DNA of 51,643 bases, from IMG/VR virus record IMGVR_UViG_3300009124_000023, positions 1-51,643 of that record; one strand, 5' to 3'. The stretch is from a virus (lineage: Duplodnaviria > Caudoviricetes). The position numbers and the translations under genes are program-made. The notes under the pieces were generated by a model. The model did not search any database, was not told the origin of the DNA, and was given only the letters and a program-made list of their open reading frames with translations. This document shows positions 1 to 51,643 of the stretch, piece by piece. Position 1 is the first letter of the stretch, and each line of letters starts with the position of its first letter.

Positions 1-882
1 AATGGTCATGCAAGAATGGCTATTGATAACCTTGCTTTGTCTGGTTCTTTGGTATTTGACATAGATGAATCAGCTTTAGTAGCTGGTCAGAATATGGAAA
101 TCTATCCCGGTAAAATCTTTAGAAGACAAGCTGGGATGCCGGGACAAGCCATTTATGGTTTAAAGTTCCCGAACACTGCACCTGAAAACATGATGATGTT
201 TGATAGGTTTAGACAGTTAGCTGATGAGCAAACAGGCATACCAAGTTACTCGCATGGTCAAACAGGAGTACAAAGTATGACTAGAACTGCTTCCGGCATG
301 TCAATGTTATTAGGAGCAGCAAGTTTAAATATTAAAACAGTTGTTAAGAATCTTGACGACTTTTTATTAAAGCCTTTAGGAGAAGCATACTTCCAATGGA
401 ACATGCAATTCTTTGAAGGTGATTTAGACGTTAAAGGTGATTTAGAAGTTAAAGCAACTGGTACCAATAGCTTAATGCAGAAAGAAGTTAGGTCACAAAG
501 ACTAACTATGTTTTTACAAACTGCACAAAGTCCAGCCATTGCACCATTTGTTAAGATTTCTAAGTTGGTTAGTGAACTTGCCTACAGTCTTGATTTGGAC
601 CCTGATGAAATACTCAATGACCCAGAAGAGGCTGCAATGATGGCACAAATAATAGGTATGCAAAATGTTAGACAAGAAACTGGCGAAGAAGCTCAACCTC
701 TTGGTGAACAACCGGGAGCTATGGGAGGCATTCAAGGAACACCTCAACAACCAACGGAACTTGGACCTACAGGCACTGGTGGTGGCAACATCGGAGTTGG
801 AAATGTACCGGTTGCAGGGGAAGATACGTTTAGTGGGACAGTTGGAGCAGCTGCAGCAGCAGGTGCAGGAAGCCCTGAATAG
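1..882 (+). CDS. Portal protein, C-terminal part (allele A; 5'-truncated by window edge)
   Basis: Near-identical to the C-terminal ~290 aa of 48547..50787 (offset 49905). Confidence 0.9.
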   Translation, partial: NGHARMAIDNLALSGSLVFDIDESALVAGQNMEIYPGKIFRRQAGMPGQAIYGLKFPNTAPENMMMFDRFRQLADEQTGIPSYSHGQTGVQSMTRTASGMSMLLGAASLNIKTVVKNLDDFLLKPLGEAYFQWNMQFFEGDLDVKGDLEVKATGTNSLMQKEVRSQRLTMFLQTAQSPAIAPFVKISKLVSELAYSLDLDPDEILNDPEEAAMMAQIIGMQNVRQETGEEAQPLGEQPGAMGGIQGTPQQPTELGPTGTGGGNIGVGNVPVAGEDTFSGTVGAAAAAGAGSPE

Positions 883-898
883 AAAAGAGGAGAAATAA
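665..898 (+). CDS. Small conserved phage protein overlapping the portal 3' end in another frame
   Basis: YRLQGKI-type helical protein; allele differences in the overlap are synonymous in this frame but change the portal. Confidence 0.8.
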   Translation: MLDKKLAKKLNLLVNNRELWEAFKEHLNNQRNLDLQALVVATSELEMYRLQGKIRLVGQLEQLQQQVQEALNRKEEK

Positions 899-899
899 A

Positions 900-1880
900 A
901 TGGCACTACTAGGAGACCAAAGAGAAATAGATGCAAATAAAGATGGCGAAATAACTGCCAAAGACTTTGAAATGTTAAGAGAACAAAGAATGAGTGGTGG
1001 TCTACTAGATGATGACATGGATAGACTTGCTTTAGCTGAAGGCAATAAAGATGATGGTAATTTACGAGCCATGCTTATGCAGCAAAAAGCTATGCAGATG
1101 ATGCAAAAAAGTCCGTTAGATGATGTTGCTTATGACCAAATGATAATGGATATAGAAGAAAATCCAAATATATCTGGGTTTAGAAAAGCTCAAAGTGGTT
1201 TTGATATGTTTATTCAAGACCAAGAATCTAAAGATATGTTTTTAAATTTACTAAAAAATAGAGACGAAATATTAGAAAGAGAACAAAAAGCTGATGGTGG
1301 CGAAATGGATGAAATGGAAGGTTTGCCATTTGCTCCAGAATATGAAATGGAAGAAGAAAAGGAAATGCTACCTGACGAAGAAATGGAACAAAACTTTATA
1401 GACTTTATAGTGGACGAAGCATTGTCCGAAGAAGAAGAGTCTATGTTAATGGAACAACTAGAAGCTAATCCTGAGTTGAGCATGGTGTTTGACAAAGTGA
1501 TTGAAAAAGCTTCCGAGTTTACTGGAGCCGGTCCTGTTGATGGTCCGGGGACAGGCACTTCAGATGATATACCTGCTAGGTTATCAGATGGAGAATTTGT
1601 CTTTACTGCCAAAGCAGTTGAGCAGATTGGTGCAGACAACCTCATGCAAATGATGAAGGATGCCGAAGCTGCTTACGATGCTGGTGGTGAAAGAGAAGCT
1701 ATGCAAGAGGGTGGTGAAGCCCAATTAGAGGAAGATGATAAGAAAGTTGAAGTCGAATACTCTGTTAAAAGACCAATGACAGCTGAGCAATCACTGTTAG
1801 GTCAAATGCAACCAGAGTCCGAGACGGATGTTGAAATCAAGAAATCTATGATGTCACCATTCGGACATGTGCGTAGTTAA
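900..1880 (+). CDS. Acidic head-associated protein: EF-hand-like loop, R-x5-GG modules and GPGTGTSDDIPARLSDGEFVF domain (candidate maturation factor/protease)
   Basis: RBS GAGGAG; lies between portal and scaffold; DANKDGEITAKDF loop; motif resembles tape-measure C-terminal domains. Confidence 0.75.
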   Translation: MALLGDQREIDANKDGEITAKDFEMLREQRMSGGLLDDDMDRLALAEGNKDDGNLRAMLMQQKAMQMMQKSPLDDVAYDQMIMDIEENPNISGFRKAQSGFDMFIQDQESKDMFLNLLKNRDEILEREQKADGGEMDEMEGLPFAPEYEMEEEKEMLPDEEMEQNFIDFIVDEALSEEEESMLMEQLEANPELSMVFDKVIEKASEFTGAGPVDGPGTGTSDDIPARLSDGEFVFTAKAVEQIGADNLMQMMKDAEAAYDAGGEREAMQEGGEAQLEEDDKKVEVEYSVKRPMTAEQSLLGQMQPESETDVEIKKSMMSPFGHVRS

Positions 1881-1971
1881 AGATTAACCGAAAGGCGACC
1901 TTTGCAAGACAAGCCCTGCCCGTACAGCAGCTACCTTGTAATATTTGTTAAGCCCTGAATAGGAGAAAAAG

Positions 1972-2832
1972 ATGGCTAAAGAAGAAAAGGCTAACCCGTA
2001 TAATGCGGATAAAAGTTGGCACAAAGTAGAGCAGAAAGTTTTTGTTGATTCAAACAACTTATTCTTTCCAGACCCCGAAGAAGAAACTGAAGAAGTAGAA
2101 GCAGAGGGGGTAAATGAAGAACAGGAAGTCAAAGAGACAAAATCTGATGATAAACCCTACAAGCGACCCGACTATAAAAAACGTTATGATGACTTAAAAA
2201 GACATTATGATAGTAAGCTCAATGAGTTTAAACAGAGAGAGCAAGAGTTATTAGACCAAGCTCGTGAAGGACAACCAAAATATACTCCTCCAAAATCTGA
2301 AGAAGAACTTGCTGAGTTTAAACAAAAATATCCTGATGTCTACGATGTAGTGGAAACTGTTGCATCTATGCAAAGCGAAAGCCGAGCAAAGACTCTAGAA
2401 GAGAAGGTTAAACTTCTACAAGAAAGAGAGCAAGAGTTAGTAAGACTAGATGCTGAGAAAGAACTCAAATCAAGGCATCCTGATTTTGATGATATCAGAA
2501 ACAGTGATGATTTCCATGATTGGGCAAAAGCTCAACCTGAGTCAATTCAAGGCTGGATTTACAGCAATGCAAATGACCCAGAAGCAGCAAGTCGAGCATT
2601 AGATTTATTTAAGTCTGACATGGGAGTAAGTAGCCCTAAGAAAAAGTCATCGGCAGGTTCTAAATCCAAAGCTTCAGCGGCTGACATGGTTTCTGCAAAG
2701 ACAACCAACGTTGAGCCAAAACAAGCTAAAGTTTGGACCGAAAAGGAGATTCTAGCTTTATCTCCAGCTGAGTTTGATAGACTTGAAAAAGAAATCGACA
2801 AGGCTTGGGAAGAAGGTAGAATCAGTAGATAA
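1972..2832 (+). CDS. Capsid scaffolding protein
   Basis: Acidic coiled coil, DYKKRYDDLKRHYD motif, C-terminal EGRI; immediately upstream of the capsid gene. Confidence 0.8.
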   Translation: MAKEEKANPYNADKSWHKVEQKVFVDSNNLFFPDPEEETEEVEAEGVNEEQEVKETKSDDKPYKRPDYKKRYDDLKRHYDSKLNEFKQREQELLDQAREGQPKYTPPKSEEELAEFKQKYPDVYDVVETVASMQSESRAKTLEEKVKLLQEREQELVRLDAEKELKSRHPDFDDIRNSDDFHDWAKAQPESIQGWIYSNANDPEAASRALDLFKSDMGVSSPKKKSSAGSKSKASAADMVSAKTTNVEPKQAKVWTEKEILALSPAEFDRLEKEIDKAWEEGRISR

Positions 2833-2860
2833 ACTTTTATATTAACCCAAGGAGTAAAAA

Positions 2861-3832
2861 ATGGCACAGTATTTTGAACCAACCCCAGATACAAATGCAA
2901 ACTTTGGTAACTCCGTAGCCGGTCAAAATAATAGTTTCTTCCTGCCTTCCATATATTCTGCTAAAGTTTTAAACTTTTTCAGAAAGGCATCAGTGGTAGA
3001 AGCTATTACAAATACTGACTACTCCGGAGAAATCAGCAATTATGGTGATTCTGTTAAAATTATCAAAGAGCCAGTAATCTCAGTGTATGACTACACAAGA
3101 GGTTCTGACACAACCGAAACCAAGCTAACCGACCAAGAGCTAACACTCGTAGTCGATTCAGCAAAAGCTTTCAAATTCATCGTAGATGATATTGAGAGAG
3201 ATATGTCTCACGTCAACTTTAAAGAAGTTGCAACATCTTCAGCAGCTTATGCTCTAAGAGATTCATTCGATAGCTCAGTTATTGAATCAATGTTCTCAGG
3301 TGTCGCTTCTTCTTCACCAGACCATGTACTAGGTGCAGACTCAGCAACAAAATTAGCTGCTGACGTTTACGATGGTGCAGGTTCTATTGACCTAGGTGCT
3401 GATAGTGAAACAGACCCATTAAACGTACTTGCAAGAATGGCAAGACTATTAGATGATGCAAACGTTCCTGAAGAAGGTAGATGGTTTGTAGCTTCACCAG
3501 AATTTTATGAGCAACTGTCTCAGTCTGGTTCTAAGCTTCTTTCTGTTGACTTCAACGCAGGACAAGGCTCAATCAGAAATGGTCTAGTATCTAGCGGTAA
3601 GTTAAGAGGTTTCAACATGTACAAATCTAATAACATTGCAGCTGTTTCAAGTGCTACAGGAAAATGTCTAGCTGGACATATTTCTTCAACAGCAACAGCT
3701 CAAACAATCATCTCAACTGAAGTCCTAAGAGACCCAAGTTCATTCGGTGATATTGTTAGAGGCTTACATGTATATGGAGCAAAAGTATTGAGAGATGATG
3801 CATTAGTATCAGCTTTCTACACTATTGACTAA
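2861..3832 (+). CDS. Major capsid protein
   Basis: 323 aa; FLPSIYSAKVL, GDSVKI, FKFIVDDIE, VPEEGRWFV and FGDIVRGLHVYGAKVLR podovirus coat motifs; followed by a terminator. Confidence 0.9.
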   Translation: MAQYFEPTPDTNANFGNSVAGQNNSFFLPSIYSAKVLNFFRKASVVEAITNTDYSGEISNYGDSVKIIKEPVISVYDYTRGSDTTETKLTDQELTLVVDSAKAFKFIVDDIERDMSHVNFKEVATSSAAYALRDSFDSSVIESMFSGVASSSPDHVLGADSATKLAADVYDGAGSIDLGADSETDPLNVLARMARLLDDANVPEEGRWFVASPEFYEQLSQSGSKLLSVDFNAGQGSIRNGLVSSGKLRGFNMYKSNNIAAVSSATGKCLAGHISSTATAQTIISTEVLRDPSSFGDIVRGLHVYGAKVLRDDALVSAFYTID

Positions 3833-3842
3833 TTATAGTCAC

Positions 3843-3870
3843 GGGGGAGTCTTCGGACTCCTCCATTTTT
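3843..3870 (+). terminator. Intrinsic terminator after the capsid gene
   Basis: GGGGGAGTC-TTCG-GACTCCTCC stem with cUUCGg loop, then ATTTTT. Confidence 0.85.
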
Positions 3871-3885
3871 ACAAGGAGAAATAAA

Positions 3886-4176
3886 ATGCAAAAAAGAAAA
3901 CCTTATAGGATGGGTGGAAACATGGGAGTTCCTGTAGGTAAAGGTTCTGGTATCGGTGTAATCCGTGAAAGAAAAAGACCTGCAAAACCACAAGCAAAAA
4001 GAAACCAAGAAGGTATGTATGGATTTAGTAAAGGTGGACGTGTTGAAAAAGTTGATGGTATCATGGATGGCAATAAAGCAGCTAGACGTGAAATGAAAAA
4101 AGGCGGCAAAATGAGATATGGTTATCAGGATGGCGGTCTTGTTGAAAAATCAATGAAAAAGGCTATGCCTTGCTAA
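3886..4176 (+). CDS. Small basic protein with four (R)-x5-GG motifs
   Basis: RBS AAGGAG; RKPYRMGG, MYGFSKGG, RREMKKGG, RYGYQDGG. Confidence 0.8.
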   Translation: MQKRKPYRMGGNMGVPVGKGSGIGVIRERKRPAKPQAKRNQEGMYGFSKGGRVEKVDGIMDGNKAARREMKKGGKMRYGYQDGGLVEKSMKKAMPC

Positions 4177-4177
4177 C

Positions 4178-4324
4178 ATGAAAGTACCAGCACCTAAAGG
4201 ATATCATTGGATGAAAAGCGGTAAAAGCTTTAAACTAATGAAAGACCCTGTTGGCGGTTATAAGCCACATAAAGGAGCCAGTAAATCAGCAAACTTTGAA
4301 ATACAAAAAATACATAAGAAATAA
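4178..4324 (+). CDS. Small basic phage protein (48 aa, MKVPAPKGYHWMK...), not in ORF track
   Basis: Hand translation; fills the gap and its TAA overlaps the next ATG (TAATG). Confidence 0.75.
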   Translation: MKVPAPKGYHWMKSGKSFKLMKDPVGGYKPHKGASKSANFEIQKIHKK

Positions 4325-5091
4325 TGGCAACAACATATTTAGATATAACTAACGAGGTTCTAAGAGAACTAAACGAAGTACCACTAACTGCAGCAAACTT
4401 TGCAAGTGCGATAGGACTACAAAAGTTTGTTAAAGATTCAGTCAACAAAGCATTGTTTGACGTAGCTAACGAAGAACCTCAGTTGCCTTTTTTCTCAGCA
4501 GGATTAAGTGGTAGTACAGACCCTTTTTATGGGAATGTTACAGTAGAAACAGTAGCAGGTACCAGATGGTATTTGTTAAAGTCAGGTAGTTCCAGTATTA
4601 CAACAGACTATGCATCAATAGATTGGGACGACTTTTATCTGACAACAATTAATGTCTCAGGTGAATCAGCACCTTACGTCTCACAAGGTTTAAAATATTT
4701 AGACCATGCAGACTGGGCTAGATACTACAGAGACCAAGAAAATGAAGACGATGCAAACGGACAAAAATATGGTGAACCAAAATATGTTATACAATCACCA
4801 GATGCTAGGAAATTTGGTCTAAGTCCTATACCAGACAAAGTTTATAATGTGCATTTTTATGCCTTTGACAGACCAACAGCTTTATCAGCTTATGACGATA
4901 CAATAGTTTTACCAGAACAATACAGTAATGTCATTACATCGAGAACTAGATATTATGTTTGGCAATTTAAAGAATCTCCACAACAAGCAGCATTTGCTTT
5001 AGAGGACTTTAAAAAAGCTATGAAATACATGAAGTCAAACTTAATCAATCAAGCTCCGTCAAGAATGACAGACGACAGAACTTATTTTTAA
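4324..5091 (+). CDS. Head-tail adaptor / tail tubular protein A-like
   Basis: TYLDITNEVLRELNE N-terminus, GEPKY...PIPDK motif; position after capsid. Confidence 0.75.
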   Translation: MATTYLDITNEVLRELNEVPLTAANFASAIGLQKFVKDSVNKALFDVANEEPQLPFFSAGLSGSTDPFYGNVTVETVAGTRWYLLKSGSSSITTDYASIDWDDFYLTTINVSGESAPYVSQGLKYLDHADWARYYRDQENEDDANGQKYGEPKYVIQSPDARKFGLSPIPDKVYNVHFYAFDRPTALSAYDDTIVLPEQYSNVITSRTRYYVWQFKESPQQAAFALEDFKKAMKYMKSNLINQAPSRMTDDRTYF

Positions 5092-5094
5092 TTT

Positions 5095-6702
5095 ATGGCA
5101 CGTTCACAACCTTATACAGTAGCTTGTAGTGGTGGTTTAGTTAAGTCAGCTAACTCTATAGACTTATTAAGAACTCCCGGTGCAGCCACAGTTTTACAAA
5201 ACTTTGAAGTGGCTATTGAGGGTGGCTACAGAAGAATAAATGGTTTTGCTAAGTTTGGTGGTGCTAGTGCGACACAACCAACAGGAGGAACTACTGAAAT
5301 ATTTGGTGTTAGACCTTATGCCGATGGAGTCATAGTTGTAGCAGGTAATGCGTTATATTTTAGTCAAGACGGCATTACATGGTTACAGATAAATAAATTG
5401 TCTGCTGGTGGTGGAGATAATTATGCTACTTTTACTGGTAAATCAGCTTCGGTAAGAACAGGACAAGAACAAGCAACTTTTGCTTTATTTGAAAGTTCTG
5501 GTATGGATTATGGTGAAATATTTATTGCTGATAATTCTACTGCAGATATTTTTTCATTTAGAATGGAAGGTACTGGAGATTTAACAACCAGAACATTTTT
5601 TGCTAAAGAAATACAACCTAACGGAGCCAATACTCCAGTAAAATTTATTACATCGCATGACCACCACCTAATAGCATCAGGTGTTGAAGATGAGGAAACT
5701 ACTGTTTATTACAGTGTTTATAATGACCCTAATAATTTTACAGGAGTTGGAGCAGGAAGTGTAACAATATCCGATACTATTGTTGGTATTAGAGGTTTCC
5801 GTGAAGACTTAATTGTTTTTTGTGAAAACAGTTTACATAAATTAATTAATATAAACGATGCAGCAAATATACAAATTGACCCTATTGCTGAGAACGTAGG
5901 ATGTTTAAGTGGCTATAGCATACAAGAGATTGGTGGTGACTTAGTATTCTTAGCACCAGATGGCATTAGAACAGTGGCTGGTACTGCAAGAATTGGTGAC
6001 GTTGAGTTAGGTACAGTATCAAAACAGATACAACCTATTATTAATGACTTAGCAAGAAACGTTAATGACTATGTTATTAGTAGCATGGTACATAGAGACA
6101 AGTCACAATATAGATTATTTTATACCAATAGAGGTTTTGTTGAAGCAGACCAAAAAGGTATTATAGGAACATTAAGACCAGATGGCTTTCAATGGTCTGA
6201 AATCAAAGGTATAGAAGTTACAAGTATTGGTACAGCCTTTAATGAGGTAGGAATTGAAGAACATTATCATGGTTCACAAACAGGTTACATATATGAGCAT
6301 GATATTGGTGATGATTTTGATGGTGCTAATGTAGATGCTAGATATCAAACACCTGATTACGATTATGGTGATTTTGGTACTTTAAAAACATTACATTACA
6401 TTAAAATGTCCATTGGACCAGAAAATGAAGTCCAGCCAACCTTAAGAGTTAGGTTTGATTACGATAGTAATGAAACACCACAACCTAGTGATATTGTTTT
6501 GGATTCTGTTCCAGCACCAGCTAAATTTGGTACAGCTATATTTGGCACAGCTAAATTTGGTGCAGCTGAACAGCCTCTAGTAAGAATACCATTAGTCGGC
6601 AGTGGTTATAGTAATAGTTTTAGGGTTCTTAGTGAAGACACAAATGCACCTTATATTATAAACGGATTTTATGTAGATTATATACCTTCGGGTAGGAGAT
6701 AA
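5095..6702 (+). CDS. Tail nozzle / tail tubular protein B (stabilisation protein)-like
   Basis: Beta-rich; GGYRRINGF, GCLS...IQEIGGDLVFLAPDGIR motifs; position. Confidence 0.75.
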   Translation: MARSQPYTVACSGGLVKSANSIDLLRTPGAATVLQNFEVAIEGGYRRINGFAKFGGASATQPTGGTTEIFGVRPYADGVIVVAGNALYFSQDGITWLQINKLSAGGGDNYATFTGKSASVRTGQEQATFALFESSGMDYGEIFIADNSTADIFSFRMEGTGDLTTRTFFAKEIQPNGANTPVKFITSHDHHLIASGVEDEETTVYYSVYNDPNNFTGVGAGSVTISDTIVGIRGFREDLIVFCENSLHKLININDAANIQIDPIAENVGCLSGYSIQEIGGDLVFLAPDGIRTVAGTARIGDVELGTVSKQIQPIINDLARNVNDYVISSMVHRDKSQYRLFYTNRGFVEADQKGIIGTLRPDGFQWSEIKGIEVTSIGTAFNEVGIEEHYHGSQTGYIYEHDIGDDFDGANVDARYQTPDYDYGDFGTLKTLHYIKMSIGPENEVQPTLRVRFDYDSNETPQPSDIVLDSVPAPAKFGTAIFGTAKFGAAEQPLVRIPLVGSGYSNSFRVLSEDTNAPYIINGFYVDYIPSGRR

Positions 6703-6707
6703 AAATT

Positions 6708-9700
6708 ATGGCAGGTTATACACGACAAAGTACATTCGCAGATGGCGATACCATCACAGCTGCGTTATTTAATAACGAATACAATCAATTAGTAAATGCA
6801 TTTAGCAATACTTCAGGACACGCACACGATGGCACAGCAGGTGAAGGTCCTGTTATAGGACTAATAGGTGATGCTGGAGAAACTACACCTTTAAACAAAG
6901 TTTTAATAGATACTGTAAATAATTACATAGAGTTTTATGTTGATGTTTCTTCCTCATCAGTACAACAACTTTATATAGCCGATGGTGCTATTGTTCCTGT
7001 CACAGATAATGACATCGACTTAGGAACTTCTTCTTTAGAATTTAAAGACTTATATATTGATGGTACTGCCAACCTCGATAGCTTAGTTCTAGGTAGTGGC
7101 TCAACAGTTACTGCTATTTTAGATGAAGACGATTTAAGTTCTGACAGTGCAACTTCATTAGCAACACAACAGTCTATTAAAGCTTATGTTGATGCTCAAG
7201 TAACAGCACAAGACTTAGACTTCCAAGGGGACTCAGGTGGTGCTTTAAGTATTGACCTCGACAGCGAATCATTGACTATCGCTGGTGGGACAGGTATCGA
7301 CACGTCAGGAGCTACCAATACTTTAACAGTAGCTATCGATTCAACTGTCGCAACACTGACAGGCTCACAAACACTAACAAACAAAACCATAGATGTTGAT
7401 AACAACACAGTATCTAATATTGAAGTAGACAATTTCAAAGCCTCAGCCATCGTTTTAGAGTCAGAAGGTATTGGTTCTAATGACAATGATACAACTTTAC
7501 CAACTTCAGCAGCAGTTAAAGATTACGTTGATACTCAACTAACTGCCGAAGACCTAGACTTTCAAGGTGATACAGGTGGAGCATTATCAATAGACTTAGA
7601 TAGCGAAACTTTAACTATTGCAGGTGGTACTGGTATCGACACTTCTGGTGCAACCAATACACTAACAGTAGCTATTGATAGTACAGTTGCAACATTAACA
7701 GGAACACAAACATTAACCAATAAAACTATAGATGCCGCTTCAAATACTTTATCTAATATTGCCAATAGTTCGCTTACAAATTCGTCAGTGTCTTATGGCG
7801 GTGTTAGTGTATCTCTTGGAGGGTCAGATGCTACTCCGGCTTTTGACTTATCTGATGCGACAGCTTACCCGGGTGACTCAAGCCTTGTCACAGTTGGTGC
7901 TTTAAACTCTGGTAGTATTACTTCAGGGTTCGGAGCTATTGACAATGGTTCGTCAGCTATTACCACAACAGGAACAATTACTTATGGTTCATTATCAGAT
8001 GGAGTAATAACCATTACAGCCTTTGCTGATGAAGACGACATGGTTTCAAACTCAGCAACCTTAGTCCCAACTCAACAATCCGTTAAAGCTTATGTCGATG
8101 CTCAAATCACAGCAGAAGACTTAGATGTCTCTGATGGAACTGCAAGTATTGCTATTGACCTTGACAGTGAAACGCTAGGTATCTTAGGTGGTACTGGTTT
8201 GACTTCAAGTGCTTCTGGTAACAATGTAACTTTATCAGTCGATGCATCTCAGACACAAATTACCTCAGTCGGCACACTAGCAGACCTAACAGTTTCAGGT
8301 GATTTAACAGTAGATACAAATACTTTTTATGTTGATTCTACTAACAATAGAATTGGAATTGGTACTACAAGCCCAAATGCTTCTTCTGTTCATGTTGATG
8401 GTGGCGGACAAAATTCAGCACTATTTTTATATTCAAATGATACCGACACCTTTATAACAATAAGTGATGACGATGGTGCAGCAGAAATAAGAACCAAAGA
8501 TGGTGGAGCATTACAGTTTTCAACAGGTGGCACAACAAACACATTAGCAGACTCAACAACAGCTATGTATATAAATAGCTCACAAAATGTTGGTATTGGT
8601 ACTACAAGTCCTAACCAATTATTGCATTTAGAAAACTCAACTTTAGCTGCCGATGATGCCAGAATAAGAGTTGTATCTGGTACATCTGGAGAAGCATCTA
8701 TAATATTTGGTGATTCAGACTACGGTTCAAGAGGAAGATTTGTTTATGACAATGCTACTGATTCATTGCAATTTTGGGGTGCAGATAGCACAACTTCAGC
8801 AGAAAGAATGCGTATTGATTCTTCAGGCAACGTAGGTATCGGTGGCGATACTACAACAGCAACTTCATTAAATAATCTATCTATTGGTGCATATGCTGAC
8901 GCTTCTTCAGGAATTGTTTTAAGAGGTACAACAGCTTCAGCACTTAATTTTGAAGATAATTCATCTGTTACAGCTGCAAGAGTTTATTACAACCATGCTA
9001 GTGGATATATGGCTTTCAATACTGAACAAACTGAAAGACTCAGAATTGACAGTTCAGGTCGTGTTGCTATCGGAAGAACACCTCAATCAAATAGAAATCT
9101 TGAAGTATTTAAGTCAGACTCAGGAAATGATGTTAGGGGAGAAATACAAAATGGTAGCAATACTACTGGCTCTAATGCTGTTATTGGTACATTAGTTGCA
9201 GGAAGTTCTGGTGGCGACCCTTTTACTTCATATACAGTATCAGGAGTAACAAGTTGGTCAGAAGGTATAGACAATTCAGATTCTGATAAATTTAAAATAT
9301 CCAACAATTTTGGACCCGGCACTAACGATTATTTAACTATCGACACTTCAGGCAACGTGGGTATCGGAGAAACTGTGCCTTCAAATTATGGAAAATTTGT
9401 TGTCGCTGCTGCAGGAATTGGTAATCACATTAATTCAACTTCTGGTGCTGGTGGTATTAATTTTTATGAAGGTGGTTCTGGTAGATTTAGTCTAAGAACC
9501 CTTAATGGTTCTGCTGGTTTAGCATTTTATGACACCTTTAATGCGGCAGAACGCATGAGAATAGATTCTTCAGGCAACGTAGGTATCGGTACAACAAGTC
9601 CAGCATTTCAAAACGCTAATGCAGGATTGCATATTGTAGATGCAACTGCTCCCGGTATTAGATTACAAGATTCAAACGCAGTTAATTCAGATTTTGAAAT

Positions 9701-11288
9701 CTATTCACCAGACGGAGTTAATAATTTAAGAATTGCTAAAGCTGGTACAGACTTTATGGCTCTTGACAGTTCTGGAGTAGGTATCGGTACAACCAACCCT
9801 TTACAATTATTACACCTATCAGATACAGCCGATACAGGTATTCAATTAACTAAAGAAGGTGTTGTAGCTTCAAGAATACAATCTGTTACTACTGGTTTGA
9901 AGTTTGGTGTTGATACTTCAAATGGTGATACAGAACGCATGAGAATCGACTCCTCAGGCAACGTAGGTATTGGTATAACAGCACCTGAAGCTAAATTACA
10001 TGTTGATGACAATACAGTTATATTTGGTAATGGTGCTAGTGGTTATGCTACTGTTAATTTTCATTCTGCATCCACAGGTTCAGCTAGGTATGCTTCTATA
10101 AGAAAAAATTACGATTCACCATTTGATATGCGTATCAGAGCAAACAATTCAACAGGTGGTGTTCCTTTAATATTTGAAGGTGGAAGTGATACTGAATATG
10201 CTAGATTTGATAATACTGGCAACTTAGGTATTGGTACAAGTAGTCCTGATACCTTATTAGAGCTTTCAAAAGCAGCAGGGACAGGAACAAGTTTAGTAAA
10301 ATTAGCAAATACTTCAGGTGGAGCTACAAGCAATATTGCACAAATAGATTTTGAGTTAAATAACACTTTCTCAGGTGCAAATGTTGATGTTCAAATTGGT
10401 GCTATTAAAACTAATGCAGGTAATGAAGAATCAGCATTTTATATTAATACCACAAGTGGCACAGGTACACCAACAGAAAGACTAAGGATAGACAGTTCAG
10501 GCAGACACGCTATGGGTAACACCCCATCAATCAGCAACAACTACATTTTATCCATTGATTCAGATGCTAGTGGACAAGCAGCAGGGATTCACTTTACACA
10601 TGGCACAAAGAATCTTTACTTGGGTTACATCGCAACCACAGCTACAGATAACGCTGAAATGTGGAACGCTGCCAATGGTTTTTTAAGATTTGCTACAAAT
10701 AATTTAGAACGCATGAGGATTGATTCTTCAGGAAACTTAGGTATCGGTACAACAACTCCTTCATCAACGCTACATATTAGATATAATGTTAACGGAACTG
10801 AAGCAGACTCACATTTTCAAATTCAAGGTAGTGGATATTCTGCTTTTCATTGGTTAGATGGTACAGCTTATTATATTGGACAAAATTCTGGTGCAAGGTC
10901 ATTAAGGATGTATGCAGGAGCAGAAACTGCTGGAGTAGAATTGTCAGCAGGTGGTACATCTTTTGGCACTTTTTCGGATGAAAGATTAAAGGAAAATATA
11001 CAAGATATTGGTTCTGTAACAGAAAAAATAAAAGACATAAGATGTGTAAGTTTTAATAGAATTGATATAGAAGATTCAAAAGAAACCATAGGTTTTATAG
11101 CACAAGATTTTGTAGGTAAGTTTGACCAAGTTTTAGATAAAACTAAATTAAGAGATGGTGATGAAGAAGAATACTACTCAATTAAATATTCAGAAACTAT
11201 ACCTGTATTAATGAAAGCTATCCAAGAACAACAAGAACAAATCGAATCACTAAAAAGTGAAATAGAGCTATTAAAAGGAGGAAACTAA
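6708..11288 (+). CDS. Tail fibre with modular repeats and C-terminal intramolecular chaperone (peptidase S74-type)
   Basis: About 11 ERMRIDSSGNVGIG-like repeats; SDERLKENI...GFIAQD...LMKAIQE C-terminus. Confidence 0.9.
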   Translation: MAGYTRQSTFADGDTITAALFNNEYNQLVNAFSNTSGHAHDGTAGEGPVIGLIGDAGETTPLNKVLIDTVNNYIEFYVDVSSSSVQQLYIADGAIVPVTDNDIDLGTSSLEFKDLYIDGTANLDSLVLGSGSTVTAILDEDDLSSDSATSLATQQSIKAYVDAQVTAQDLDFQGDSGGALSIDLDSESLTIAGGTGIDTSGATNTLTVAIDSTVATLTGSQTLTNKTIDVDNNTVSNIEVDNFKASAIVLESEGIGSNDNDTTLPTSAAVKDYVDTQLTAEDLDFQGDTGGALSIDLDSETLTIAGGTGIDTSGATNTLTVAIDSTVATLTGTQTLTNKTIDAASNTLSNIANSSLTNSSVSYGGVSVSLGGSDATPAFDLSDATAYPGDSSLVTVGALNSGSITSGFGAIDNGSSAITTTGTITYGSLSDGVITITAFADEDDMVSNSATLVPTQQSVKAYVDAQITAEDLDVSDGTASIAIDLDSETLGILGGTGLTSSASGNNVTLSVDASQTQITSVGTLADLTVSGDLTVDTNTFYVDSTNNRIGIGTTSPNASSVHVDGGGQNSALFLYSNDTDTFITISDDDGAAEIRTKDGGALQFSTGGTTNTLADSTTAMYINSSQNVGIGTTSPNQLLHLENSTLAADDARIRVVSGTSGEASIIFGDSDYGSRGRFVYDNATDSLQFWGADSTTSAERMRIDSSGNVGIGGDTTTATSLNNLSIGAYADASSGIVLRGTTASALNFEDNSSVTAARVYYNHASGYMAFNTEQTERLRIDSSGRVAIGRTPQSNRNLEVFKSDSGNDVRGEIQNGSNTTGSNAVIGTLVAGSSGGDPFTSYTVSGVTSWSEGIDNSDSDKFKISNNFGPGTNDYLTIDTSGNVGIGETVPSNYGKFVVAAAGIGNHINSTSGAGGINFYEGGSGRFSLRTLNGSAGLAFYDTFNAAERMRIDSSGNVGIGTTSPAFQNANAGLHIVDATAPGIRLQDSNAVNSDFEIYSPDGVNNLRIAKAGTDFMALDSSGVGIGTTNPLQLLHLSDTADTGIQLTKEGVVASRIQSVTTGLKFGVDTSNGDTERMRIDSSGNVGIGITAPEAKLHVDDNTVIFGNGASGYATVNFHSASTGSARYASIRKNYDSPFDMRIRANNSTGGVPLIFEGGSDTEYARFDNTGNLGIGTSSPDTLLELSKAAGTGTSLVKLANTSGGATSNIAQIDFELNNTFSGANVDVQIGAIKTNAGNEESAFYINTTSGTGTPTERLRIDSSGRHAMGNTPSISNNYILSIDSDASGQAAGIHFTHGTKNLYLGYIATTATDNAEMWNAANGFLRFATNNLERMRIDSSGNLGIGTTTPSSTLHIRYNVNGTEADSHFQIQGSGYSAFHWLDGTAYYIGQNSGARSLRMYAGAETAGVELSAGGTSFGTFSDERLKENIQDIGSVTEKIKDIRCVSFNRIDIEDSKETIGFIAQDFVGKFDQVLDKTKLRDGDEEEYYSIKYSETIPVLMKAIQEQQEQIESLKSEIELLKGGN

Positions 11289-11289
11289 A

Positions 11290-11658
11290 ATGGCTATATC
11301 ATATACTTGGGATGTATCAAACGTGGACACTTATCCCAGCCACACTGACAGTCAAGACCCAGCCAACACTGAGTCTGATGTCATCTATAACGTTCACTGG
11401 CGATTAAACGGTGAAGACGATGCTAATAACGATGCTAATGGCAACCCACAATCAGGGTCTGTCTATGGCTCAGTTGGACTAAGCGTTGAGGACTTATCAG
11501 GCTTCACAGCTTTTGACAGTGTAACTTTATCTGATGTGCAAGGCTGGGTTGAAACAGCTCTTGGGTCTGACGAAGTGACAGCACTGAAAGCTGGTATTGA
11601 TGCTCAGATAGCAGAAAAGATTACCCCAACCAGCGAAAGCAAAGTTATAGGAAGCTAA
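11290..11658 (+). CDS. Tail fibre-associated protein
   Basis: RBS AGGAGG; YTWDV...NVHWRL...VQGWV motif typical of genes following marine phage fibres. Confidence 0.65.
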   Translation: MAISYTWDVSNVDTYPSHTDSQDPANTESDVIYNVHWRLNGEDDANNDANGNPQSGSVYGSVGLSVEDLSGFTAFDSVTLSDVQGWVETALGSDEVTALKAGIDAQIAEKITPTSESKVIGS

Positions 11659-11659
11659 C

Positions 11660-11923
11660 ATGGAACTAACCCCATATTTATTTTGGAACATTTTTATAAC
11701 TTTGGTACTTGCTCCATTGATGTATGGGATTAGAGCCAATGCTTCAGAACTTAAAAGACAAGACATATTGCTTAATAAGACTCGTGAGGAGATTGCTAAG
11801 TATTATGTTACTAAACCAGAAGTTAGAACTGAAATGGATTTAATACTTGAAAGGTTTGAAAAGCTTGAAGAGAAGATAGATAAAATCTTTGAGATGATGT
11901 ATAATAAAAATGCACAAAGGTAA
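11660..11923 (+). CDS. Small membrane protein with coiled coil
   Basis: N-terminal TM helix; TREEIAKYYVTK...LEEKID. Confidence 0.7.
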   Translation: MELTPYLFWNIFITLVLAPLMYGIRANASELKRQDILLNKTREEIAKYYVTKPEVRTEMDLILERFEKLEEKIDKIFEMMYNKNAQR

Positions 11924-12017
11924 AGGCATAGCAGTCTTCATAGCACTAGGAGTACCCGAAGGTAAGGTATTGAAAAATTTAAAGAGAAGGAAAAATGGCA
12001 AGAAAAAGAAAAACTAA
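11910..12017 (+). CDS. Possible 35-aa basic peptide MHKGKGIAVFIALGVPEGKVLKNLKRRKNGKKKKN
   Basis: Hand translation; bridges the gap between flanking ORFs. Confidence 0.4.
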   Translation: MHKGKGIAVFIALGVPEGKVLKNLKRRKNGKKKKN

Positions 12018-15015
12018 TTTAAAGAAAGTTAAAAGAACTAAAAGACAGATAGGCGGTCTTAATCAAAGTTCTTTAGACCCTAGAAAACAACCACCTAGAA
12101 TGCCACCAGAAGATGATGTAGTTATTGGTGCTCCTGTACCTCCAGAACAACCACCTGCAGTAGAACCAACAATGAGAACTATGCCATACATGCCTGAAGG
12201 TGTTGAAACAAGCGTAAATTTACCACCAGAGTTTTTTGGCAGTCAAGCACAACAACTTCCTCAAGGAGCCAAACCAGCTGGAGTACAAACTCAAGCACAG
12301 CCACAACAACAGCAGCAGCAGCAGCAGCAGCAAACATATGAGTTTGACCCTGATGTTGATTTATGGTGGCAGAATTTAGGATATAGTTCTCCTCAAGAAG
12401 CTATAAAAGATGGATGGCAGTTTGATGCGGCTACAGGACAATGGGTACAAAAGTCATATACTGGTACAACTACAGGAGGAGAAGCTGGTACAACTACAAC
12501 AACTACTGCTACCAATGAAGAACTTGTAGCTCAGCAAGAAGCAGCAAGAGCAAGAGCAGAACAATTAATAGCTGATTATGAAGCTAATAAATTAAGTCCA
12601 GAAGACTTAAAACAGGTTGACCCAAATATTGCAGCTCAATTACAAACTATGGGAACTGTTGCTCCGGTAGGATTAGTAGAAGCCGTTGCACCTCAAGCAG
12701 CACAAGTTGTAACTGCACCCGCTGCTGAACAAGTTGATTTACCAAAAGATATATCTCCTGCAGACTATGAAGCCGTATTAGCTGACCAACCTGAAGATGT
12801 AAAAGCAGCAATAGGTGAATTATCAGATGAATCTAAGGCAAGTGTTGTTGAGTTAAGTAAATTAACAAGTCCTGCACAAGCTGCAGAGTTTGCTAAAAAA
12901 GATATAGAAGCTGCTAAAGCAGAAACAATAGAGGCAGTTATTTCTGGAGGAGCTTTTGTCCCAGAAGTTACTGGTATTACTTCTCAAATATCAGAAACAC
13001 CTCAAGCTGAACAACAATCTAGAGAAGCCATTATAGGAGAATCAGCAACTCAAGGAGAAGCAGCTCAGATAGTTGGACAAGTAGGTTATGAAGCAGCTAA
13101 ACAAAGAGTAGTTAAAGGAACAGCTGCTAAAGGTGCTGCAGCTCAAATGATTGCTGAAACTGCTGACTTACCACCAGAAATATCATCAGCTATTGTTGAA
13201 GACCCAGCAACTGTTGAAGCACAAATAGACAATGAACCAATAGAAGTTCAAGCAGCCGTTGCTGCCTTACCACAAGAAGCTTTAGTTTCTTCACAAATGG
13301 AAACACTCTTAGGTGGTTTAGAAGATGGTGAAATACCTGTATGGGCTAGACCAGCAGTTGATTTAGTTAATCAGAGAATGGCACAACGAGGTATGTTAGC
13401 TTCGACAGTAGGTAGAGATGCTTTATTTAATTCTATTATACAAAGTGCCTTTCCTTTAGCACAAGGTAATGCACAGGCTTTACAGGCTAGAGCTGCACAA
13501 AACTTAAGTAATGAACAACAAGCCAACTTACAAGAAGCTACACAGGCTCAACAGCTTAAGATGCAAAACTTAGCCAATAGACAAGATGCAGCTTCACAGA
13601 CAGCTCAGTTTGCTCAACAAATGGGTGTTATGCAAAGTCAGTTTAGACAACAAGCTGTTATTACAACTGCTGAACAACAACAACAAGTTAGATTACAAAA
13701 TCTAAATAATCAACAACAAGCTGCTGTTTTAAATGCTCAGAACCAACAAGCTATAAATGCTCAGAATTTAGGCAATGAGCAACAAGTAAATTTGGCAAAC
13801 TTGCAAGTTGAAGCACAAGTTCAAGGAGCTAACCAAGCTGCAGAAAATCAACAGCAGTTAGCAGAGATGCAAATAGCTGCAGATTTCTTAGCTAAGAATG
13901 CTGGGTTTAAACAGCAAATGGATTTAGCAAACTTGTCAAATGACCAGCAAATGAGATTGGCAAACTTGACTGCTTTAAACCAAGCAGGTGCCGATAATCT
14001 AAACGCAGCCCAACAAACTGAATTAGCTAACTTAAATGCTCAAATGAATATGAACATTAAGAATGCTGAAATTGCTCAACAGATGGGTATAGCAAATCTT
14101 AATGTTGCTCAACAAAGAGCTATGGCAAATGCCAACATGGTTGCTAATATGGACATGGCTAAGTTTAACAATGCTCAGCAAGTTGAATTAGCTAATAGTA
14201 AATTTATGCAAACTGTTACATTAACAGACTTTAATGCTGAACAACAAGCAGCTATGCAAAATGCTACAGCAATGGCTTCACTTGATTTAGCAACTGCTGA
14301 CCAAAGAACTAAAATAGCTATACAGAATGCTCAGGCATTTTTACAAATGGATATGGCTAATCTTAACAATGAACAACAAGCTAATATGATGAGAAGTCAA
14401 CAAGAACAGCAAAGATTGTTGTCTGACCAAGCAGCTCAAAATGCTGCTAGACAGTTTAATGCAACATCTGAAAATCAAACTAATCAGTTCATGGCATCTC
14501 TTGGGCAACAGGCTCAGATATTTAATGCATCTGAAGTTAATAAAAATGCTCAGTTTAATGCTCAACAAGAAAATGCTAGGAATGCTATGGTATTTCAAGT
14601 TGAAGCCGATTTAGAAAAAGCTAATGCAGCTATGGCAAATGAAATAAATAAGTTCAATACACAAATTGATTTCAATAGAGAACAGTTTAATATTCAACAA
14701 TCTAATGCCATTGAGCAATCAAATGTAGCATGGCGAAGACAAGCTAATACTGTTAATACTGCAGCTGAAAATGCTGTAATGCAACAGAATGCACAAAATG
14801 CATTTGGACTATCTTCACAAGCTATGTCTTTCTTATGGCAAGAATTAAGAGACCAAGCAGACTATGATTTTAGAAGGTCAGAAGGTGCAGCAAATAGAGA
14901 AGCTCAGTTATATGCCACAGCTATTGCTAATGAAGCAAATGGTGCTCAAAACTGGGGTACTATGACAAGTCAGATAGGAACATTAATAAGTACATTATTC
15001 GGAGGAAAAAAATAA
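11995..15015 (+). CDS. Long Q/A/N-rich internal virion (ejection) protein
   Basis: 1006 aa; basic N-terminus ending RTKRQIGG; ANL/QQ helical repeats; position among core genes. Confidence 0.7.
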   Translation: MARKRKTNLKKVKRTKRQIGGLNQSSLDPRKQPPRMPPEDDVVIGAPVPPEQPPAVEPTMRTMPYMPEGVETSVNLPPEFFGSQAQQLPQGAKPAGVQTQAQPQQQQQQQQQQTYEFDPDVDLWWQNLGYSSPQEAIKDGWQFDAATGQWVQKSYTGTTTGGEAGTTTTTTATNEELVAQQEAARARAEQLIADYEANKLSPEDLKQVDPNIAAQLQTMGTVAPVGLVEAVAPQAAQVVTAPAAEQVDLPKDISPADYEAVLADQPEDVKAAIGELSDESKASVVELSKLTSPAQAAEFAKKDIEAAKAETIEAVISGGAFVPEVTGITSQISETPQAEQQSREAIIGESATQGEAAQIVGQVGYEAAKQRVVKGTAAKGAAAQMIAETADLPPEISSAIVEDPATVEAQIDNEPIEVQAAVAALPQEALVSSQMETLLGGLEDGEIPVWARPAVDLVNQRMAQRGMLASTVGRDALFNSIIQSAFPLAQGNAQALQARAAQNLSNEQQANLQEATQAQQLKMQNLANRQDAASQTAQFAQQMGVMQSQFRQQAVITTAEQQQQVRLQNLNNQQQAAVLNAQNQQAINAQNLGNEQQVNLANLQVEAQVQGANQAAENQQQLAEMQIAADFLAKNAGFKQQMDLANLSNDQQMRLANLTALNQAGADNLNAAQQTELANLNAQMNMNIKNAEIAQQMGIANLNVAQQRAMANANMVANMDMAKFNNAQQVELANSKFMQTVTLTDFNAEQQAAMQNATAMASLDLATADQRTKIAIQNAQAFLQMDMANLNNEQQANMMRSQQEQQRLLSDQAAQNAARQFNATSENQTNQFMASLGQQAQIFNASEVNKNAQFNAQQENARNAMVFQVEADLEKANAAMANEINKFNTQIDFNREQFNIQQSNAIEQSNVAWRRQANTVNTAAENAVMQQNAQNAFGLSSQAMSFLWQELRDQADYDFRRSEGAANREAQLYATAIANEANGAQNWGTMTSQIGTLISTLFGGKK

Positions 15016-15017
15016 TC

Positions 15018-15884
15018 ATGGGTATTTTTAAGAAAATATTTAAAGGTGTAAAAAACGTATTTAAAAAAGTTGGTAAAGGTATTAAAAAAGTAGCCAAAGG
15101 AGTAGGTAAAGTATTAGGTAAAATTGCAAAACCTTTTCAAAAGTTTGGATTAGTTGGGCAAATAGCTTTAGGCTTTATAATGCCTTGGGCGATAGGCAGT
15201 GTGTTTGGTGGACTCACGTCAACTGCATTCGGCACATTTGCTAAAGGTTTAGCACAAAGTGGTAACATTTTTGCTAAGGCAGCAGGTTATGCTTTTCAAG
15301 GTATTCACTGGGGAGCAACGCAAGTATCTAATGCTTATTCATTTATTAGTGATAAAATATCCAGTGGTATTGAAGGACTAACTAATAAAGCAAAATCATT
15401 GTTTGGTAAGGGAGCAGATGCTTCAACCCTAATTGATGATGCTGTTATAAATGCTCCTGAATTTAAAGAAAGCTATCTTGATGATTTATTAACACAACCT
15501 AGTTTTGATGAGCAAGGATTTAATGTTGCTAAGCTTGGTGAACTGGGAGGTAAAACAACAGTAAGTGCTAGTGTTGAAAAAAGCTTAATGGGTAAAGTAG
15601 GAGAAGCAGCTATGACAGGTGTTGTCTCAGGTGTTACCTCTGGAGCACAAGACCTTGTTTATCAAGGTATAATGGGAGAAGAAGGTGAAGGCGGTTCATG
15701 GGGAGGTATCGTAGATTTTACAGACCAAAGCTTACAATATGGTAAAGCCAACGAAACAGATTTATTACTACAAAACAATGGTTTAAATTATGGTGGACCT
15801 TCATATAATTTAAATACAATTTACAGTAGTTTTGGACAGAGTGAAAATTTTAACTGGTTTAACAATGAACCAGTAGCAGCATAA
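15018..15884 (+). CDS. Putative internal virion/pilot protein
   Basis: Amphipathic K/G-rich N-terminal helix and Gly-rich hydrophobic segments. Confidence 0.6.
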   Translation: MGIFKKIFKGVKNVFKKVGKGIKKVAKGVGKVLGKIAKPFQKFGLVGQIALGFIMPWAIGSVFGGLTSTAFGTFAKGLAQSGNIFAKAAGYAFQGIHWGATQVSNAYSFISDKISSGIEGLTNKAKSLFGKGADASTLIDDAVINAPEFKESYLDDLLTQPSFDEQGFNVAKLGELGGKTTVSASVEKSLMGKVGEAAMTGVVSGVTSGAQDLVYQGIMGEEGEGGSWGGIVDFTDQSLQYGKANETDLLLQNNGLNYGGPSYNLNTIYSSFGQSENFNWFNNEPVAA

Positions 15885-15893
15885 GGAAATAAA

Positions 15894-16499
15894 ATGGCAG
15901 AAGTAGAATATAAAAATTTTGAACAAGAGGGCTTAGATTTTTTAGCTAATAGGGGTAGACCGATACCGGGACAATCATTAACAAACAGTCCTGATGAATC
16001 TTACGCATGGGAGAAGACTCCTCAGTTTACAAATTTACAATCAGCTACAGATGCCTTATTTGTAGAACTTACAGAACCGGAAGTTTATGATTCAGTATTA
16101 ACAATGATAGAACAGGGTGAGTCTATTGCTAATGTGGCACAAGTTGTATTATATGATGGCTTTCAAAAAGGTATGTTTAATCCAGACCTAATGATGTTGT
16201 TAATTGAACCCACCATGTACATTTTAATGGCACTGGCTGAGAAAGGTGGTATCGATGATTATAAAATATATAATGGTGAGGAAGAAGATGAGTTAGATGA
16301 CGAATCTGAACTTGAGGGTATGGATAGAGTAATGGATGTTGCTAAACAAAAGTTAGCACCTAAAATGAAATCAGGAGTATTGCCAAGAGATATTGAGGCT
16401 AAGATTGATGAATTGGAAATACCTGAAAGACCTAGTTTATTAGAAAGGCAAGAAATGCCTCAAGAAGAACCAAGCTTATTAGATAGAGGAGAAGAGTAA
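15894..16499 (+). CDS. Acidic conserved phage protein (PIPGQSLT...WEK.PQF motif), probably virion-associated
   Basis: ORF with RBS, coupled to the next gene. Confidence 0.65.
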   Translation: MAEVEYKNFEQEGLDFLANRGRPIPGQSLTNSPDESYAWEKTPQFTNLQSATDALFVELTEPEVYDSVLTMIEQGESIANVAQVVLYDGFQKGMFNPDLMMLLIEPTMYILMALAEKGGIDDYKIYNGEEEDELDDESELEGMDRVMDVAKQKLAPKMKSGVLPRDIEAKIDELEIPERPSLLERQEMPQEEPSLLDRGEE

Positions 16500-18253
16500 T
16501 GGCACAAGACATTAAAGCTTTAGGCGAGTCTTTACTAGCAGGAGCTAGGCAAAGAAGAAAAAAAGAAGAAAAAAGAGCTAAAATATTTGGCGGTTTGATG
16601 CTAGGTGTAAGTATTGGTAATCATTTTTTAAGACAAAAAGCTGAAAGAAGAATGATGGAGTTTGCTAATTCTAGTAAAAATATGGTTCGAGATGCTGAAA
16701 GAAACTTTACACAAGGTGTAGATTTTTGGACCAACCATAACAATATGCTTAAAAATGCTAAATTAGAAAGTAATCCTGATGCATGGGAAGAGGCATATAA
16801 AATTCAATATAGAGATACTTGGTTAAAACAAAATCCTTTAAAAGAAAGTCAATACGATGCACAGGCTTTAAATAAAATTATTGATGAAGAAACAAAAGAT
16901 GATATTTCAGCTTATGGAAAACAGTTAGAAGCTATGCAAGAATTTCAAGGTTATAAGGCAGCTGATAAACCTGCTTATATGGCTCCTATCACACAAACAT
17001 TTAAAAAAGTTGGCGAAAGGTTCAAAAAAGATTACACAGTTGGTGGAGTCTTATTAGAAGGTTTAGGTCTTAGAAAAAGTCCTAAATTAAAAGATGTTAA
17101 AATTGGTGAAGTATCTTTAAAACTTCCTGAAAGTATGGAAGGAACTATTGAGTTTGAAAATCTTAAAACTTTCTTACATAATTCTGCAGCACAACAAGTT
17201 AGAATTAGAGATGCTAAAGAAGGATATGTTTTTGAAATTGAAGCTGAGCCTTCTCAGTCTCCTGAAACAAGAGCTAAAATTGATGTTATTAAAAAACGTT
17301 CTACCTTTAAAGTAGATGCAGGAATACAAACAATGGCAGATAATTATTTTGTTGATGGTATAACTAATGAAGAGAAAAAAAGATATACCATAACTTTAAA
17401 AACAGGTGATGATACAGAACAAACATTTAATGCGTATGATATTGTTAGTGGTTTAGATTCTAACTTTGTTAATGGTGTTAGTGTACAAGAAAGTTTTCAA
17501 GGTGATGTTGTAAGATATGCAAGTATTTTAAAATCCATGTATGCTGAAAATTCAGAGTTATTAACAATGCCTCCGGATGCTCAAATTATGTCAGAAGCCT
17601 ATCAAATTATAGGACAAAAAGTTCGAGTAGCCACTAATCCAAATTGGGTTGAAGGACTTTTTCAGTCTCAAGAATTTACCTATGATACTATAAATAAAGC
17701 AACTCTTACTGATTTAGCTGTACGAAATTTTCAAGAACAAACAGGTAATTCAGATGTCAATATTCCTGAAAGTATTCAAGATGATTTGAGTACAGAAACT
17801 TCTTCAACTGAGCCACCTCCTAGAACTTCTGTTCCAGAAATGAATAATGAACAGCTTATTAATTTTGCACAATTTGTAAGTAAAGACCAAGGATTTGAAA
17901 ATGTAGATGAAGTTAATACGTTTTTTAAACCACTTATTGAAAGAGCTAACATATTAGAAAGTTCTGCAACAGTTGAACAACTTCAGTCATTAAAGGAAAG
18001 TTCTTTACAGAAATTTGAAGTTAAAGTTGAGGATGATGAATCGCCTGTAATGGGACCGGGAGGAATGGTTGAGTCTAGAAATCTTTTTGAAGATTTTAAA
18101 AATTTACAAACTAGAAAAGATATTAACATTTTAAATAGATATGTTAATGAAGGTTATCCTAATACAGCTGTTCTTAAAAGAATATTGCGTAAATATGGCT
18201 TAGATGAAAATGCTAGTCCATCAACTGTTTCCAACTTTTTAGAATCAATTTAG
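16499..18253 (+). CDS. Putative internal virion protein
   Basis: 584 aa in the core-protein block; no recognisable motif. Confidence 0.6.
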   Translation: MAQDIKALGESLLAGARQRRKKEEKRAKIFGGLMLGVSIGNHFLRQKAERRMMEFANSSKNMVRDAERNFTQGVDFWTNHNNMLKNAKLESNPDAWEEAYKIQYRDTWLKQNPLKESQYDAQALNKIIDEETKDDISAYGKQLEAMQEFQGYKAADKPAYMAPITQTFKKVGERFKKDYTVGGVLLEGLGLRKSPKLKDVKIGEVSLKLPESMEGTIEFENLKTFLHNSAAQQVRIRDAKEGYVFEIEAEPSQSPETRAKIDVIKKRSTFKVDAGIQTMADNYFVDGITNEEKKRYTITLKTGDDTEQTFNAYDIVSGLDSNFVNGVSVQESFQGDVVRYASILKSMYAENSELLTMPPDAQIMSEAYQIIGQKVRVATNPNWVEGLFQSQEFTYDTINKATLTDLAVRNFQEQTGNSDVNIPESIQDDLSTETSSTEPPPRTSVPEMNNEQLINFAQFVSKDQGFENVDEVNTFFKPLIERANILESSATVEQLQSLKESSLQKFEVKVEDDESPVMGPGGMVESRNLFEDFKNLQTRKDINILNRYVNEGYPNTAVLKRILRKYGLDENASPSTVSNFLESI

Positions 18254-18261
18254 TTTAACTT

Positions 18262-21200
18262 ATGGTTAATGAATCAGACATAATTAACAAATATTTATCT
18301 TTATATTATTCTGAAGAAGAAGAAAAAGAAGATAAATATAAAGAGCAGTTAGAGCAATTAGAAGATATTGGAGAGACTCCGATAGAGTATCCTGAAATTG
18401 AAGAACCTCCAGTTGAACAAGTTGTACAAGCCGAACAAATTCAAGAAGATATTATTCCTGATAGTGATACAAACATCGTTAATAAATATTTAGATTTATA
18501 TTACAAACAAGAAGAAACTCCTTTCCGTGCAGAAATTCTTCCTCAGCCAGAGGATTCTGAAGTTACAGTTGCCCAGAAAACTGAACTAGGTGTTCGTTTA
18601 GAAAAAACAACATTAGGTAATCTATGGAATCTGTTTAAAGCAGGAAGCCTAAGTTTATCTAATAACAAATCTTTAACCGATAATATCAAATTAATTGAAG
18701 AAGAAAGAATAAATAAAGTCTACCAAGACATGCAAGAAAAATATGGTATTGATTTTAGAGCTTCTGAAAATGATGCTGCAGTTTTTGCAGGTCGAGCATT
18801 AGTTGCTTTAGGAGACCCAGTTACTTTCTTTTTACCTTGGGCAAAATTTGCCAAACTTGGCTTATTAAAAAATGCAGCTATAGGTTCAGGAATAGCTTCT
18901 GCAGATATGGCTTTATATGACTATGCAACCAACGGAGAAGTTAATCCTAATAATGTTTTATTTGCCGCTGGTTTAGGTGGTGTATCTTCAGCAGCTGGTA
19001 CAGTAATAGCTAATAGAGTTTTTGGACCTAAAGATAAAAATATTAATTTAGGAAAGCTCGATGGTGATGAGAATGTTGTCGTGCAAAGTACGGCAAAAGA
19101 CAACCCAGTTGTAACTTTAAATTTAAAAGATTCTGAAGCTTTAGATGATGTAGCTGGTAAAGTAGCAACAGAATATCAAGCACTGTTCAAAGAAATGGAA
19201 AGTACTGTTCATTTGAACACAATGCTCACAAAAGCTCAAGCCGATATTAAAGCTTACAAAGATGCATTAAAAATAATTGATAAGGCAGCTGATAAAAGTG
19301 GACAGTTGGAATTACCTATTTTAAATAAAATTAAACCAGTATCTCCGCAGAAGTTATCAGCTTTAAAGAAAAAACGAGATGAAGCTATAAAATTTATTAA
19401 TGACGATTTACCTGAAGTTATGGGTAAATATGCTAGAGGACAAGTTGATTTATTAGATGCAACCTTTAAAAAATTACATGAAAGACCTCAGTATGAAATA
19501 AGCCAAAATGTATTAAGGGGTGTTCTTGATAATTTTACTAGACCTTTCTTAGGAGCTGGTGTTGGTTTTTCCATAGGAACTTTTTTAAACGATGATGATG
19601 AATATGGTCTTCCAATATCTTTTATGATGGCAGGTGCAGGATTAGGAGCAGCACAAAAATGGATGCAAAAAACACCTTATTTAACTAAGGGTATGAAAGA
19701 GGAAGGATTAAGTATATTAGAAAATAATCAAATGATTGCTTTGCACAACTTTTTAAAAGTTCAAAGTGCAGGTACTTTAGCAAGTAAGGGTATTGCTCAT
19801 GGTGGTCAAAATGAAACTTTAGCTAGAATGTTATTTCATATCCAAGATGGAAAACAAAGAAATATATTTTCTGCTGAACAAGCTACCGATGCTTTTAATT
19901 CATATTTTTCAAAAGAAATAAATAAAGTTGTTGGTAATTCATCTTTAAATCAACAACGTGCCGCATGGCGAATCGTTAGAGAATTAGATACAGAACAAGG
20001 TGTAATAAAAAAATTTAATCTAACTGATGATGATATGTTAAATGTTAGAACACTTGTTAAAAATACTAATGAATTTAAAAATATGTTTAACAATGGCTAC
20101 GTTAGAAAAGCAGGAGTATCTTTTGGTGAAATAGAGAATTATGGTTTACCTCAATTTTACAATGATAAAATATTCTCAGATGCCAGTGGATTTAAAAAAG
20201 CAATCAGAGCAGCTATAAAAGAAGAAGACTCAGATATAATTACAAAGTTTGGTAAAGATAAAGTTAAGTTAAAAAAATATCTTGATAAAAGAACAGATGA
20301 TATTTTCAATAACATGACTGGTAGAGGAGCAACCAAAGTATTTGATGAAAATGAAAAATTTACCGGAATACCTCTATTAAAGAACTTTGAGAAAAAAAGA
20401 TATTTTAAAAAATTATCAGCTGTTAAAAAATTAGAACCTTACCTTGAAGACAACTTACATAATGTTTTAATTCAATGGACAAGAAATACTACTAAAGGTG
20501 TTGAATTTGCTAGAAAATTTGGACAACGTGGTGAACTTTTAAAACAGTTAAAATATAATTTAAGAAGTGATTATAGGGCTGGTAAGTTATCTGAAGCCCA
20601 ATATAAATCTAAAAGAGAACTACTCGAAAATACTGTAAATGCTTACTTCGGTACTCATGGCGGTAGAGTATCTGATGGACATAAAACATTAATGTCTATA
20701 CTAACTTTCTTAAGTAACACAACTATGTTGCCTAGGGCAGCTATAGCTCAGATGGGTGACTTTATTCAACCATTACAGAACAGTAGCTCAGGAGCAGCAA
20801 TTAGAGGAATATTTTCAAAATTTAGGAAAGATAGAAACTTTGCAGACCAAGCAGGTATTGCTAATAAATCATCATCTACAATAGAAAAAGATATTGAAGC
20901 TTTATATACAGCAGGTGTTAATCCTAATACACAAATACAATTACTTCTTGGAAACTGGACAAGAAAGTTTTTTAAATTAAATTTAATGGCTCCTTTGACA
21001 GATAGAGGAGCTAGATTTGCTTACAATGTTGGTGTCGAAGATGCGTTTTTAATGGCAAAGAAAAATGCTAATAAAACTAAACTAGGTAAGGCAACTGTAG
21101 AAAAATTACAATTTATGAGCTTAGATAAAAATGAGCTTAAATATTTAAATAAATTTGATAAAGTTACAGATGCTTGGAATGATTCAACTGGTAGAAGTTT

Positions 21201-21978
21201 ATTAAGTAAAGCAGCTTTTAAAGTAATGAATAGAGATGTTTTAATACCTCAAGTAGGTAATAGGATGTTGTTTGCCCAAAGTCAAAATCCATACATTAGA
21301 AGTTTTGGACTATTTTTATCATGGGCACAGGCTAAAACATCACAGTTAAATGGTTTGATATCTAGAGTAGAATCAGGTGACGCTAAGTTAGCTTTAAAAA
21401 TGATGGGTGCTATAACTGTATTTGGTGGCTTGAGAGAGTTACAAATCATGGCAAGTCCTGCTCAAAAATATTATGCTGAAAATGAACCACCAAACTTTAG
21501 TGCAAAATGGTGGCAAGAAGCTGCTCAGTTATCAGGAAATGTAGATTGGAGAATTGAAAAATTTGCTAGGTTCTTTGGGGGACCTTCATTACGAAACCCT
21601 ATTGAAAATTTAAGTCCAGCTGTAGCTCAAGCAAGTAGAATTTTAGCAGCTCCATCAAAAATAAAAGCTAATATTGATGAAGGAGATTACGAGGGAGTTT
21701 TAGTTCAATTATTTAGACCAACACCAATAAATGAAATTACAGCTAGAGTATTAGAAGATGAGCCGAATAGAGAAGAAAAGAAAAAAGGTTTATCACAAAG
21801 AGCAGGTTTTAGTGTTGGTGGAGAAGTAAGAAAACAATACTTTGAAGGTCAAAAAGTTTCAAAAGATTATCCAGTTAGTGATGTCGAAGATATTCCAGCC
21901 GATAGAATCAATCCTTATACTGGCGAATCTTACTCAGGTAAAACAGAACTAGAGAAACAAATGGAAGAATTAATATAA
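18262..21978 (+). CDS. Large internal virion (ejection) protein
   Basis: 1238 aa; last and largest core gene before lysis; C-terminal RAGFSVGG and RINPYTG motifs. Confidence 0.7.
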   Translation: MVNESDIINKYLSLYYSEEEEKEDKYKEQLEQLEDIGETPIEYPEIEEPPVEQVVQAEQIQEDIIPDSDTNIVNKYLDLYYKQEETPFRAEILPQPEDSEVTVAQKTELGVRLEKTTLGNLWNLFKAGSLSLSNNKSLTDNIKLIEEERINKVYQDMQEKYGIDFRASENDAAVFAGRALVALGDPVTFFLPWAKFAKLGLLKNAAIGSGIASADMALYDYATNGEVNPNNVLFAAGLGGVSSAAGTVIANRVFGPKDKNINLGKLDGDENVVVQSTAKDNPVVTLNLKDSEALDDVAGKVATEYQALFKEMESTVHLNTMLTKAQADIKAYKDALKIIDKAADKSGQLELPILNKIKPVSPQKLSALKKKRDEAIKFINDDLPEVMGKYARGQVDLLDATFKKLHERPQYEISQNVLRGVLDNFTRPFLGAGVGFSIGTFLNDDDEYGLPISFMMAGAGLGAAQKWMQKTPYLTKGMKEEGLSILENNQMIALHNFLKVQSAGTLASKGIAHGGQNETLARMLFHIQDGKQRNIFSAEQATDAFNSYFSKEINKVVGNSSLNQQRAAWRIVRELDTEQGVIKKFNLTDDDMLNVRTLVKNTNEFKNMFNNGYVRKAGVSFGEIENYGLPQFYNDKIFSDASGFKKAIRAAIKEEDSDIITKFGKDKVKLKKYLDKRTDDIFNNMTGRGATKVFDENEKFTGIPLLKNFEKKRYFKKLSAVKKLEPYLEDNLHNVLIQWTRNTTKGVEFARKFGQRGELLKQLKYNLRSDYRAGKLSEAQYKSKRELLENTVNAYFGTHGGRVSDGHKTLMSILTFLSNTTMLPRAAIAQMGDFIQPLQNSSSGAAIRGIFSKFRKDRNFADQAGIANKSSSTIEKDIEALYTAGVNPNTQIQLLLGNWTRKFFKLNLMAPLTDRGARFAYNVGVEDAFLMAKKNANKTKLGKATVEKLQFMSLDKNELKYLNKFDKVTDAWNDSTGRSLLSKAAFKVMNRDVLIPQVGNRMLFAQSQNPYIRSFGLFLSWAQAKTSQLNGLISRVESGDAKLALKMMGAITVFGGLRELQIMASPAQKYYAENEPPNFSAKWWQEAAQLSGNVDWRIEKFARFFGGPSLRNPIENLSPAVAQASRILAAPSKIKANIDEGDYEGVLVQLFRPTPINEITARVLEDEPNREEKKKGLSQRAGFSVGGEVRKQYFEGQKVSKDYPVSDVEDIPADRINPYTGESYSGKTELEKQMEELI

Positions 21979-22433
21979 TGAATATAGAACTATGCAAACA
22001 AGAAATAAAAAGACACGAGGGCGAACTACTCGAAGTCTATGTCGATTCTTTGGGTTACAAAACCTTAGGAGTAGGGCATTTAATACAGCCACAAGACCCC
22101 GAACATGGTTGGGAAGTTGGTACTCCAATAACTCAAGAAGTATCTGACATATATTTTGAAGACGATTTCAATAAACATTTAGTAGAGGCGATACATGTGT
22201 TTGGTGAAGAAGAATCTTTTTATTTATTACCAGATGCTATTCAAAGAGTCTTGGTTAATATGTGCTTTAACTTAGGCGGTACAAGATTAAGCAAATTTCA
22301 AAACATGTTGAAAGCTTGTCGGTCACATGATTGGCAAGAAATGGCAAATCAAATGGAAGATAGTAAGTGGTTTAGACAAGTGGGACGAAGAAGTAAAGAG
22401 TTAAAAGAATTAGTATTAGGAGAAGTAAAATGA
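21978..22433 (+). CDS. Endolysin, T4-type lysozyme (GH24)
   Basis: HEG...Y.DSLGYKTLGVGHL catalytic E-D-T region; NMCFNLG; SKWFRQVGRR. Confidence 0.9.
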   Translation: MNIELCKQEIKRHEGELLEVYVDSLGYKTLGVGHLIQPQDPEHGWEVGTPITQEVSDIYFEDDFNKHLVEAIHVFGEEESFYLLPDAIQRVLVNMCFNLGGTRLSKFQNMLKACRSHDWQEMANQMEDSKWFRQVGRRSKELKELVLGEVK

Positions 22434-22903
22434 AAAACTTATTAAAGAATATCGTTGGTGCAGTTGCTCCTACTCTAGGTACTGCTTTAGGCGGTCCTAT
22501 GGGCGGTATGGCTGCGAATATGATTGCCGATGTGCTTGGGTGTCCAAATAACCCTAAAGCCATTGAGAAAGCCGTTGCTGAAGCCACACCAGAGCAGATG
22601 CTAGAACTTAAAAAAGCTGAACAAGCTTTTGAAGTACAGATGAAAGAGTTAGATGTTGATGTCTACAGATTAGAAGTAGCAGATACTCAAGATGCTAGAA
22701 AGAACTTTAGTAAAGACTGGACAGCCCGTATCATGGGTATAGCTACAGTCGGTGGTTTCTTAGGTTACATATTCTTAGTAACCCTACAGCCACCAGAACA
22801 GAACTCTGAAGCTCTTATTAACCTTGTTTTAGGTTACTTAGGAGGTTTGGCAAGTGCTGTAATATCTTTCTACTTTGGAGCTTCAAACTCAAGTAATAAG
22901 TAG
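22430..22903 (+). CDS. Holin-like membrane protein
   Basis: Two C-terminal TM helices ending SFYFGAS; coupled to the lysozyme. Confidence 0.65.
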   Translation: MKNLLKNIVGAVAPTLGTALGGPMGGMAANMIADVLGCPNNPKAIEKAVAEATPEQMLELKKAEQAFEVQMKELDVDVYRLEVADTQDARKNFSKDWTARIMGIATVGGFLGYIFLVTLQPPEQNSEALINLVLGYLGGLASAVISFYFGASNSSNK

Positions 22904-23253
22904 TGGAAGAGATAGTCACTATAATACAACAAGTAGGTTTTCCTATTGCTGCGGCATTAGGGCTAGGTTGGTTTATTTACAAACTAATCATGCGTATTGT
23001 CGATGGTATGGAAACCAAACTTGATGTTGTTGATGAGAAAGTAGCTGAACAAATAACAGCTATGGAACAGAGACTAGGGACAAAGTTAGATAGTCAATAC
23101 GGCATTATTGTTAGTCTGATTGACAGAGTGAGGGCTTTGGACAATCAAACGATTAGACAAGACGTTCTTTTGAAAACATTGCTGGGTGTGCCAAATTTAA
23201 TAGATTTAGAAAAAGTTGCAAAAGCAGATAGAGATGACCAAAGAAAAGATTAA
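22903..23253 (+). CDS. Membrane-anchored coiled-coil protein
   Basis: QQVGFPIAAALGLGWFIY TM helix then coiled coil; GTG start. Confidence 0.7.
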   Translation: MEEIVTIIQQVGFPIAAALGLGWFIYKLIMRIVDGMETKLDVVDEKVAEQITAMEQRLGTKLDSQYGIIVSLIDRVRALDNQTIRQDVLLKTLLGVPNLIDLEKVAKADRDDQRKD

Positions 23254-23266
23254 GGAGAAGTTAGAA

Positions 23267-23722
23267 ATGAAAATATTAGTAACAACATTTATCGTGTTGC
23301 TGTTAGGTGTTAATGGTAATTTAATTGCAGATGAAATAGTGCATAAATTTAAATCACCTTCCTTCAGTGGTATAGGTACTTCAGCTCATTATCTAACAAT
23401 AGAGAATCAAGAGTTCAATAGAAAGGAAGCCAACAAAGCAGAACTCAAAGCCTACAAAGAACAGCTTAAAAGAGAAGCTGAGAATACCACACTTGCAAGA
23501 TTTATTAGAAACTTAGAGTCTAGAATCTATGCACAATTATCAAGACAACTTGTTGATGCTTTATTTGGTGAGGACCCAAGTACAAGCGGAACATTAGAGC
23601 TATTAGGAAATACCATTGAATACAGTGTCAGTGAAGATGGCACCATGATAACTTTAACAATCACAGATGCAGAAGGGAATACTACAGAGATTACTGTTCC
23701 TATCGGTTCTTTTACTTTCTAG
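23267..23722 (+). CDS. csgF: Curli assembly protein CsgF-like
   Basis: Signal peptide, then EIVHKFKSPSFSG (cf. CsgF FQFRNPNFGG); RBS AAGGAG at 23252; adjacent to csgG. Confidence 0.8.
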   Translation: MKILVTTFIVLLLGVNGNLIADEIVHKFKSPSFSGIGTSAHYLTIENQEFNRKEANKAELKAYKEQLKREAENTTLARFIRNLESRIYAQLSRQLVDALFGEDPSTSGTLELLGNTIEYSVSEDGTMITLTITDAEGNTTEITVPIGSFTF

Positions 23723-24485
23723 TTGTACAAGCTGGAGGCATTCTGGTCTGTTAGATGAGGATATTCCCGGAGCTTATTCAAAGAGACAAGCAAGTACTGT
23801 TTTAGAATTACAATCTCAAGAATTATACAATCTACCAGCGGCTAAAGTTAAGCCGACTATTGCTATATATCCTAATAGTTTTACAGACTTAACAGGACAA
23901 CGTAAGAGTAATAGTACCTTTGCTTTGTTTAGCTCAGCAATAACACAGTCACCAGATGCATTTTTAATTAGAGCTTTTAAACATGCTGCAGGTGGTAAGT
24001 TTTTTACAGTTGTTGAACGTATAGGTTTAGATAACCTGACAAAAGAACGACAAATAATTAGAACAACTCGGCAGGACTTTGATGACGATACCGAACTCAA
24101 TCCTTTAATCTTTGCTGGGTTATTAGTTCAAGGTGGTGTTATAGGTTATGACACTAATTTGAAAAGTGGTGGACGAGGAGCCAGATACTTAGGTGTCGGT
24201 CAAAGCCGCCAGTATCGTGAAGATACAGTTACAGTTTCTTTGCGATTGGTTTCTGTTAATACAGGGGAAGTATTATTAGAAGTCCTGACATCTAAGACTA
24301 TTCTATCTGTTGGAGTATCTAGTGATGTCTTTAGATTCTATGAAGCTGGGACTAAGTTAGTGGAATTAGAATCTGGTGTAGCACAAAATGAAAGTGTTTC
24401 TATTGCCCTCCAAAAAGCGATAGAGACAAGTGTACTAGAAATAGTACGACAAGGAATAGAGAGGAGATATTGGAGATATGAATAG
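23667..24485 (+). CDS. csgG: Curli secretion channel CsgG lipoprotein
   Basis: Lipobox LLSSC; FTDLTGQRK, VERIGLDNLTKERQIIR, SGGRGARYLG, VTVSLRLVSVNTGEVL. Confidence 0.9.
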   Translation: MQKGILQRLLFLSVLLLSSCTSWRHSGLLDEDIPGAYSKRQASTVLELQSQELYNLPAAKVKPTIAIYPNSFTDLTGQRKSNSTFALFSSAITQSPDAFLIRAFKHAAGGKFFTVVERIGLDNLTKERQIIRTTRQDFDDDTELNPLIFAGLLVQGGVIGYDTNLKSGGRGARYLGVGQSRQYREDTVTVSLRLVSVNTGEVLLEVLTSKTILSVGVSSDVFRFYEAGTKLVELESGVAQNESVSIALQKAIETSVLEIVRQGIERRYWRYE

Positions 24486-25182
24486 ATTACTTTTTTTAAT
24501 TGCTTTAGTAGGCTTTGTTGTAAAAGCTGATAATGAAATATATATTAATCAAGTTGGTGCAACTCTTAACTTAGACGTTGAACAGCTTGGTAGCTCTAAC
24601 ATCATAGGCGGACTTGATGCAGTAACAGGGACGATGACTGCATTTAATTTAACTGGTGCTAATATGACGTTGGACATCAATCAACTTGGTGATACTAACA
24701 AATTCTTAGGTGACATAGTACTGGATTCTTTAACAGGTTTCTTTGAGTTTGATGGTGATAGCAACAACTTTGAAATACAAGTAGACCCAACCAATACTTA
24801 TAGTGCCGATGGTGGTAACTATTATGTTGATGTTACAGGGTCCAGCAATGACTTTGAATTAAACATTGCTACAAATGCTTTATCAGAATATCTAGACTTA
24901 GATTGGATTATTAATGGTGATAGTAACCAACTGGATTTTACTATTGATATTGATAGTGCCACATCTTATGTCGATATAGATGGTGACTCAAACATTGTTA
25001 ATTATACAGGTAGTGGTTATGCTGGTGGTTATTTTTACTTAGACCAAACAGGTAACAGCAGAACCTTTAATATTACACAAGCATCAACCTTAGCAAGTGA
25101 TTGGCTCAAGATTACTTCTTCTGGTAATAGTGGTACTGTGTGTGTCGTTCAAAACGATGGCGGCACAAGCACAAGCTGCTAG
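24478..25182 (+). CDS. Curlin-like secreted beta-solenoid protein
   Basis: Signal peptide; repeated (Q/D/T)-x-G-x-x-N units (QLGSSN, QLGDTN, DGDSN, TGSSN); C-terminal Cys pair; follows csgG. Confidence 0.7.
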   Translation: MNRLLFLIALVGFVVKADNEIYINQVGATLNLDVEQLGSSNIIGGLDAVTGTMTAFNLTGANMTLDINQLGDTNKFLGDIVLDSLTGFFEFDGDSNNFEIQVDPTNTYSADGGNYYVDVTGSSNDFELNIATNALSEYLDLDWIINGDSNQLDFTIDIDSATSYVDIDGDSNIVNYTGSGYAGGYFYLDQTGNSRTFNITQASTLASDWLKITSSGNSGTVCVVQNDGGTSTSC

Positions 25183-26209
25183 TATCGGAAGTATTACAGA
25201 ACTAAAAGGCATAGGCAGAGTAGTAAGGGAACAAGACCCTTTCTCTGCTGCCCTTGCTTTTGGTATTAATAGTTTTGACAACGTTGAAACTTCCAATGGT
25301 CGGATAGGTATAACCTTTCTAGATGAATCTCAAGTTCGTCTAACCGAACATTCACAACTCGTTATAGATGAATTTATCTATGACCCTGACCCATCTAAAT
25401 CTAAGATGGCTCTCAAGTTTGCTAGTGGTACAGCTCGTTTTATTACCGGTAAACTTGCCACTATAAACAAAGAAAATATCCAGATAGAAACTCCTAGTGC
25501 CACTATAGGTATTAGAGGTACTGACTTTACAGTGACTGTAGATGAGCTTGGTAGGTCCTTAATAATTTTACTACCAAAGGAAGATGGACTCTCTTCAGGC
25601 GAAATAGTTGTCTCAACTGCTGCGGGACAAGTAGTGCTTAATAAGCCCTATGAAGCTACCACAGTAGAGCTGTTTGAGTCAGCACCAAGTAGACCAGTCA
25701 TATTAGACTTAACTCTGGATATTATTGACAACATGTTGATAGTTAATCCACCGAAACGAGACCCTAACTTTATTAATGAAGGGGAACAAGCAGAAGGTTC
25801 AGATAATATCTTAGATGTTGATTACCTAGAGTTTGATGAACTAGAAACAGATTACTTAGCTCAAGACGAACTAGAGTTTAGTGAACTCGATATTAATTAT
25901 TTAGATGTCAACTTCTTAGAAGACTTACTAGATATTATTGAAGAAGCCGATGAGCTGGAAAAGAATCAGCTCTCAGGAGGCGATATAGACGTGAAGGGTA
26001 CATCCTTTGGTTACGATGGTACCACTCAAGTCAATACATTTATTACGGATTCAGTCATAACCTTTTACCGACAGGTACAAGATACAGTTAGGTTGGACTT
26101 AGATACCGGCAACAGTTATACAGTTTTAATTATACAAGATGGCAAAGCAGTTACTATTACTCTTAATGGCGGTGGTAACTCTTCCATTACTATCAAGCAA
26201 TCTCAGTGA
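25097..26209 (+). CDS. Secreted FecR-domain protein with acidic linker
   Basis: Signal peptide; ITFLDESQVRLTEHSQL and IETPSATIGIRGTDFTV FecR signatures. Confidence 0.85.
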   Translation: MIGSRLLLLVIVVLCVSFKTMAAQAQAASIGSITELKGIGRVVREQDPFSAALAFGINSFDNVETSNGRIGITFLDESQVRLTEHSQLVIDEFIYDPDPSKSKMALKFASGTARFITGKLATINKENIQIETPSATIGIRGTDFTVTVDELGRSLIILLPKEDGLSSGEIVVSTAAGQVVLNKPYEATTVELFESAPSRPVILDLTLDIIDNMLIVNPPKRDPNFINEGEQAEGSDNILDVDYLEFDELETDYLAQDELEFSELDINYLDVNFLEDLLDIIEEADELEKNQLSGGDIDVKGTSFGYDGTTQVNTFITDSVITFYRQVQDTVRLDLDTGNSYTVLIIQDGKAVTITLNGGGNSSITIKQSQ

Positions 26210-26630
26210 TAAGCCTGATATATATTGGAAGATTACAAAAGCACCTTACAGTAAAGAATTTTTAGCACAACAACAAAAAGAAGAATTAATCTTTGTAGAA
26301 GATACTTTGTATCTACCAGAAAGAAAAACAGTATCTAATTGGGAATGGGGTTTGTTTTGGACCTTACAAGCTTTAGATATTTATACCACTACTAAAGTTT
26401 TGCAATACGATTGTGTTTATGAAGCAAATATTTTATTACCAAGAAAACCAGATTTAAATGATTTAGTGAGACATAAAGCACTTATCTTTATACCAACTTT
26501 TATATTCTTACCAGTTTATAAATTAAATGAAGGTGGATTAACATTTAGTAATACCTTGACTGCTGCTGTAGTTGCTAATAATTTTGCTGTTAATAAAAGA
26601 GCTAAAGCCAAAGGCTGTCAGAAACTATGA
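26139..26630 (+). CDS. Hypothetical membrane protein
   Basis: Signal-like N-terminus, ALDIYTT...YEAN motif, hydrophobic segments; coupled to both neighbours. Confidence 0.65.
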   Translation: MAKQLLLLLMAVVTLPLLSSNLSDKPDIYWKITKAPYSKEFLAQQQKEELIFVEDTLYLPERKTVSNWEWGLFWTLQALDIYTTTKVLQYDCVYEANILLPRKPDLNDLVRHKALIFIPTFIFLPVYKLNEGGLTFSNTLTAAVVANNFAVNKRAKAKGCQKL

Positions 26631-28363
26631 AGTGGGCTAGTATATTATTATTATTTCTGACACTGCCTCTAGTGTTCAATGCTCCACCTCTGGAGATAAT
26701 GCGGCTCAAGACTTTTGATTATCTTGTCGAGACTCCAGAGCCTACAGGTTACTTTACTATCTTAAATATAGATGAAGAATATCTTGACAAACAAGGCGGT
26801 TATCCACTTCCTAGAGCCACATTAGCAGATATCCATCTAAAACTTTTACAAAAAGGTGCGTTAGGTGTTGGTTGGGTTATGTTGTTTCCCCATCCTGATA
26901 GGCTCGGTGGTGATGAAGACTTTGCCTACATGCTCAGCTTAGCTCCTAGTGTGATAGCTATGCCTGAAATAAATAATGACCAGTATCCAGAAACACATGG
27001 TACAGTTATACTTGGTCCTGATGTTACATTACCACAGGCTCAAGGCTTTTTAGAAAATATTCCCCTACTGAAAGAAGCATCTGCTCAAGGAGCAGTCTCA
27101 GTCCCTGTCGATGTCGATAACTTAGTCAGACAGATTCCTCTCATACAACAGACTCCAGAGGGCTGGGTAGCTTCCTTCGGTACAGAAGTATTAAAGATAC
27201 TAGGTGGTGGTAACACTTATCAAATTAAAACCAACGAGAATGGTATTGAGATGGTTAGAGTCAAGGGCATACCAGCTATACCCACAGATAGCCTAGGTAA
27301 GAAATGGATTAGTTGGGTTGATACTCCTCAAACAAATTTAACAGAGATGGATGTTGAAGGTAAGTTTGTCTTTGTTGGGTTTACAGCTAAAGGTATCATG
27401 CCACAAGTTGCAACTCCTGCAGGTTTGTTAGAACCTCATAAAATACAAGCAGCACTTGCAGAATCTATTTTATTAGAGACACCAAGTATTCCAGACTATA
27501 GATTAGTAGTTGAACTAATGTTATTAGTAGTCTCAGGCTTCATAGTTGCAGCTCTAATTAATTATTTAGGTATCACCTTAGGATTGACCTTAGTTACAAT
27601 TTACAAGACTGCTATCAGCTATTTAGGACTTTACCTCATTTCACAAAATGTGTTAATAGATGTAACTTGGACACTTGTTGCAACTTTTATAATCGCTTCA
27701 CAACAATTTTATTTAAACTTTAGAAAGCAATACAAACTAAGACAACAGATTAAAAAACAATTTGAACATTATCTTGACCCTAGACAAGTTAAAAGATTGC
27801 AAAGTAATCCAGAGTTGTTAAAACTAGGTGGCGAAAAAAGAAGATGTACTTTCTTGTTTACCGATGTAAGAGGTTTTACTTCTTTGTCTGAAAGACTAGA
27901 GCCAGAGGAAGTGACAGAGATAATGAACAAAGCTTTGACCATTCAAGCCAATGCAGTAAAAGCAAACGATGGTATGGTGGATAAGTATATTGGTGATGCG
28001 ATGATGGCGATATTCAATGCACCTTTAGATTTAGACAACCATGAAGACAGAGCTATTAAGACAGCTCTTCAAATAGCACACGACATGCAAGAAGCACAGT
28101 TAGGCATTGATATTGGTATCGGAATAAATACAGGCAAAGCTGTTGTAGGTAATATGGGTAGTTCTTCACGATTCGATTATACAGCTATAGGTGATGCAGT
28201 TAATTTAGCAGCTAGACTTGAAAGCTCAACCAAAGAAGTTCAACAAGATATTGTTATTGGTGAGGAGACTATGAAGGGTTCTTCCTACGATTTAGTTGCT
28301 TTAGAGCCTATAAAGGTCAAAGGTAAGGAAAAATCCATCAAAATCTACACAATTTTAGGCTAA
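26627..28363 (+). CDS. CHASE2-domain membrane adenylyl cyclase (class III)
   Basis: NIDEE...GGYPLPR, PDRLGGDEDFA, DVDNLVRQIP CHASE2 motifs; 3 TMs; FTDVRGFT, DKYIGDA, YTAIGDAVNLAARLE. Confidence 0.92.
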   Translation: MKWASILLLFLTLPLVFNAPPLEIMRLKTFDYLVETPEPTGYFTILNIDEEYLDKQGGYPLPRATLADIHLKLLQKGALGVGWVMLFPHPDRLGGDEDFAYMLSLAPSVIAMPEINNDQYPETHGTVILGPDVTLPQAQGFLENIPLLKEASAQGAVSVPVDVDNLVRQIPLIQQTPEGWVASFGTEVLKILGGGNTYQIKTNENGIEMVRVKGIPAIPTDSLGKKWISWVDTPQTNLTEMDVEGKFVFVGFTAKGIMPQVATPAGLLEPHKIQAALAESILLETPSIPDYRLVVELMLLVVSGFIVAALINYLGITLGLTLVTIYKTAISYLGLYLISQNVLIDVTWTLVATFIIASQQFYLNFRKQYKLRQQIKKQFEHYLDPRQVKRLQSNPELLKLGGEKRRCTFLFTDVRGFTSLSERLEPEEVTEIMNKALTIQANAVKANDGMVDKYIGDAMMAIFNAPLDLDNHEDRAIKTALQIAHDMQEAQLGIDIGIGINTGKAVVGNMGSSSRFDYTAIGDAVNLAARLESSTKEVQQDIVIGEETMKGSSYDLVALEPIKVKGKEKSIKIYTILG

Positions 28364-28374
28364 ACTGCATAGGA

Positions 28375-28475
28375 GACTCTCAGAGGCTCTGTAACGAATT
28401 TAATAGCTTTTTGGACGTATAGTATTCCTTACTCTTAATCAATACGTTACAGGCGATTCTATGAGGTCATTTTTT
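28375..28475. terminator. Long imperfect inverted repeat at the convergence of late and early/middle transcription
   Basis: CTGTAACG (28389) / CGTTACAG (28445) with extended flanking pairing and a T-run at 28470. Confidence 0.45.
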
Positions 28476-28483
28476 AAAAAATT

Positions 28484-28705
28484 CTAATTTTTGATGGCAT
28501 TTATTTCACCTTCAAGATAATGATGAATTTTATTTAATTTTTCTCGACCTTGCTTAATTATTGTTTCCATAATCTTAGCTTCGTGTCCAGTAAAAACTTT
28601 CTCCACATCTTTTAAAGGTAGTCCGGAAACTTCAGTTATTAATTTTCCAGTGTCATCAAACAATATTCTATAGGATAAAATATTTGCTTCTCTTGTTTGG
28701 TCCAT
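28484..28705 (-). CDS. Hypothetical protein
   Basis: Coupled to the nrdB stop. Confidence 0.7.
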   Translation of the reverse strand: MDQTREANILSYRILFDDTGKLITEVSGLPLKDVEKVFTGHEAKIMETIIKQGREKLNKIHHYLEGEINAIKN

Positions 28706-29676
28706 TATTCAATATCACTAAATGTAATTTTATCTTGCTTACCTCTTAGTCCTGCTTTCATATATGAAGTGGCTCTACCCTCAAAGAAGTTTTGATGTTC
28801 AACACCCATAACTTCATCTAACCATGGTAACGGATTATCTCTTTGGTCATAATTGGTTTTTAATCCCAACTGCAATAATCTTCTATCAGCTATGTATCTA
28901 TTGTATTTATACATATCTTCTTTTGTTAGTCCTTCGATGTCTCCCATCTCAAATACTAAGTCTAAGAACCTATCCTCAAGTTCTACCATCTTACGACAGA
29001 TGTCATAGATTTCTTTTTTGAAATCGTCAGTCCAGATAGAAATGTTTTCTTTGATAAATTCTCTAAAGACTTTAGTCATACCTTCCACATGTAAAGATTC
29101 ATCACGGATAGAATAGGTAACTATTTGACCCATGCCTTTCATCTTACCGAACCTTGGAAAGTTTAACAAAATTGCAAAGCTAGAAAATAACTGTAAGCCT
29201 TCAGTAAATGCAGAATAAACTGCTAACGTTTTGGCAATCGTTTCTTTATTTGCTTTAGATGGTTTGAAGTTACCAATGTAATCATGTTTGTTAGCCATCT
29301 CTTCATACTCAGCAAAGGCTTGGTATTCTGCTTCTGGCATTCCAACTGTGTCTAATAATAAACTGTAAGCATGTTGATGGATGGATTCCATATTAGCAAA
29401 AGAAGTCATCATCATTCTTGCTTCAGGTTTTTTAAATAACCTCATATACTTATTGGTATAACCTTCACCAACATCCACATCAGACTGCGTAAACAGTCTA
29501 AAGATTTGTGTTAATAAATTCTTTTCATTGTCTGTCAAGTCTTGCCAGTCTTTAACATCAGTGTGTAAAGGTACTGACTCCGGCATCCAATGCATTTGAT
29601 TCTGTAAGACATAGTAGTCAAACATCCAAGGGTATTCAAAAGGTTTGTAGTATTCTCTTCTAGTTAGTAAGCTCAT
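28705..29676 (-). CDS. nrdB: Ribonucleotide reductase class I beta subunit
   Basis: HWMPESVP, FTQSD, MESIH..AY, EGLQLFSSF, RDESLH, NFFE. Confidence 0.95.
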   Translation of the reverse strand: MSLLTRREYYKPFEYPWMFDYYVLQNQMHWMPESVPLHTDVKDWQDLTDNEKNLLTQIFRLFTQSDVDVGEGYTNKYMRLFKKPEARMMMTSFANMESIHQHAYSLLLDTVGMPEAEYQAFAEYEEMANKHDYIGNFKPSKANKETIAKTLAVYSAFTEGLQLFSSFAILLNFPRFGKMKGMGQIVTYSIRDESLHVEGMTKVFREFIKENISIWTDDFKKEIYDICRKMVELEDRFLDLVFEMGDIEGLTKEDMYKYNRYIADRRLLQLGLKTNYDQRDNPLPWLDEVMGVEHQNFFEGRATSYMKAGLRGKQDKITFSDIE

Positions 29677-29889
29677 TTATTCTCCAAAATATTTATTTAG
29701 CATCTCAAGCTTATCATCATAACTCGCCATCAATTCTAATTCTTTTTCAATCGTCTCCATAATGTCTGGATGTTCTGCAACACCCACACCTTTCCATAAT
29801 AAAACTTCAATGTTCATTCTGTGTTTATGTACACTTGCTAATAAATGTTTTTTTGAAGCTTCTATTATTTCTCCTCTAAATTCGTCCAT
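29677..29889 (-). CDS. Conserved small phage protein
   Basis: NIEVLL..GVGVAEHPDIMETIEKEL motif. Confidence 0.75.
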   Translation of the reverse strand: MDEFRGEIIEASKKHLLASVHKHRMNIEVLLWKGVGVAEHPDIMETIEKELELMASYDDKLEMLNKYFGE

Positions 29890-30041
29890 TATTTTCCTTG
29901 TCCTCTATATTTTTTAAAGTTACGTTTATAATTTTTATTCATGGTAGAAGTTGCTAAGTTCTTTCTACCTTGACTTGTTTTCTTTCCTCTTATACCGGTA
30001 ACTGGTACATGAGTTGTTCCACTATTCCACTTAGCTGCCAT
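29889..30041 (-). CDS. Small basic phage protein (50 aa, ends KKYRGQGK), not in ORF track
   Basis: Hand translation; stop/start-coupled on both sides. Confidence 0.75.
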   Translation of the reverse strand: MAAKWNSGTTHVPVTGIRGKKTSQGRKNLATSTMNKNYKRNFKKYRGQGK

Positions 30042-31933
30042 TACCCCTCACAAGCGATACAGTCAACCTCGTCAAGTTTGATACGAGGTACTTTAACATT
30101 TACATTCTCAGTAGCTCTTGCAGCATTTGACCTGAAGTAGTAAAGTGATTTTAGTTTATGCATACCATACCAATGAACATCATTAATATATTGCATATAG
30201 TCTGTATGAGTATCTTGAGGTGCTGTCGCACTTGGTAAATTGAAAAATAGATTTACACTCTGTGCTTGGCAAACAAACTCTTGTCTTTTATAAGCATGTT
30301 CAATTACCCATATCTGATTTATCTCATCAGCAGTTTTAAATATTTCTTTTTCATCATCTGTAAAAATATCTAGATGTTGAATAGAACCATTACTACCTGA
30401 GATATCTTTCCATAGTTTTTCTTTCTCATCTTTAGTTAGTTTCTTTTTATTAACAACATTTTCTAAGTATCTATTCTTAACTTGGTAAGTGCCTGAGAGA
30501 GTCTTGTGTGTATAAACGTTAGCACGATATGGCTCAATCGAAGGAGATGTCCCCCCACAAATAATACTAGAAGAGGCATTAGGAGCAATAGCAAGAAGAT
30601 GCATATTACGAATGTTGTTACTGCCTGAGTCAGGACATGCACCACGTCTGTCTGCAAGTTCTTTAGTTGCTTTGACAGCTTTGCTTTTGATGTGTTTGAA
30701 ACATTGATAGTTGACTCCAGTTGCTGACATCCCTTCAAAAGGTATTCCTTTAGATTGGAGATAGGCATGGAAACCCATTGCTCCCAAACCGATTGACCTT
30801 TCTCGGTATGCTGAGAAGGCTGCTCTGGCATAACCTTCTTTTTCTTCTTTGAGGTATTTTGTAAATCTTTTATAGTTGGCATTGTATTCTCCTAGTGCTT
30901 CAACATCCACAACCTGTTCAATAAAGTGTTGAATAACATTATCTAACATAGTAATTAAATCAGGAATGAATTGTTTATTATCTTTCCAATCGTCAAACTT
31001 TTCTAAATTAACACTGGACAAACAACAGACTGCGGTTCTTTCCTCATTCGTGGCTAATGTTATTTCAGAACATAAATTACTTTGTTTTATTTCTAGTCCT
31101 AAATCTTTTTGTGACTTTGGTAAATGCTCATTACAGGTATCAATATTAATCATATAAGGTTCACCTGTCTCTGCTCTAGCATTTATTAGTTGCCACCATA
31201 AGGCACGAGCATTAAGGGTTCTTACCGGTTTATTTGTTTTAGGGTCAATCAATCTCCAGTCTTCATCATTCTTTACAGCTTGTAAAAAATCATTAGTTAG
31301 ATTAACTCCGTTGTGTAAGTTTAAACACTTTCTATTTATATCACCACCAGATTCTTTTCTCATGTTGATAAACTCTTCAATCTCAGGATGTGAAATATCA
31401 AGATAAGCAGCATAACTACCACGTCTTGTCACTCCTTGATTGAAGGCTAACATCTGTGAATCTACCACATGCATGAATGGTATGCAACCAGTAGACTTAC
31501 TGCCGTTAGAAGTAGATATGCCATTGCTACGGATATCTCCCCAATATCCACCGATGCCTCCACCTGCACTTGCCAACCAAATGTTCTCGTCATAATGAGA
31601 AGATAGCCCAGTCCTACTGTCAGGTACATAATTAAGGAAGCAGCTGATAGGTAGACCACGACTGGTTCCTCCGTTACTAAGGATAGGAGTGCTAAACATG
31701 AACCAATGTAAGGAACTGTAATCATAAAGTCTCTGAGCCAACTCAAAGTCTGTAGTGTGTTTAAACGTGGCAGCAAAGACTGCAGCCCTTGCCAAAGCTT
31801 CTTGAGCATGTGTTTCCTCCTTCCAGAAATATCTATCTTTTAATGTATCTAAACTAAATTTATCAAACTTAGTTTCTCTATTGTAATCTATTGTTATACC
31901 TAAGTATTCTTTTTTGCCTACTTTATCTACCAT
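30041..31933 (-). CDS. nrdA: Ribonucleotide reductase class I alpha subunit (no ATP cone evident)
   Basis: STPILSN, ISCF, SNLCSE, VCCLSS, APNASSS, SLYY, C-terminal CIACEG. Confidence 0.95.
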   Translation of the reverse strand: MVDKVGKKEYLGITIDYNRETKFDKFSLDTLKDRYFWKEETHAQEALARAAVFAATFKHTTDFELAQRLYDYSSLHWFMFSTPILSNGGTSRGLPISCFLNYVPDSRTGLSSHYDENIWLASAGGGIGGYWGDIRSNGISTSNGSKSTGCIPFMHVVDSQMLAFNQGVTRRGSYAAYLDISHPEIEEFINMRKESGGDINRKCLNLHNGVNLTNDFLQAVKNDEDWRLIDPKTNKPVRTLNARALWWQLINARAETGEPYMINIDTCNEHLPKSQKDLGLEIKQSNLCSEITLATNEERTAVCCLSSVNLEKFDDWKDNKQFIPDLITMLDNVIQHFIEQVVDVEALGEYNANYKRFTKYLKEEKEGYARAAFSAYRERSIGLGAMGFHAYLQSKGIPFEGMSATGVNYQCFKHIKSKAVKATKELADRRGACPDSGSNNIRNMHLLAIAPNASSSIICGGTSPSIEPYRANVYTHKTLSGTYQVKNRYLENVVNKKKLTKDEKEKLWKDISGSNGSIQHLDIFTDDEKEIFKTADEINQIWVIEHAYKRQEFVCQAQSVNLFFNLPSATAPQDTHTDYMQYINDVHWYGMHKLKSLYYFRSNAARATENVNVKVPRIKLDEVDCIACEG

Positions 31934-32214
31934 TATTCTCCTGTCTTAAAAAATTTATCTGTTTCATCGTGTATGTGTAACATAATTATACCATAGTGTA
32001 GTATCTTCATTAAGTCTTTTCTATTACGACCTTCTTTATTACCATAACGTTTGGCATATTTCATAATGTTGCCCATGCAAAACCCTGTCCCATGTCCAGA
32101 ATCAATAATAACATCTGTAGCTTGGTACTTATCTGTAGCATAATGTTGACCATAGGTGTCATATATATATCGTTGTAGTTCTTCAACTAATTTATCTTCA
32201 TTAAATTTATACAT
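31933..32214 (-). CDS. DUF3310 / T7 gp1.7-like protein
   Basis: QHY...GFCMGNIMKYAKRYGNK...DLMKILHY. Confidence 0.7.
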   Translation of the reverse strand: MYKFNEDKLVEELQRYIYDTYGQHYATDKYQATDVIIDSGHGTGFCMGNIMKYAKRYGNKEGRNRKDLMKILHYGIIMLHIHDETDKFFKTGE

Positions 32215-32464
32215 TTGGTATTCCTAAATCTTTTAATGTTACCTCTGGGTTTTTCTTTACCTGTTTATAAAACCAACGTAAAGAATAAGCACTTAACATT
32301 AATTTATTATTAGCAAAGATATGAGTCTGTTGAGGTAAGAACTCATCTAAGTTATTTATTGTTATCTTTGAAGTGTCCTCACCTTCCGGCACCATAGTCT
32401 TTAACCATTCAATGAGCAGTTCTTTACTTCGTCTTCTTAATTGTTTAGCTTTCTTTCCGTTCAT
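32207..32464 (-). CDS. Hypothetical protein
   Basis: MNGKKAKQLRR start, coupled ORF. Confidence 0.7.
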   Translation of the reverse strand: MNGKKAKQLRRRSKELLIEWLKTMVPEGEDTSKITINNLDEFLPQQTHIFANNKLMLSAYSLRWFYKQVKKNPEVTLKDLGIPNV

Positions 32465-33329
32465 ATTTTATCTCATCTACTCTAGGTGGATTAGGTGTCT
32501 GTGTCATATAAACTAAGCCCTTAGAGTACTTGAATACCCTAAGTCCCTGACCTTCGTTGGAATCTTTATGACACTCGAATTTGTGACGGCAATAGGTACA
32601 CTCACGAGGGAGTTTCATGTTACCTAATTTACCCTCAGGTATATTATTATAGCAAAAATCTGGGGGACTGTCAATAGCTATGACGTTTTTAACGTCCTTT
32701 ATTTTCTTCTTAATGTTTGGCTTGTCAAAATTATCAGGTTTGAATAAAGCCAACTCACCACTTTCTTTATTGAGGGCTAAGAAAGCACCACCATTTGTGC
32801 CTTCAGCTGCTTCATAACCAGTCAACTGAGCCATGTAACCAAAAGCATCATCTTCTGGTAAAGTTCCGTCTTTAAATTTTCTAAAGCCATAGCCTGAAGC
32901 CGTCTTAACATCAACAACTTCGCCATCTATGATACAGTCCATATGTCCTTTTATACCTTCAACTTCAATGGCTTTTTGTTCACCGGTTACTGTATGCCCA
33001 GACATTTTAACTAAGAATAAAACTATCTCTTCTAATAAATGTCCATACAAAAACTTAATAAAAACTGAGGGTGGTATCTTCTCTGGTTCTGAGTCCGACT
33101 TTACATCATACCAGAGTTGTCGTAGTGGTCTTCCAATATTAGACATTCTTAATTTCTCATTACTACGAGGTTCAGGGTTGGACCACTTGCGTAGTATTTC
33201 TTTCATTGACTCACCGAACTTGTCAATGTCCTTCTCTTTAATGTCTAATGAACCACCCTCGCCAAGGACTGAGAGTTTCTCATATATATCTGATACTAAG
33301 GTATCAATCGTTTTCTTTTTCTTCGGCAT
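32445..33329 (-). CDS. PD-(D/E)XK exonuclease, Cas4/RecB-like
   Basis: GHMD...DVKTAS, Q-x-x-x-Y motif, C-terminal CTYCRHKFEC. Confidence 0.8.
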   Translation of the reverse strand: MPKKKKTIDTLVSDIYEKLSVLGEGGSLDIKEKDIDKFGESMKEILRKWSNPEPRSNEKLRMSNIGRPLRQLWYDVKSDSEPEKIPPSVFIKFLYGHLLEEIVLFLVKMSGHTVTGEQKAIEVEGIKGHMDCIIDGEVVDVKTASGYGFRKFKDGTLPEDDAFGYMAQLTGYEAAEGTNGGAFLALNKESGELALFKPDNFDKPNIKKKIKDVKNVIAIDSPPDFCYNNIPEGKLGNMKLPRECTYCRHKFECHKDSNEGQGLRVFKYSKGLVYMTQTPNPPRVDEIKYERKES

Positions 33330-33735
33330 CTGCCAACTCCTTAAATGCTTTAACTACATCTGATGAAAATAATTTAGGTAAGTTGACAAGATACATTCGA
33401 CTTGCATTACCATCACCACCTGCCACACTTCTAAAATTATCTAACTGAGAGACAATCTTTTTTAATGTTGAGGTTTTAAAAACTAAAGTACAATACTCAT
33501 CTTCACCAATGCAAAGATTATGAAACCAGTAGTCTGATTCAGTTGCCATAATACCAGAGGGTTTGTTCCAGCATTCATATTCAATAGCAATGTTGCCACT
33601 CTTTTGCCAAATATCACGTTCAGATTTAACTTCTATTTTAGCTTTGGAAAATATATCTGCTATCTTGTCTTCTCGTATTTGACCATACTTTAAGTCTAGG
33701 TCAAACTTTTTTCTGTCTTCTTTTTTAGGTTTCAT
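33304..33735 (-). CDS. Putative PD-(D/E)XK endonuclease
   Basis: IEVKSERD...GNIAIEY...PSGIMATESDYW. Confidence 0.65.
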   Translation of the reverse strand: MKPKKEDRKKFDLDLKYGQIREDKIADIFSKAKIEVKSERDIWQKSGNIAIEYECWNKPSGIMATESDYWFHNLCIGEDEYCTLVFKTSTLKKIVSQLDNFRSVAGGDGNASRMYLVNLPKLFSSDVVKAFKELADAEEKEND

Positions 33736-34333
33736 CTTTTAATTCTACCTCATCAATAAAAAATTTTGTTAAGAAACTTTCTATACTACCTGTTTGATAA
33801 TATGTTTTATTCCATTTACCATCAGAATTTTTGTTTCGCCACTTACCTTCACCTATAATATATTGATAATAATATCTTTTTCTATTTCCTTTACCATCTT
33901 TTCTAGGAATAATTTTACTAATTAACGTAGCTACATTACCATCTATTGTATGTTCTATCTTAGCATAATTTAAAACTTGAGTAACATCTTCAACTGTTTC
34001 TATACTGCTTTTAAATGCTGGTGTTTCTTGTTTAGCAGTTAAAAATCTTTCATAAAAATCTTTAATGCCTTTTGAGTGGTAATGTTTTTCGGGATAATTA
34101 CTTTTTTTAGAGAAAGGTGCCCATCTTCCTGTAGTATAATAATATGCATAAGATTTATTTTTATAATATATCCAAAGCATCGTGGCTCCCTGTCTTACAT
34201 CATATTCTAATTTTTTCTTATCTAAAAAATCAGTAACCTCATCAAGTGTTTCTGAAGTATGATGTTTAAAGATAACTTTATTTTTAGAATTTCTTCTACT
34301 AAAACTCCAATTATATTCGTTAGTGTGTTTCAC
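33725..34333 (-). CDS. AT-rich hypothetical protein with an internal domain duplication
   Basis: Two similar halves (ETLDEVTDFL...YYYTTGRW...IKDFYERF / ETVEDVTQVL...YIIGEGKW...IESFLTKF). Confidence 0.7.
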   Translation of the reverse strand: MKHTNEYNWSFSRRNSKNKVIFKHHTSETLDEVTDFLDKKKLEYDVRQGATMLWIYYKNKSYAYYYTTGRWAPFSKKSNYPEKHYHSKGIKDFYERFLTAKQETPAFKSSIETVEDVTQVLNYAKIEHTIDGNVATLISKIIPRKDGKGNRKRYYYQYIIGEGKWRNKNSDGKWNKTYYQTGSIESFLTKFFIDEVELKDET

Positions 34334-36047
34334 TCCAGTTTTCTCCTACTTTAAATTCACCATCAAGAGGACATCTTAAATTATAATGTTCTCCTGCATC
34401 AATTATAGATTGTACAGCTAACTGCCCAACCTTATTGACTTGGCATTGTCTAACTTCTATCTGCCACTCATCGTGTATGTTGGCAACAAACTTATAATCA
34501 ATGTCAGATAATTGTAATCTATTATCTAACAGAGCTAAACCTTTTTTCATAACAATAGCACCTGCACTTTGTAATAAAGTATTCAAAGCAGCATGTGCCG
34601 TTCTAACAAATACCTTTCTGCCGTCTAATGCCTTGAGGTATTTTTTTGTTGCTGCTCTTTGAACCCTATCTCTAAGTGTCTTGAATGATGGCTTATTAGC
34701 AAAGAAATGTTTTCTAATTCTTGAACCATCTCCTTTAGTTCCTCCAACCACTTTTCCAAGCTTTTCATCTCCTGCTCCGTACATGAGGGCATAGATGAAT
34801 GTCTTCGCCTGATTTCTAGATTCAAGTCCAGCAAGTTTTTGATTAGAGGTGTGTACGTCTCCATTAATGATTTCATTTATAAAGTCCTCATCTTTCATGT
34901 AGTGAGCTAACATTCTTATTTCAAGACCACTAGCATCCACTCCAATTAATTTATAATCTTCATCGACAATCCAACAAGCACGACATTCCTTACCATAAGG
35001 TGAAGCAAGGCTAGGAACTTGAGCCATGTTAGGATTTCTATGTGTCATCCTGCCGGTGATTGTACCATTAGGAATAACAAAACCATGCACACGACCATCA
35101 TCTCGGACTGCTTCAATCCATGAATCAATCTGTGCTATGCGTTTTTGTAGTAATAAATATTCAGCTATAAGTTTAGCTTCATAAATATGTGTAATCTCAG
35201 ATAGAGTTTTCTCATCAACAATCGGTTGTCCTGTCGGAGTAAATCTCTCCGGCTTCCAACCCATCTCTGTTAAGTATTCTCCTATCTGTTTTCTAGAACC
35301 AAGATTGAATGGCTCAAGCTTTCGTCTCATAAAAGGTTTAGTGTCACCCGTACTCAGACAGTCCTGATATTCGTCATCAGTCAAACCTCTTTTAGAAAGA
35401 GAGCCATCCTTCTTGATATATGGTGTTACAAGTTTATCGTCTACCCATCTAGGTTTAAACGTCTTGTGAACTTCGTCTTCAACTTCTTGTAGTCTTTCTC
35501 TGAGCTGAGCAAGTAAAAGAGCAGCAGCTTTACCATCAAACTTAAAGCCGTTGTCTTCCTGTGTTCGCATAACTTTCGCTACTTGATGTTCAAGTTCAAC
35601 ACTTTCTTTAGAGAATCCTATTGATTCTTGTTTAAGTTTTTTATAAACCAAAGTATTTAATTGCACATCCCTTACACAATATTGCAACATTTCAGAAGAA
35701 TAATTTTGATAGTCTTCAAATTCAATCTTACGATAACGTAAACGATATCCCCAGTTGTCAAGGCTATGTCCACCTTCTCGTGTTGGATTAAACAATCTTG
35801 ATAAGACTAAAGTATCAACAACATTGTCAGTTAATTTAACATCACTAAACTTTTCAACCATTGGAATATCAAAGCCAAGTATGTTATGACCTATAAGTTG
35901 CTCAGCAGATTCTAAGAGTTCATAACCTTTGTCCAAATTATCTGGACCAAACTTATAAATCTTGTTTGAATCTACATCTTGAGCAACGATACACCAAATC
36001 TTAGTGGCATTTAAATCATCTGTCTCAATGTCAAATACTAATTTCAA
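34320..36047 (-). CDS. polA: Family A DNA polymerase (T7 gp5-like) with 3'-5' exonuclease
   Basis: FDIETD, GHNILGFD, DASGLEIR, RNQAKTFIYALMYG, NIHDEWQ. Confidence 0.95.
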   Translation of the reverse strand: MKLVFDIETDDLNATKIWCIVAQDVDSNKIYKFGPDNLDKGYELLESAEQLIGHNILGFDIPMVEKFSDVKLTDNVVDTLVLSRLFNPTREGGHSLDNWGYRLRYRKIEFEDYQNYSSEMLQYCVRDVQLNTLVYKKLKQESIGFSKESVELEHQVAKVMRTQEDNGFKFDGKAAALLLAQLRERLQEVEDEVHKTFKPRWVDDKLVTPYIKKDGSLSKRGLTDDEYQDCLSTGDTKPFMRRKLEPFNLGSRKQIGEYLTEMGWKPERFTPTGQPIVDEKTLSEITHIYEAKLIAEYLLLQKRIAQIDSWIEAVRDDGRVHGFVIPNGTITGRMTHRNPNMAQVPSLASPYGKECRACWIVDEDYKLIGVDASGLEIRMLAHYMKDEDFINEIINGDVHTSNQKLAGLESRNQAKTFIYALMYGAGDEKLGKVVGGTKGDGSRIRKHFFANKPSFKTLRDRVQRAATKKYLKALDGRKVFVRTAHAALNTLLQSAGAIVMKKGLALLDNRLQLSDIDYKFVANIHDEWQIEVRQCQVNKVGQLAVQSIIDAGEHYNLRCPLDGEFKVGENWSETH

Positions 36048-37735
36048 AAAGCTTCTCCTGCTTCTCCTTTCAAGTCATCAAAGTCTTCTACTATTTCTGA
36101 TAGACGACCTGTATCACCATCGTAAATTAAACTTGTAGCCAAGCCAACATCACCAGTGTAACGAGACTTTAATATACGCATCCTTGTAGTGCGTGACTCA
36201 TCTGGGTCAGTTGATTGTTGGTTACGTTCAAGGGCAATTACACAATCAGATAACTGAGCAATACTGTTAGACCCTCTCAAATGTGAGAGACTAACTTGTA
36301 TGCCGTTCTCGTGTCCCTTATTACCATCAACACGTCTGAGGTGTGAGACCAGAATAATACCTGCTCCTGTTTCCTCAACCATGCTTCTTAGTCTGGTCAT
36401 AATATTATCAATAGCTCTACGTTCATCACCTTCAGATGTAGCACTTACTAACATGTGAAGATGGTCAACAACCACCCACTTACAACCACAACCGACAATC
36501 ATAAATCTTAACTTACTAAAGATTTCTTCAATGTCATTGGTGCCGAAGTGAGCATGAACCCATACTCTATTTTTATTTTCACCATCATAAAGAATATCAA
36601 ACAGCTTATCTATTTCTTCTTGAGAAAACTGTTCTCTAACTTGGTCAATGTAAAGTCTAGCATTAGCTTCGATGGAAAGAATACCATCAATGGTTCTCCT
36701 CCAATCTTCTTCTAAGGCTATGACACCTACGTTGTCGTTAGTCTGTTTGATGAGCCAGTGTTCTAACTCTCGTGTTACTGATGACTTACCAAGTCCAGTT
36801 CCTCCAGTTACAGTAAGCAACTCACCTTGTCTTATACCATAGAGTTTCTTGTTTAAACCTTCCCAAGGATAAGGAATGCTTTCTTTCTTTTCTCTGTTAT
36901 GAAATTTATCTCTAGCTTCAGAGACATTGATAACTCCACTCGGAGTATAAGTCTTAGCACTCCACCAAGCTTCAACAAACTCTTTATGCTTGTTGTTTTT
37001 GAGCATGTCGTTAGGGTCTTTCCACCCATTCGGCATGGTCATTATCTTACACTTAGATGGTTTAAACAGTCTAGCAACTTTTATGGCAGCTTCGTTACCT
37101 GCTTTATCATTATCAAAAGCAAGGATAACATTCTCAAACTGCTCTAAAAATTCAAGACTTTCTTTGATATCTTTAACAGCACCAGCAGCTCCACGTTTAA
37201 TTGAAACCACTGCCCACTTACTACCAAGCAACTCATAAGCCGCCATTGCATCACATTCACCTTCGGTTACAGTAATGTATTTGCCTGACTTAAATAGTTG
37301 TTGCCCAAACAAACCAGTCTCTTCAAAAGAACCTGAGAGATAAAACCTCTTGTCTTTTGCATACCTAGTTTTGGTAGCACTTAGTTCATGTGCTGTGTAA
37401 TAAGGATAGAAATGTTGAATAACATCTCCAGCTCTATCGTGTAAGACAGTCACACCATATCGTTGTGCTGTTGCCTTACTTATTCTCCTGTCGGTTAAGT
37501 CAGCAAACGTGCCTTGACCAACTGGATTATCATAAGAGGTAGATGTCTTCGGTGTTTCTTTTACAACTTTCATAATCTCTCCATCGAATAAATTATCATA
37601 GTCTTTCATAAATTCACCACAACTAAAACATTTAGCTGAACCATCTTTGTTGACACCAACTGCATCGCTGGAATCACAAAGAGGACAAGGTTGATGAACC
37701 TTATCAAAGCCATTATCCATTGTCGCCCTCATCAT
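36044..37735 (-). CDS. Primase-helicase (T7 gp4-like)
   Basis: Zn finger CPLC...CFSC; TOPRIM EGECD, FDNDKAG; Walker A GGTGLGKS; DHLH; LRGS. Confidence 0.95.
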   Translation of the reverse strand: MMRATMDNGFDKVHQPCPLCDSSDAVGVNKDGSAKCFSCGEFMKDYDNLFDGEIMKVVKETPKTSTSYDNPVGQGTFADLTDRRISKATAQRYGVTVLHDRAGDVIQHFYPYYTAHELSATKTRYAKDKRFYLSGSFEETGLFGQQLFKSGKYITVTEGECDAMAAYELLGSKWAVVSIKRGAAGAVKDIKESLEFLEQFENVILAFDNDKAGNEAAIKVARLFKPSKCKIMTMPNGWKDPNDMLKNNKHKEFVEAWWSAKTYTPSGVINVSEARDKFHNREKKESIPYPWEGLNKKLYGIRQGELLTVTGGTGLGKSSVTRELEHWLIKQTNDNVGVIALEEDWRRTIDGILSIEANARLYIDQVREQFSQEEIDKLFDILYDGENKNRVWVHAHFGTNDIEEIFSKLRFMIVGCGCKWVVVDHLHMLVSATSEGDERRAIDNIMTRLRSMVEETGAGIILVSHLRRVDGNKGHENGIQVSLSHLRGSNSIAQLSDCVIALERNQQSTDPDESRTTRMRILKSRYTGDVGLATSLIYDGDTGRLSEIVEDFDDLKGEAGEAF

Positions 37736-37737
37736 GC

Positions 37738-37977
37738 TTAGCTATCTTTCTTAGCTTTCGAATCAGATTCTTCTTTAGCAGTTTCTTGTTCTACTAAAGC
37801 TTCTTCTGTAAGCAAAGGTCTCAACTCTTCTTGCAACTTATCGTTGGATTTCTGAATTGATATTTGAAACTGATTGTTAAAAGCAATCTGACTTACATAA
37901 GCTTGAACTTGTTGTCTAGCTTGAGGGTCAGTAAGCTTTTCAGTTTCATACGTTTTACCATCAAAATTAATTATCAT
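37738..37977 (-). CDS. Hypothetical protein
   Basis: ORF between SSB and primase; RBS GAGGAG. Confidence 0.7.
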   Translation of the reverse strand: MIINFDGKTYETEKLTDPQARQQVQAYVSQIAFNNQFQISIQKSNDKLQEELRPLLTEEALVEQETAKEESDSKAKKDS

Positions 37978-37979
37978 AA

Positions 37980-38384
37980 TTAAAACTCCTCATTATCAGG
38001 GTCTTGTTCCCCATACTCAACTAACTTAGTTACCTTCACAGCTACTAGCTCTGCAAATGTACCGAAGTCATTTGAATAAGATTTAAATTTAACAGTCACT
38101 TCACTACCATTACCAACCAAAGTATCTAAGTCATTACCATCGGTATCGACTAGCCTAGGTGCTGGATTGGTAGCTCCATCTCTGTTAGCTACACGCTTCG
38201 CAAATTTGAATGCTGGTTGGTCATACTTCTCTTGTCCAGATTTATCTCTGACACGAGAAAGACCCATACCTTCAAGCCTATCTGCTTCTGCTTCATCAGT
38301 CAATAAGTATATAACATACTGACCGAACTTATTAGGAGTGGACACACTAGCCCACATCGCATTTCCGTTAGCATATTCTGCCAT
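37980..38384 (-). CDS. Single-stranded DNA-binding protein (T7 gp2.5-like)
   Basis: WASV..PN, PRLVD...VGNGSEVTV, LVEYG, acidic tail ending in F. Confidence 0.8.
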   Translation of the reverse strand: MAEYANGNAMWASVSTPNKFGQYVIYLLTDEAEADRLEGMGLSRVRDKSGQEKYDQPAFKFAKRVANRDGATNPAPRLVDTDGNDLDTLVGNGSEVTVKFKSYSNDFGTFAELVAVKVTKLVEYGEQDPDNEEF

Positions 38385-38458
38385 ATTTATAATCCTCCAT
38401 TAGATTAATTTACTGCAAAAGTCTAGCACATTTTTGCTCATTTGTAAAATATTTGTTT

Positions 38459-38641
38459 GAAAAAAAGAATGCCTGTTTGAGGTATGGACAGGCTGCCATT
38501 CAAGCAGATTTGAGTAACACACAGAGAGGTTATAATTAATACGAGGGCGATGTGTTACACCTCTAAAAAAATCGTGACTAGGATTTAAGGGAGATTTAAT
38601 ATGAATAAACATTGGTGTTCTCCTTAGGCTATCCTAGCCAC
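38459..38641 (-). other. Three consecutive hairpins in the non-coding leader of ssb
   Basis: Stems 38471-76/38488-93, 38514-21/38551-58 and 38574-84/38631-41. Confidence 0.55.
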
Positions 38642-38761
38642 AAACTAAAAGCAAGGGGTTGTTCATATAGAGTAGCGTAGTCTTTAGTTAAAAAGTCAAA
38701 CTCTCTAAACAGGATTGTTCCTTTAAGTCCCATCCTCTTCTTAGGACACCTTGCAAACTGT

Positions 38762-39244
38762 TTAAACACTCCACCAAATGGGTCTGGCTCTGCCCTTCTC
38801 CCATTTAGCATAGTGCTTCTCATGTATGACATAATCTCTATATGCCAATACAGGGTCTTGTTTCTTATATTGGTCTGGCATTGCTAAGGCAACAGGGGTC
38901 ATATCTGTTTGAGATATGTTTACAGGAGTTCTCGACAATGCCACTACCAATCTTTTACATGCGTGTTCTTTAGTGTATCTGTATTCATATTCGTCTAACA
39001 AGCTGGTAAAGTGTTTAAACAACCAGTTATAATTACTAGACGATGCTCTTGCCCAAACTGTGCAAGGATGATTCTTATATGCTTCTTTGTATAACCCTAC
39101 CTCATCGGCATACTCATTACCATCCAACACTCTATGAGCTGTGCAAAGCATTTGTGCAGTTTCTAATACCATCTTGACTAACATCTTATCGGGTTGTGAA
39201 ATTGCTGCAACCTTTGCATTTGTATCTGTAAAAAATATATTCAT
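38762..39244 (-). CDS. Pyrimidine dimer DNA glycosylase / endonuclease V family
   Basis: MNIF...DKMLVKMVLETAQML...YK..YKNHPCTVWAR...AMPD.YK. Confidence 0.85.
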   Translation of the reverse strand: MNIFFTDTNAKVAAISQPDKMLVKMVLETAQMLCTAHRVLDGNEYADEVGLYKEAYKNHPCTVWARASSSNYNWLFKHFTSLLDEYEYRYTKEHACKRLVVALSRTPVNISQTDMTPVALAMPDQYKKQDPVLAYRDYVIHEKHYAKWEKGRARPIWWSV

Positions 39245-39486
39245 TGTGTTACTTCACTTAACAGTGGTTCAACCAAATCAAACACACCATCATCAAACAA
39301 GAATAAAATATTACCATTGTTTGTAATGTGAGTATTATAAGTAATCTTGTCATCATAGTCAAACTCTTCTTCCAACCTTTGCTTAAATTTTTCAGCATTC
39401 TTTGGAGTCAAAGACCAAGCATACTGAATAGGTGCTTCAGGATGTTCTTCGTGATATGTGCCTCTGTAACCCTCTACTTCACTCAT
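39241..39486 (-). CDS. Hypothetical early protein
   Basis: Coupled ORF. Confidence 0.7.
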   Translation of the reverse strand: MSEVEGYRGTYHEEHPEAPIQYAWSLTPKNAEKFKQRLEEEFDYDDKITYNTHITNNGNILFLFDDGVFDLVEPLLSEVTQ

Positions 39487-39758
39487 GCCGCACCTATTTG
39501 TTCTGCCATATCATTGATATCTTTGTTTGAGATAGAATCAATAGCTTGTTTAGATAAAAACCTTATCATAGATTTATAGATAAACATATCGTTTATAGTT
39601 GTCGGAGTTGTCAATGCTTCTTCAGTAACAAACTCTAAGCAATCGTTAAGCAAATCTTTTCTTTCAAATAAAACCCACTCGTCTTTAACAACATCTACTA
39701 CTCGTTCTTTAATTTGTGTATTCACATCATTACTCATTATCGTTCTCCGTAAAATCAA
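39483..39758 (-). CDS. Hypothetical early protein (start probably at MSNDV)
   Basis: Coupled ORF with GGAG upstream of the internal ATG. Confidence 0.65.
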   Translation of the reverse strand: MILRRTIMSNDVNTQIKERVVDVVKDEWVLFERKDLLNDCLEFVTEEALTTPTTINDMFIYKSMIRFLSKQAIDSISNKDINDMAEQIGAA

Positions 39759-39915
39759 ATTTCATTTCATACATTTCTTCAAATATCTTTTTACCTTCTG
39801 TAAAAGATAATTCTTTTTCACCATATATATATCTTTCTTCGTTAGTTAATTGTAACCAATAACTAAAGTTCTGATAAGGTGTTAATTTATCATCCCATTT
39901 CCAAACTTTATCCAT
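39730..39915 (-). CDS. Hypothetical early protein
   Basis: Strong RBS AAGGAGG. Confidence 0.7.
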   Translation of the reverse strand: MDKVWKWDDKLTPYQNFSYWLQLTNEERYIYGEKELSFTEGKKIFEEMYEMKFDFTENDNE

Positions 39916-39938
39916 CGTTTAAACCTCCTTAAAGTTTA

Positions 39939-40010
39939 TATTATAAGTATTATAAATATTATAAGTATTATAAATATTATAAGTATTATAAGTATTATAA
40001 ATATTATAAC
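39939..40010. repeat. Tandem 9-bp repeat TATTATAA(G/A/C) x8 in an almost pure-AT tract
   Basis: Read directly; the AT tract extends to ~40072. Confidence 0.9.
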
Positions 40011-40082
40011 ATATATTATAAATAATATTTATATTAATATTATAATCATTATTATTATTTATATTATAATATCTTGTAAGAT

Positions 40083-40111
40083 AGGGTAGCATTTTTTAAA
40101 ACAAAAGTCAA
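40083..40111 (-). promoter_or_regulatory. Sigma70-like promoter
   Basis: TTGACT-N17-TACCCT with extended TG. Confidence 0.55.
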
Positions 40112-40335
40112 GAAATTAATCTACTTTTTTTCTTCCTGTCTTGCCACCAAGTTAGCTTCAGTTTAAATTTGAGGTTAAGTTCCTCGTTTTCACACCAATC
40201 TCTAACAAAGTATGCCCACTTCCTACCTTCGTAGACATCAAATAATTTATAACCACAAGGCACATTACGACCTTCGTTGCCATAAAAATATATTTGATAT
40301 CTACCTATACACTTCATAATAATTTCAATACCCAA
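40108..40335 (-). CDS. Hypothetical early protein (start probably MKCIG at 40317)
   Basis: ORF in the early cluster. Confidence 0.6.
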   Translation of the reverse strand: MGIEIIMKCIGRYQIYFYGNEGRNVPCGYKLFDVYEGRKWAYFVRDWCENEELNLKFKLKLTWWQDRKKKSRLIS

Positions 40336-40502
40336 TTCTCTGCCACATCTTCAGCATAGCTTTCTGAATGGTCATAACATTCCACAGTTCTGATATAATC
40401 ATCACCTTTGTAAAGCCTTACACAATACCCATTAGTGGTTTTCATTACATCAGCATTCCTCTTATGAGGCTCTCCATATTTCGATACAAGTTCAACTTTC
40501 AT
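40314..40502 (-). CDS. Hypothetical early protein (HSESYAEDVAENWV motif)
   Basis: RBS GGAGG; conserved-looking C-terminal motif. Confidence 0.7.
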   Translation of the reverse strand: MKVELVSKYGEPHKRNADVMKTTNGYCVRLYKGDDYIRTVECYDHSESYAEDVAENWVLKLL

Positions 40503-40800
40503 TGTATTCTTCCTCCAATTTTAAAATTACAAAGTCAAGAAAGGACTGTTTAAACATGTCCATATCCCAACCCCTTCTAGTATGTGTAACAAATTCCAAG
40601 ATTAAATCGTTAGAAACCTTAACACTCTTGCCAAGTTCTGCCATTCTCTCTCGTACACTTGCTACATCTACTGCCCAAATAACTCTCGCTGAGTTGTTGT
40701 CTTCCCAATCTGACAAGCCTTGCCAATCTGGATTCGTTCTGCGTTTCTCAAACTTTGTCATCATTATCTTTAAAAGCCCATAGAGTAATATCTGTTTCAA
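40492..40800 (-). CDS. Hypothetical early protein (start probably at MMTKF)
   Basis: Coupled ORF. Confidence 0.6.
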   Translation of the reverse strand: MKQILLYGLLKIMMTKFEKRRTNPDWQGLSDWEDNNSARVIWAVDVASVRERMAELGKSVKVSNDLILEFVTHTRRGWDMDMFKQSFLDFVILKLEEEYNES

Positions 40801-40933
40801 AGTTTAGTTCATAACTTTTCTTACCTATCTCAATCGTTGGATAATCAATAACGCTAACTTTGGTATCAAGTTCTGTACTAATATATCTAATGATTGCTTC
40901 TGTTACTTCCTCGCCATCTAATTTAATTCTCAT
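40748..40933 (-). CDS. Hypothetical early protein
   Basis: RBS AGGAGGTG. Confidence 0.65.
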   Translation of the reverse strand: MRIKLDGEEVTEAIIRYISTELDTKVSVIDYPTIEIGKKSYELNFETDITLWAFKDNDDKV

Positions 40934-41106
40934 TTCACCTCCTGCTTGTAATCTTTTAATGCCATATCAATAGCTGTTTCTGGTCTACCATCAATAGGAA
41001 AATACCAATCTCTGAAACCTTTGGGATATTTCAAGCCTCTAATTTTAACTGTAAAGGCAATAGGTTTCCCTTTGTTGTGAGCTACCTTAGCTATTTTAAC
41101 TTTCAT
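40930..41106 (-). CDS. Hypothetical early protein (58 aa, MKVKIAKVAHNKG...), not in ORF track
   Basis: Hand translation; RBS GAGGAGGT; ATGA overlap with the next gene. Confidence 0.7.
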   Translation of the reverse strand: MKVKIAKVAHNKGKPIAFTVKIRGLKYPKGFRDWYFPIDGRPETAIDMALKDYKQEVK

Positions 41107-41278
41107 TAGTTACCTCCTCAATACCAAATTCTAGATAAACATTCTCATCTAAATCATCTAACCAGACATCTTGCACTTCATACCAGACCTCCTCACCATC
41201 TTCGTTCTGAGTTAGAAGCTCAACAGAAGCTTTAGGATTACAGTCTTTTAAGTAATCTAATAATTGTTTAACTCTCAT
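41096..41278 (-). CDS. Hypothetical early protein (MRVKQLLDYL...)
   Basis: RBS AGGAGGAG supports the start at 41278 rather than 41359. Confidence 0.65.
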   Translation of the reverse strand: MRVKQLLDYLKDCNPKASVELLTQNEDGEEVWYEVQDVWLDDLDENVYLEFGIEEVTNES

Positions 41279-41426
41279 TATTCTCCTCCTCATAACAAAC
41301 ACCACAAAGCATTGCATCTTTAGGCACTTCATTAATAGTTTTATAACCTTTACTTTCATAATTGTTATAGTCGGTTATATAATCAGCTTTATAACCACAC
41401 TCGTTGCAACAACCTCTACTCATCAT
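41268..41426 (-). CDS. Small Zn-ribbon protein (52 aa; CNEC...CGVC), not in ORF track
   Basis: Hand translation; RBS GAGGAGGTG. Confidence 0.65.
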   Translation of the reverse strand: MMSRGCCNECGYKADYITDYNNYESKGYKTINEVPKDAMLCGVCYEEENNES

Positions 41427-41508
41427 TCACCTCCTCTTTGTTATCTTCTCCTACGATACCTTTAACAATCATATCAACGTAGTCATCAATTACTTTATCA
41501 TCAATCAT
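41416..41508 (-). CDS. Possible 30-aa acidic peptide (MIDDKVIDDYVDMIVKG...)
   Basis: Hand translation; RBS GGAGG; ATGA coupling. Confidence 0.45.
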   Translation of the reverse strand: MIDDKVIDDYVDMIVKGIVGEDNKEEVNDE

Positions 41509-41756
41509 ACTGCCTCCGTTAAGACCTTGCAAGAATCATCAACAATATTGTCTAAACTAAATCTCTTTGTCTGACCTGTGCCAACTTCTCTTGCTGTGAT
41601 ATACTCTGGATGTATCTCTCTGACCGATACTAGCCGTTGAGATATCTCCTCAATCTCGTCATACTTGACATACCTAAAAGATAACAAAACGCTATCAATA
41701 TCTACATTGCTATACAAAGCTTGTGCAATCGCATATTCGTTTTTAGTTAGTTCCAT
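41505..41756 (-). CDS. Hypothetical early protein (WYL/SH3-like motif ...KRFSLDNI)
   Basis: RBS AGGAGG; FRYVK...QRLV...TKRFSLDNI resembles WYL-type folds (weak). Confidence 0.65.
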   Translation of the reverse strand: MELTKNEYAIAQALYSNVDIDSVLLSFRYVKYDEIEEISQRLVSVREIHPEYITAREVGTGQTKRFSLDNIVDDSCKVLTEAV

Positions 41757-41913
41757 TCTTCCTCCTTACAACATAACCTTGATTATTTATTTTATACTCT
41801 TTTAATTGTTGCCAAGTCAAGCCACCCATATAAATATTAGAATACTTATCTTCAGCATTCACTTTAAAATTTACAAAATATTTTTTGCCCTGATAGTAAT
41901 AAAAATCTATCAT
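41743..41913 (-). CDS. Hypothetical early protein (MIDFYYY...)
   Basis: RBS GGAGGT upstream of 41913. Confidence 0.6.
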   Translation of the reverse strand: MIDFYYYQGKKYFVNFKVNAEDKYSNIYMGGLTWQQLKEYKINNQGYVVRRKNGTN

Positions 41914-41946
41914 GTTACACCTCCGTTTAAACACCCTCAAAAAACT

Positions 41947-42053
41947 TTGGCTCAGTCGTGAGATAATTAAAGGCTATCTCGTTACCCCCATTGAAACCTA
42001 TCAATGGCTCGAAATTATTTGAGGATAAATCTCCATTTAAATAACTGAGCCAA
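41947..42053 (-). ncRNA. Candidate multi-branched structured RNA
   Basis: Perfect 10-bp closing stem TTGGCTCAGT/ACTGAGCCAA enclosing three hairpins; intergenic. Confidence 0.55.
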
Positions 42054-42169
42054 GCCCTCAACCCTTTTGAATATACAGTAGAGCTGAACTGTAAGACTAA
42101 ATAATATTAGTATGATTTTATTTAATAACCTCTAGAAAATATTGTCAAGCCTTTGTCAAAATTAATATA

Positions 42170-42185
42170 CTGTTATTTTATACAG
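42170..42185. promoter_or_regulatory. LexA (SOS) box, Gamma/Beta-proteobacterial type
   Basis: taCTGTtattttatACAGta. Confidence 0.7.
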
Positions 42186-42252
42186 TAGTGTTTAAACACT
42201 TGCCAAGTTATAGAGTTAGCCTGTTTAAACACCTTATAAAAATTTATACAAT

Positions 42253-42291
42253 AAAAAAAGGGCTACCCAAAAAATGATAAAAGGATAGCCC
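42253..42291 (-). terminator. Intrinsic terminator
   Basis: GGGCTATCC...GGGTAGCCC then T7 on the minus strand. Confidence 0.75.
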
Positions 42292-42302
42292 AAGGGGAGA
42301 TA

Positions 42303-42704
42303 CTATATATTATCTATATAAGGCGATAAATCTAGCTTATCGTTATCGTAATCTCTGCCGTATTTGTGGTCATATTTACCACCTCGCCAAATATAATCCT
42401 TCATACTAGATGGTTTTGGTATGCCTTCACTTTTAAATATCTGTTTCTCAGCTTGGCTTGGTGTCATCTCGCCCTGTTGCAGTTTTTCTAAAAGTTCTGT
42501 TCTTTCGCCAATAGGCAAAAAGAAATAGGCAGTATCAAGCATAAGACCAAAAGCTTTAGTAAACTCATGGTACTCTGCATTCGTTATATTTAAATCCTCT
42601 TTGTTAAGTATGTATTGCAATATATCTTCTGTTAAAGCTAACAGTTTGATATTGTCTACACATCCTTGCTCGAATTTATCTTTAATAAACTTTCTTTTCA
42701 TCAT
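42303..42704 (-). CDS. Hypothetical early protein
   Basis: 133-aa ORF with RBS AAGGGG. Confidence 0.7.
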   Translation of the reverse strand: MMKRKFIKDKFEQGCVDNIKLLALTEDILQYILNKEDLNITNAEYHEFTKAFGLMLDTAYFFLPIGERTELLEKLQQGEMTPSQAEKQIFKSEGIPKPSSMKDYIWRGGKYDHKYGRDYDNDKLDLSPYIDNI

Positions 42705-42712
42705 TAACCCCT

Positions 42713-42937
42713 TTAATACCTGTCTACACCTTCGTTATATAAACTTAGGTCTTCTACATACACATCTTTTACCTGTGGGAAACAATCATAGCAATAAAAA
42801 ACAGTTTCAAACTCTGTCATTTTTACTGCTCCATTTTTGTAATGGTCGTAGCGTTTCCAATCGTTCCAATCTGAATTATTAGATTGACTTTCTAAGACTC
42901 CCCCCTTTGGGGTTGCCTTGCAATTTTCGCAATGCAT
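42713..42937 (-). CDS. Small Zn-ribbon protein (CENC...CYDC)
   Basis: Two CxxC pairs. Confidence 0.65.
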   Translation of the reverse strand: MHCENCKATPKGGVLESQSNNSDWNDWKRYDHYKNGAVKMTEFETVFYCYDCFPQVKDVYVEDLSLYNEGVDRY

Positions 42938-42955
42938 GTTTAAACACCCCCTTAG

Positions 42956-43249
42956 TTAAACTTTATTTAAATTAGTTAGAGTAAAAACCCCGTCTTCTAT
43001 CAACTCTAATACTTTCTTTTTGTTGAGGTCGTATCCCCACTGACTTAAGAAATTATATAAATGCTTCATTGTAGTTCTGGAATAGTCCCAATAATATTCA
43101 TCTAAATATACGGCACTATCCTCAGCTCTAACTTGAGCAATGATAGAATTATAACTTTGAAAGAATGTAGAATTATCAGTATCTACAATCTCAAATTGGT
43201 TGGCAACTTTGTTACCATTCGCATTAGTAATATTTTTAACTTTAATCAT
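42956..43249 (-). CDS. Conserved phage early protein
   Basis: NQF...FQSYNSIIA...WDYSRTTMKH motif common in phage early regions. Confidence 0.75.
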   Translation of the reverse strand: MIKVKNITNANGNKVANQFEIVDTDNSTFFQSYNSIIAQVRAEDSAVYLDEYYWDYSRTTMKHLYNFLSQWGYDLNKKKVLELIEDGVFTLTNLNKV

Positions 43250-43282
43250 TTTAAAACCTCTCTTAAATAATTAATATTATTT

Positions 43283-43311
43283 ATAGTCAGTCATTGGTTA
43301 GGAAATGTCAA
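43283..43311 (-). promoter_or_regulatory. Sigma70-like promoter
   Basis: TTGACA-N17-GACTAT upstream of the 43249 ORF. Confidence 0.55.
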
Positions 43312-43450
43312 GCAATATTTTAATTATTTTTTTGTGACAATTTGCTAAAAATACTTGACTTTTCTAAAACTTATTTAAATTTGTTTTTAATGCTAAGGTA
43401 TGGCAAAGCTTAAAAATTGCTTAGAGAGCAAATAAGAAGCTTTTAGAATG

Positions 43451-43466
43451 CTGTATATGCATACAG
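43451..43466. promoter_or_regulatory. LexA (SOS) box
   Basis: tgCTGTatatgcatACAGta. Confidence 0.75.
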
Positions 43467-43499
43467 TATGTTTAAACAGTCTAACCAGAAACAAGGGAC

Positions 43500-43527
43500 A
43501 AAAAAAACCCCCATATTTCAGGGGGTT
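43500..43527 (-). terminator. Intrinsic terminator
   Basis: AACCCCC-N8-GGGGGTT then a T-run on the minus strand. Confidence 0.8.
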
Positions 43528-43547
43528 AGTTTAGGGGATGGTATTAC

Positions 43548-44126
43548 TTAGAGTTCGGGGATTAGTTCACTCTCTAAGCATGAGGGACAGTCCCAATTGT
43601 TAACCCTTGCAATGTTAGCCCTTGAAGTCCTAAAGGAAAACTCACAAGAACTACAAGCAACCTTTATATTCCGAACTGTTTGCTTTTTCCTGTTGCTCAA
43701 ATCTACTTGAGCATGAGGATACTTCCCAAGCTTTTTAGATATTGCTTCTAATTGCTCCGTCAGTTCTTCACCGGCTACTGTTGCCGTCATCTTGCCTTCA
43801 AGTCCTATGGCTAGGGCTATTTTTCTAAACAATCCCTTATGTCCACTTTTACAATCATCAATAGCGTGGATTAGTTCATGCGTTAAGACATCCAACACCC
43901 TTATTGAATCATCCAAAGACGGACTGATATTTATTTCATTCACTCCAGCTTTGCTCAAGGCTCGAGGGAAACAAGTCCCTAGGGTTCTAGACTTTTGCCC
44001 AGCGTTGCCAGATGGTGACCAACTGCAAGAGATTTTCACATCCTTTGGCACTTCATACCCATGCTGTTTAAACACTTGCGAATTCAAAAGCTTTGATGCT
44101 TTTGTTAAATATTCTTCTCTATTCAT
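43548..44126 (-). CDS. SprT-like Zn metalloprotease with C-terminal Zn ribbon
   Basis: LTHELIHA (HExxH), GHKGLF, CSSC...CPSC. Confidence 0.8.
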   Translation of the reverse strand: MNREEYLTKASKLLNSQVFKQHGYEVPKDVKISCSWSPSGNAGQKSRTLGTCFPRALSKAGVNEINISPSLDDSIRVLDVLTHELIHAIDDCKSGHKGLFRKIALAIGLEGKMTATVAGEELTEQLEAISKKLGKYPHAQVDLSNRKKQTVRNIKVACSSCEFSFRTSRANIARVNNWDCPSCLESELIPEL

Positions 44127-44424
44127 TTTTTAAAACTCCCGTTTTAGTTAACAAGTATATTGAGACAAATTAAAACAAAAATATCAAGCAAATATTAAAA
44201 ATAATAGGGGTTAATTTGTTTAAACGGGGTTAAATTTATGCAACCTTTGCAAAATAAATATAATTTTACAACCGCATAACATTTTGCAAATGTCCGTTTA
44301 CTAGATTTTGCAATTTGTCAAGCTTTGTAAAATCTTTTTAAAATCCTTGACAAATTTTACAAAATGCAGTAAGGGCTAAAAAAACCCTTGCACAATTTTG
44401 CAAAATGTAGTAAGGAAAATTAAT

Positions 44425-44440
44425 TGTGACAATTTGCACA
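44425..44440. promoter_or_regulatory. CRP-like site
   Basis: TGTGA-caattt-GCACA; related copy TGTGAcaatttGCTAA at 43333..43348. Confidence 0.45.
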
Positions 44441-44644
44441 AAAGGCTTGACGGGGTTTTAAAATTTTGATAGGGGGAGGCAGGATGCACATGGGGGGTAC
44501 TACCCTATATATATAGTTGACGTATATTTTACACAAGTTTTATACGTTTACCAGTTGTCTAAAAACCCCCTAGTTCTGATATAAATTTTAACAAGGTTTG
44601 ACAGGGGTATGTGTATGTTGCAACCCTGCCAAACTTACAGTTTT

Positions 44645-44673
44645 ATTATACACTTTTTTTTCCCATTTGTCAA
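44645..44673 (-). promoter_or_regulatory. Perfect-consensus sigma70 promoter (leftward)
   Basis: TTGACA-N17-TATAAT on the minus strand. Confidence 0.85.
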
Positions 44674-44732
44674 GGGGTATTATCATGTAGTAACGTAAAG
44701 GTTACATTTGATTATAAAATACTTGTTAGGAC

Positions 44733-44761
44733 TTGACAAATGATAATTCATACTGTATAAT
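44733..44761 (+). promoter_or_regulatory. Perfect-consensus sigma70 promoter (rightward; leaderless terS mRNA)
   Basis: TTGACA-N17-TATAAT; ATG begins 7 nt after the -10. Confidence 0.85.
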
Positions 44762-44767
44762 AAGCTT

Positions 44768-45193
44768 ATGAGTTATTTAGAACCTCGTAAGAAAACTCTT
44801 ACTGAGAAGCAACAAAAGTTTTTAGATTGTTTAGTGGAAACACAAGGCAATCCTAAACAAGCAGCCGAACTTGCAGGATACTCAGGCAACTACCATCAAG
44901 TACTGAAATCGTTAAAAGAAGAAGTGATAGATTTAGCCTCGGAAGTATTAGCAAGGTCAGCACCTAGAGCAGCTTTTAAGTTGATTGAGGTTATGGAGTC
45001 CGATAGACCCGTACCTCAAGCATCCAATAAGCTCCAAGCAGCCCAGACTATTCTAGATAGGGTGGGTGTTGCTAAAACAGAACGCATCAATGTTAATCAT
45101 ACGACAGGTGGGGGTATCTTTATCCTCCCTGAGAAGAATGATGTTACCGATGCTGATTATGAGGTAATTGAGAGTGAAGATATTCCTGACTGA
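44768..45193 (+). CDS. terS: Terminase small subunit (HTH)
   Basis: LTEKQQKFL...AAELAGYS HTH; AAQTILDRVG; FILPEK. Confidence 0.75.
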   Translation: MSYLEPRKKTLTEKQQKFLDCLVETQGNPKQAAELAGYSGNYHQVLKSLKEEVIDLASEVLARSAPRAAFKLIEVMESDRPVPQASNKLQAAQTILDRVGVAKTERINVNHTTGGGIFILPEKNDVTDADYEVIESEDIPD

Positions 45194-45356
45194 AGTGACA
45201 GACCCAGTTGATGATAAAAAGTTAATTGGTCCTTATATTAAGGCTGAAACTTTTGAGGAAGCTGAAAAAATCGCTTTTGAATATGAACTAGGTTTGATAG
45301 GGGAACTCCATGAGTTGATTACCGATGAGAATGACCCAAGAATAACATTACATTAA
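45168..45356 (+). CDS. Hypothetical protein
   Basis: GPYIKAETFEEAEKIA...IGEL motif. Confidence 0.65.
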   Translation: MRVKIFLTEVTDPVDDKKLIGPYIKAETFEEAEKIAFEYELGLIGELHELITDENDPRITLH

Positions 45357-45357
45357 T

Positions 45358-45654
45358 ATGGCACACGAAGATAGAAAAGCATCAATGCTTAAAAGATACA
45401 AGCTGAAAGGAGTTAATAAACCTAAAAAAACTCCACAGCATCCAAAAAAGTCCCATATGGTGTTAGCTCAAGAAGGACATAAGTTAAAACTTATTCGTTT
45501 TGGCGAACAAGGTGCCAAGACAGCTGGTAAGCCTAAAGCAGGTGAATCAGAACGAATGAAGAAGAAACGTAAGAGTTTCAAAGCTCGTCATGCAAAGAAC
45601 ATTGCCAAAGGCAAGATGTCAGCCGCATATTGGGCAGATAAAGTAAAATGGTAA
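45358..45654 (+). CDS. Lys-rich conserved phage protein
   Basis: KLIRFGEQG...RKSFKARH...SAAYWADKVKW. Confidence 0.8.
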   Translation: MAHEDRKASMLKRYKLKGVNKPKKTPQHPKKSHMVLAQEGHKLKLIRFGEQGAKTAGKPKAGESERMKKKRKSFKARHAKNIAKGKMSAAYWADKVKW

Positions 45655-45655
45655 A

Positions 45656-45705
45656 CGTTCAAGCCTAATGGCTCGGAAGTAGACTGGTTGTAGTTGAAGG
45701 AACGC
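45656..45705 (+). ncRNA. Glutamine-I riboswitch aptamer (glnA RNA motif)
   Basis: CGTTC-a-AGCC(taat)GGCT-CGGAAGTA-GACTG(gttg)TAGTT-GAAGGAACGC: P1/P2/P3 and conserved junction nucleotides of the glnA motif. Confidence 0.8.
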
Positions 45706-45727
45706 ACATCTGATAAGGAGGTGCAGT

Positions 45728-45829
45728 ATGTCAATTACAACACAACTAACTTTGAAAAAAGTTTTACAAACTAAGAAATTAAAACAACGAGAACAAGCAT
45801 TTAAATTGTTCTTACTAAAAAGGAAATAA
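45728..45829 (+). CDS. 33-aa basic peptide downstream of the riboswitch, not in ORF track
   Basis: SD TAAGGAGGT 5 nt before ATG; MSITTQLTLKKVLQTKKLKQREQAFKLFLLKRK. Confidence 0.75.
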   Translation: MSITTQLTLKKVLQTKKLKQREQAFKLFLLKRK

Positions 45830-45830
45830 A

Positions 45831-45968
45831 ATGGAATATTTATTAGTAATTATATTTGCTGTAGCAGTTGCTGCAGTTGCATTACATGCGTTTAAACCTG
45901 AATGGTTTGCACCAGTAAAAGAATTAATCAATAAAAAGAAATTAAGCAGAAGCAGTAAGAAGAAGTAA
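45831..45968 (+). CDS. 45-aa single-TM protein, not in ORF track
   Basis: MEYLLVIIFAVAVAAVALHAFKPEW...; RBS AAGGA. Confidence 0.65.
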   Translation: MEYLLVIIFAVAVAAVALHAFKPEWFAPVKELINKKKLSRSSKKK

Positions 45969-46129
45969 TGCCACAAATCGGAAGTCCGGATAAACCGGTA
46001 ACATTTAAATCAGGCACTATTGCTGGGAAGGGTTCCAAAGCCCGTCCCGGTGTTTACACTAAAGAATACAGAGACAACTTTGATAGGATATTTGGAAATG
46101 CCAAGAAAAAAAAGCACAACAAAAAGTAA
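45968..46129 (+). CDS. 53-aa basic phage protein (GKGSKARP...YRDNFDRIF), not in ORF track
   Basis: Hand translation; TAATG coupling. Confidence 0.7.
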   Translation: MPQIGSPDKPVTFKSGTIAGKGSKARPGVYTKEYRDNFDRIFGNAKKKKHNKK

Positions 46130-46295
46130 AAGCAAGGTAAATCAAGCTGGTAACTATACGAAACCAGCAATGCGTAAGAGGCTTTTCGAGAAAATCAAAG
46201 CCGGTTCTAAAGGTGGTAAACCCGGACAGTGGTCGGCTCGGAAAGCCCAGCTTTTAGCTTCTGAATACAAGAAGAAAGGCGGAGGCTATAAGTAA
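46098..46295 (+). CDS. Lys-rich protein (DUF5872-like N-terminal part)
   Basis: YTKPAMRKRL...GGKPGQWSARKAQLLASEYKKKGGGY. Confidence 0.75.
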   Translation: MPRKKSTTKSKSKVNQAGNYTKPAMRKRLFEKIKAGSKGGKPGQWSARKAQLLASEYKKKGGGYK

Positions 46296-46349
46296 TGTTG
46301 TATGGAGTCGAAGAAGCATTTAGATTTGTTAAGGAATGGTTAAGAAACG

Positions 46350-46502
46350 ATGCCGTTGAAAAAGGGAAAAAGTCAAAAGGTCGTCAGCGAAAACATTCGC
46401 AGACTAAGAAAAGAAGGTAAACCACAGAAACAAGCTGTGGCGATTGCCTTATCTAAAAGTAAGAAGTATGGCAAAAGCAAAGTCGCAAAGAAGTCTAGAT
46501 AG
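46350..46502 (+). CDS. 50-aa basic protein (MPLKKGKSQKVVSENI...KQAVAIALS), not in ORF track
   Basis: Hand translation; widespread phage motif. Confidence 0.7.
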   Translation: MPLKKGKSQKVVSENIRRLRKEGKPQKQAVAIALSKSKKYGKSKVAKKSR

Positions 46503-46710
46503 ATGGACCAAACAAAAATGGACAACAGCTAGTGGTAAAAAATCTAGTAAGACTGGTGAAGTTTACGCACCTAAGAAGACCATAGAGAAATTAAAGTCCA
46601 CTGCTGCAGGTCGTAAGAAACTTGCCGCTGCTACTAAGAAAAAACGAGCAGCTACTAAGAAAGGTAAACAATATGCTAAGCACGGACTACATAAAGGCAA
46701 GAAACGATGA
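46468..46710 (+). CDS. Lys-rich protein (DUF5872-like C-terminal part)
   Basis: SLDRWTKQKWTT...TGEVYAPKK...GKQY. Confidence 0.7.
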   Translation: MAKAKSQRSLDRWTKQKWTTASGKKSSKTGEVYAPKKTIEKLKSTAAGRKKLAAATKKKRAATKKGKQYAKHGLHKGKKR

Positions 46711-46976
46711 TGATGTTACCCGATGGTTACATTAAAAGAAAAACCTCAACCATTCCTTTTGGTTATGCCGAATCCGATATTGATGGTTATTTTAAACCCG
46801 TGCCAGAAGAGTTAGAAGCTCTTGAGGTTGTTGAAGAAATGCTCAACAATCAAGAAATAAGTCTGCAAATTGCTTCAGACTGGTTAGGCTACAAAGTTGG
46901 TCGTACTATGTCAAAAGCTGGACTGAAGAAACACATGGATAAAAAATATGGCAAAACGAGGCAGACCTTCGCTTGA
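46707..46976 (+). CDS. Small DNA-binding protein (IPFGY motif, recombinase-domain-like HTH)
   Basis: STIPFGY...SLQIASDWL...SKAGLKK. Confidence 0.65.
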   Translation: MMMLPDGYIKRKTSTIPFGYAESDIDGYFKPVPEELEALEVVEEMLNNQEISLQIASDWLGYKVGRTMSKAGLKKHMDKKYGKTRQTFA

Positions 46977-48543
46977 TGAAGTTCTTAGCGATGTTAATAA
47001 AGCTAAGCAACATAAAACCAAAGTCAAACGAACTTTAAAATCCAAAGAAGACCAGATTAAAAAGCTAGAAATAGCTTTAAGCAACAAACGCAATTCCCTT
47101 AAAAAATCCAAAGAAGTTTTAGCAAAGCTTGACAAGACTGCTGACAATCAAGTTGTTAGTGAAGAACAGTTGCAAGATTTGCCCAAGGCTGTACAAGATG
47201 CTGTCACTTCTGACAATGTTTTATTTCAACCCAACGAAGGACCACAGACAGACTTTCTAGCAGCCGATGAAAAAGATGTGTTGTATGGAGGTGCTGCCGG
47301 TGGTGGTAAATCCTATGCCATGTTGGTTGACCCTTTAAGATACTGTCATAAGAAAGCTCATCGTGCTTTGATACTTAGAAGGTCCATGCCAGAACTACGA
47401 GAGTTGATTGATAAGTCTCGTGAATTATATCCCCAAGCATTTCCCGGTGCTAAGTTTCGAGAAGTTGAAAAGGTTTGGAACTTTCCGTCAGGAGCTAAAA
47501 TAGAATTTGGCTTCTTGGAAAAAGATGCTGACGTTTATCGTTATCAAGGTCAAGCCTATTCTTGGATTGGTTTTGATGAGATTACCCACTTACCGACAGA
47601 GTTTGGGTGGAACTATCTAGCTTCTCGACTTAGAACCACTGACAAATCATTAAAGACTTATCTTCGCTGTACTGCTAACCCCGGTGGTGTTGGTGCAGCT
47701 TGGGTAAAGAAAAGATACGTTGAACCAGCAGAACCTAATAATTCTTTTAAGGGTTCTGATGGCTTGACTAGAAAATTCATTCCAGCATTACTACAAGATA
47801 ACCCATACCTATCTGAAGATGGTGTTTATGAAACTATGCTGAAATCTTTACCAGCAACACAACGTAAACAACTACTTGAAGGTAACTGGGACATTGCCGA
47901 AGGTGCAGCCTTTAGTGAATTTGATGTTGGATTGCATATTGTTGACCCCTTTCAGATACCTCCACACTGGCAAAGAGTTAAAGGAATTGACTATGGATAT
48001 GCTTCAGAATCGTGTTGTTTATGGGGTGCAGTCGATATAAATGACGGAACTTTGATAATTTATAGGGAATTATACCAAAAAGGCTTGACAGGAGAGGAAT
48101 TAGGTGGTATAATAACTAATATGGAACTAGAAGACCCAATCTCAGTTTCAGGTGTACTTGATACTGCAGCTTGGGCAAGAACAGGAACGACTGGTCCTAC
48201 TGTTGGAGAAACTCTGCAAAAAATGGGTCACAAACTCAGACGAGCAGACAAAAATAGAATACAAGGAAAAATACAGATACATGAGTATTTGAAAGAGCAG
48301 CCTAGCGGAAGACCTAGACTGCAAATATTTAGTACTTGTAAGAATTTGATAAGGGAGTTACAAACGATTCCACTATCAAAGAATAACTCTGAAGATGTGG
48401 ATACTCATGCTTCTGACCACGCATACGATGCATTAAGGTATATGATAATGAGTAGACCTAGAATCCAATCAACTTACGATGAGTTGAGAAGGATAAAAGA
48501 AGAGTCATTGTTTAATCCAGCAGATTCGACTTTTGGATATTAA
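46948..48543 (+). CDS. terL: Terminase large subunit
   Basis: Walker A YGGAAGGGKS, Walker B IGFDE, TANPGG, GIDYGY, DHAYDALRY; N-terminal basic/coiled-coil extension. Confidence 0.95.
   Translation: MAKRGRPSLDEVLSDVNKAKQHKTKVKRTLKSKEDQIKKLEIALSNKRNSLKKSKEVLAKLDKTADNQVVSEEQLQDLPKAVQDAVTSDNVLFQPNEGPQTDFLAADEKDVLYGGAAGGGKSYAMLVDPLRYCHKKAHRALILRRSMPELRELIDKSRELYPQAFPGAKFREVEKVWNFPSGAKIEFGFLEKDADVYRYQGQAYSWIGFDEITHLPTEFGWNYLASRLRTTDKSLKTYLRCTANPGGVGAAWVKKRYVEPAEPNNSFKGSDGLTRKFIPALLQDNPYLSEDGVYETMLKSLPATQRKQLLEGNWDIAEGAAFSEFDVGLHIVDPFQIPPHWQRVKGIDYGYASESCCLWGAVDINDGTLIIYRELYQKGLTGEELGGIITNMELEDPISVSGVLDTAAWARTGTTGPTVGETLQKMGHKLRRADKNRIQGKIQIHEYLKEQPSGRPRLQIFSTCKNLIRELQTIPLSKNNSEDVDTHASDHAYDALRYMIMSRPRIQSTYDELRRIKEESLFNPADSTFGY
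48085..48113 (+). promoter_or_regulatory. Perfect-consensus sigma70 promoter inside terL
   Basis: TTGACA-N17-TATAAT with extended TG. Confidence 0.7.
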
Positions 48544-48546
48544 TAA

Positions 48547-50787
48547 ATGGCAGAAGATAACAACAACGAAAATTCTTTTTTAAATGCCGACTACATCTAT
48601 GAAGATGTTGAAGGTGAAGCAGGAAAAAATTTAAATCTCATTCCTGACCAAAAGAATAATTTAGTCGGACTTATTCAAAGTCGTTTTACTGTTGCTGAAG
48701 AAGCTAGAGACGTTGATGAACGTAGATGGCTTGAAGCCTATGAAAACTACAGAGGACTTTACGGCAAACGTGTTAAGTTTAGAGAATCCGAAAAGTCTCG
48801 TATCTTTATTAAGATAACAAAAACAAAAGTACTAGCTGCTTTTGGTCAATTAGTCGATGTACTATTTGGCACAGGTAAGTTTCCTATTGGTATTAGTGAA
48901 ACTAAAATACCTGAGGGTGAAAGAGAAGATGCTCATTTAGATTTTCAAAATCCACAACCCGGTATCGAAACTTCACAACCTGAGCAAATGCCTGACAATA
49001 TTGGTAATCTTGTCGGTGGTCCATTTGACATAGGTTATGAAGGTGATGGTAAAGTTCTGAAACCGGGAGCTACATTTGGCGATGGGATGTTTGAAGAATC
49101 TGAACAATCCTTAGAAGACAAAGCTGAACAATTAGGCATCTTACGAGAAGGTACTTCACCAGACCCACAAAAGTTAGAACTATCTCCAGCACAAAGAGCT
49201 GCGAGAAGAATGGAAAAATTAATCCATGACCAAATTGAAGAATCAAATGGTTCTTCTGAAATGAGAAGTGCATTACTAGAATCAGCACTATTAGGAACAG
49301 GAATTATTAAGGGTCCTTTTAATTTCAACAAAACTCTTAATAATTGGCAAGTTAATGAAGAAGGTGAAAGAGTATATTCACCTGTCAAGGTTAGAGTACC
49401 GAGAATTGAATTTGTAAGTTGCTGGGACTTTTACCCAGACCCCGGTGCAACTAATATCGAAGAATGTGAGTATATTATTCATAGACATAGAATGAATACT
49501 TCACAGTTAAGAGCATTGAAAAACATGCCTTACTTTGATAACGATGCTATCCGTGAAGCAATTCAAAATGGTCCTAACTACATAGAAAAAGACTTTGAAA
49601 GTCAAATCAAGGACGACTACTCTCCTGAAGAAGCATACTCAAATGCGTTTGAAGTAGTTGAATACTGGGGTATCATGGATGCTCAGTATGCTAGAGAAGT
49701 AGGTATCGAACTTGAAGATGACATAGACGATTTAGATGAAGTGCAAGTTAATGCATGGATTTGTGGTGATAAGTTATTAAGGGCGGTAATTAACCCATTC
49801 ACACCTTACAGAATACCTTATCATGCTTTCCCATACGAAAGGAATCCTTATAATTTCTTTGGTGTTGGAGTAGCTGAGAATATGAATGATTCACAGCAGA
49901 TTATGAATGGTCATGCAAGAATGGCTATTGATAACCTTGCTTTGTCTGGTTCTTTGGTATTTGACATAGATGAATCAGCTTTGGTAGCTGGTCAGAATAT
50001 GGAAATATATCCCGGTAAAATCTTTAGAAGACAAGCTGGGATGCCGGGACAAGCCATTTATGGTTTAAAGTTCCCAAACACTGCACCTGAAAACATGATG
50101 ATGTTTGATAGGTTTAGACAGTTAGCGGATGAGCAAACAGGTATACCAAGTTACTCACATGGTCAAACAGGAGTACAAAGTATGACAAGAACTGCTTCCG
50201 GTATGTCAATGTTATTAGGAGCAGCAAGTTTAAACATTAAAACAGTTGTTAAGAATCTTGACGACTTTTTATTGAAGCCTTTAGGAGAAGCTTATTTCGC
50301 ATGGAATATGCAATTCTTTGAAGGTGATTTAGACGTTAAAGGTGATTTAGAAGTTAAGGCTACTGGTACCAATAGCTTGATGCAGAAAGAAGTTAGAAGT
50401 CAAAGATTGACAATGTTCTTACAAACTGCACAAAGTCCAGCCATTGCACCATTTGTTAAGATTTCTAAGTTGGTTAGTGAACTTGCCTACAGTCTTGATT
50501 TGGACCCTGATGAAATACTCAATGACCCAGAAGAGGCTGCAATGATGGCACAAATAATAGGTATGCAAAATGTTAGACAAGAAACTGGCGAAGAAGCTCA
50601 ACCTCTTGGTGAACAACCGGGAGCTATGGGAGGCATTCAAGGAACACCTCAACAACCAACGGAACTTGGACCTACAGGCACTGGTGGTGGCAACATCGGA
50701 GTTGGAAATGTACCGGTTGCAGGGGAAGATTCGTTTAGTGGGACAGTTGGAGCAGTTACAGCAGCAGGTGCAGGAAGCCCTGAATAG
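48547..50787 (+). CDS. Portal protein (allele B, full length)
   Basis: 746 aa after terL; LGTGIIKG, WDFYPDP, FFGVGVAE, RTASGMSML motifs. Confidence 0.9.
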   Translation: MAEDNNNENSFLNADYIYEDVEGEAGKNLNLIPDQKNNLVGLIQSRFTVAEEARDVDERRWLEAYENYRGLYGKRVKFRESEKSRIFIKITKTKVLAAFGQLVDVLFGTGKFPIGISETKIPEGEREDAHLDFQNPQPGIETSQPEQMPDNIGNLVGGPFDIGYEGDGKVLKPGATFGDGMFEESEQSLEDKAEQLGILREGTSPDPQKLELSPAQRAARRMEKLIHDQIEESNGSSEMRSALLESALLGTGIIKGPFNFNKTLNNWQVNEEGERVYSPVKVRVPRIEFVSCWDFYPDPGATNIEECEYIIHRHRMNTSQLRALKNMPYFDNDAIREAIQNGPNYIEKDFESQIKDDYSPEEAYSNAFEVVEYWGIMDAQYAREVGIELEDDIDDLDEVQVNAWICGDKLLRAVINPFTPYRIPYHAFPYERNPYNFFGVGVAENMNDSQQIMNGHARMAIDNLALSGSLVFDIDESALVAGQNMEIYPGKIFRRQAGMPGQAIYGLKFPNTAPENMMMFDRFRQLADEQTGIPSYSHGQTGVQSMTRTASGMSMLLGAASLNIKTVVKNLDDFLLKPLGEAYFAWNMQFFEGDLDVKGDLEVKATGTNSLMQKEVRSQRLTMFLQTAQSPAIAPFVKISKLVSELAYSLDLDPDEILNDPEEAAMMAQIIGMQNVRQETGEEAQPLGEQPGAMGGIQGTPQQPTELGPTGTGGGNIGVGNVPVAGEDSFSGTVGAVTAAGAGSPE

Positions 50788-50803
50788 AAAAGAGGAAGCA
50801 TGA
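50570..50803 (+). CDS. Allele B of the 77-aa overlapping ORF
   Basis: Identical to 665..898 except the last residue. Confidence 0.8.
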   Translation: MLDKKLAKKLNLLVNNRELWEAFKEHLNNQRNLDLQALVVATSELEMYRLQGKIRLVGQLEQLQQQVQEALNRKEEA

Positions 50804-51643
50804 GAAATTTATTAGATGACGATAATAAAAGATTAGAAGGACCAGAACAAAGAGTTGTTGATTTTGGTATGCGAGACGACTATGTTAATCAAGGTATTTT
50901 AACAGGAATTATTAGTGAAGTTAAAATGATTAACAAATATAAAGATACTAAAAAATATGACAGTCCTGAAAAATTAGAAGCTCATCTAAATGAATATATA
51001 AATGAAGTAGCAGATAATACCAAAGATTTAGGTTCTCTTAATAAAGAAGTTATGAGGGATGAATTTAGAAAAGAACTTGGTATTTATGAAAAAAGAAAAG
51101 AATTAAAAGATGGTGGCGACCCAAACGAAGGTATAACAGAATTAAGGAAAGTTGCACCTGAAGTAGTTGAAAGAATGGGTTTTCAAGAGGGCGGCGAAAA
51201 TGATGCTCCAGAACTTGATAGAAAAATATACACAAGTCCTGAAAAGATAAAAGAATATGCAGATTATTATGGCATATCAGAGAAAGAAGTCATAGACAGA
51301 CATCAACAATGGAATTTAGGACAATGGCAAAACATATTTAAAAAAGTAGGATTTGATGTTGATAATGATTATGAATTAAATAGATTGCAAGATTATGGCG
51401 AAGGACAAACATTAAATACAAAACTTAAAAAAGAATTATTTAATAAATATAACCTACCTGAAGATTCATCAAAAGAAGATGTACTGGAATTTGTAAAAGA
51501 AGTAAGACCAGATTCTGCAGAAAAAGGTTTATTTGAAAGAGAACAAAAAGCTGAAGGTGGCGAAATGGAAATGCTACCTGACGAAGAAATGGAACAAAAC
51601 TTTATAGACTTTATAGTGGACGAAGCATTGTCCGAAGAAGAAG
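50800..51643 (+). CDS. Allele B of the 900..1880 gene with a different N-terminal region (3'-truncated; not in ORF track)
   Basis: Open from ATG 50800 (MRNLLDDD...) to the edge; rejoins allele A at EREQKAEGGEM and EMLPDEEMEQNFIDF. Confidence 0.85.
   Translation, partial: MRNLLDDDNKRLEGPEQRVVDFGMRDDYVNQGILTGIISEVKMINKYKDTKKYDSPEKLEAHLNEYINEVADNTKDLGSLNKEVMRDEFRKELGIYEKRKELKDGGDPNEGITELRKVAPEVVERMGFQEGGENDAPELDRKIYTSPEKIKEYADYYGISEKEVIDRHQQWNLGQWQNIFKKVGFDVDNDYELNRLQDYGEGQTLNTKLKKELFNKYNLPEDSSKEDVLEFVKEVRPDSAEKGLFEREQKAEGGEMEMLPDEEMEQNFIDFIVDEALSEEE

Follow-up and report, generated by a model that had tools for sequence, protein, structure and literature searches.

The window analysed here, a stretch of 51,643 nucleotides, contained six co-oriented, overlapping + strand open reading frames (ORFs) at 23267–28363, with overlaps of 56, 8, 86, 71 and 4 nt between successive ORFs, as an earlier sequence-only reading had described. 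The capsid and terminase of this podovirus were closest to those of the Pelagibacter phages HTVC115P, HTVC103P and HTVC104P, its nearest relatives in culture, and from such phage relatives only, the host is presumed to belong to the Pelagibacteraceae. Because the window ends are redundant, the unique genome amounts to ~49.9 kb, of which the cassette takes up ~10–11%, in line with the ~10% estimated before. The locus is almost certainly an intact copy of the known pelagiphage "viral T8SS/curli" cassette in a ~50-kb marine podovirus. The cassette is not new: a viral curli region including FecR and adenylate cyclase is on record from both podoviruses and myoviruses among the pelagiphages (Wittmers et al. 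2022, mSystems, PMC9599517), and viral curli had been described in part earlier (Zaragoza-Solas et al. 2020, PMC7029224). The sequence-only reading correctly named csgF/csgG from Pelagibacter myophages but missed that the whole block had been published for podoviruses too (PMC9599517). The features of the locus are:

21978..22433, + strand: endolysin (context: lysis gene preceding the cassette); Pfam Phage_lysozyme 2.7e-9, PHROG endolysin 1.1e-17
22430..22903, + strand: p157, putative holin-like membrane protein (context); phrog_1544, function unknown; two C-terminal TM-like segments
22903..23253, + strand: p116, N-terminal membrane anchor and coiled coil, seventh cassette member; phrog_18771, homologues upstream of csgF
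23267..23722 (ORF open from 23216), + strand: CsgF-like protein with signal peptide; Pfam CsgF 4.2e-16
23667..24485, + strand: CsgG-like outer-membrane lipoprotein pore; Pfam CsgG 4.7e-48, lipobox
24478..25182, + strand: curlin-like predicted beta-solenoid subunit with signal peptide; G-x-x-N repeats, AF2 model
25097..26209, + strand: exported FecR-fold protein; Pfam FecR 4.4e-12, AF2 model, PupR fold match
26139..26630, + strand: g5, small variable ORF with a signal-peptide-like N-terminus, between FecR and cyclase
26627..28363, + strand: receptor adenylate cyclase; Pfam CHASE2 4.1e-26, Guanylate_cyc 1.6e-21

Neither a promoter nor a terminator above chance was found between the cassette genes, and the phage contained no tRNA gene.

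Gene products of the cassette

Pfam families were matched for five of the six proteins, and the gene identities proposed earlier were right by Pfam and alignments, except that the curlin-like protein itself fell under the Curlin_rpt cut-off. All six open with a hydrophobic N-terminal segment and CsgG carries an L-S-S-C lipobox (read from the translation), in agreement with the intact export signals noted before. The start of CsgF at 23267, also proposed previously, is right, since an AAGGAG box precedes its ATG. CsgF matched its Pfam family with 59.8 bits (cut-off 25.8) over profile positions 8–132 of 132, and was 46–48% identical to CsgF of HTVC008M and Melnitz; BLASTP detected no similarity to E. 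coli CsgF (E 7.1). CsgG matched E. coli CsgG structures by phmmer at 4.7e-43 over residues 50–270 (dN/dS 0.07–0.15). The constriction-loop Phe was conserved when the protein was aligned to E. coli CsgG, and given the role that this residue presumably has, the channel is probably narrow. The reported lack of CsgE was borne out by Pfam profile searches, with no match to this family among the 9 + 60 window ORFs scanned.

The curlin-like protein consists of about 7–8 G-x-x-N repeats and a C-terminal Cys pair, and the G/N repeat columns were invariant in 45 curlin-like sequences. Its all-beta AF2 model (pLDDT 87.4) was best matched among 48,161 chains by Pontibacter CsgA (8C50_A; Z 17.2, 189 aligned residues, rmsd 8.8, 19% identity), with generic beta-helices close behind at Z about 16. 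It failed Pfam Curlin_rpt (8.2 bits vs. a cut-off of 20.7), its Melnitz homologue passed with 26 bits, and a profile comparison with E. coli CsgA was not significant (probability 2.3%). The label "curlin-like" is therefore based on the Melnitz homologue and on the predicted beta-solenoid with CsgA as its best structural match. With a dN/dS of 0.10, this gene was constrained by purifying selection to the same degree as CsgG.

In its AF2 model, the FecR-fold protein comprises a signal peptide, a FecR/PupR-type beta domain (about residues 29–213), an acidic disordered linker, a helix and a small C-terminal beta domain. Model residues 58–219 matched PupR (6OVK_R) with Z 15.1 and rmsd 2.5 over 136 aligned residues, and Foldseek matched the FecR/PupR/FoxR regulators at 1.4e-4 to 2.1e-4; sequence profiles gave no significant match to E. 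coli FecR. The match was limited to PupR residues 111–257. Neither an anti-sigma nor a transmembrane part was present in the model and PupR alignment, and no counterpart was found there of the C-terminal transducer-binding end, which we take to be the STN subdomain. R140, G141, T142, D143 and F144 (RGTDF) were invariant in 49/49 relatives, and the motif G-T-[DE]-F-T is common to the window protein and E. coli FecR. FecR-type regulators are reported to cleave themselves at the GT motif (PMC8144685), and by its sequence the window protein keeps this motif. Its dN/dS was 0.07. No TonB-dependent transducer (FecA type) or ECF sigma factor was found among the 69 window ORFs.

The cyclase is composed of an N-terminal anchor, a periplasmic CHASE2 domain (about residues 13–301), membrane segment(s) and a class III domain (405–576), with TM-like segments at 1–24 and 293–311. 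Alignment to the Cya2 structures 2W01/6FHT placed D413, D457, K453, T519, N526 and R530 at metal, base-specifying and transition-state positions, so that both Asp, the Lys/Thr pair and N...R are where the sequence-only reading had put them and every catalytic residue is intact at the sequence level. D413, D457, K453, N526, R530 and R515 were invariant in 57/57 relatives; the position of T519 was occupied by T in 35 and by S in 22. The cyclase evolved at a dN/dS of 0.14–0.17, and relatives of it occur on at least 597 viral contigs.

p116 is a constant seventh member of the cassette, present in 40/40 testable loci picked by the cyclase and in 72/74 picked by CsgG. The earlier description of a block appended to the lysis genes holds for the endolysin upstream but not for 22903–23253, which belongs to the cassette rather than to lysis. 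In HTVC008M and Melnitz, csgF is immediately preceded by two tandem p116 homologues (tblastn 2e-11 to 7e-7). The protein has a TM-like segment within residues 4–33, no recognisable kinase domain and no Pfam match exceeding chance at E<=10; it has 1658 relatives, none of them named among the 120 listed, and weak Atlas leads to holin-like and Mu releasin-like clusters (scores 0.88–0.89, under the 0.9 line). p157 was not matched at the loci of HTVC008M and Melnitz; in other podovirus lineages it stood between cyclase and endolysin, in that order. g5, inserted between FecR and cyclase, evolves rapidly and is dispensable: it was 38–44% identical where its neighbours were 84–88%, had a dN/dS of about 0.83, and was skipped in contigs of two public runs (X1 and X9) that join 26205 to 26627. 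Any match to g5 was found in 4/80 cyclase-picked and 22/79 CsgG-picked loci, 15 of the latter near full length; Atlas matched it to viral clusters of 146–157 aa, with a weak DUF5658 lead.

Linkage, assembly and host background

A synteny search, as proposed earlier, showed that the order csgF-csgG-curlin-fecR-cyclase is shared with HTVC008M and Melnitz and that partner linkage is complete in testable loci. At the 80 cyclase-picked loci, where partners were counted only if the sequence reached far enough, FecR (69/69), curlin (57/57), CsgG (50/50) and CsgF (42/42) were always present; at the 79 CsgG-picked loci the same was true of CsgF (75/75), curlin (68/68), FecR (59/59) and cyclase (47/47). 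In 5/80 loci the cyclase was inverted away from the other cassette genes and co-oriented with RNR genes, so the cyclase need not be tightly co-translated with FecR. The dN/dS of CsgG, curlin-like, FecR and cyclase genes (0.07–0.17), against 0.05–0.07 for the RNR small subunit, supported the strong selection suggested previously.

Misassembly of host DNA into a phage contig was the one explanation that we could discard with near certainty. The cassette also occurs on eight MAG contigs with bacterial labels (Neomarinimicrobiota, Maricaulis, Pelagibacter, Parvibaculum, Flavobacteriaceae), which could speak for misassembly, but all eight are <=61 kb and three have p157, one of these with an endolysin-like match. 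Misassembly is refuted by contigs of four public runs from four studies that bridge every junction, by the phage genes on both sides (lysis, structural or RNR genes among the 80 + 79 viral loci) and by the cultured carriers HTVC008M and Melnitz.

Among 61 sampled Pelagibacteraceae genomes, 59 had no detectable cNMP-binding domain, and an intact class III cyclase of their own was found in none: of three matches, two lay on contigs with the phage cassette and one was a broken fragment. CsgG was found in 3/61, two of the three again being contigs with the phage cassette. No cAMP receiver was found among the 69 window ORFs. If the host belongs to this family, the reprogramming of host CRP considered in the sequence-only reading is thus disfavoured, and host CRP is an unlikely target of the cAMP.

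Proposed mechanism and rival explanations

In the mechanism that we propose, the cassette, which follows the structural genes and the endolysin in a + strand block, would be transcribed as one block late in infection, and its six products with Sec-type N-termini would leave the cytoplasm. The CsgG lipoprotein, clear in its homology and presumed in its assembly, would form a channel in the outer membrane, with CsgF as its cap, in a host that lacks such a system, and the curlin-like beta-solenoid would be its substrate, giving a surface fibre or coat. Together with the periplasmic CHASE2 domain, the FecR-fold protein may form a sensor pair, like those of cellular FecR-CHASE2 operons, that would set the rate of cAMP production by the class III domain, with p116 as the constant seventh part, a putative membrane-anchored coiled coil. 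As a whole, we hold this mechanism with as much doubt as conviction. Counting against it are the lack of clumping in Melnitz cultures (PMC9004378) and the report that smc02177, the FecR-domain gene of Sinorhizobium meliloti, is not needed for signal perception (PMC5498481), together with the Curlin_rpt failure, the near-equality of generic beta-helices and CsgA, the inverted cyclases, the 56/72 cellular FecR loci with no CHASE2 nearby (home-made profile) and the missing cAMP receiver.

Lysis timing or envelope opening (after Buchholz et al. [quoted passage not shown] We consider this rather unlikely. Podovirus cassettes adjoin lysis genes in at least three arrangements (endolysin-p157-p116-cassette in the window; cassette-p157-endolysin in loci L057 and L061; the cassette, an Rz-like spanin and, further on, the endolysin in L083 and L010), and the missing CsgE gate, the absence of clumping and the weak Atlas leads of p116 also agree with it. 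Lysis-gene neighbourhoods are, however, common landing places for accessory genes, and the HTVC008M and Melnitz cassettes lie away from lysis genes. CsgF and the curlin-like gene are always kept, the latter under a constraint equal to that on CsgG although it would be superfluous for a bare pore, and a channel in the outer membrane cannot alone depolarise the inner membrane.

The trans-envelope sensor of the sequence-only reading, in which fibre and pore report contact or superinfection through the FecR-fold protein to the cyclase (cf. FecA-FecR and NsrA-CyaD/K), appears slightly less probable still. The fold match to the periplasmic signalling domain of PupR, the conserved GT motif (site: PMC8144685) and the perfect linkage of the parts fit it, and its precedent is in print: in S. 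meliloti, CHASE2 cyclases reportedly perceive a protein signal by way of their outer-membrane partner NsrA (PMC13001267). Yet the PupR match lacks detectable anti-sigma, transmembrane and transducer-binding parts, the window encodes no recognisable transducer or sigma factor, smc02177 is dispensable for perception, the cyclase can be inverted, cellular FecR-CHASE2 pairs occur without CsgG, and a cAMP receiver was found neither in the phage nor in 59/61 host-family genomes. A channel that admits nutrients or cofactors to the periplasm of the infected cell, a possibility raised in PMC7029224 and PMC9599517, would also suit a pore with no CsgE, but seems very improbable: it leaves the constant CsgF, curlin-like, FecR-fold, p116 and cyclase genes unexplained, as the 2020 authors themselves noted for CsgF (PMC7029224), and the kept constriction-loop Phe argues for a narrow channel.

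Comparison with known systems

The cassette of Wittmers et al. (PMC9599517) has the same order as the one in the window (a small upstream gene "HK", CsgF, CsgG, curlin-like, FecR, an optional extra gene, adenylate cyclase), likewise no CsgE, a share of ~8–10% of the marine podovirus genome and synteny with myophage copies. The extra slot holds a second curlin there vs. a 163-aa ORF in the window. p116 is probably their "histidine kinase", a label to which the window protein lends no support. The text of PMC9599517 contains no occurrence of CHASE2, in contrast to the domain found in the window cyclase, and does not name HTVC115P, HTVC103P and HTVC104P, so that membership of the window lineage in the ten clades of that paper cannot be told. 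Our additions to the published picture are p116 as a seventh cassette gene with no recognisable kinase domain, the GT motif kept in the FecR-fold protein, the cellular FecR-CHASE2 pairing, the Pelagibacteraceae mostly without a cNMP-binding domain, and a fast-evolving, dispensable fifth ORF.

The cassettes of HTVC008M (gp011–gp019) and Melnitz (97–104) run p116-like (two copies)-CsgF-CsgG-curlin-FecR-X-cyclase, with the same gene order and proteins 31–49% identical to those of the window. Their carriers, in contrast, are T4-like myophages of about 141–147 kb, slot X holds a 441-aa PA14 and curlin-repeat protein or a 338-aa curlin-repeat protein instead of g5, and the cassettes lie between replication and tail or baseplate genes. 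Compared to E. coli csgDEFG/csgBAC, CsgG is clearly homologous, CsgF belongs to the same Pfam family, and the substrate is likewise built of repeats, as a predicted beta-solenoid in the window. CsgE, CsgD and CsgC are missing among the window ORFs scanned, whereas the FecR, CHASE2 cyclase and p116 genes of the cassette have no counterpart in the E. coli locus, nor, according to the abstract of PMC9599517, in bacterial curli loci at large. With FecR/PupR/FoxR, the window protein shares the predicted periplasmic beta-domain fold and the self-cleavage-site motif, but has a signal peptide where these regulators have a membrane helix and a cytoplasmic anti-sigma domain.

FecR and CHASE2 are also found paired in cellular genomes, some Pelagibacteraceae among them: a CHASE2-like ORF lay within the flanks of 16/72 cellular FecR loci (home-made profile), and Pelagibacter sp. 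HIMB1495 (L104) has an operon of CHASE2-PP2C and two FecR-domain genes. In Burkholderia, the BiofilmReg operon combines LysM-FecR with a CHASE2 kinase (PMC5192318), and in S. meliloti the locus tags of cyaD1 (SMc02176) and smc02177 follow one another, both genes belonging to a single pathway (PMC5498481). Over about 140 residues, identity between the viral FecR domain and cellular ones reached 40%; the C-terminal half of the viral protein (beyond residue 234) had no match in the cellular loci searched. These operons differ from the viral cassette in having no CsgG/CsgF nearby (0/72) and in their outputs, which vary between histidine kinase, PP2C phosphatase and cyclase, but, like it, they place the gene of an exported FecR-domain protein next to that of a membrane protein whose CHASE2 domain is periplasmic.

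Layout and integrity of the gene block

The record, rated 100% complete in IMG/VR at 51,643 bases, carries on its plus strand a block that runs from the portal, capsid and tail genes through the endolysin and the membrane protein p157 into the cassette:

21978–22433, plus strand, endolysin
22430–22903, plus strand, p157, membrane protein
22903–23253, plus strand, p116, small anchor and coiled-coil protein
23267–23722, plus strand, CsgF (Pfam)
23667–24485, plus strand, CsgG (Pfam)
24478–25182, plus strand, curlin-like repeat protein, 234 aa
25097–26209, plus strand, FecR-domain protein (Pfam)
26139–26630, plus strand, fifth ORF (g5), 163 aa
26627–28363, plus strand, CHASE2 and class III cyclase, 578 aa (Pfam)

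The genes from p157 through the cyclase are described as each overlapping its successor, and the RNR operon that follows the cyclase has the opposite orientation. The six-gene block proposed by the sequence-only reading proved real, with Pfam scores for CsgF, CsgG, FecR, CHASE2 and Guanylate_cyc far above their cut-offs, and the CsgF start proposed there (23267) is an ATG preceded by an AAGGAG box. That reading had recognised no CsgE, in agreement with the Pfam scan, in which the CsgE, CsgD and CsgC families gave no match among the nine block ORFs (E ≤ 0.01) or among 60 further window ORFs (E ≤ 0.001). Mis-assembled host DNA, which the same reading had named as a possible origin of the block, was excluded, because contigs from four public runs, each of a different study, span the stretch and bridge every junction. 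In the RNA library X16, all 30 bins were covered at low depth; its entries are contigs and may be DNA, so that this coverage does not establish transcription. Predicted promoters between 21500 and 29000 (22 vs. 24.2 in shuffles) and terminators (2 vs. 3.6) did not exceed the shuffled sequences, and folding of the cyclase/RNR intergenic region gave a z-score of −0.30; these scans mark out no limits of an operon.

Within 25097–25182, the last 86 nt of the curlin-like gene also belong, in another frame, to the signal-peptide part of the FecR gene. Across 14 related loci inspected, this overlap measured 86–92 nt in 13, and the 134 nt found in the fourteenth is probably a start artefact of the ORF caller. 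Elsewhere in the window, the early region encodes on the minus strand a pyrimidine-dimer DNA glycosylase (38762–39244; Pfam 1.5e-7) and a SprT-like protein (43548–44126; 7.9e-6).

The contig ends are redundant: positions 1–882 correspond to 49906–50787, and 900–1880 to 50800–51642. At 289 of 293 positions, the first 293 codons were identical to the C-terminal portion of the far-end portal gene, and the gene that comes next differs between the two ends except for one 56-residue stretch. Judged from these repeats, the genome looks circularly permuted and closed on a strain variant, with a unique length of approximately 49.9 kb, which would explain why the record is labeled both linear and 100% complete.

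Linkage, selection and variable slots

An IMG/VR scan returned at least 597 viral contigs encoding a relative of the cyclase, of which the best 80 were examined together with 79 loci picked by CsgG. The order csgF-csgG-curlin-fecR-cyclase, for which a synteny search had been suggested, was shared with the cultured Pelagibacter myophage HTVC008M and the Methylophilales phage Melnitz, and linkage was perfect for these genes in both samples. Since the samples comprise best-scoring matches, cassettes without a part may exist further down; cassettes lacking some parts are also stated by Wittmers et al. (2022; PMC9599517). When 50,697 phage records were searched with the proteins, HTVC008M and four Melnitz records were the only ones to hold all three of cyclase, FecR and CsgG, again in the same order. 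Comparison of the block with the 50,697 records by blastn gave no match, so that relatedness there was confined to the protein level.

Linkage of cassette genes in related viral loci (counting only loci whose sequence reaches far enough) and dN/dS computed against two relatives
Gene; cyclase-picked loci; CsgG-picked loci; dN/dS
p116; 40/40; 72/74; –
CsgF; 42/42; 75/75; –
CsgG; 50/50; query; 0.07–0.15
Curlin-like; 57/57; 68/68; 0.10
FecR; 69/69; 59/59; 0.07
Cyclase; query; 47/47; 0.14–0.17
RNR small subunit; –; –; 0.05–0.07

The linkage counts place p116 in the cassette, as does its position in both myophages, where two tandem homologues lie directly upstream of csgF with no lysis gene near. 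Its 116 aa comprise a single membrane segment and a coiled coil. Of its 1,658 relatives, 120 were listed, and none of these was named or carried a Pfam domain; the Atlas clusters of p116 are viral and unnamed. From its position, p116 is probably the gene designated ‘histidine kinase’ (HK) in PMC9599517. An actual histidine kinase was rejected, as neither HisKA nor HATPase_c was found and the only Pfam matches at E ≤ 10 were DUF7365 (0.064) and YvrJ (0.15).

The fifth ORF, g5, represents an insertion at a variable slot. It was matched in 4 of 80 cyclase-picked and 22 of 79 CsgG-picked loci (15 of the latter near full length), its identity was 38–44% where that of its neighbors was 84–88%, and its dN/dS was about 0.8. 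Contigs without g5 occurred in the public runs X1 and X9; the short sides of their joints measure 26–33 letters, which makes them supportive only. The slot is occupied by a PA14 and curlin-repeat protein in HTVC008M and by a curlin-repeat protein in Melnitz. The interval downstream of the cyclase (28264–28441) is a second variable slot: in a contig of X16, the 176 bases that separate the cyclase 3′ end from the following gene are replaced by 708 different letters, and L022, a related viral locus, carries like other relatives an extra 137-aa ORF there. The cyclase itself was inverted in 5 of the 80 loci (L026, L034, L052, L054 and L065), where it follows the RNR genes in their orientation and converges on the other cassette genes.

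Putative export, fibre and sensor proteins

CsgG was assigned with confidence (PF03783, 163.7 bits vs. a cut-off of 20.8); it carries a lipoprotein signal with an L-S-S-C lipobox, and its residues 50–270 aligned with E. coli CsgG structures (4.7e-43). Of the residues that we take to form the constriction loop in E. coli (Tyr, Asn and Phe), the Phe was kept while Tyr was replaced by Asn and Asn by Leu, an alignment that says nothing on pore properties. The neighboring gene belongs to the CsgF family on the basis of its Pfam match (PF10614, 59.8 bits vs. 25.8; profile positions 8–132 of 132). BLASTP against E. coli CsgF was insignificant (E 7.1), and phmmer against PDB sequences returned chance matches only.

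The curlin-like protein scored 8.2 bits against PF07012 (Curlin_rpt), below the cut-off of 20.7, and hhalign against E. coli CsgA gave a probability of 2.3%. These values led us to keep the wording ‘curlin-like’ without filing the protein as a curlin; its Melnitz homologue passes the PF07012 cut-off with 26 bits. An alignment of 45 relatives revealed seven to eight copies of a G-x-x-N repeat, with a pair of cysteines at the C-terminus, and the AF2 model (pLDDT 87.4) was an all-beta repeat structure of 19 strands. Its profile found chance matches only among PDB sequences, and a Foldseek search of the model against pdb gave no match at E ≤ 0.001 and weak beta-helix matches only. Among 48,161 solved chains, the best structural match was Pontibacter CsgA (8C50_A; Z 17.2, 189 aligned residues, rmsd 8.8, 19% identity). 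Because unrelated beta-helices reached Z ~16, this comparison supports a beta-solenoid fold class and not kinship with CsgA. The label is fair as a description of the modeled fold. The HTVC008M slot protein gp018 (positions 6639–7964 of its locus, L002), annotated as ‘hypothetical protein’, carries curlin repeats (5.2e-8) behind a PA14 domain (2.7e-6) and would be a candidate lectin-tipped fibre subunit.

The FecR domain was recognized at 46.7 bits (PF04773; cut-off 24). In the model, a signal peptide precedes the first of two beta domains; an acidic disordered stretch and a helix then lead to the second, a small C-terminal one (residues 300–367). The first beta domain resembled the periplasmic signaling domain of PupR (6OVK_R; Z 15.1, rmsd 2.5, 136 aligned), the match covering PupR residues 111–257 only. 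An R-G-T-D-F motif (residues 140–144; window 25514–25528) was invariant in 49 of 49 relatives. E. coli FecR cleaves itself at G181/T182 (PMC8144685), where the local motif is L-G-T-E-F-T-V. The two sites were equated by motif, with no significant alignment: hhalign against E. coli FecR gave a probability of 0.26% in a shifted register, and the FecR profile had a single chance match among PDB sequences. The shared motif suggests that the exported FecR-fold protein may be cut in two by self-cleavage at GT. We considered and rejected a role as an anti-sigma regulator of cell-surface signaling, as the signal-peptide-like segment leads directly into the beta domain without a cytoplasmic anti-sigma domain and membrane helix; the window ORFs scanned gave no match to ECF sigma factor or TonB-dependent transducer families. 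A C-terminal domain acting as a ‘pore plug’ was likewise discarded, since the middling match to the ‘cell surface anchoring domain’ of 5IX9 (Z 7.2) maps to residues 27–122, within the FecR domain and outside the C-terminal one.

The cyclase exceeded the Pfam cut-offs for CHASE2 (92.5 bits) and Guanylate_cyc (77.2 bits), with CHASE2 lying between TM-like segments at residues 1–24 and 293–311. Aligned to the guanylate cyclase Cya2 (2W01), it has both metal Asp, Lys453, Thr519, Asn526 and Arg530; Lys453 corresponds to K in the adenylate cyclase fusion 6FHT and to E in 2W01. In class III cyclases, the two Asp presumably bind metal, Lys and Thr/Ser select adenine, and Asn and Arg stabilize the transition state. 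The intact catalytic residues pointed out by the sequence-only reading were found invariant in 57 of 57 relatives, with position 519 being Thr in 35 and Ser in 22. The protein is assigned as a CHASE2 class III adenylate cyclase and would be expected to produce cAMP.

Host, cAMP and comparison with known systems

A search of 185,579 species genomes with a profile built from viral FecR proteins gave 284 confirmed stretches, of which the best 80 were inspected. Eight proved to be short MAG contigs that hold the entire cassette. Three of them also carried p157, one with an endolysin-like match as well, so that the eight look like binned phage DNA. In the other 72, the match was confined to the FecR domain, never extending past residue 234, and none of these loci had a CsgG relative nearby. 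A CHASE2-like ORF, detected with a self-built profile, flanked 16 of the 72, nine of them in Pelagibacteraceae. In Pelagibacter sp. HIMB1495 (L104 2214–11466), a native operon consists, in this order, of genes for a CHASE2-SpoIIE protein with the PP2C phosphatase domain, an uncharacterized protein of 540 aa, a FecR-domain protein of 493 aa, another uncharacterized protein (473 aa, weakly matched by TPR) and a second FecR-domain protein of 883 aa. Related pairs have been described in Burkholderia, where a LysM-FecR gene adjoins a CHASE2 kinase (PMC5192318), and in S. meliloti, where cyaD1 (SMc02176) shares a pathway with the FecR-domain gene smc02177, which was reported as not needed for signal perception (PMC5498481). 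Because FecR-CHASE2 pairs occur in cells without CsgG, and the joint was absent from the cellular loci examined, the cassette gives the impression of a curli export set combined with a FecR-CHASE2 sensor pair.

The sole evidence for the host came from the capsid and terminase, which were nearest to the Pelagibacter phages HTVC115P, HTVC103P and HTVC104P (60/53/53% and 64% identity); the window contained no tRNA genes from which a host might be inferred. Among 61 evenly sampled Pelagibacteraceae genomes, cNMP-binding domains occurred in two (59 without). Class III cyclases occurred in three, of which two were on contigs with the phage cassette and one was a fragment with seven stops, leaving no native intact cyclase. 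CsgG was found in three, two being the same phage-cassette contigs, and CHASE2 in 13 (11 native, two phage); an earlier count of CHASE2 in five of five genomes was biased, as those had been chosen via their FecR genes. The two cassette contigs (L170, G064:C11; L171, G015:C1; 52–70% identity) are in genomes classed as Pelagibacteraceae; they could stem from phage DNA drawn into the bins or from infected single cells, which makes them a possible host link. G015 may be a mixed bin, since it was also among the two genomes with cNMP-binding matches. The suggested reprogramming of a host CRP is unlikely if the host belongs to this largely cNMP-binding-free family, and no cNMP-binding protein was recognized among 69 window ORFs.

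The reading we favor, at about an even chance, is a curli-type export pore and fibre combined with a FecR-CHASE2 sensor pair that would set cAMP synthesis. A role in lysis timing seems unlikely to us. It draws on an adjacency to lysis genes that recurs in different arrangements, as endolysin-p157-p116-cassette in the window and as cassette-p157-endolysin or cassette-Rz-like spanin-…-endolysin in other podovirus lineages; the myophage cassettes lie apart from such genes. Slightly less probable still is a trans-envelope relay, in which an exported amyloid-like fibre would act through FecR to switch on the cyclase. The mechanism as stated in the sequence-only reading goes beyond the evidence. We hold equally improbable that the cassette brings cAMP synthesis to a host lineage apparently without a cAMP system of its own, as the genome counts would allow; the reader would then be a phage or host protein unrecognised so far, or extracellular, and cAMP a phage-owned second messenger for envelope state (e.g., superinfection or lysis timing). 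In a variant that builds on the native CHASE2-PP2C and FecR operon (11 of 61 genomes), the phage FecR-fold protein could in addition plug into that host system.

Beyond the favored pore-and-sensor reading, the cassette is real, well conserved and biologically intriguing. SAR11-type bacteria are among the most numerous in the sea and would gain an outer-membrane secretion system otherwise absent from them, so that its function bears on the surface, aggregation and signaling of infected cells. Its present value lies in sharper hypotheses on the FecR-fold/CHASE2 sensor pair, GT self-cleavage, the role of p116 and the cAMP reader in a CRP-less host.

The cassette is already known, and the copy in the window is not a new discovery. 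Myophage copies were treated by Zaragoza-Solas et al. (2020; PMC7029224) and Buchholz et al. (2022; PMC9004378), and the literature searched contained no later experimental paper on it. Wittmers et al. (2022; PMC9599517) described the same region in myophages and in the genomes of nine pelagiphage podoviruses, occupying 7.8 ± 1.6% of the genome. Their description lists the small ‘HK’ gene in one or two copies, CsgF, CsgG and CsgA/B, then FecR, often a second CsgA/B, and adenylate cyclase, and includes no CsgE. They reported transcripts and proposed an alphaproteobacterial origin with later transfer between phage families. Its presence at all 65 of the 65 stations analysed there, together with the hundreds of contigs found here, marks the cassette as abundant in ocean viruses. 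The window shares with this known cassette the co-location and conserved order of its CsgF, CsgG, curlin-like, FecR and adenylate cyclase genes.
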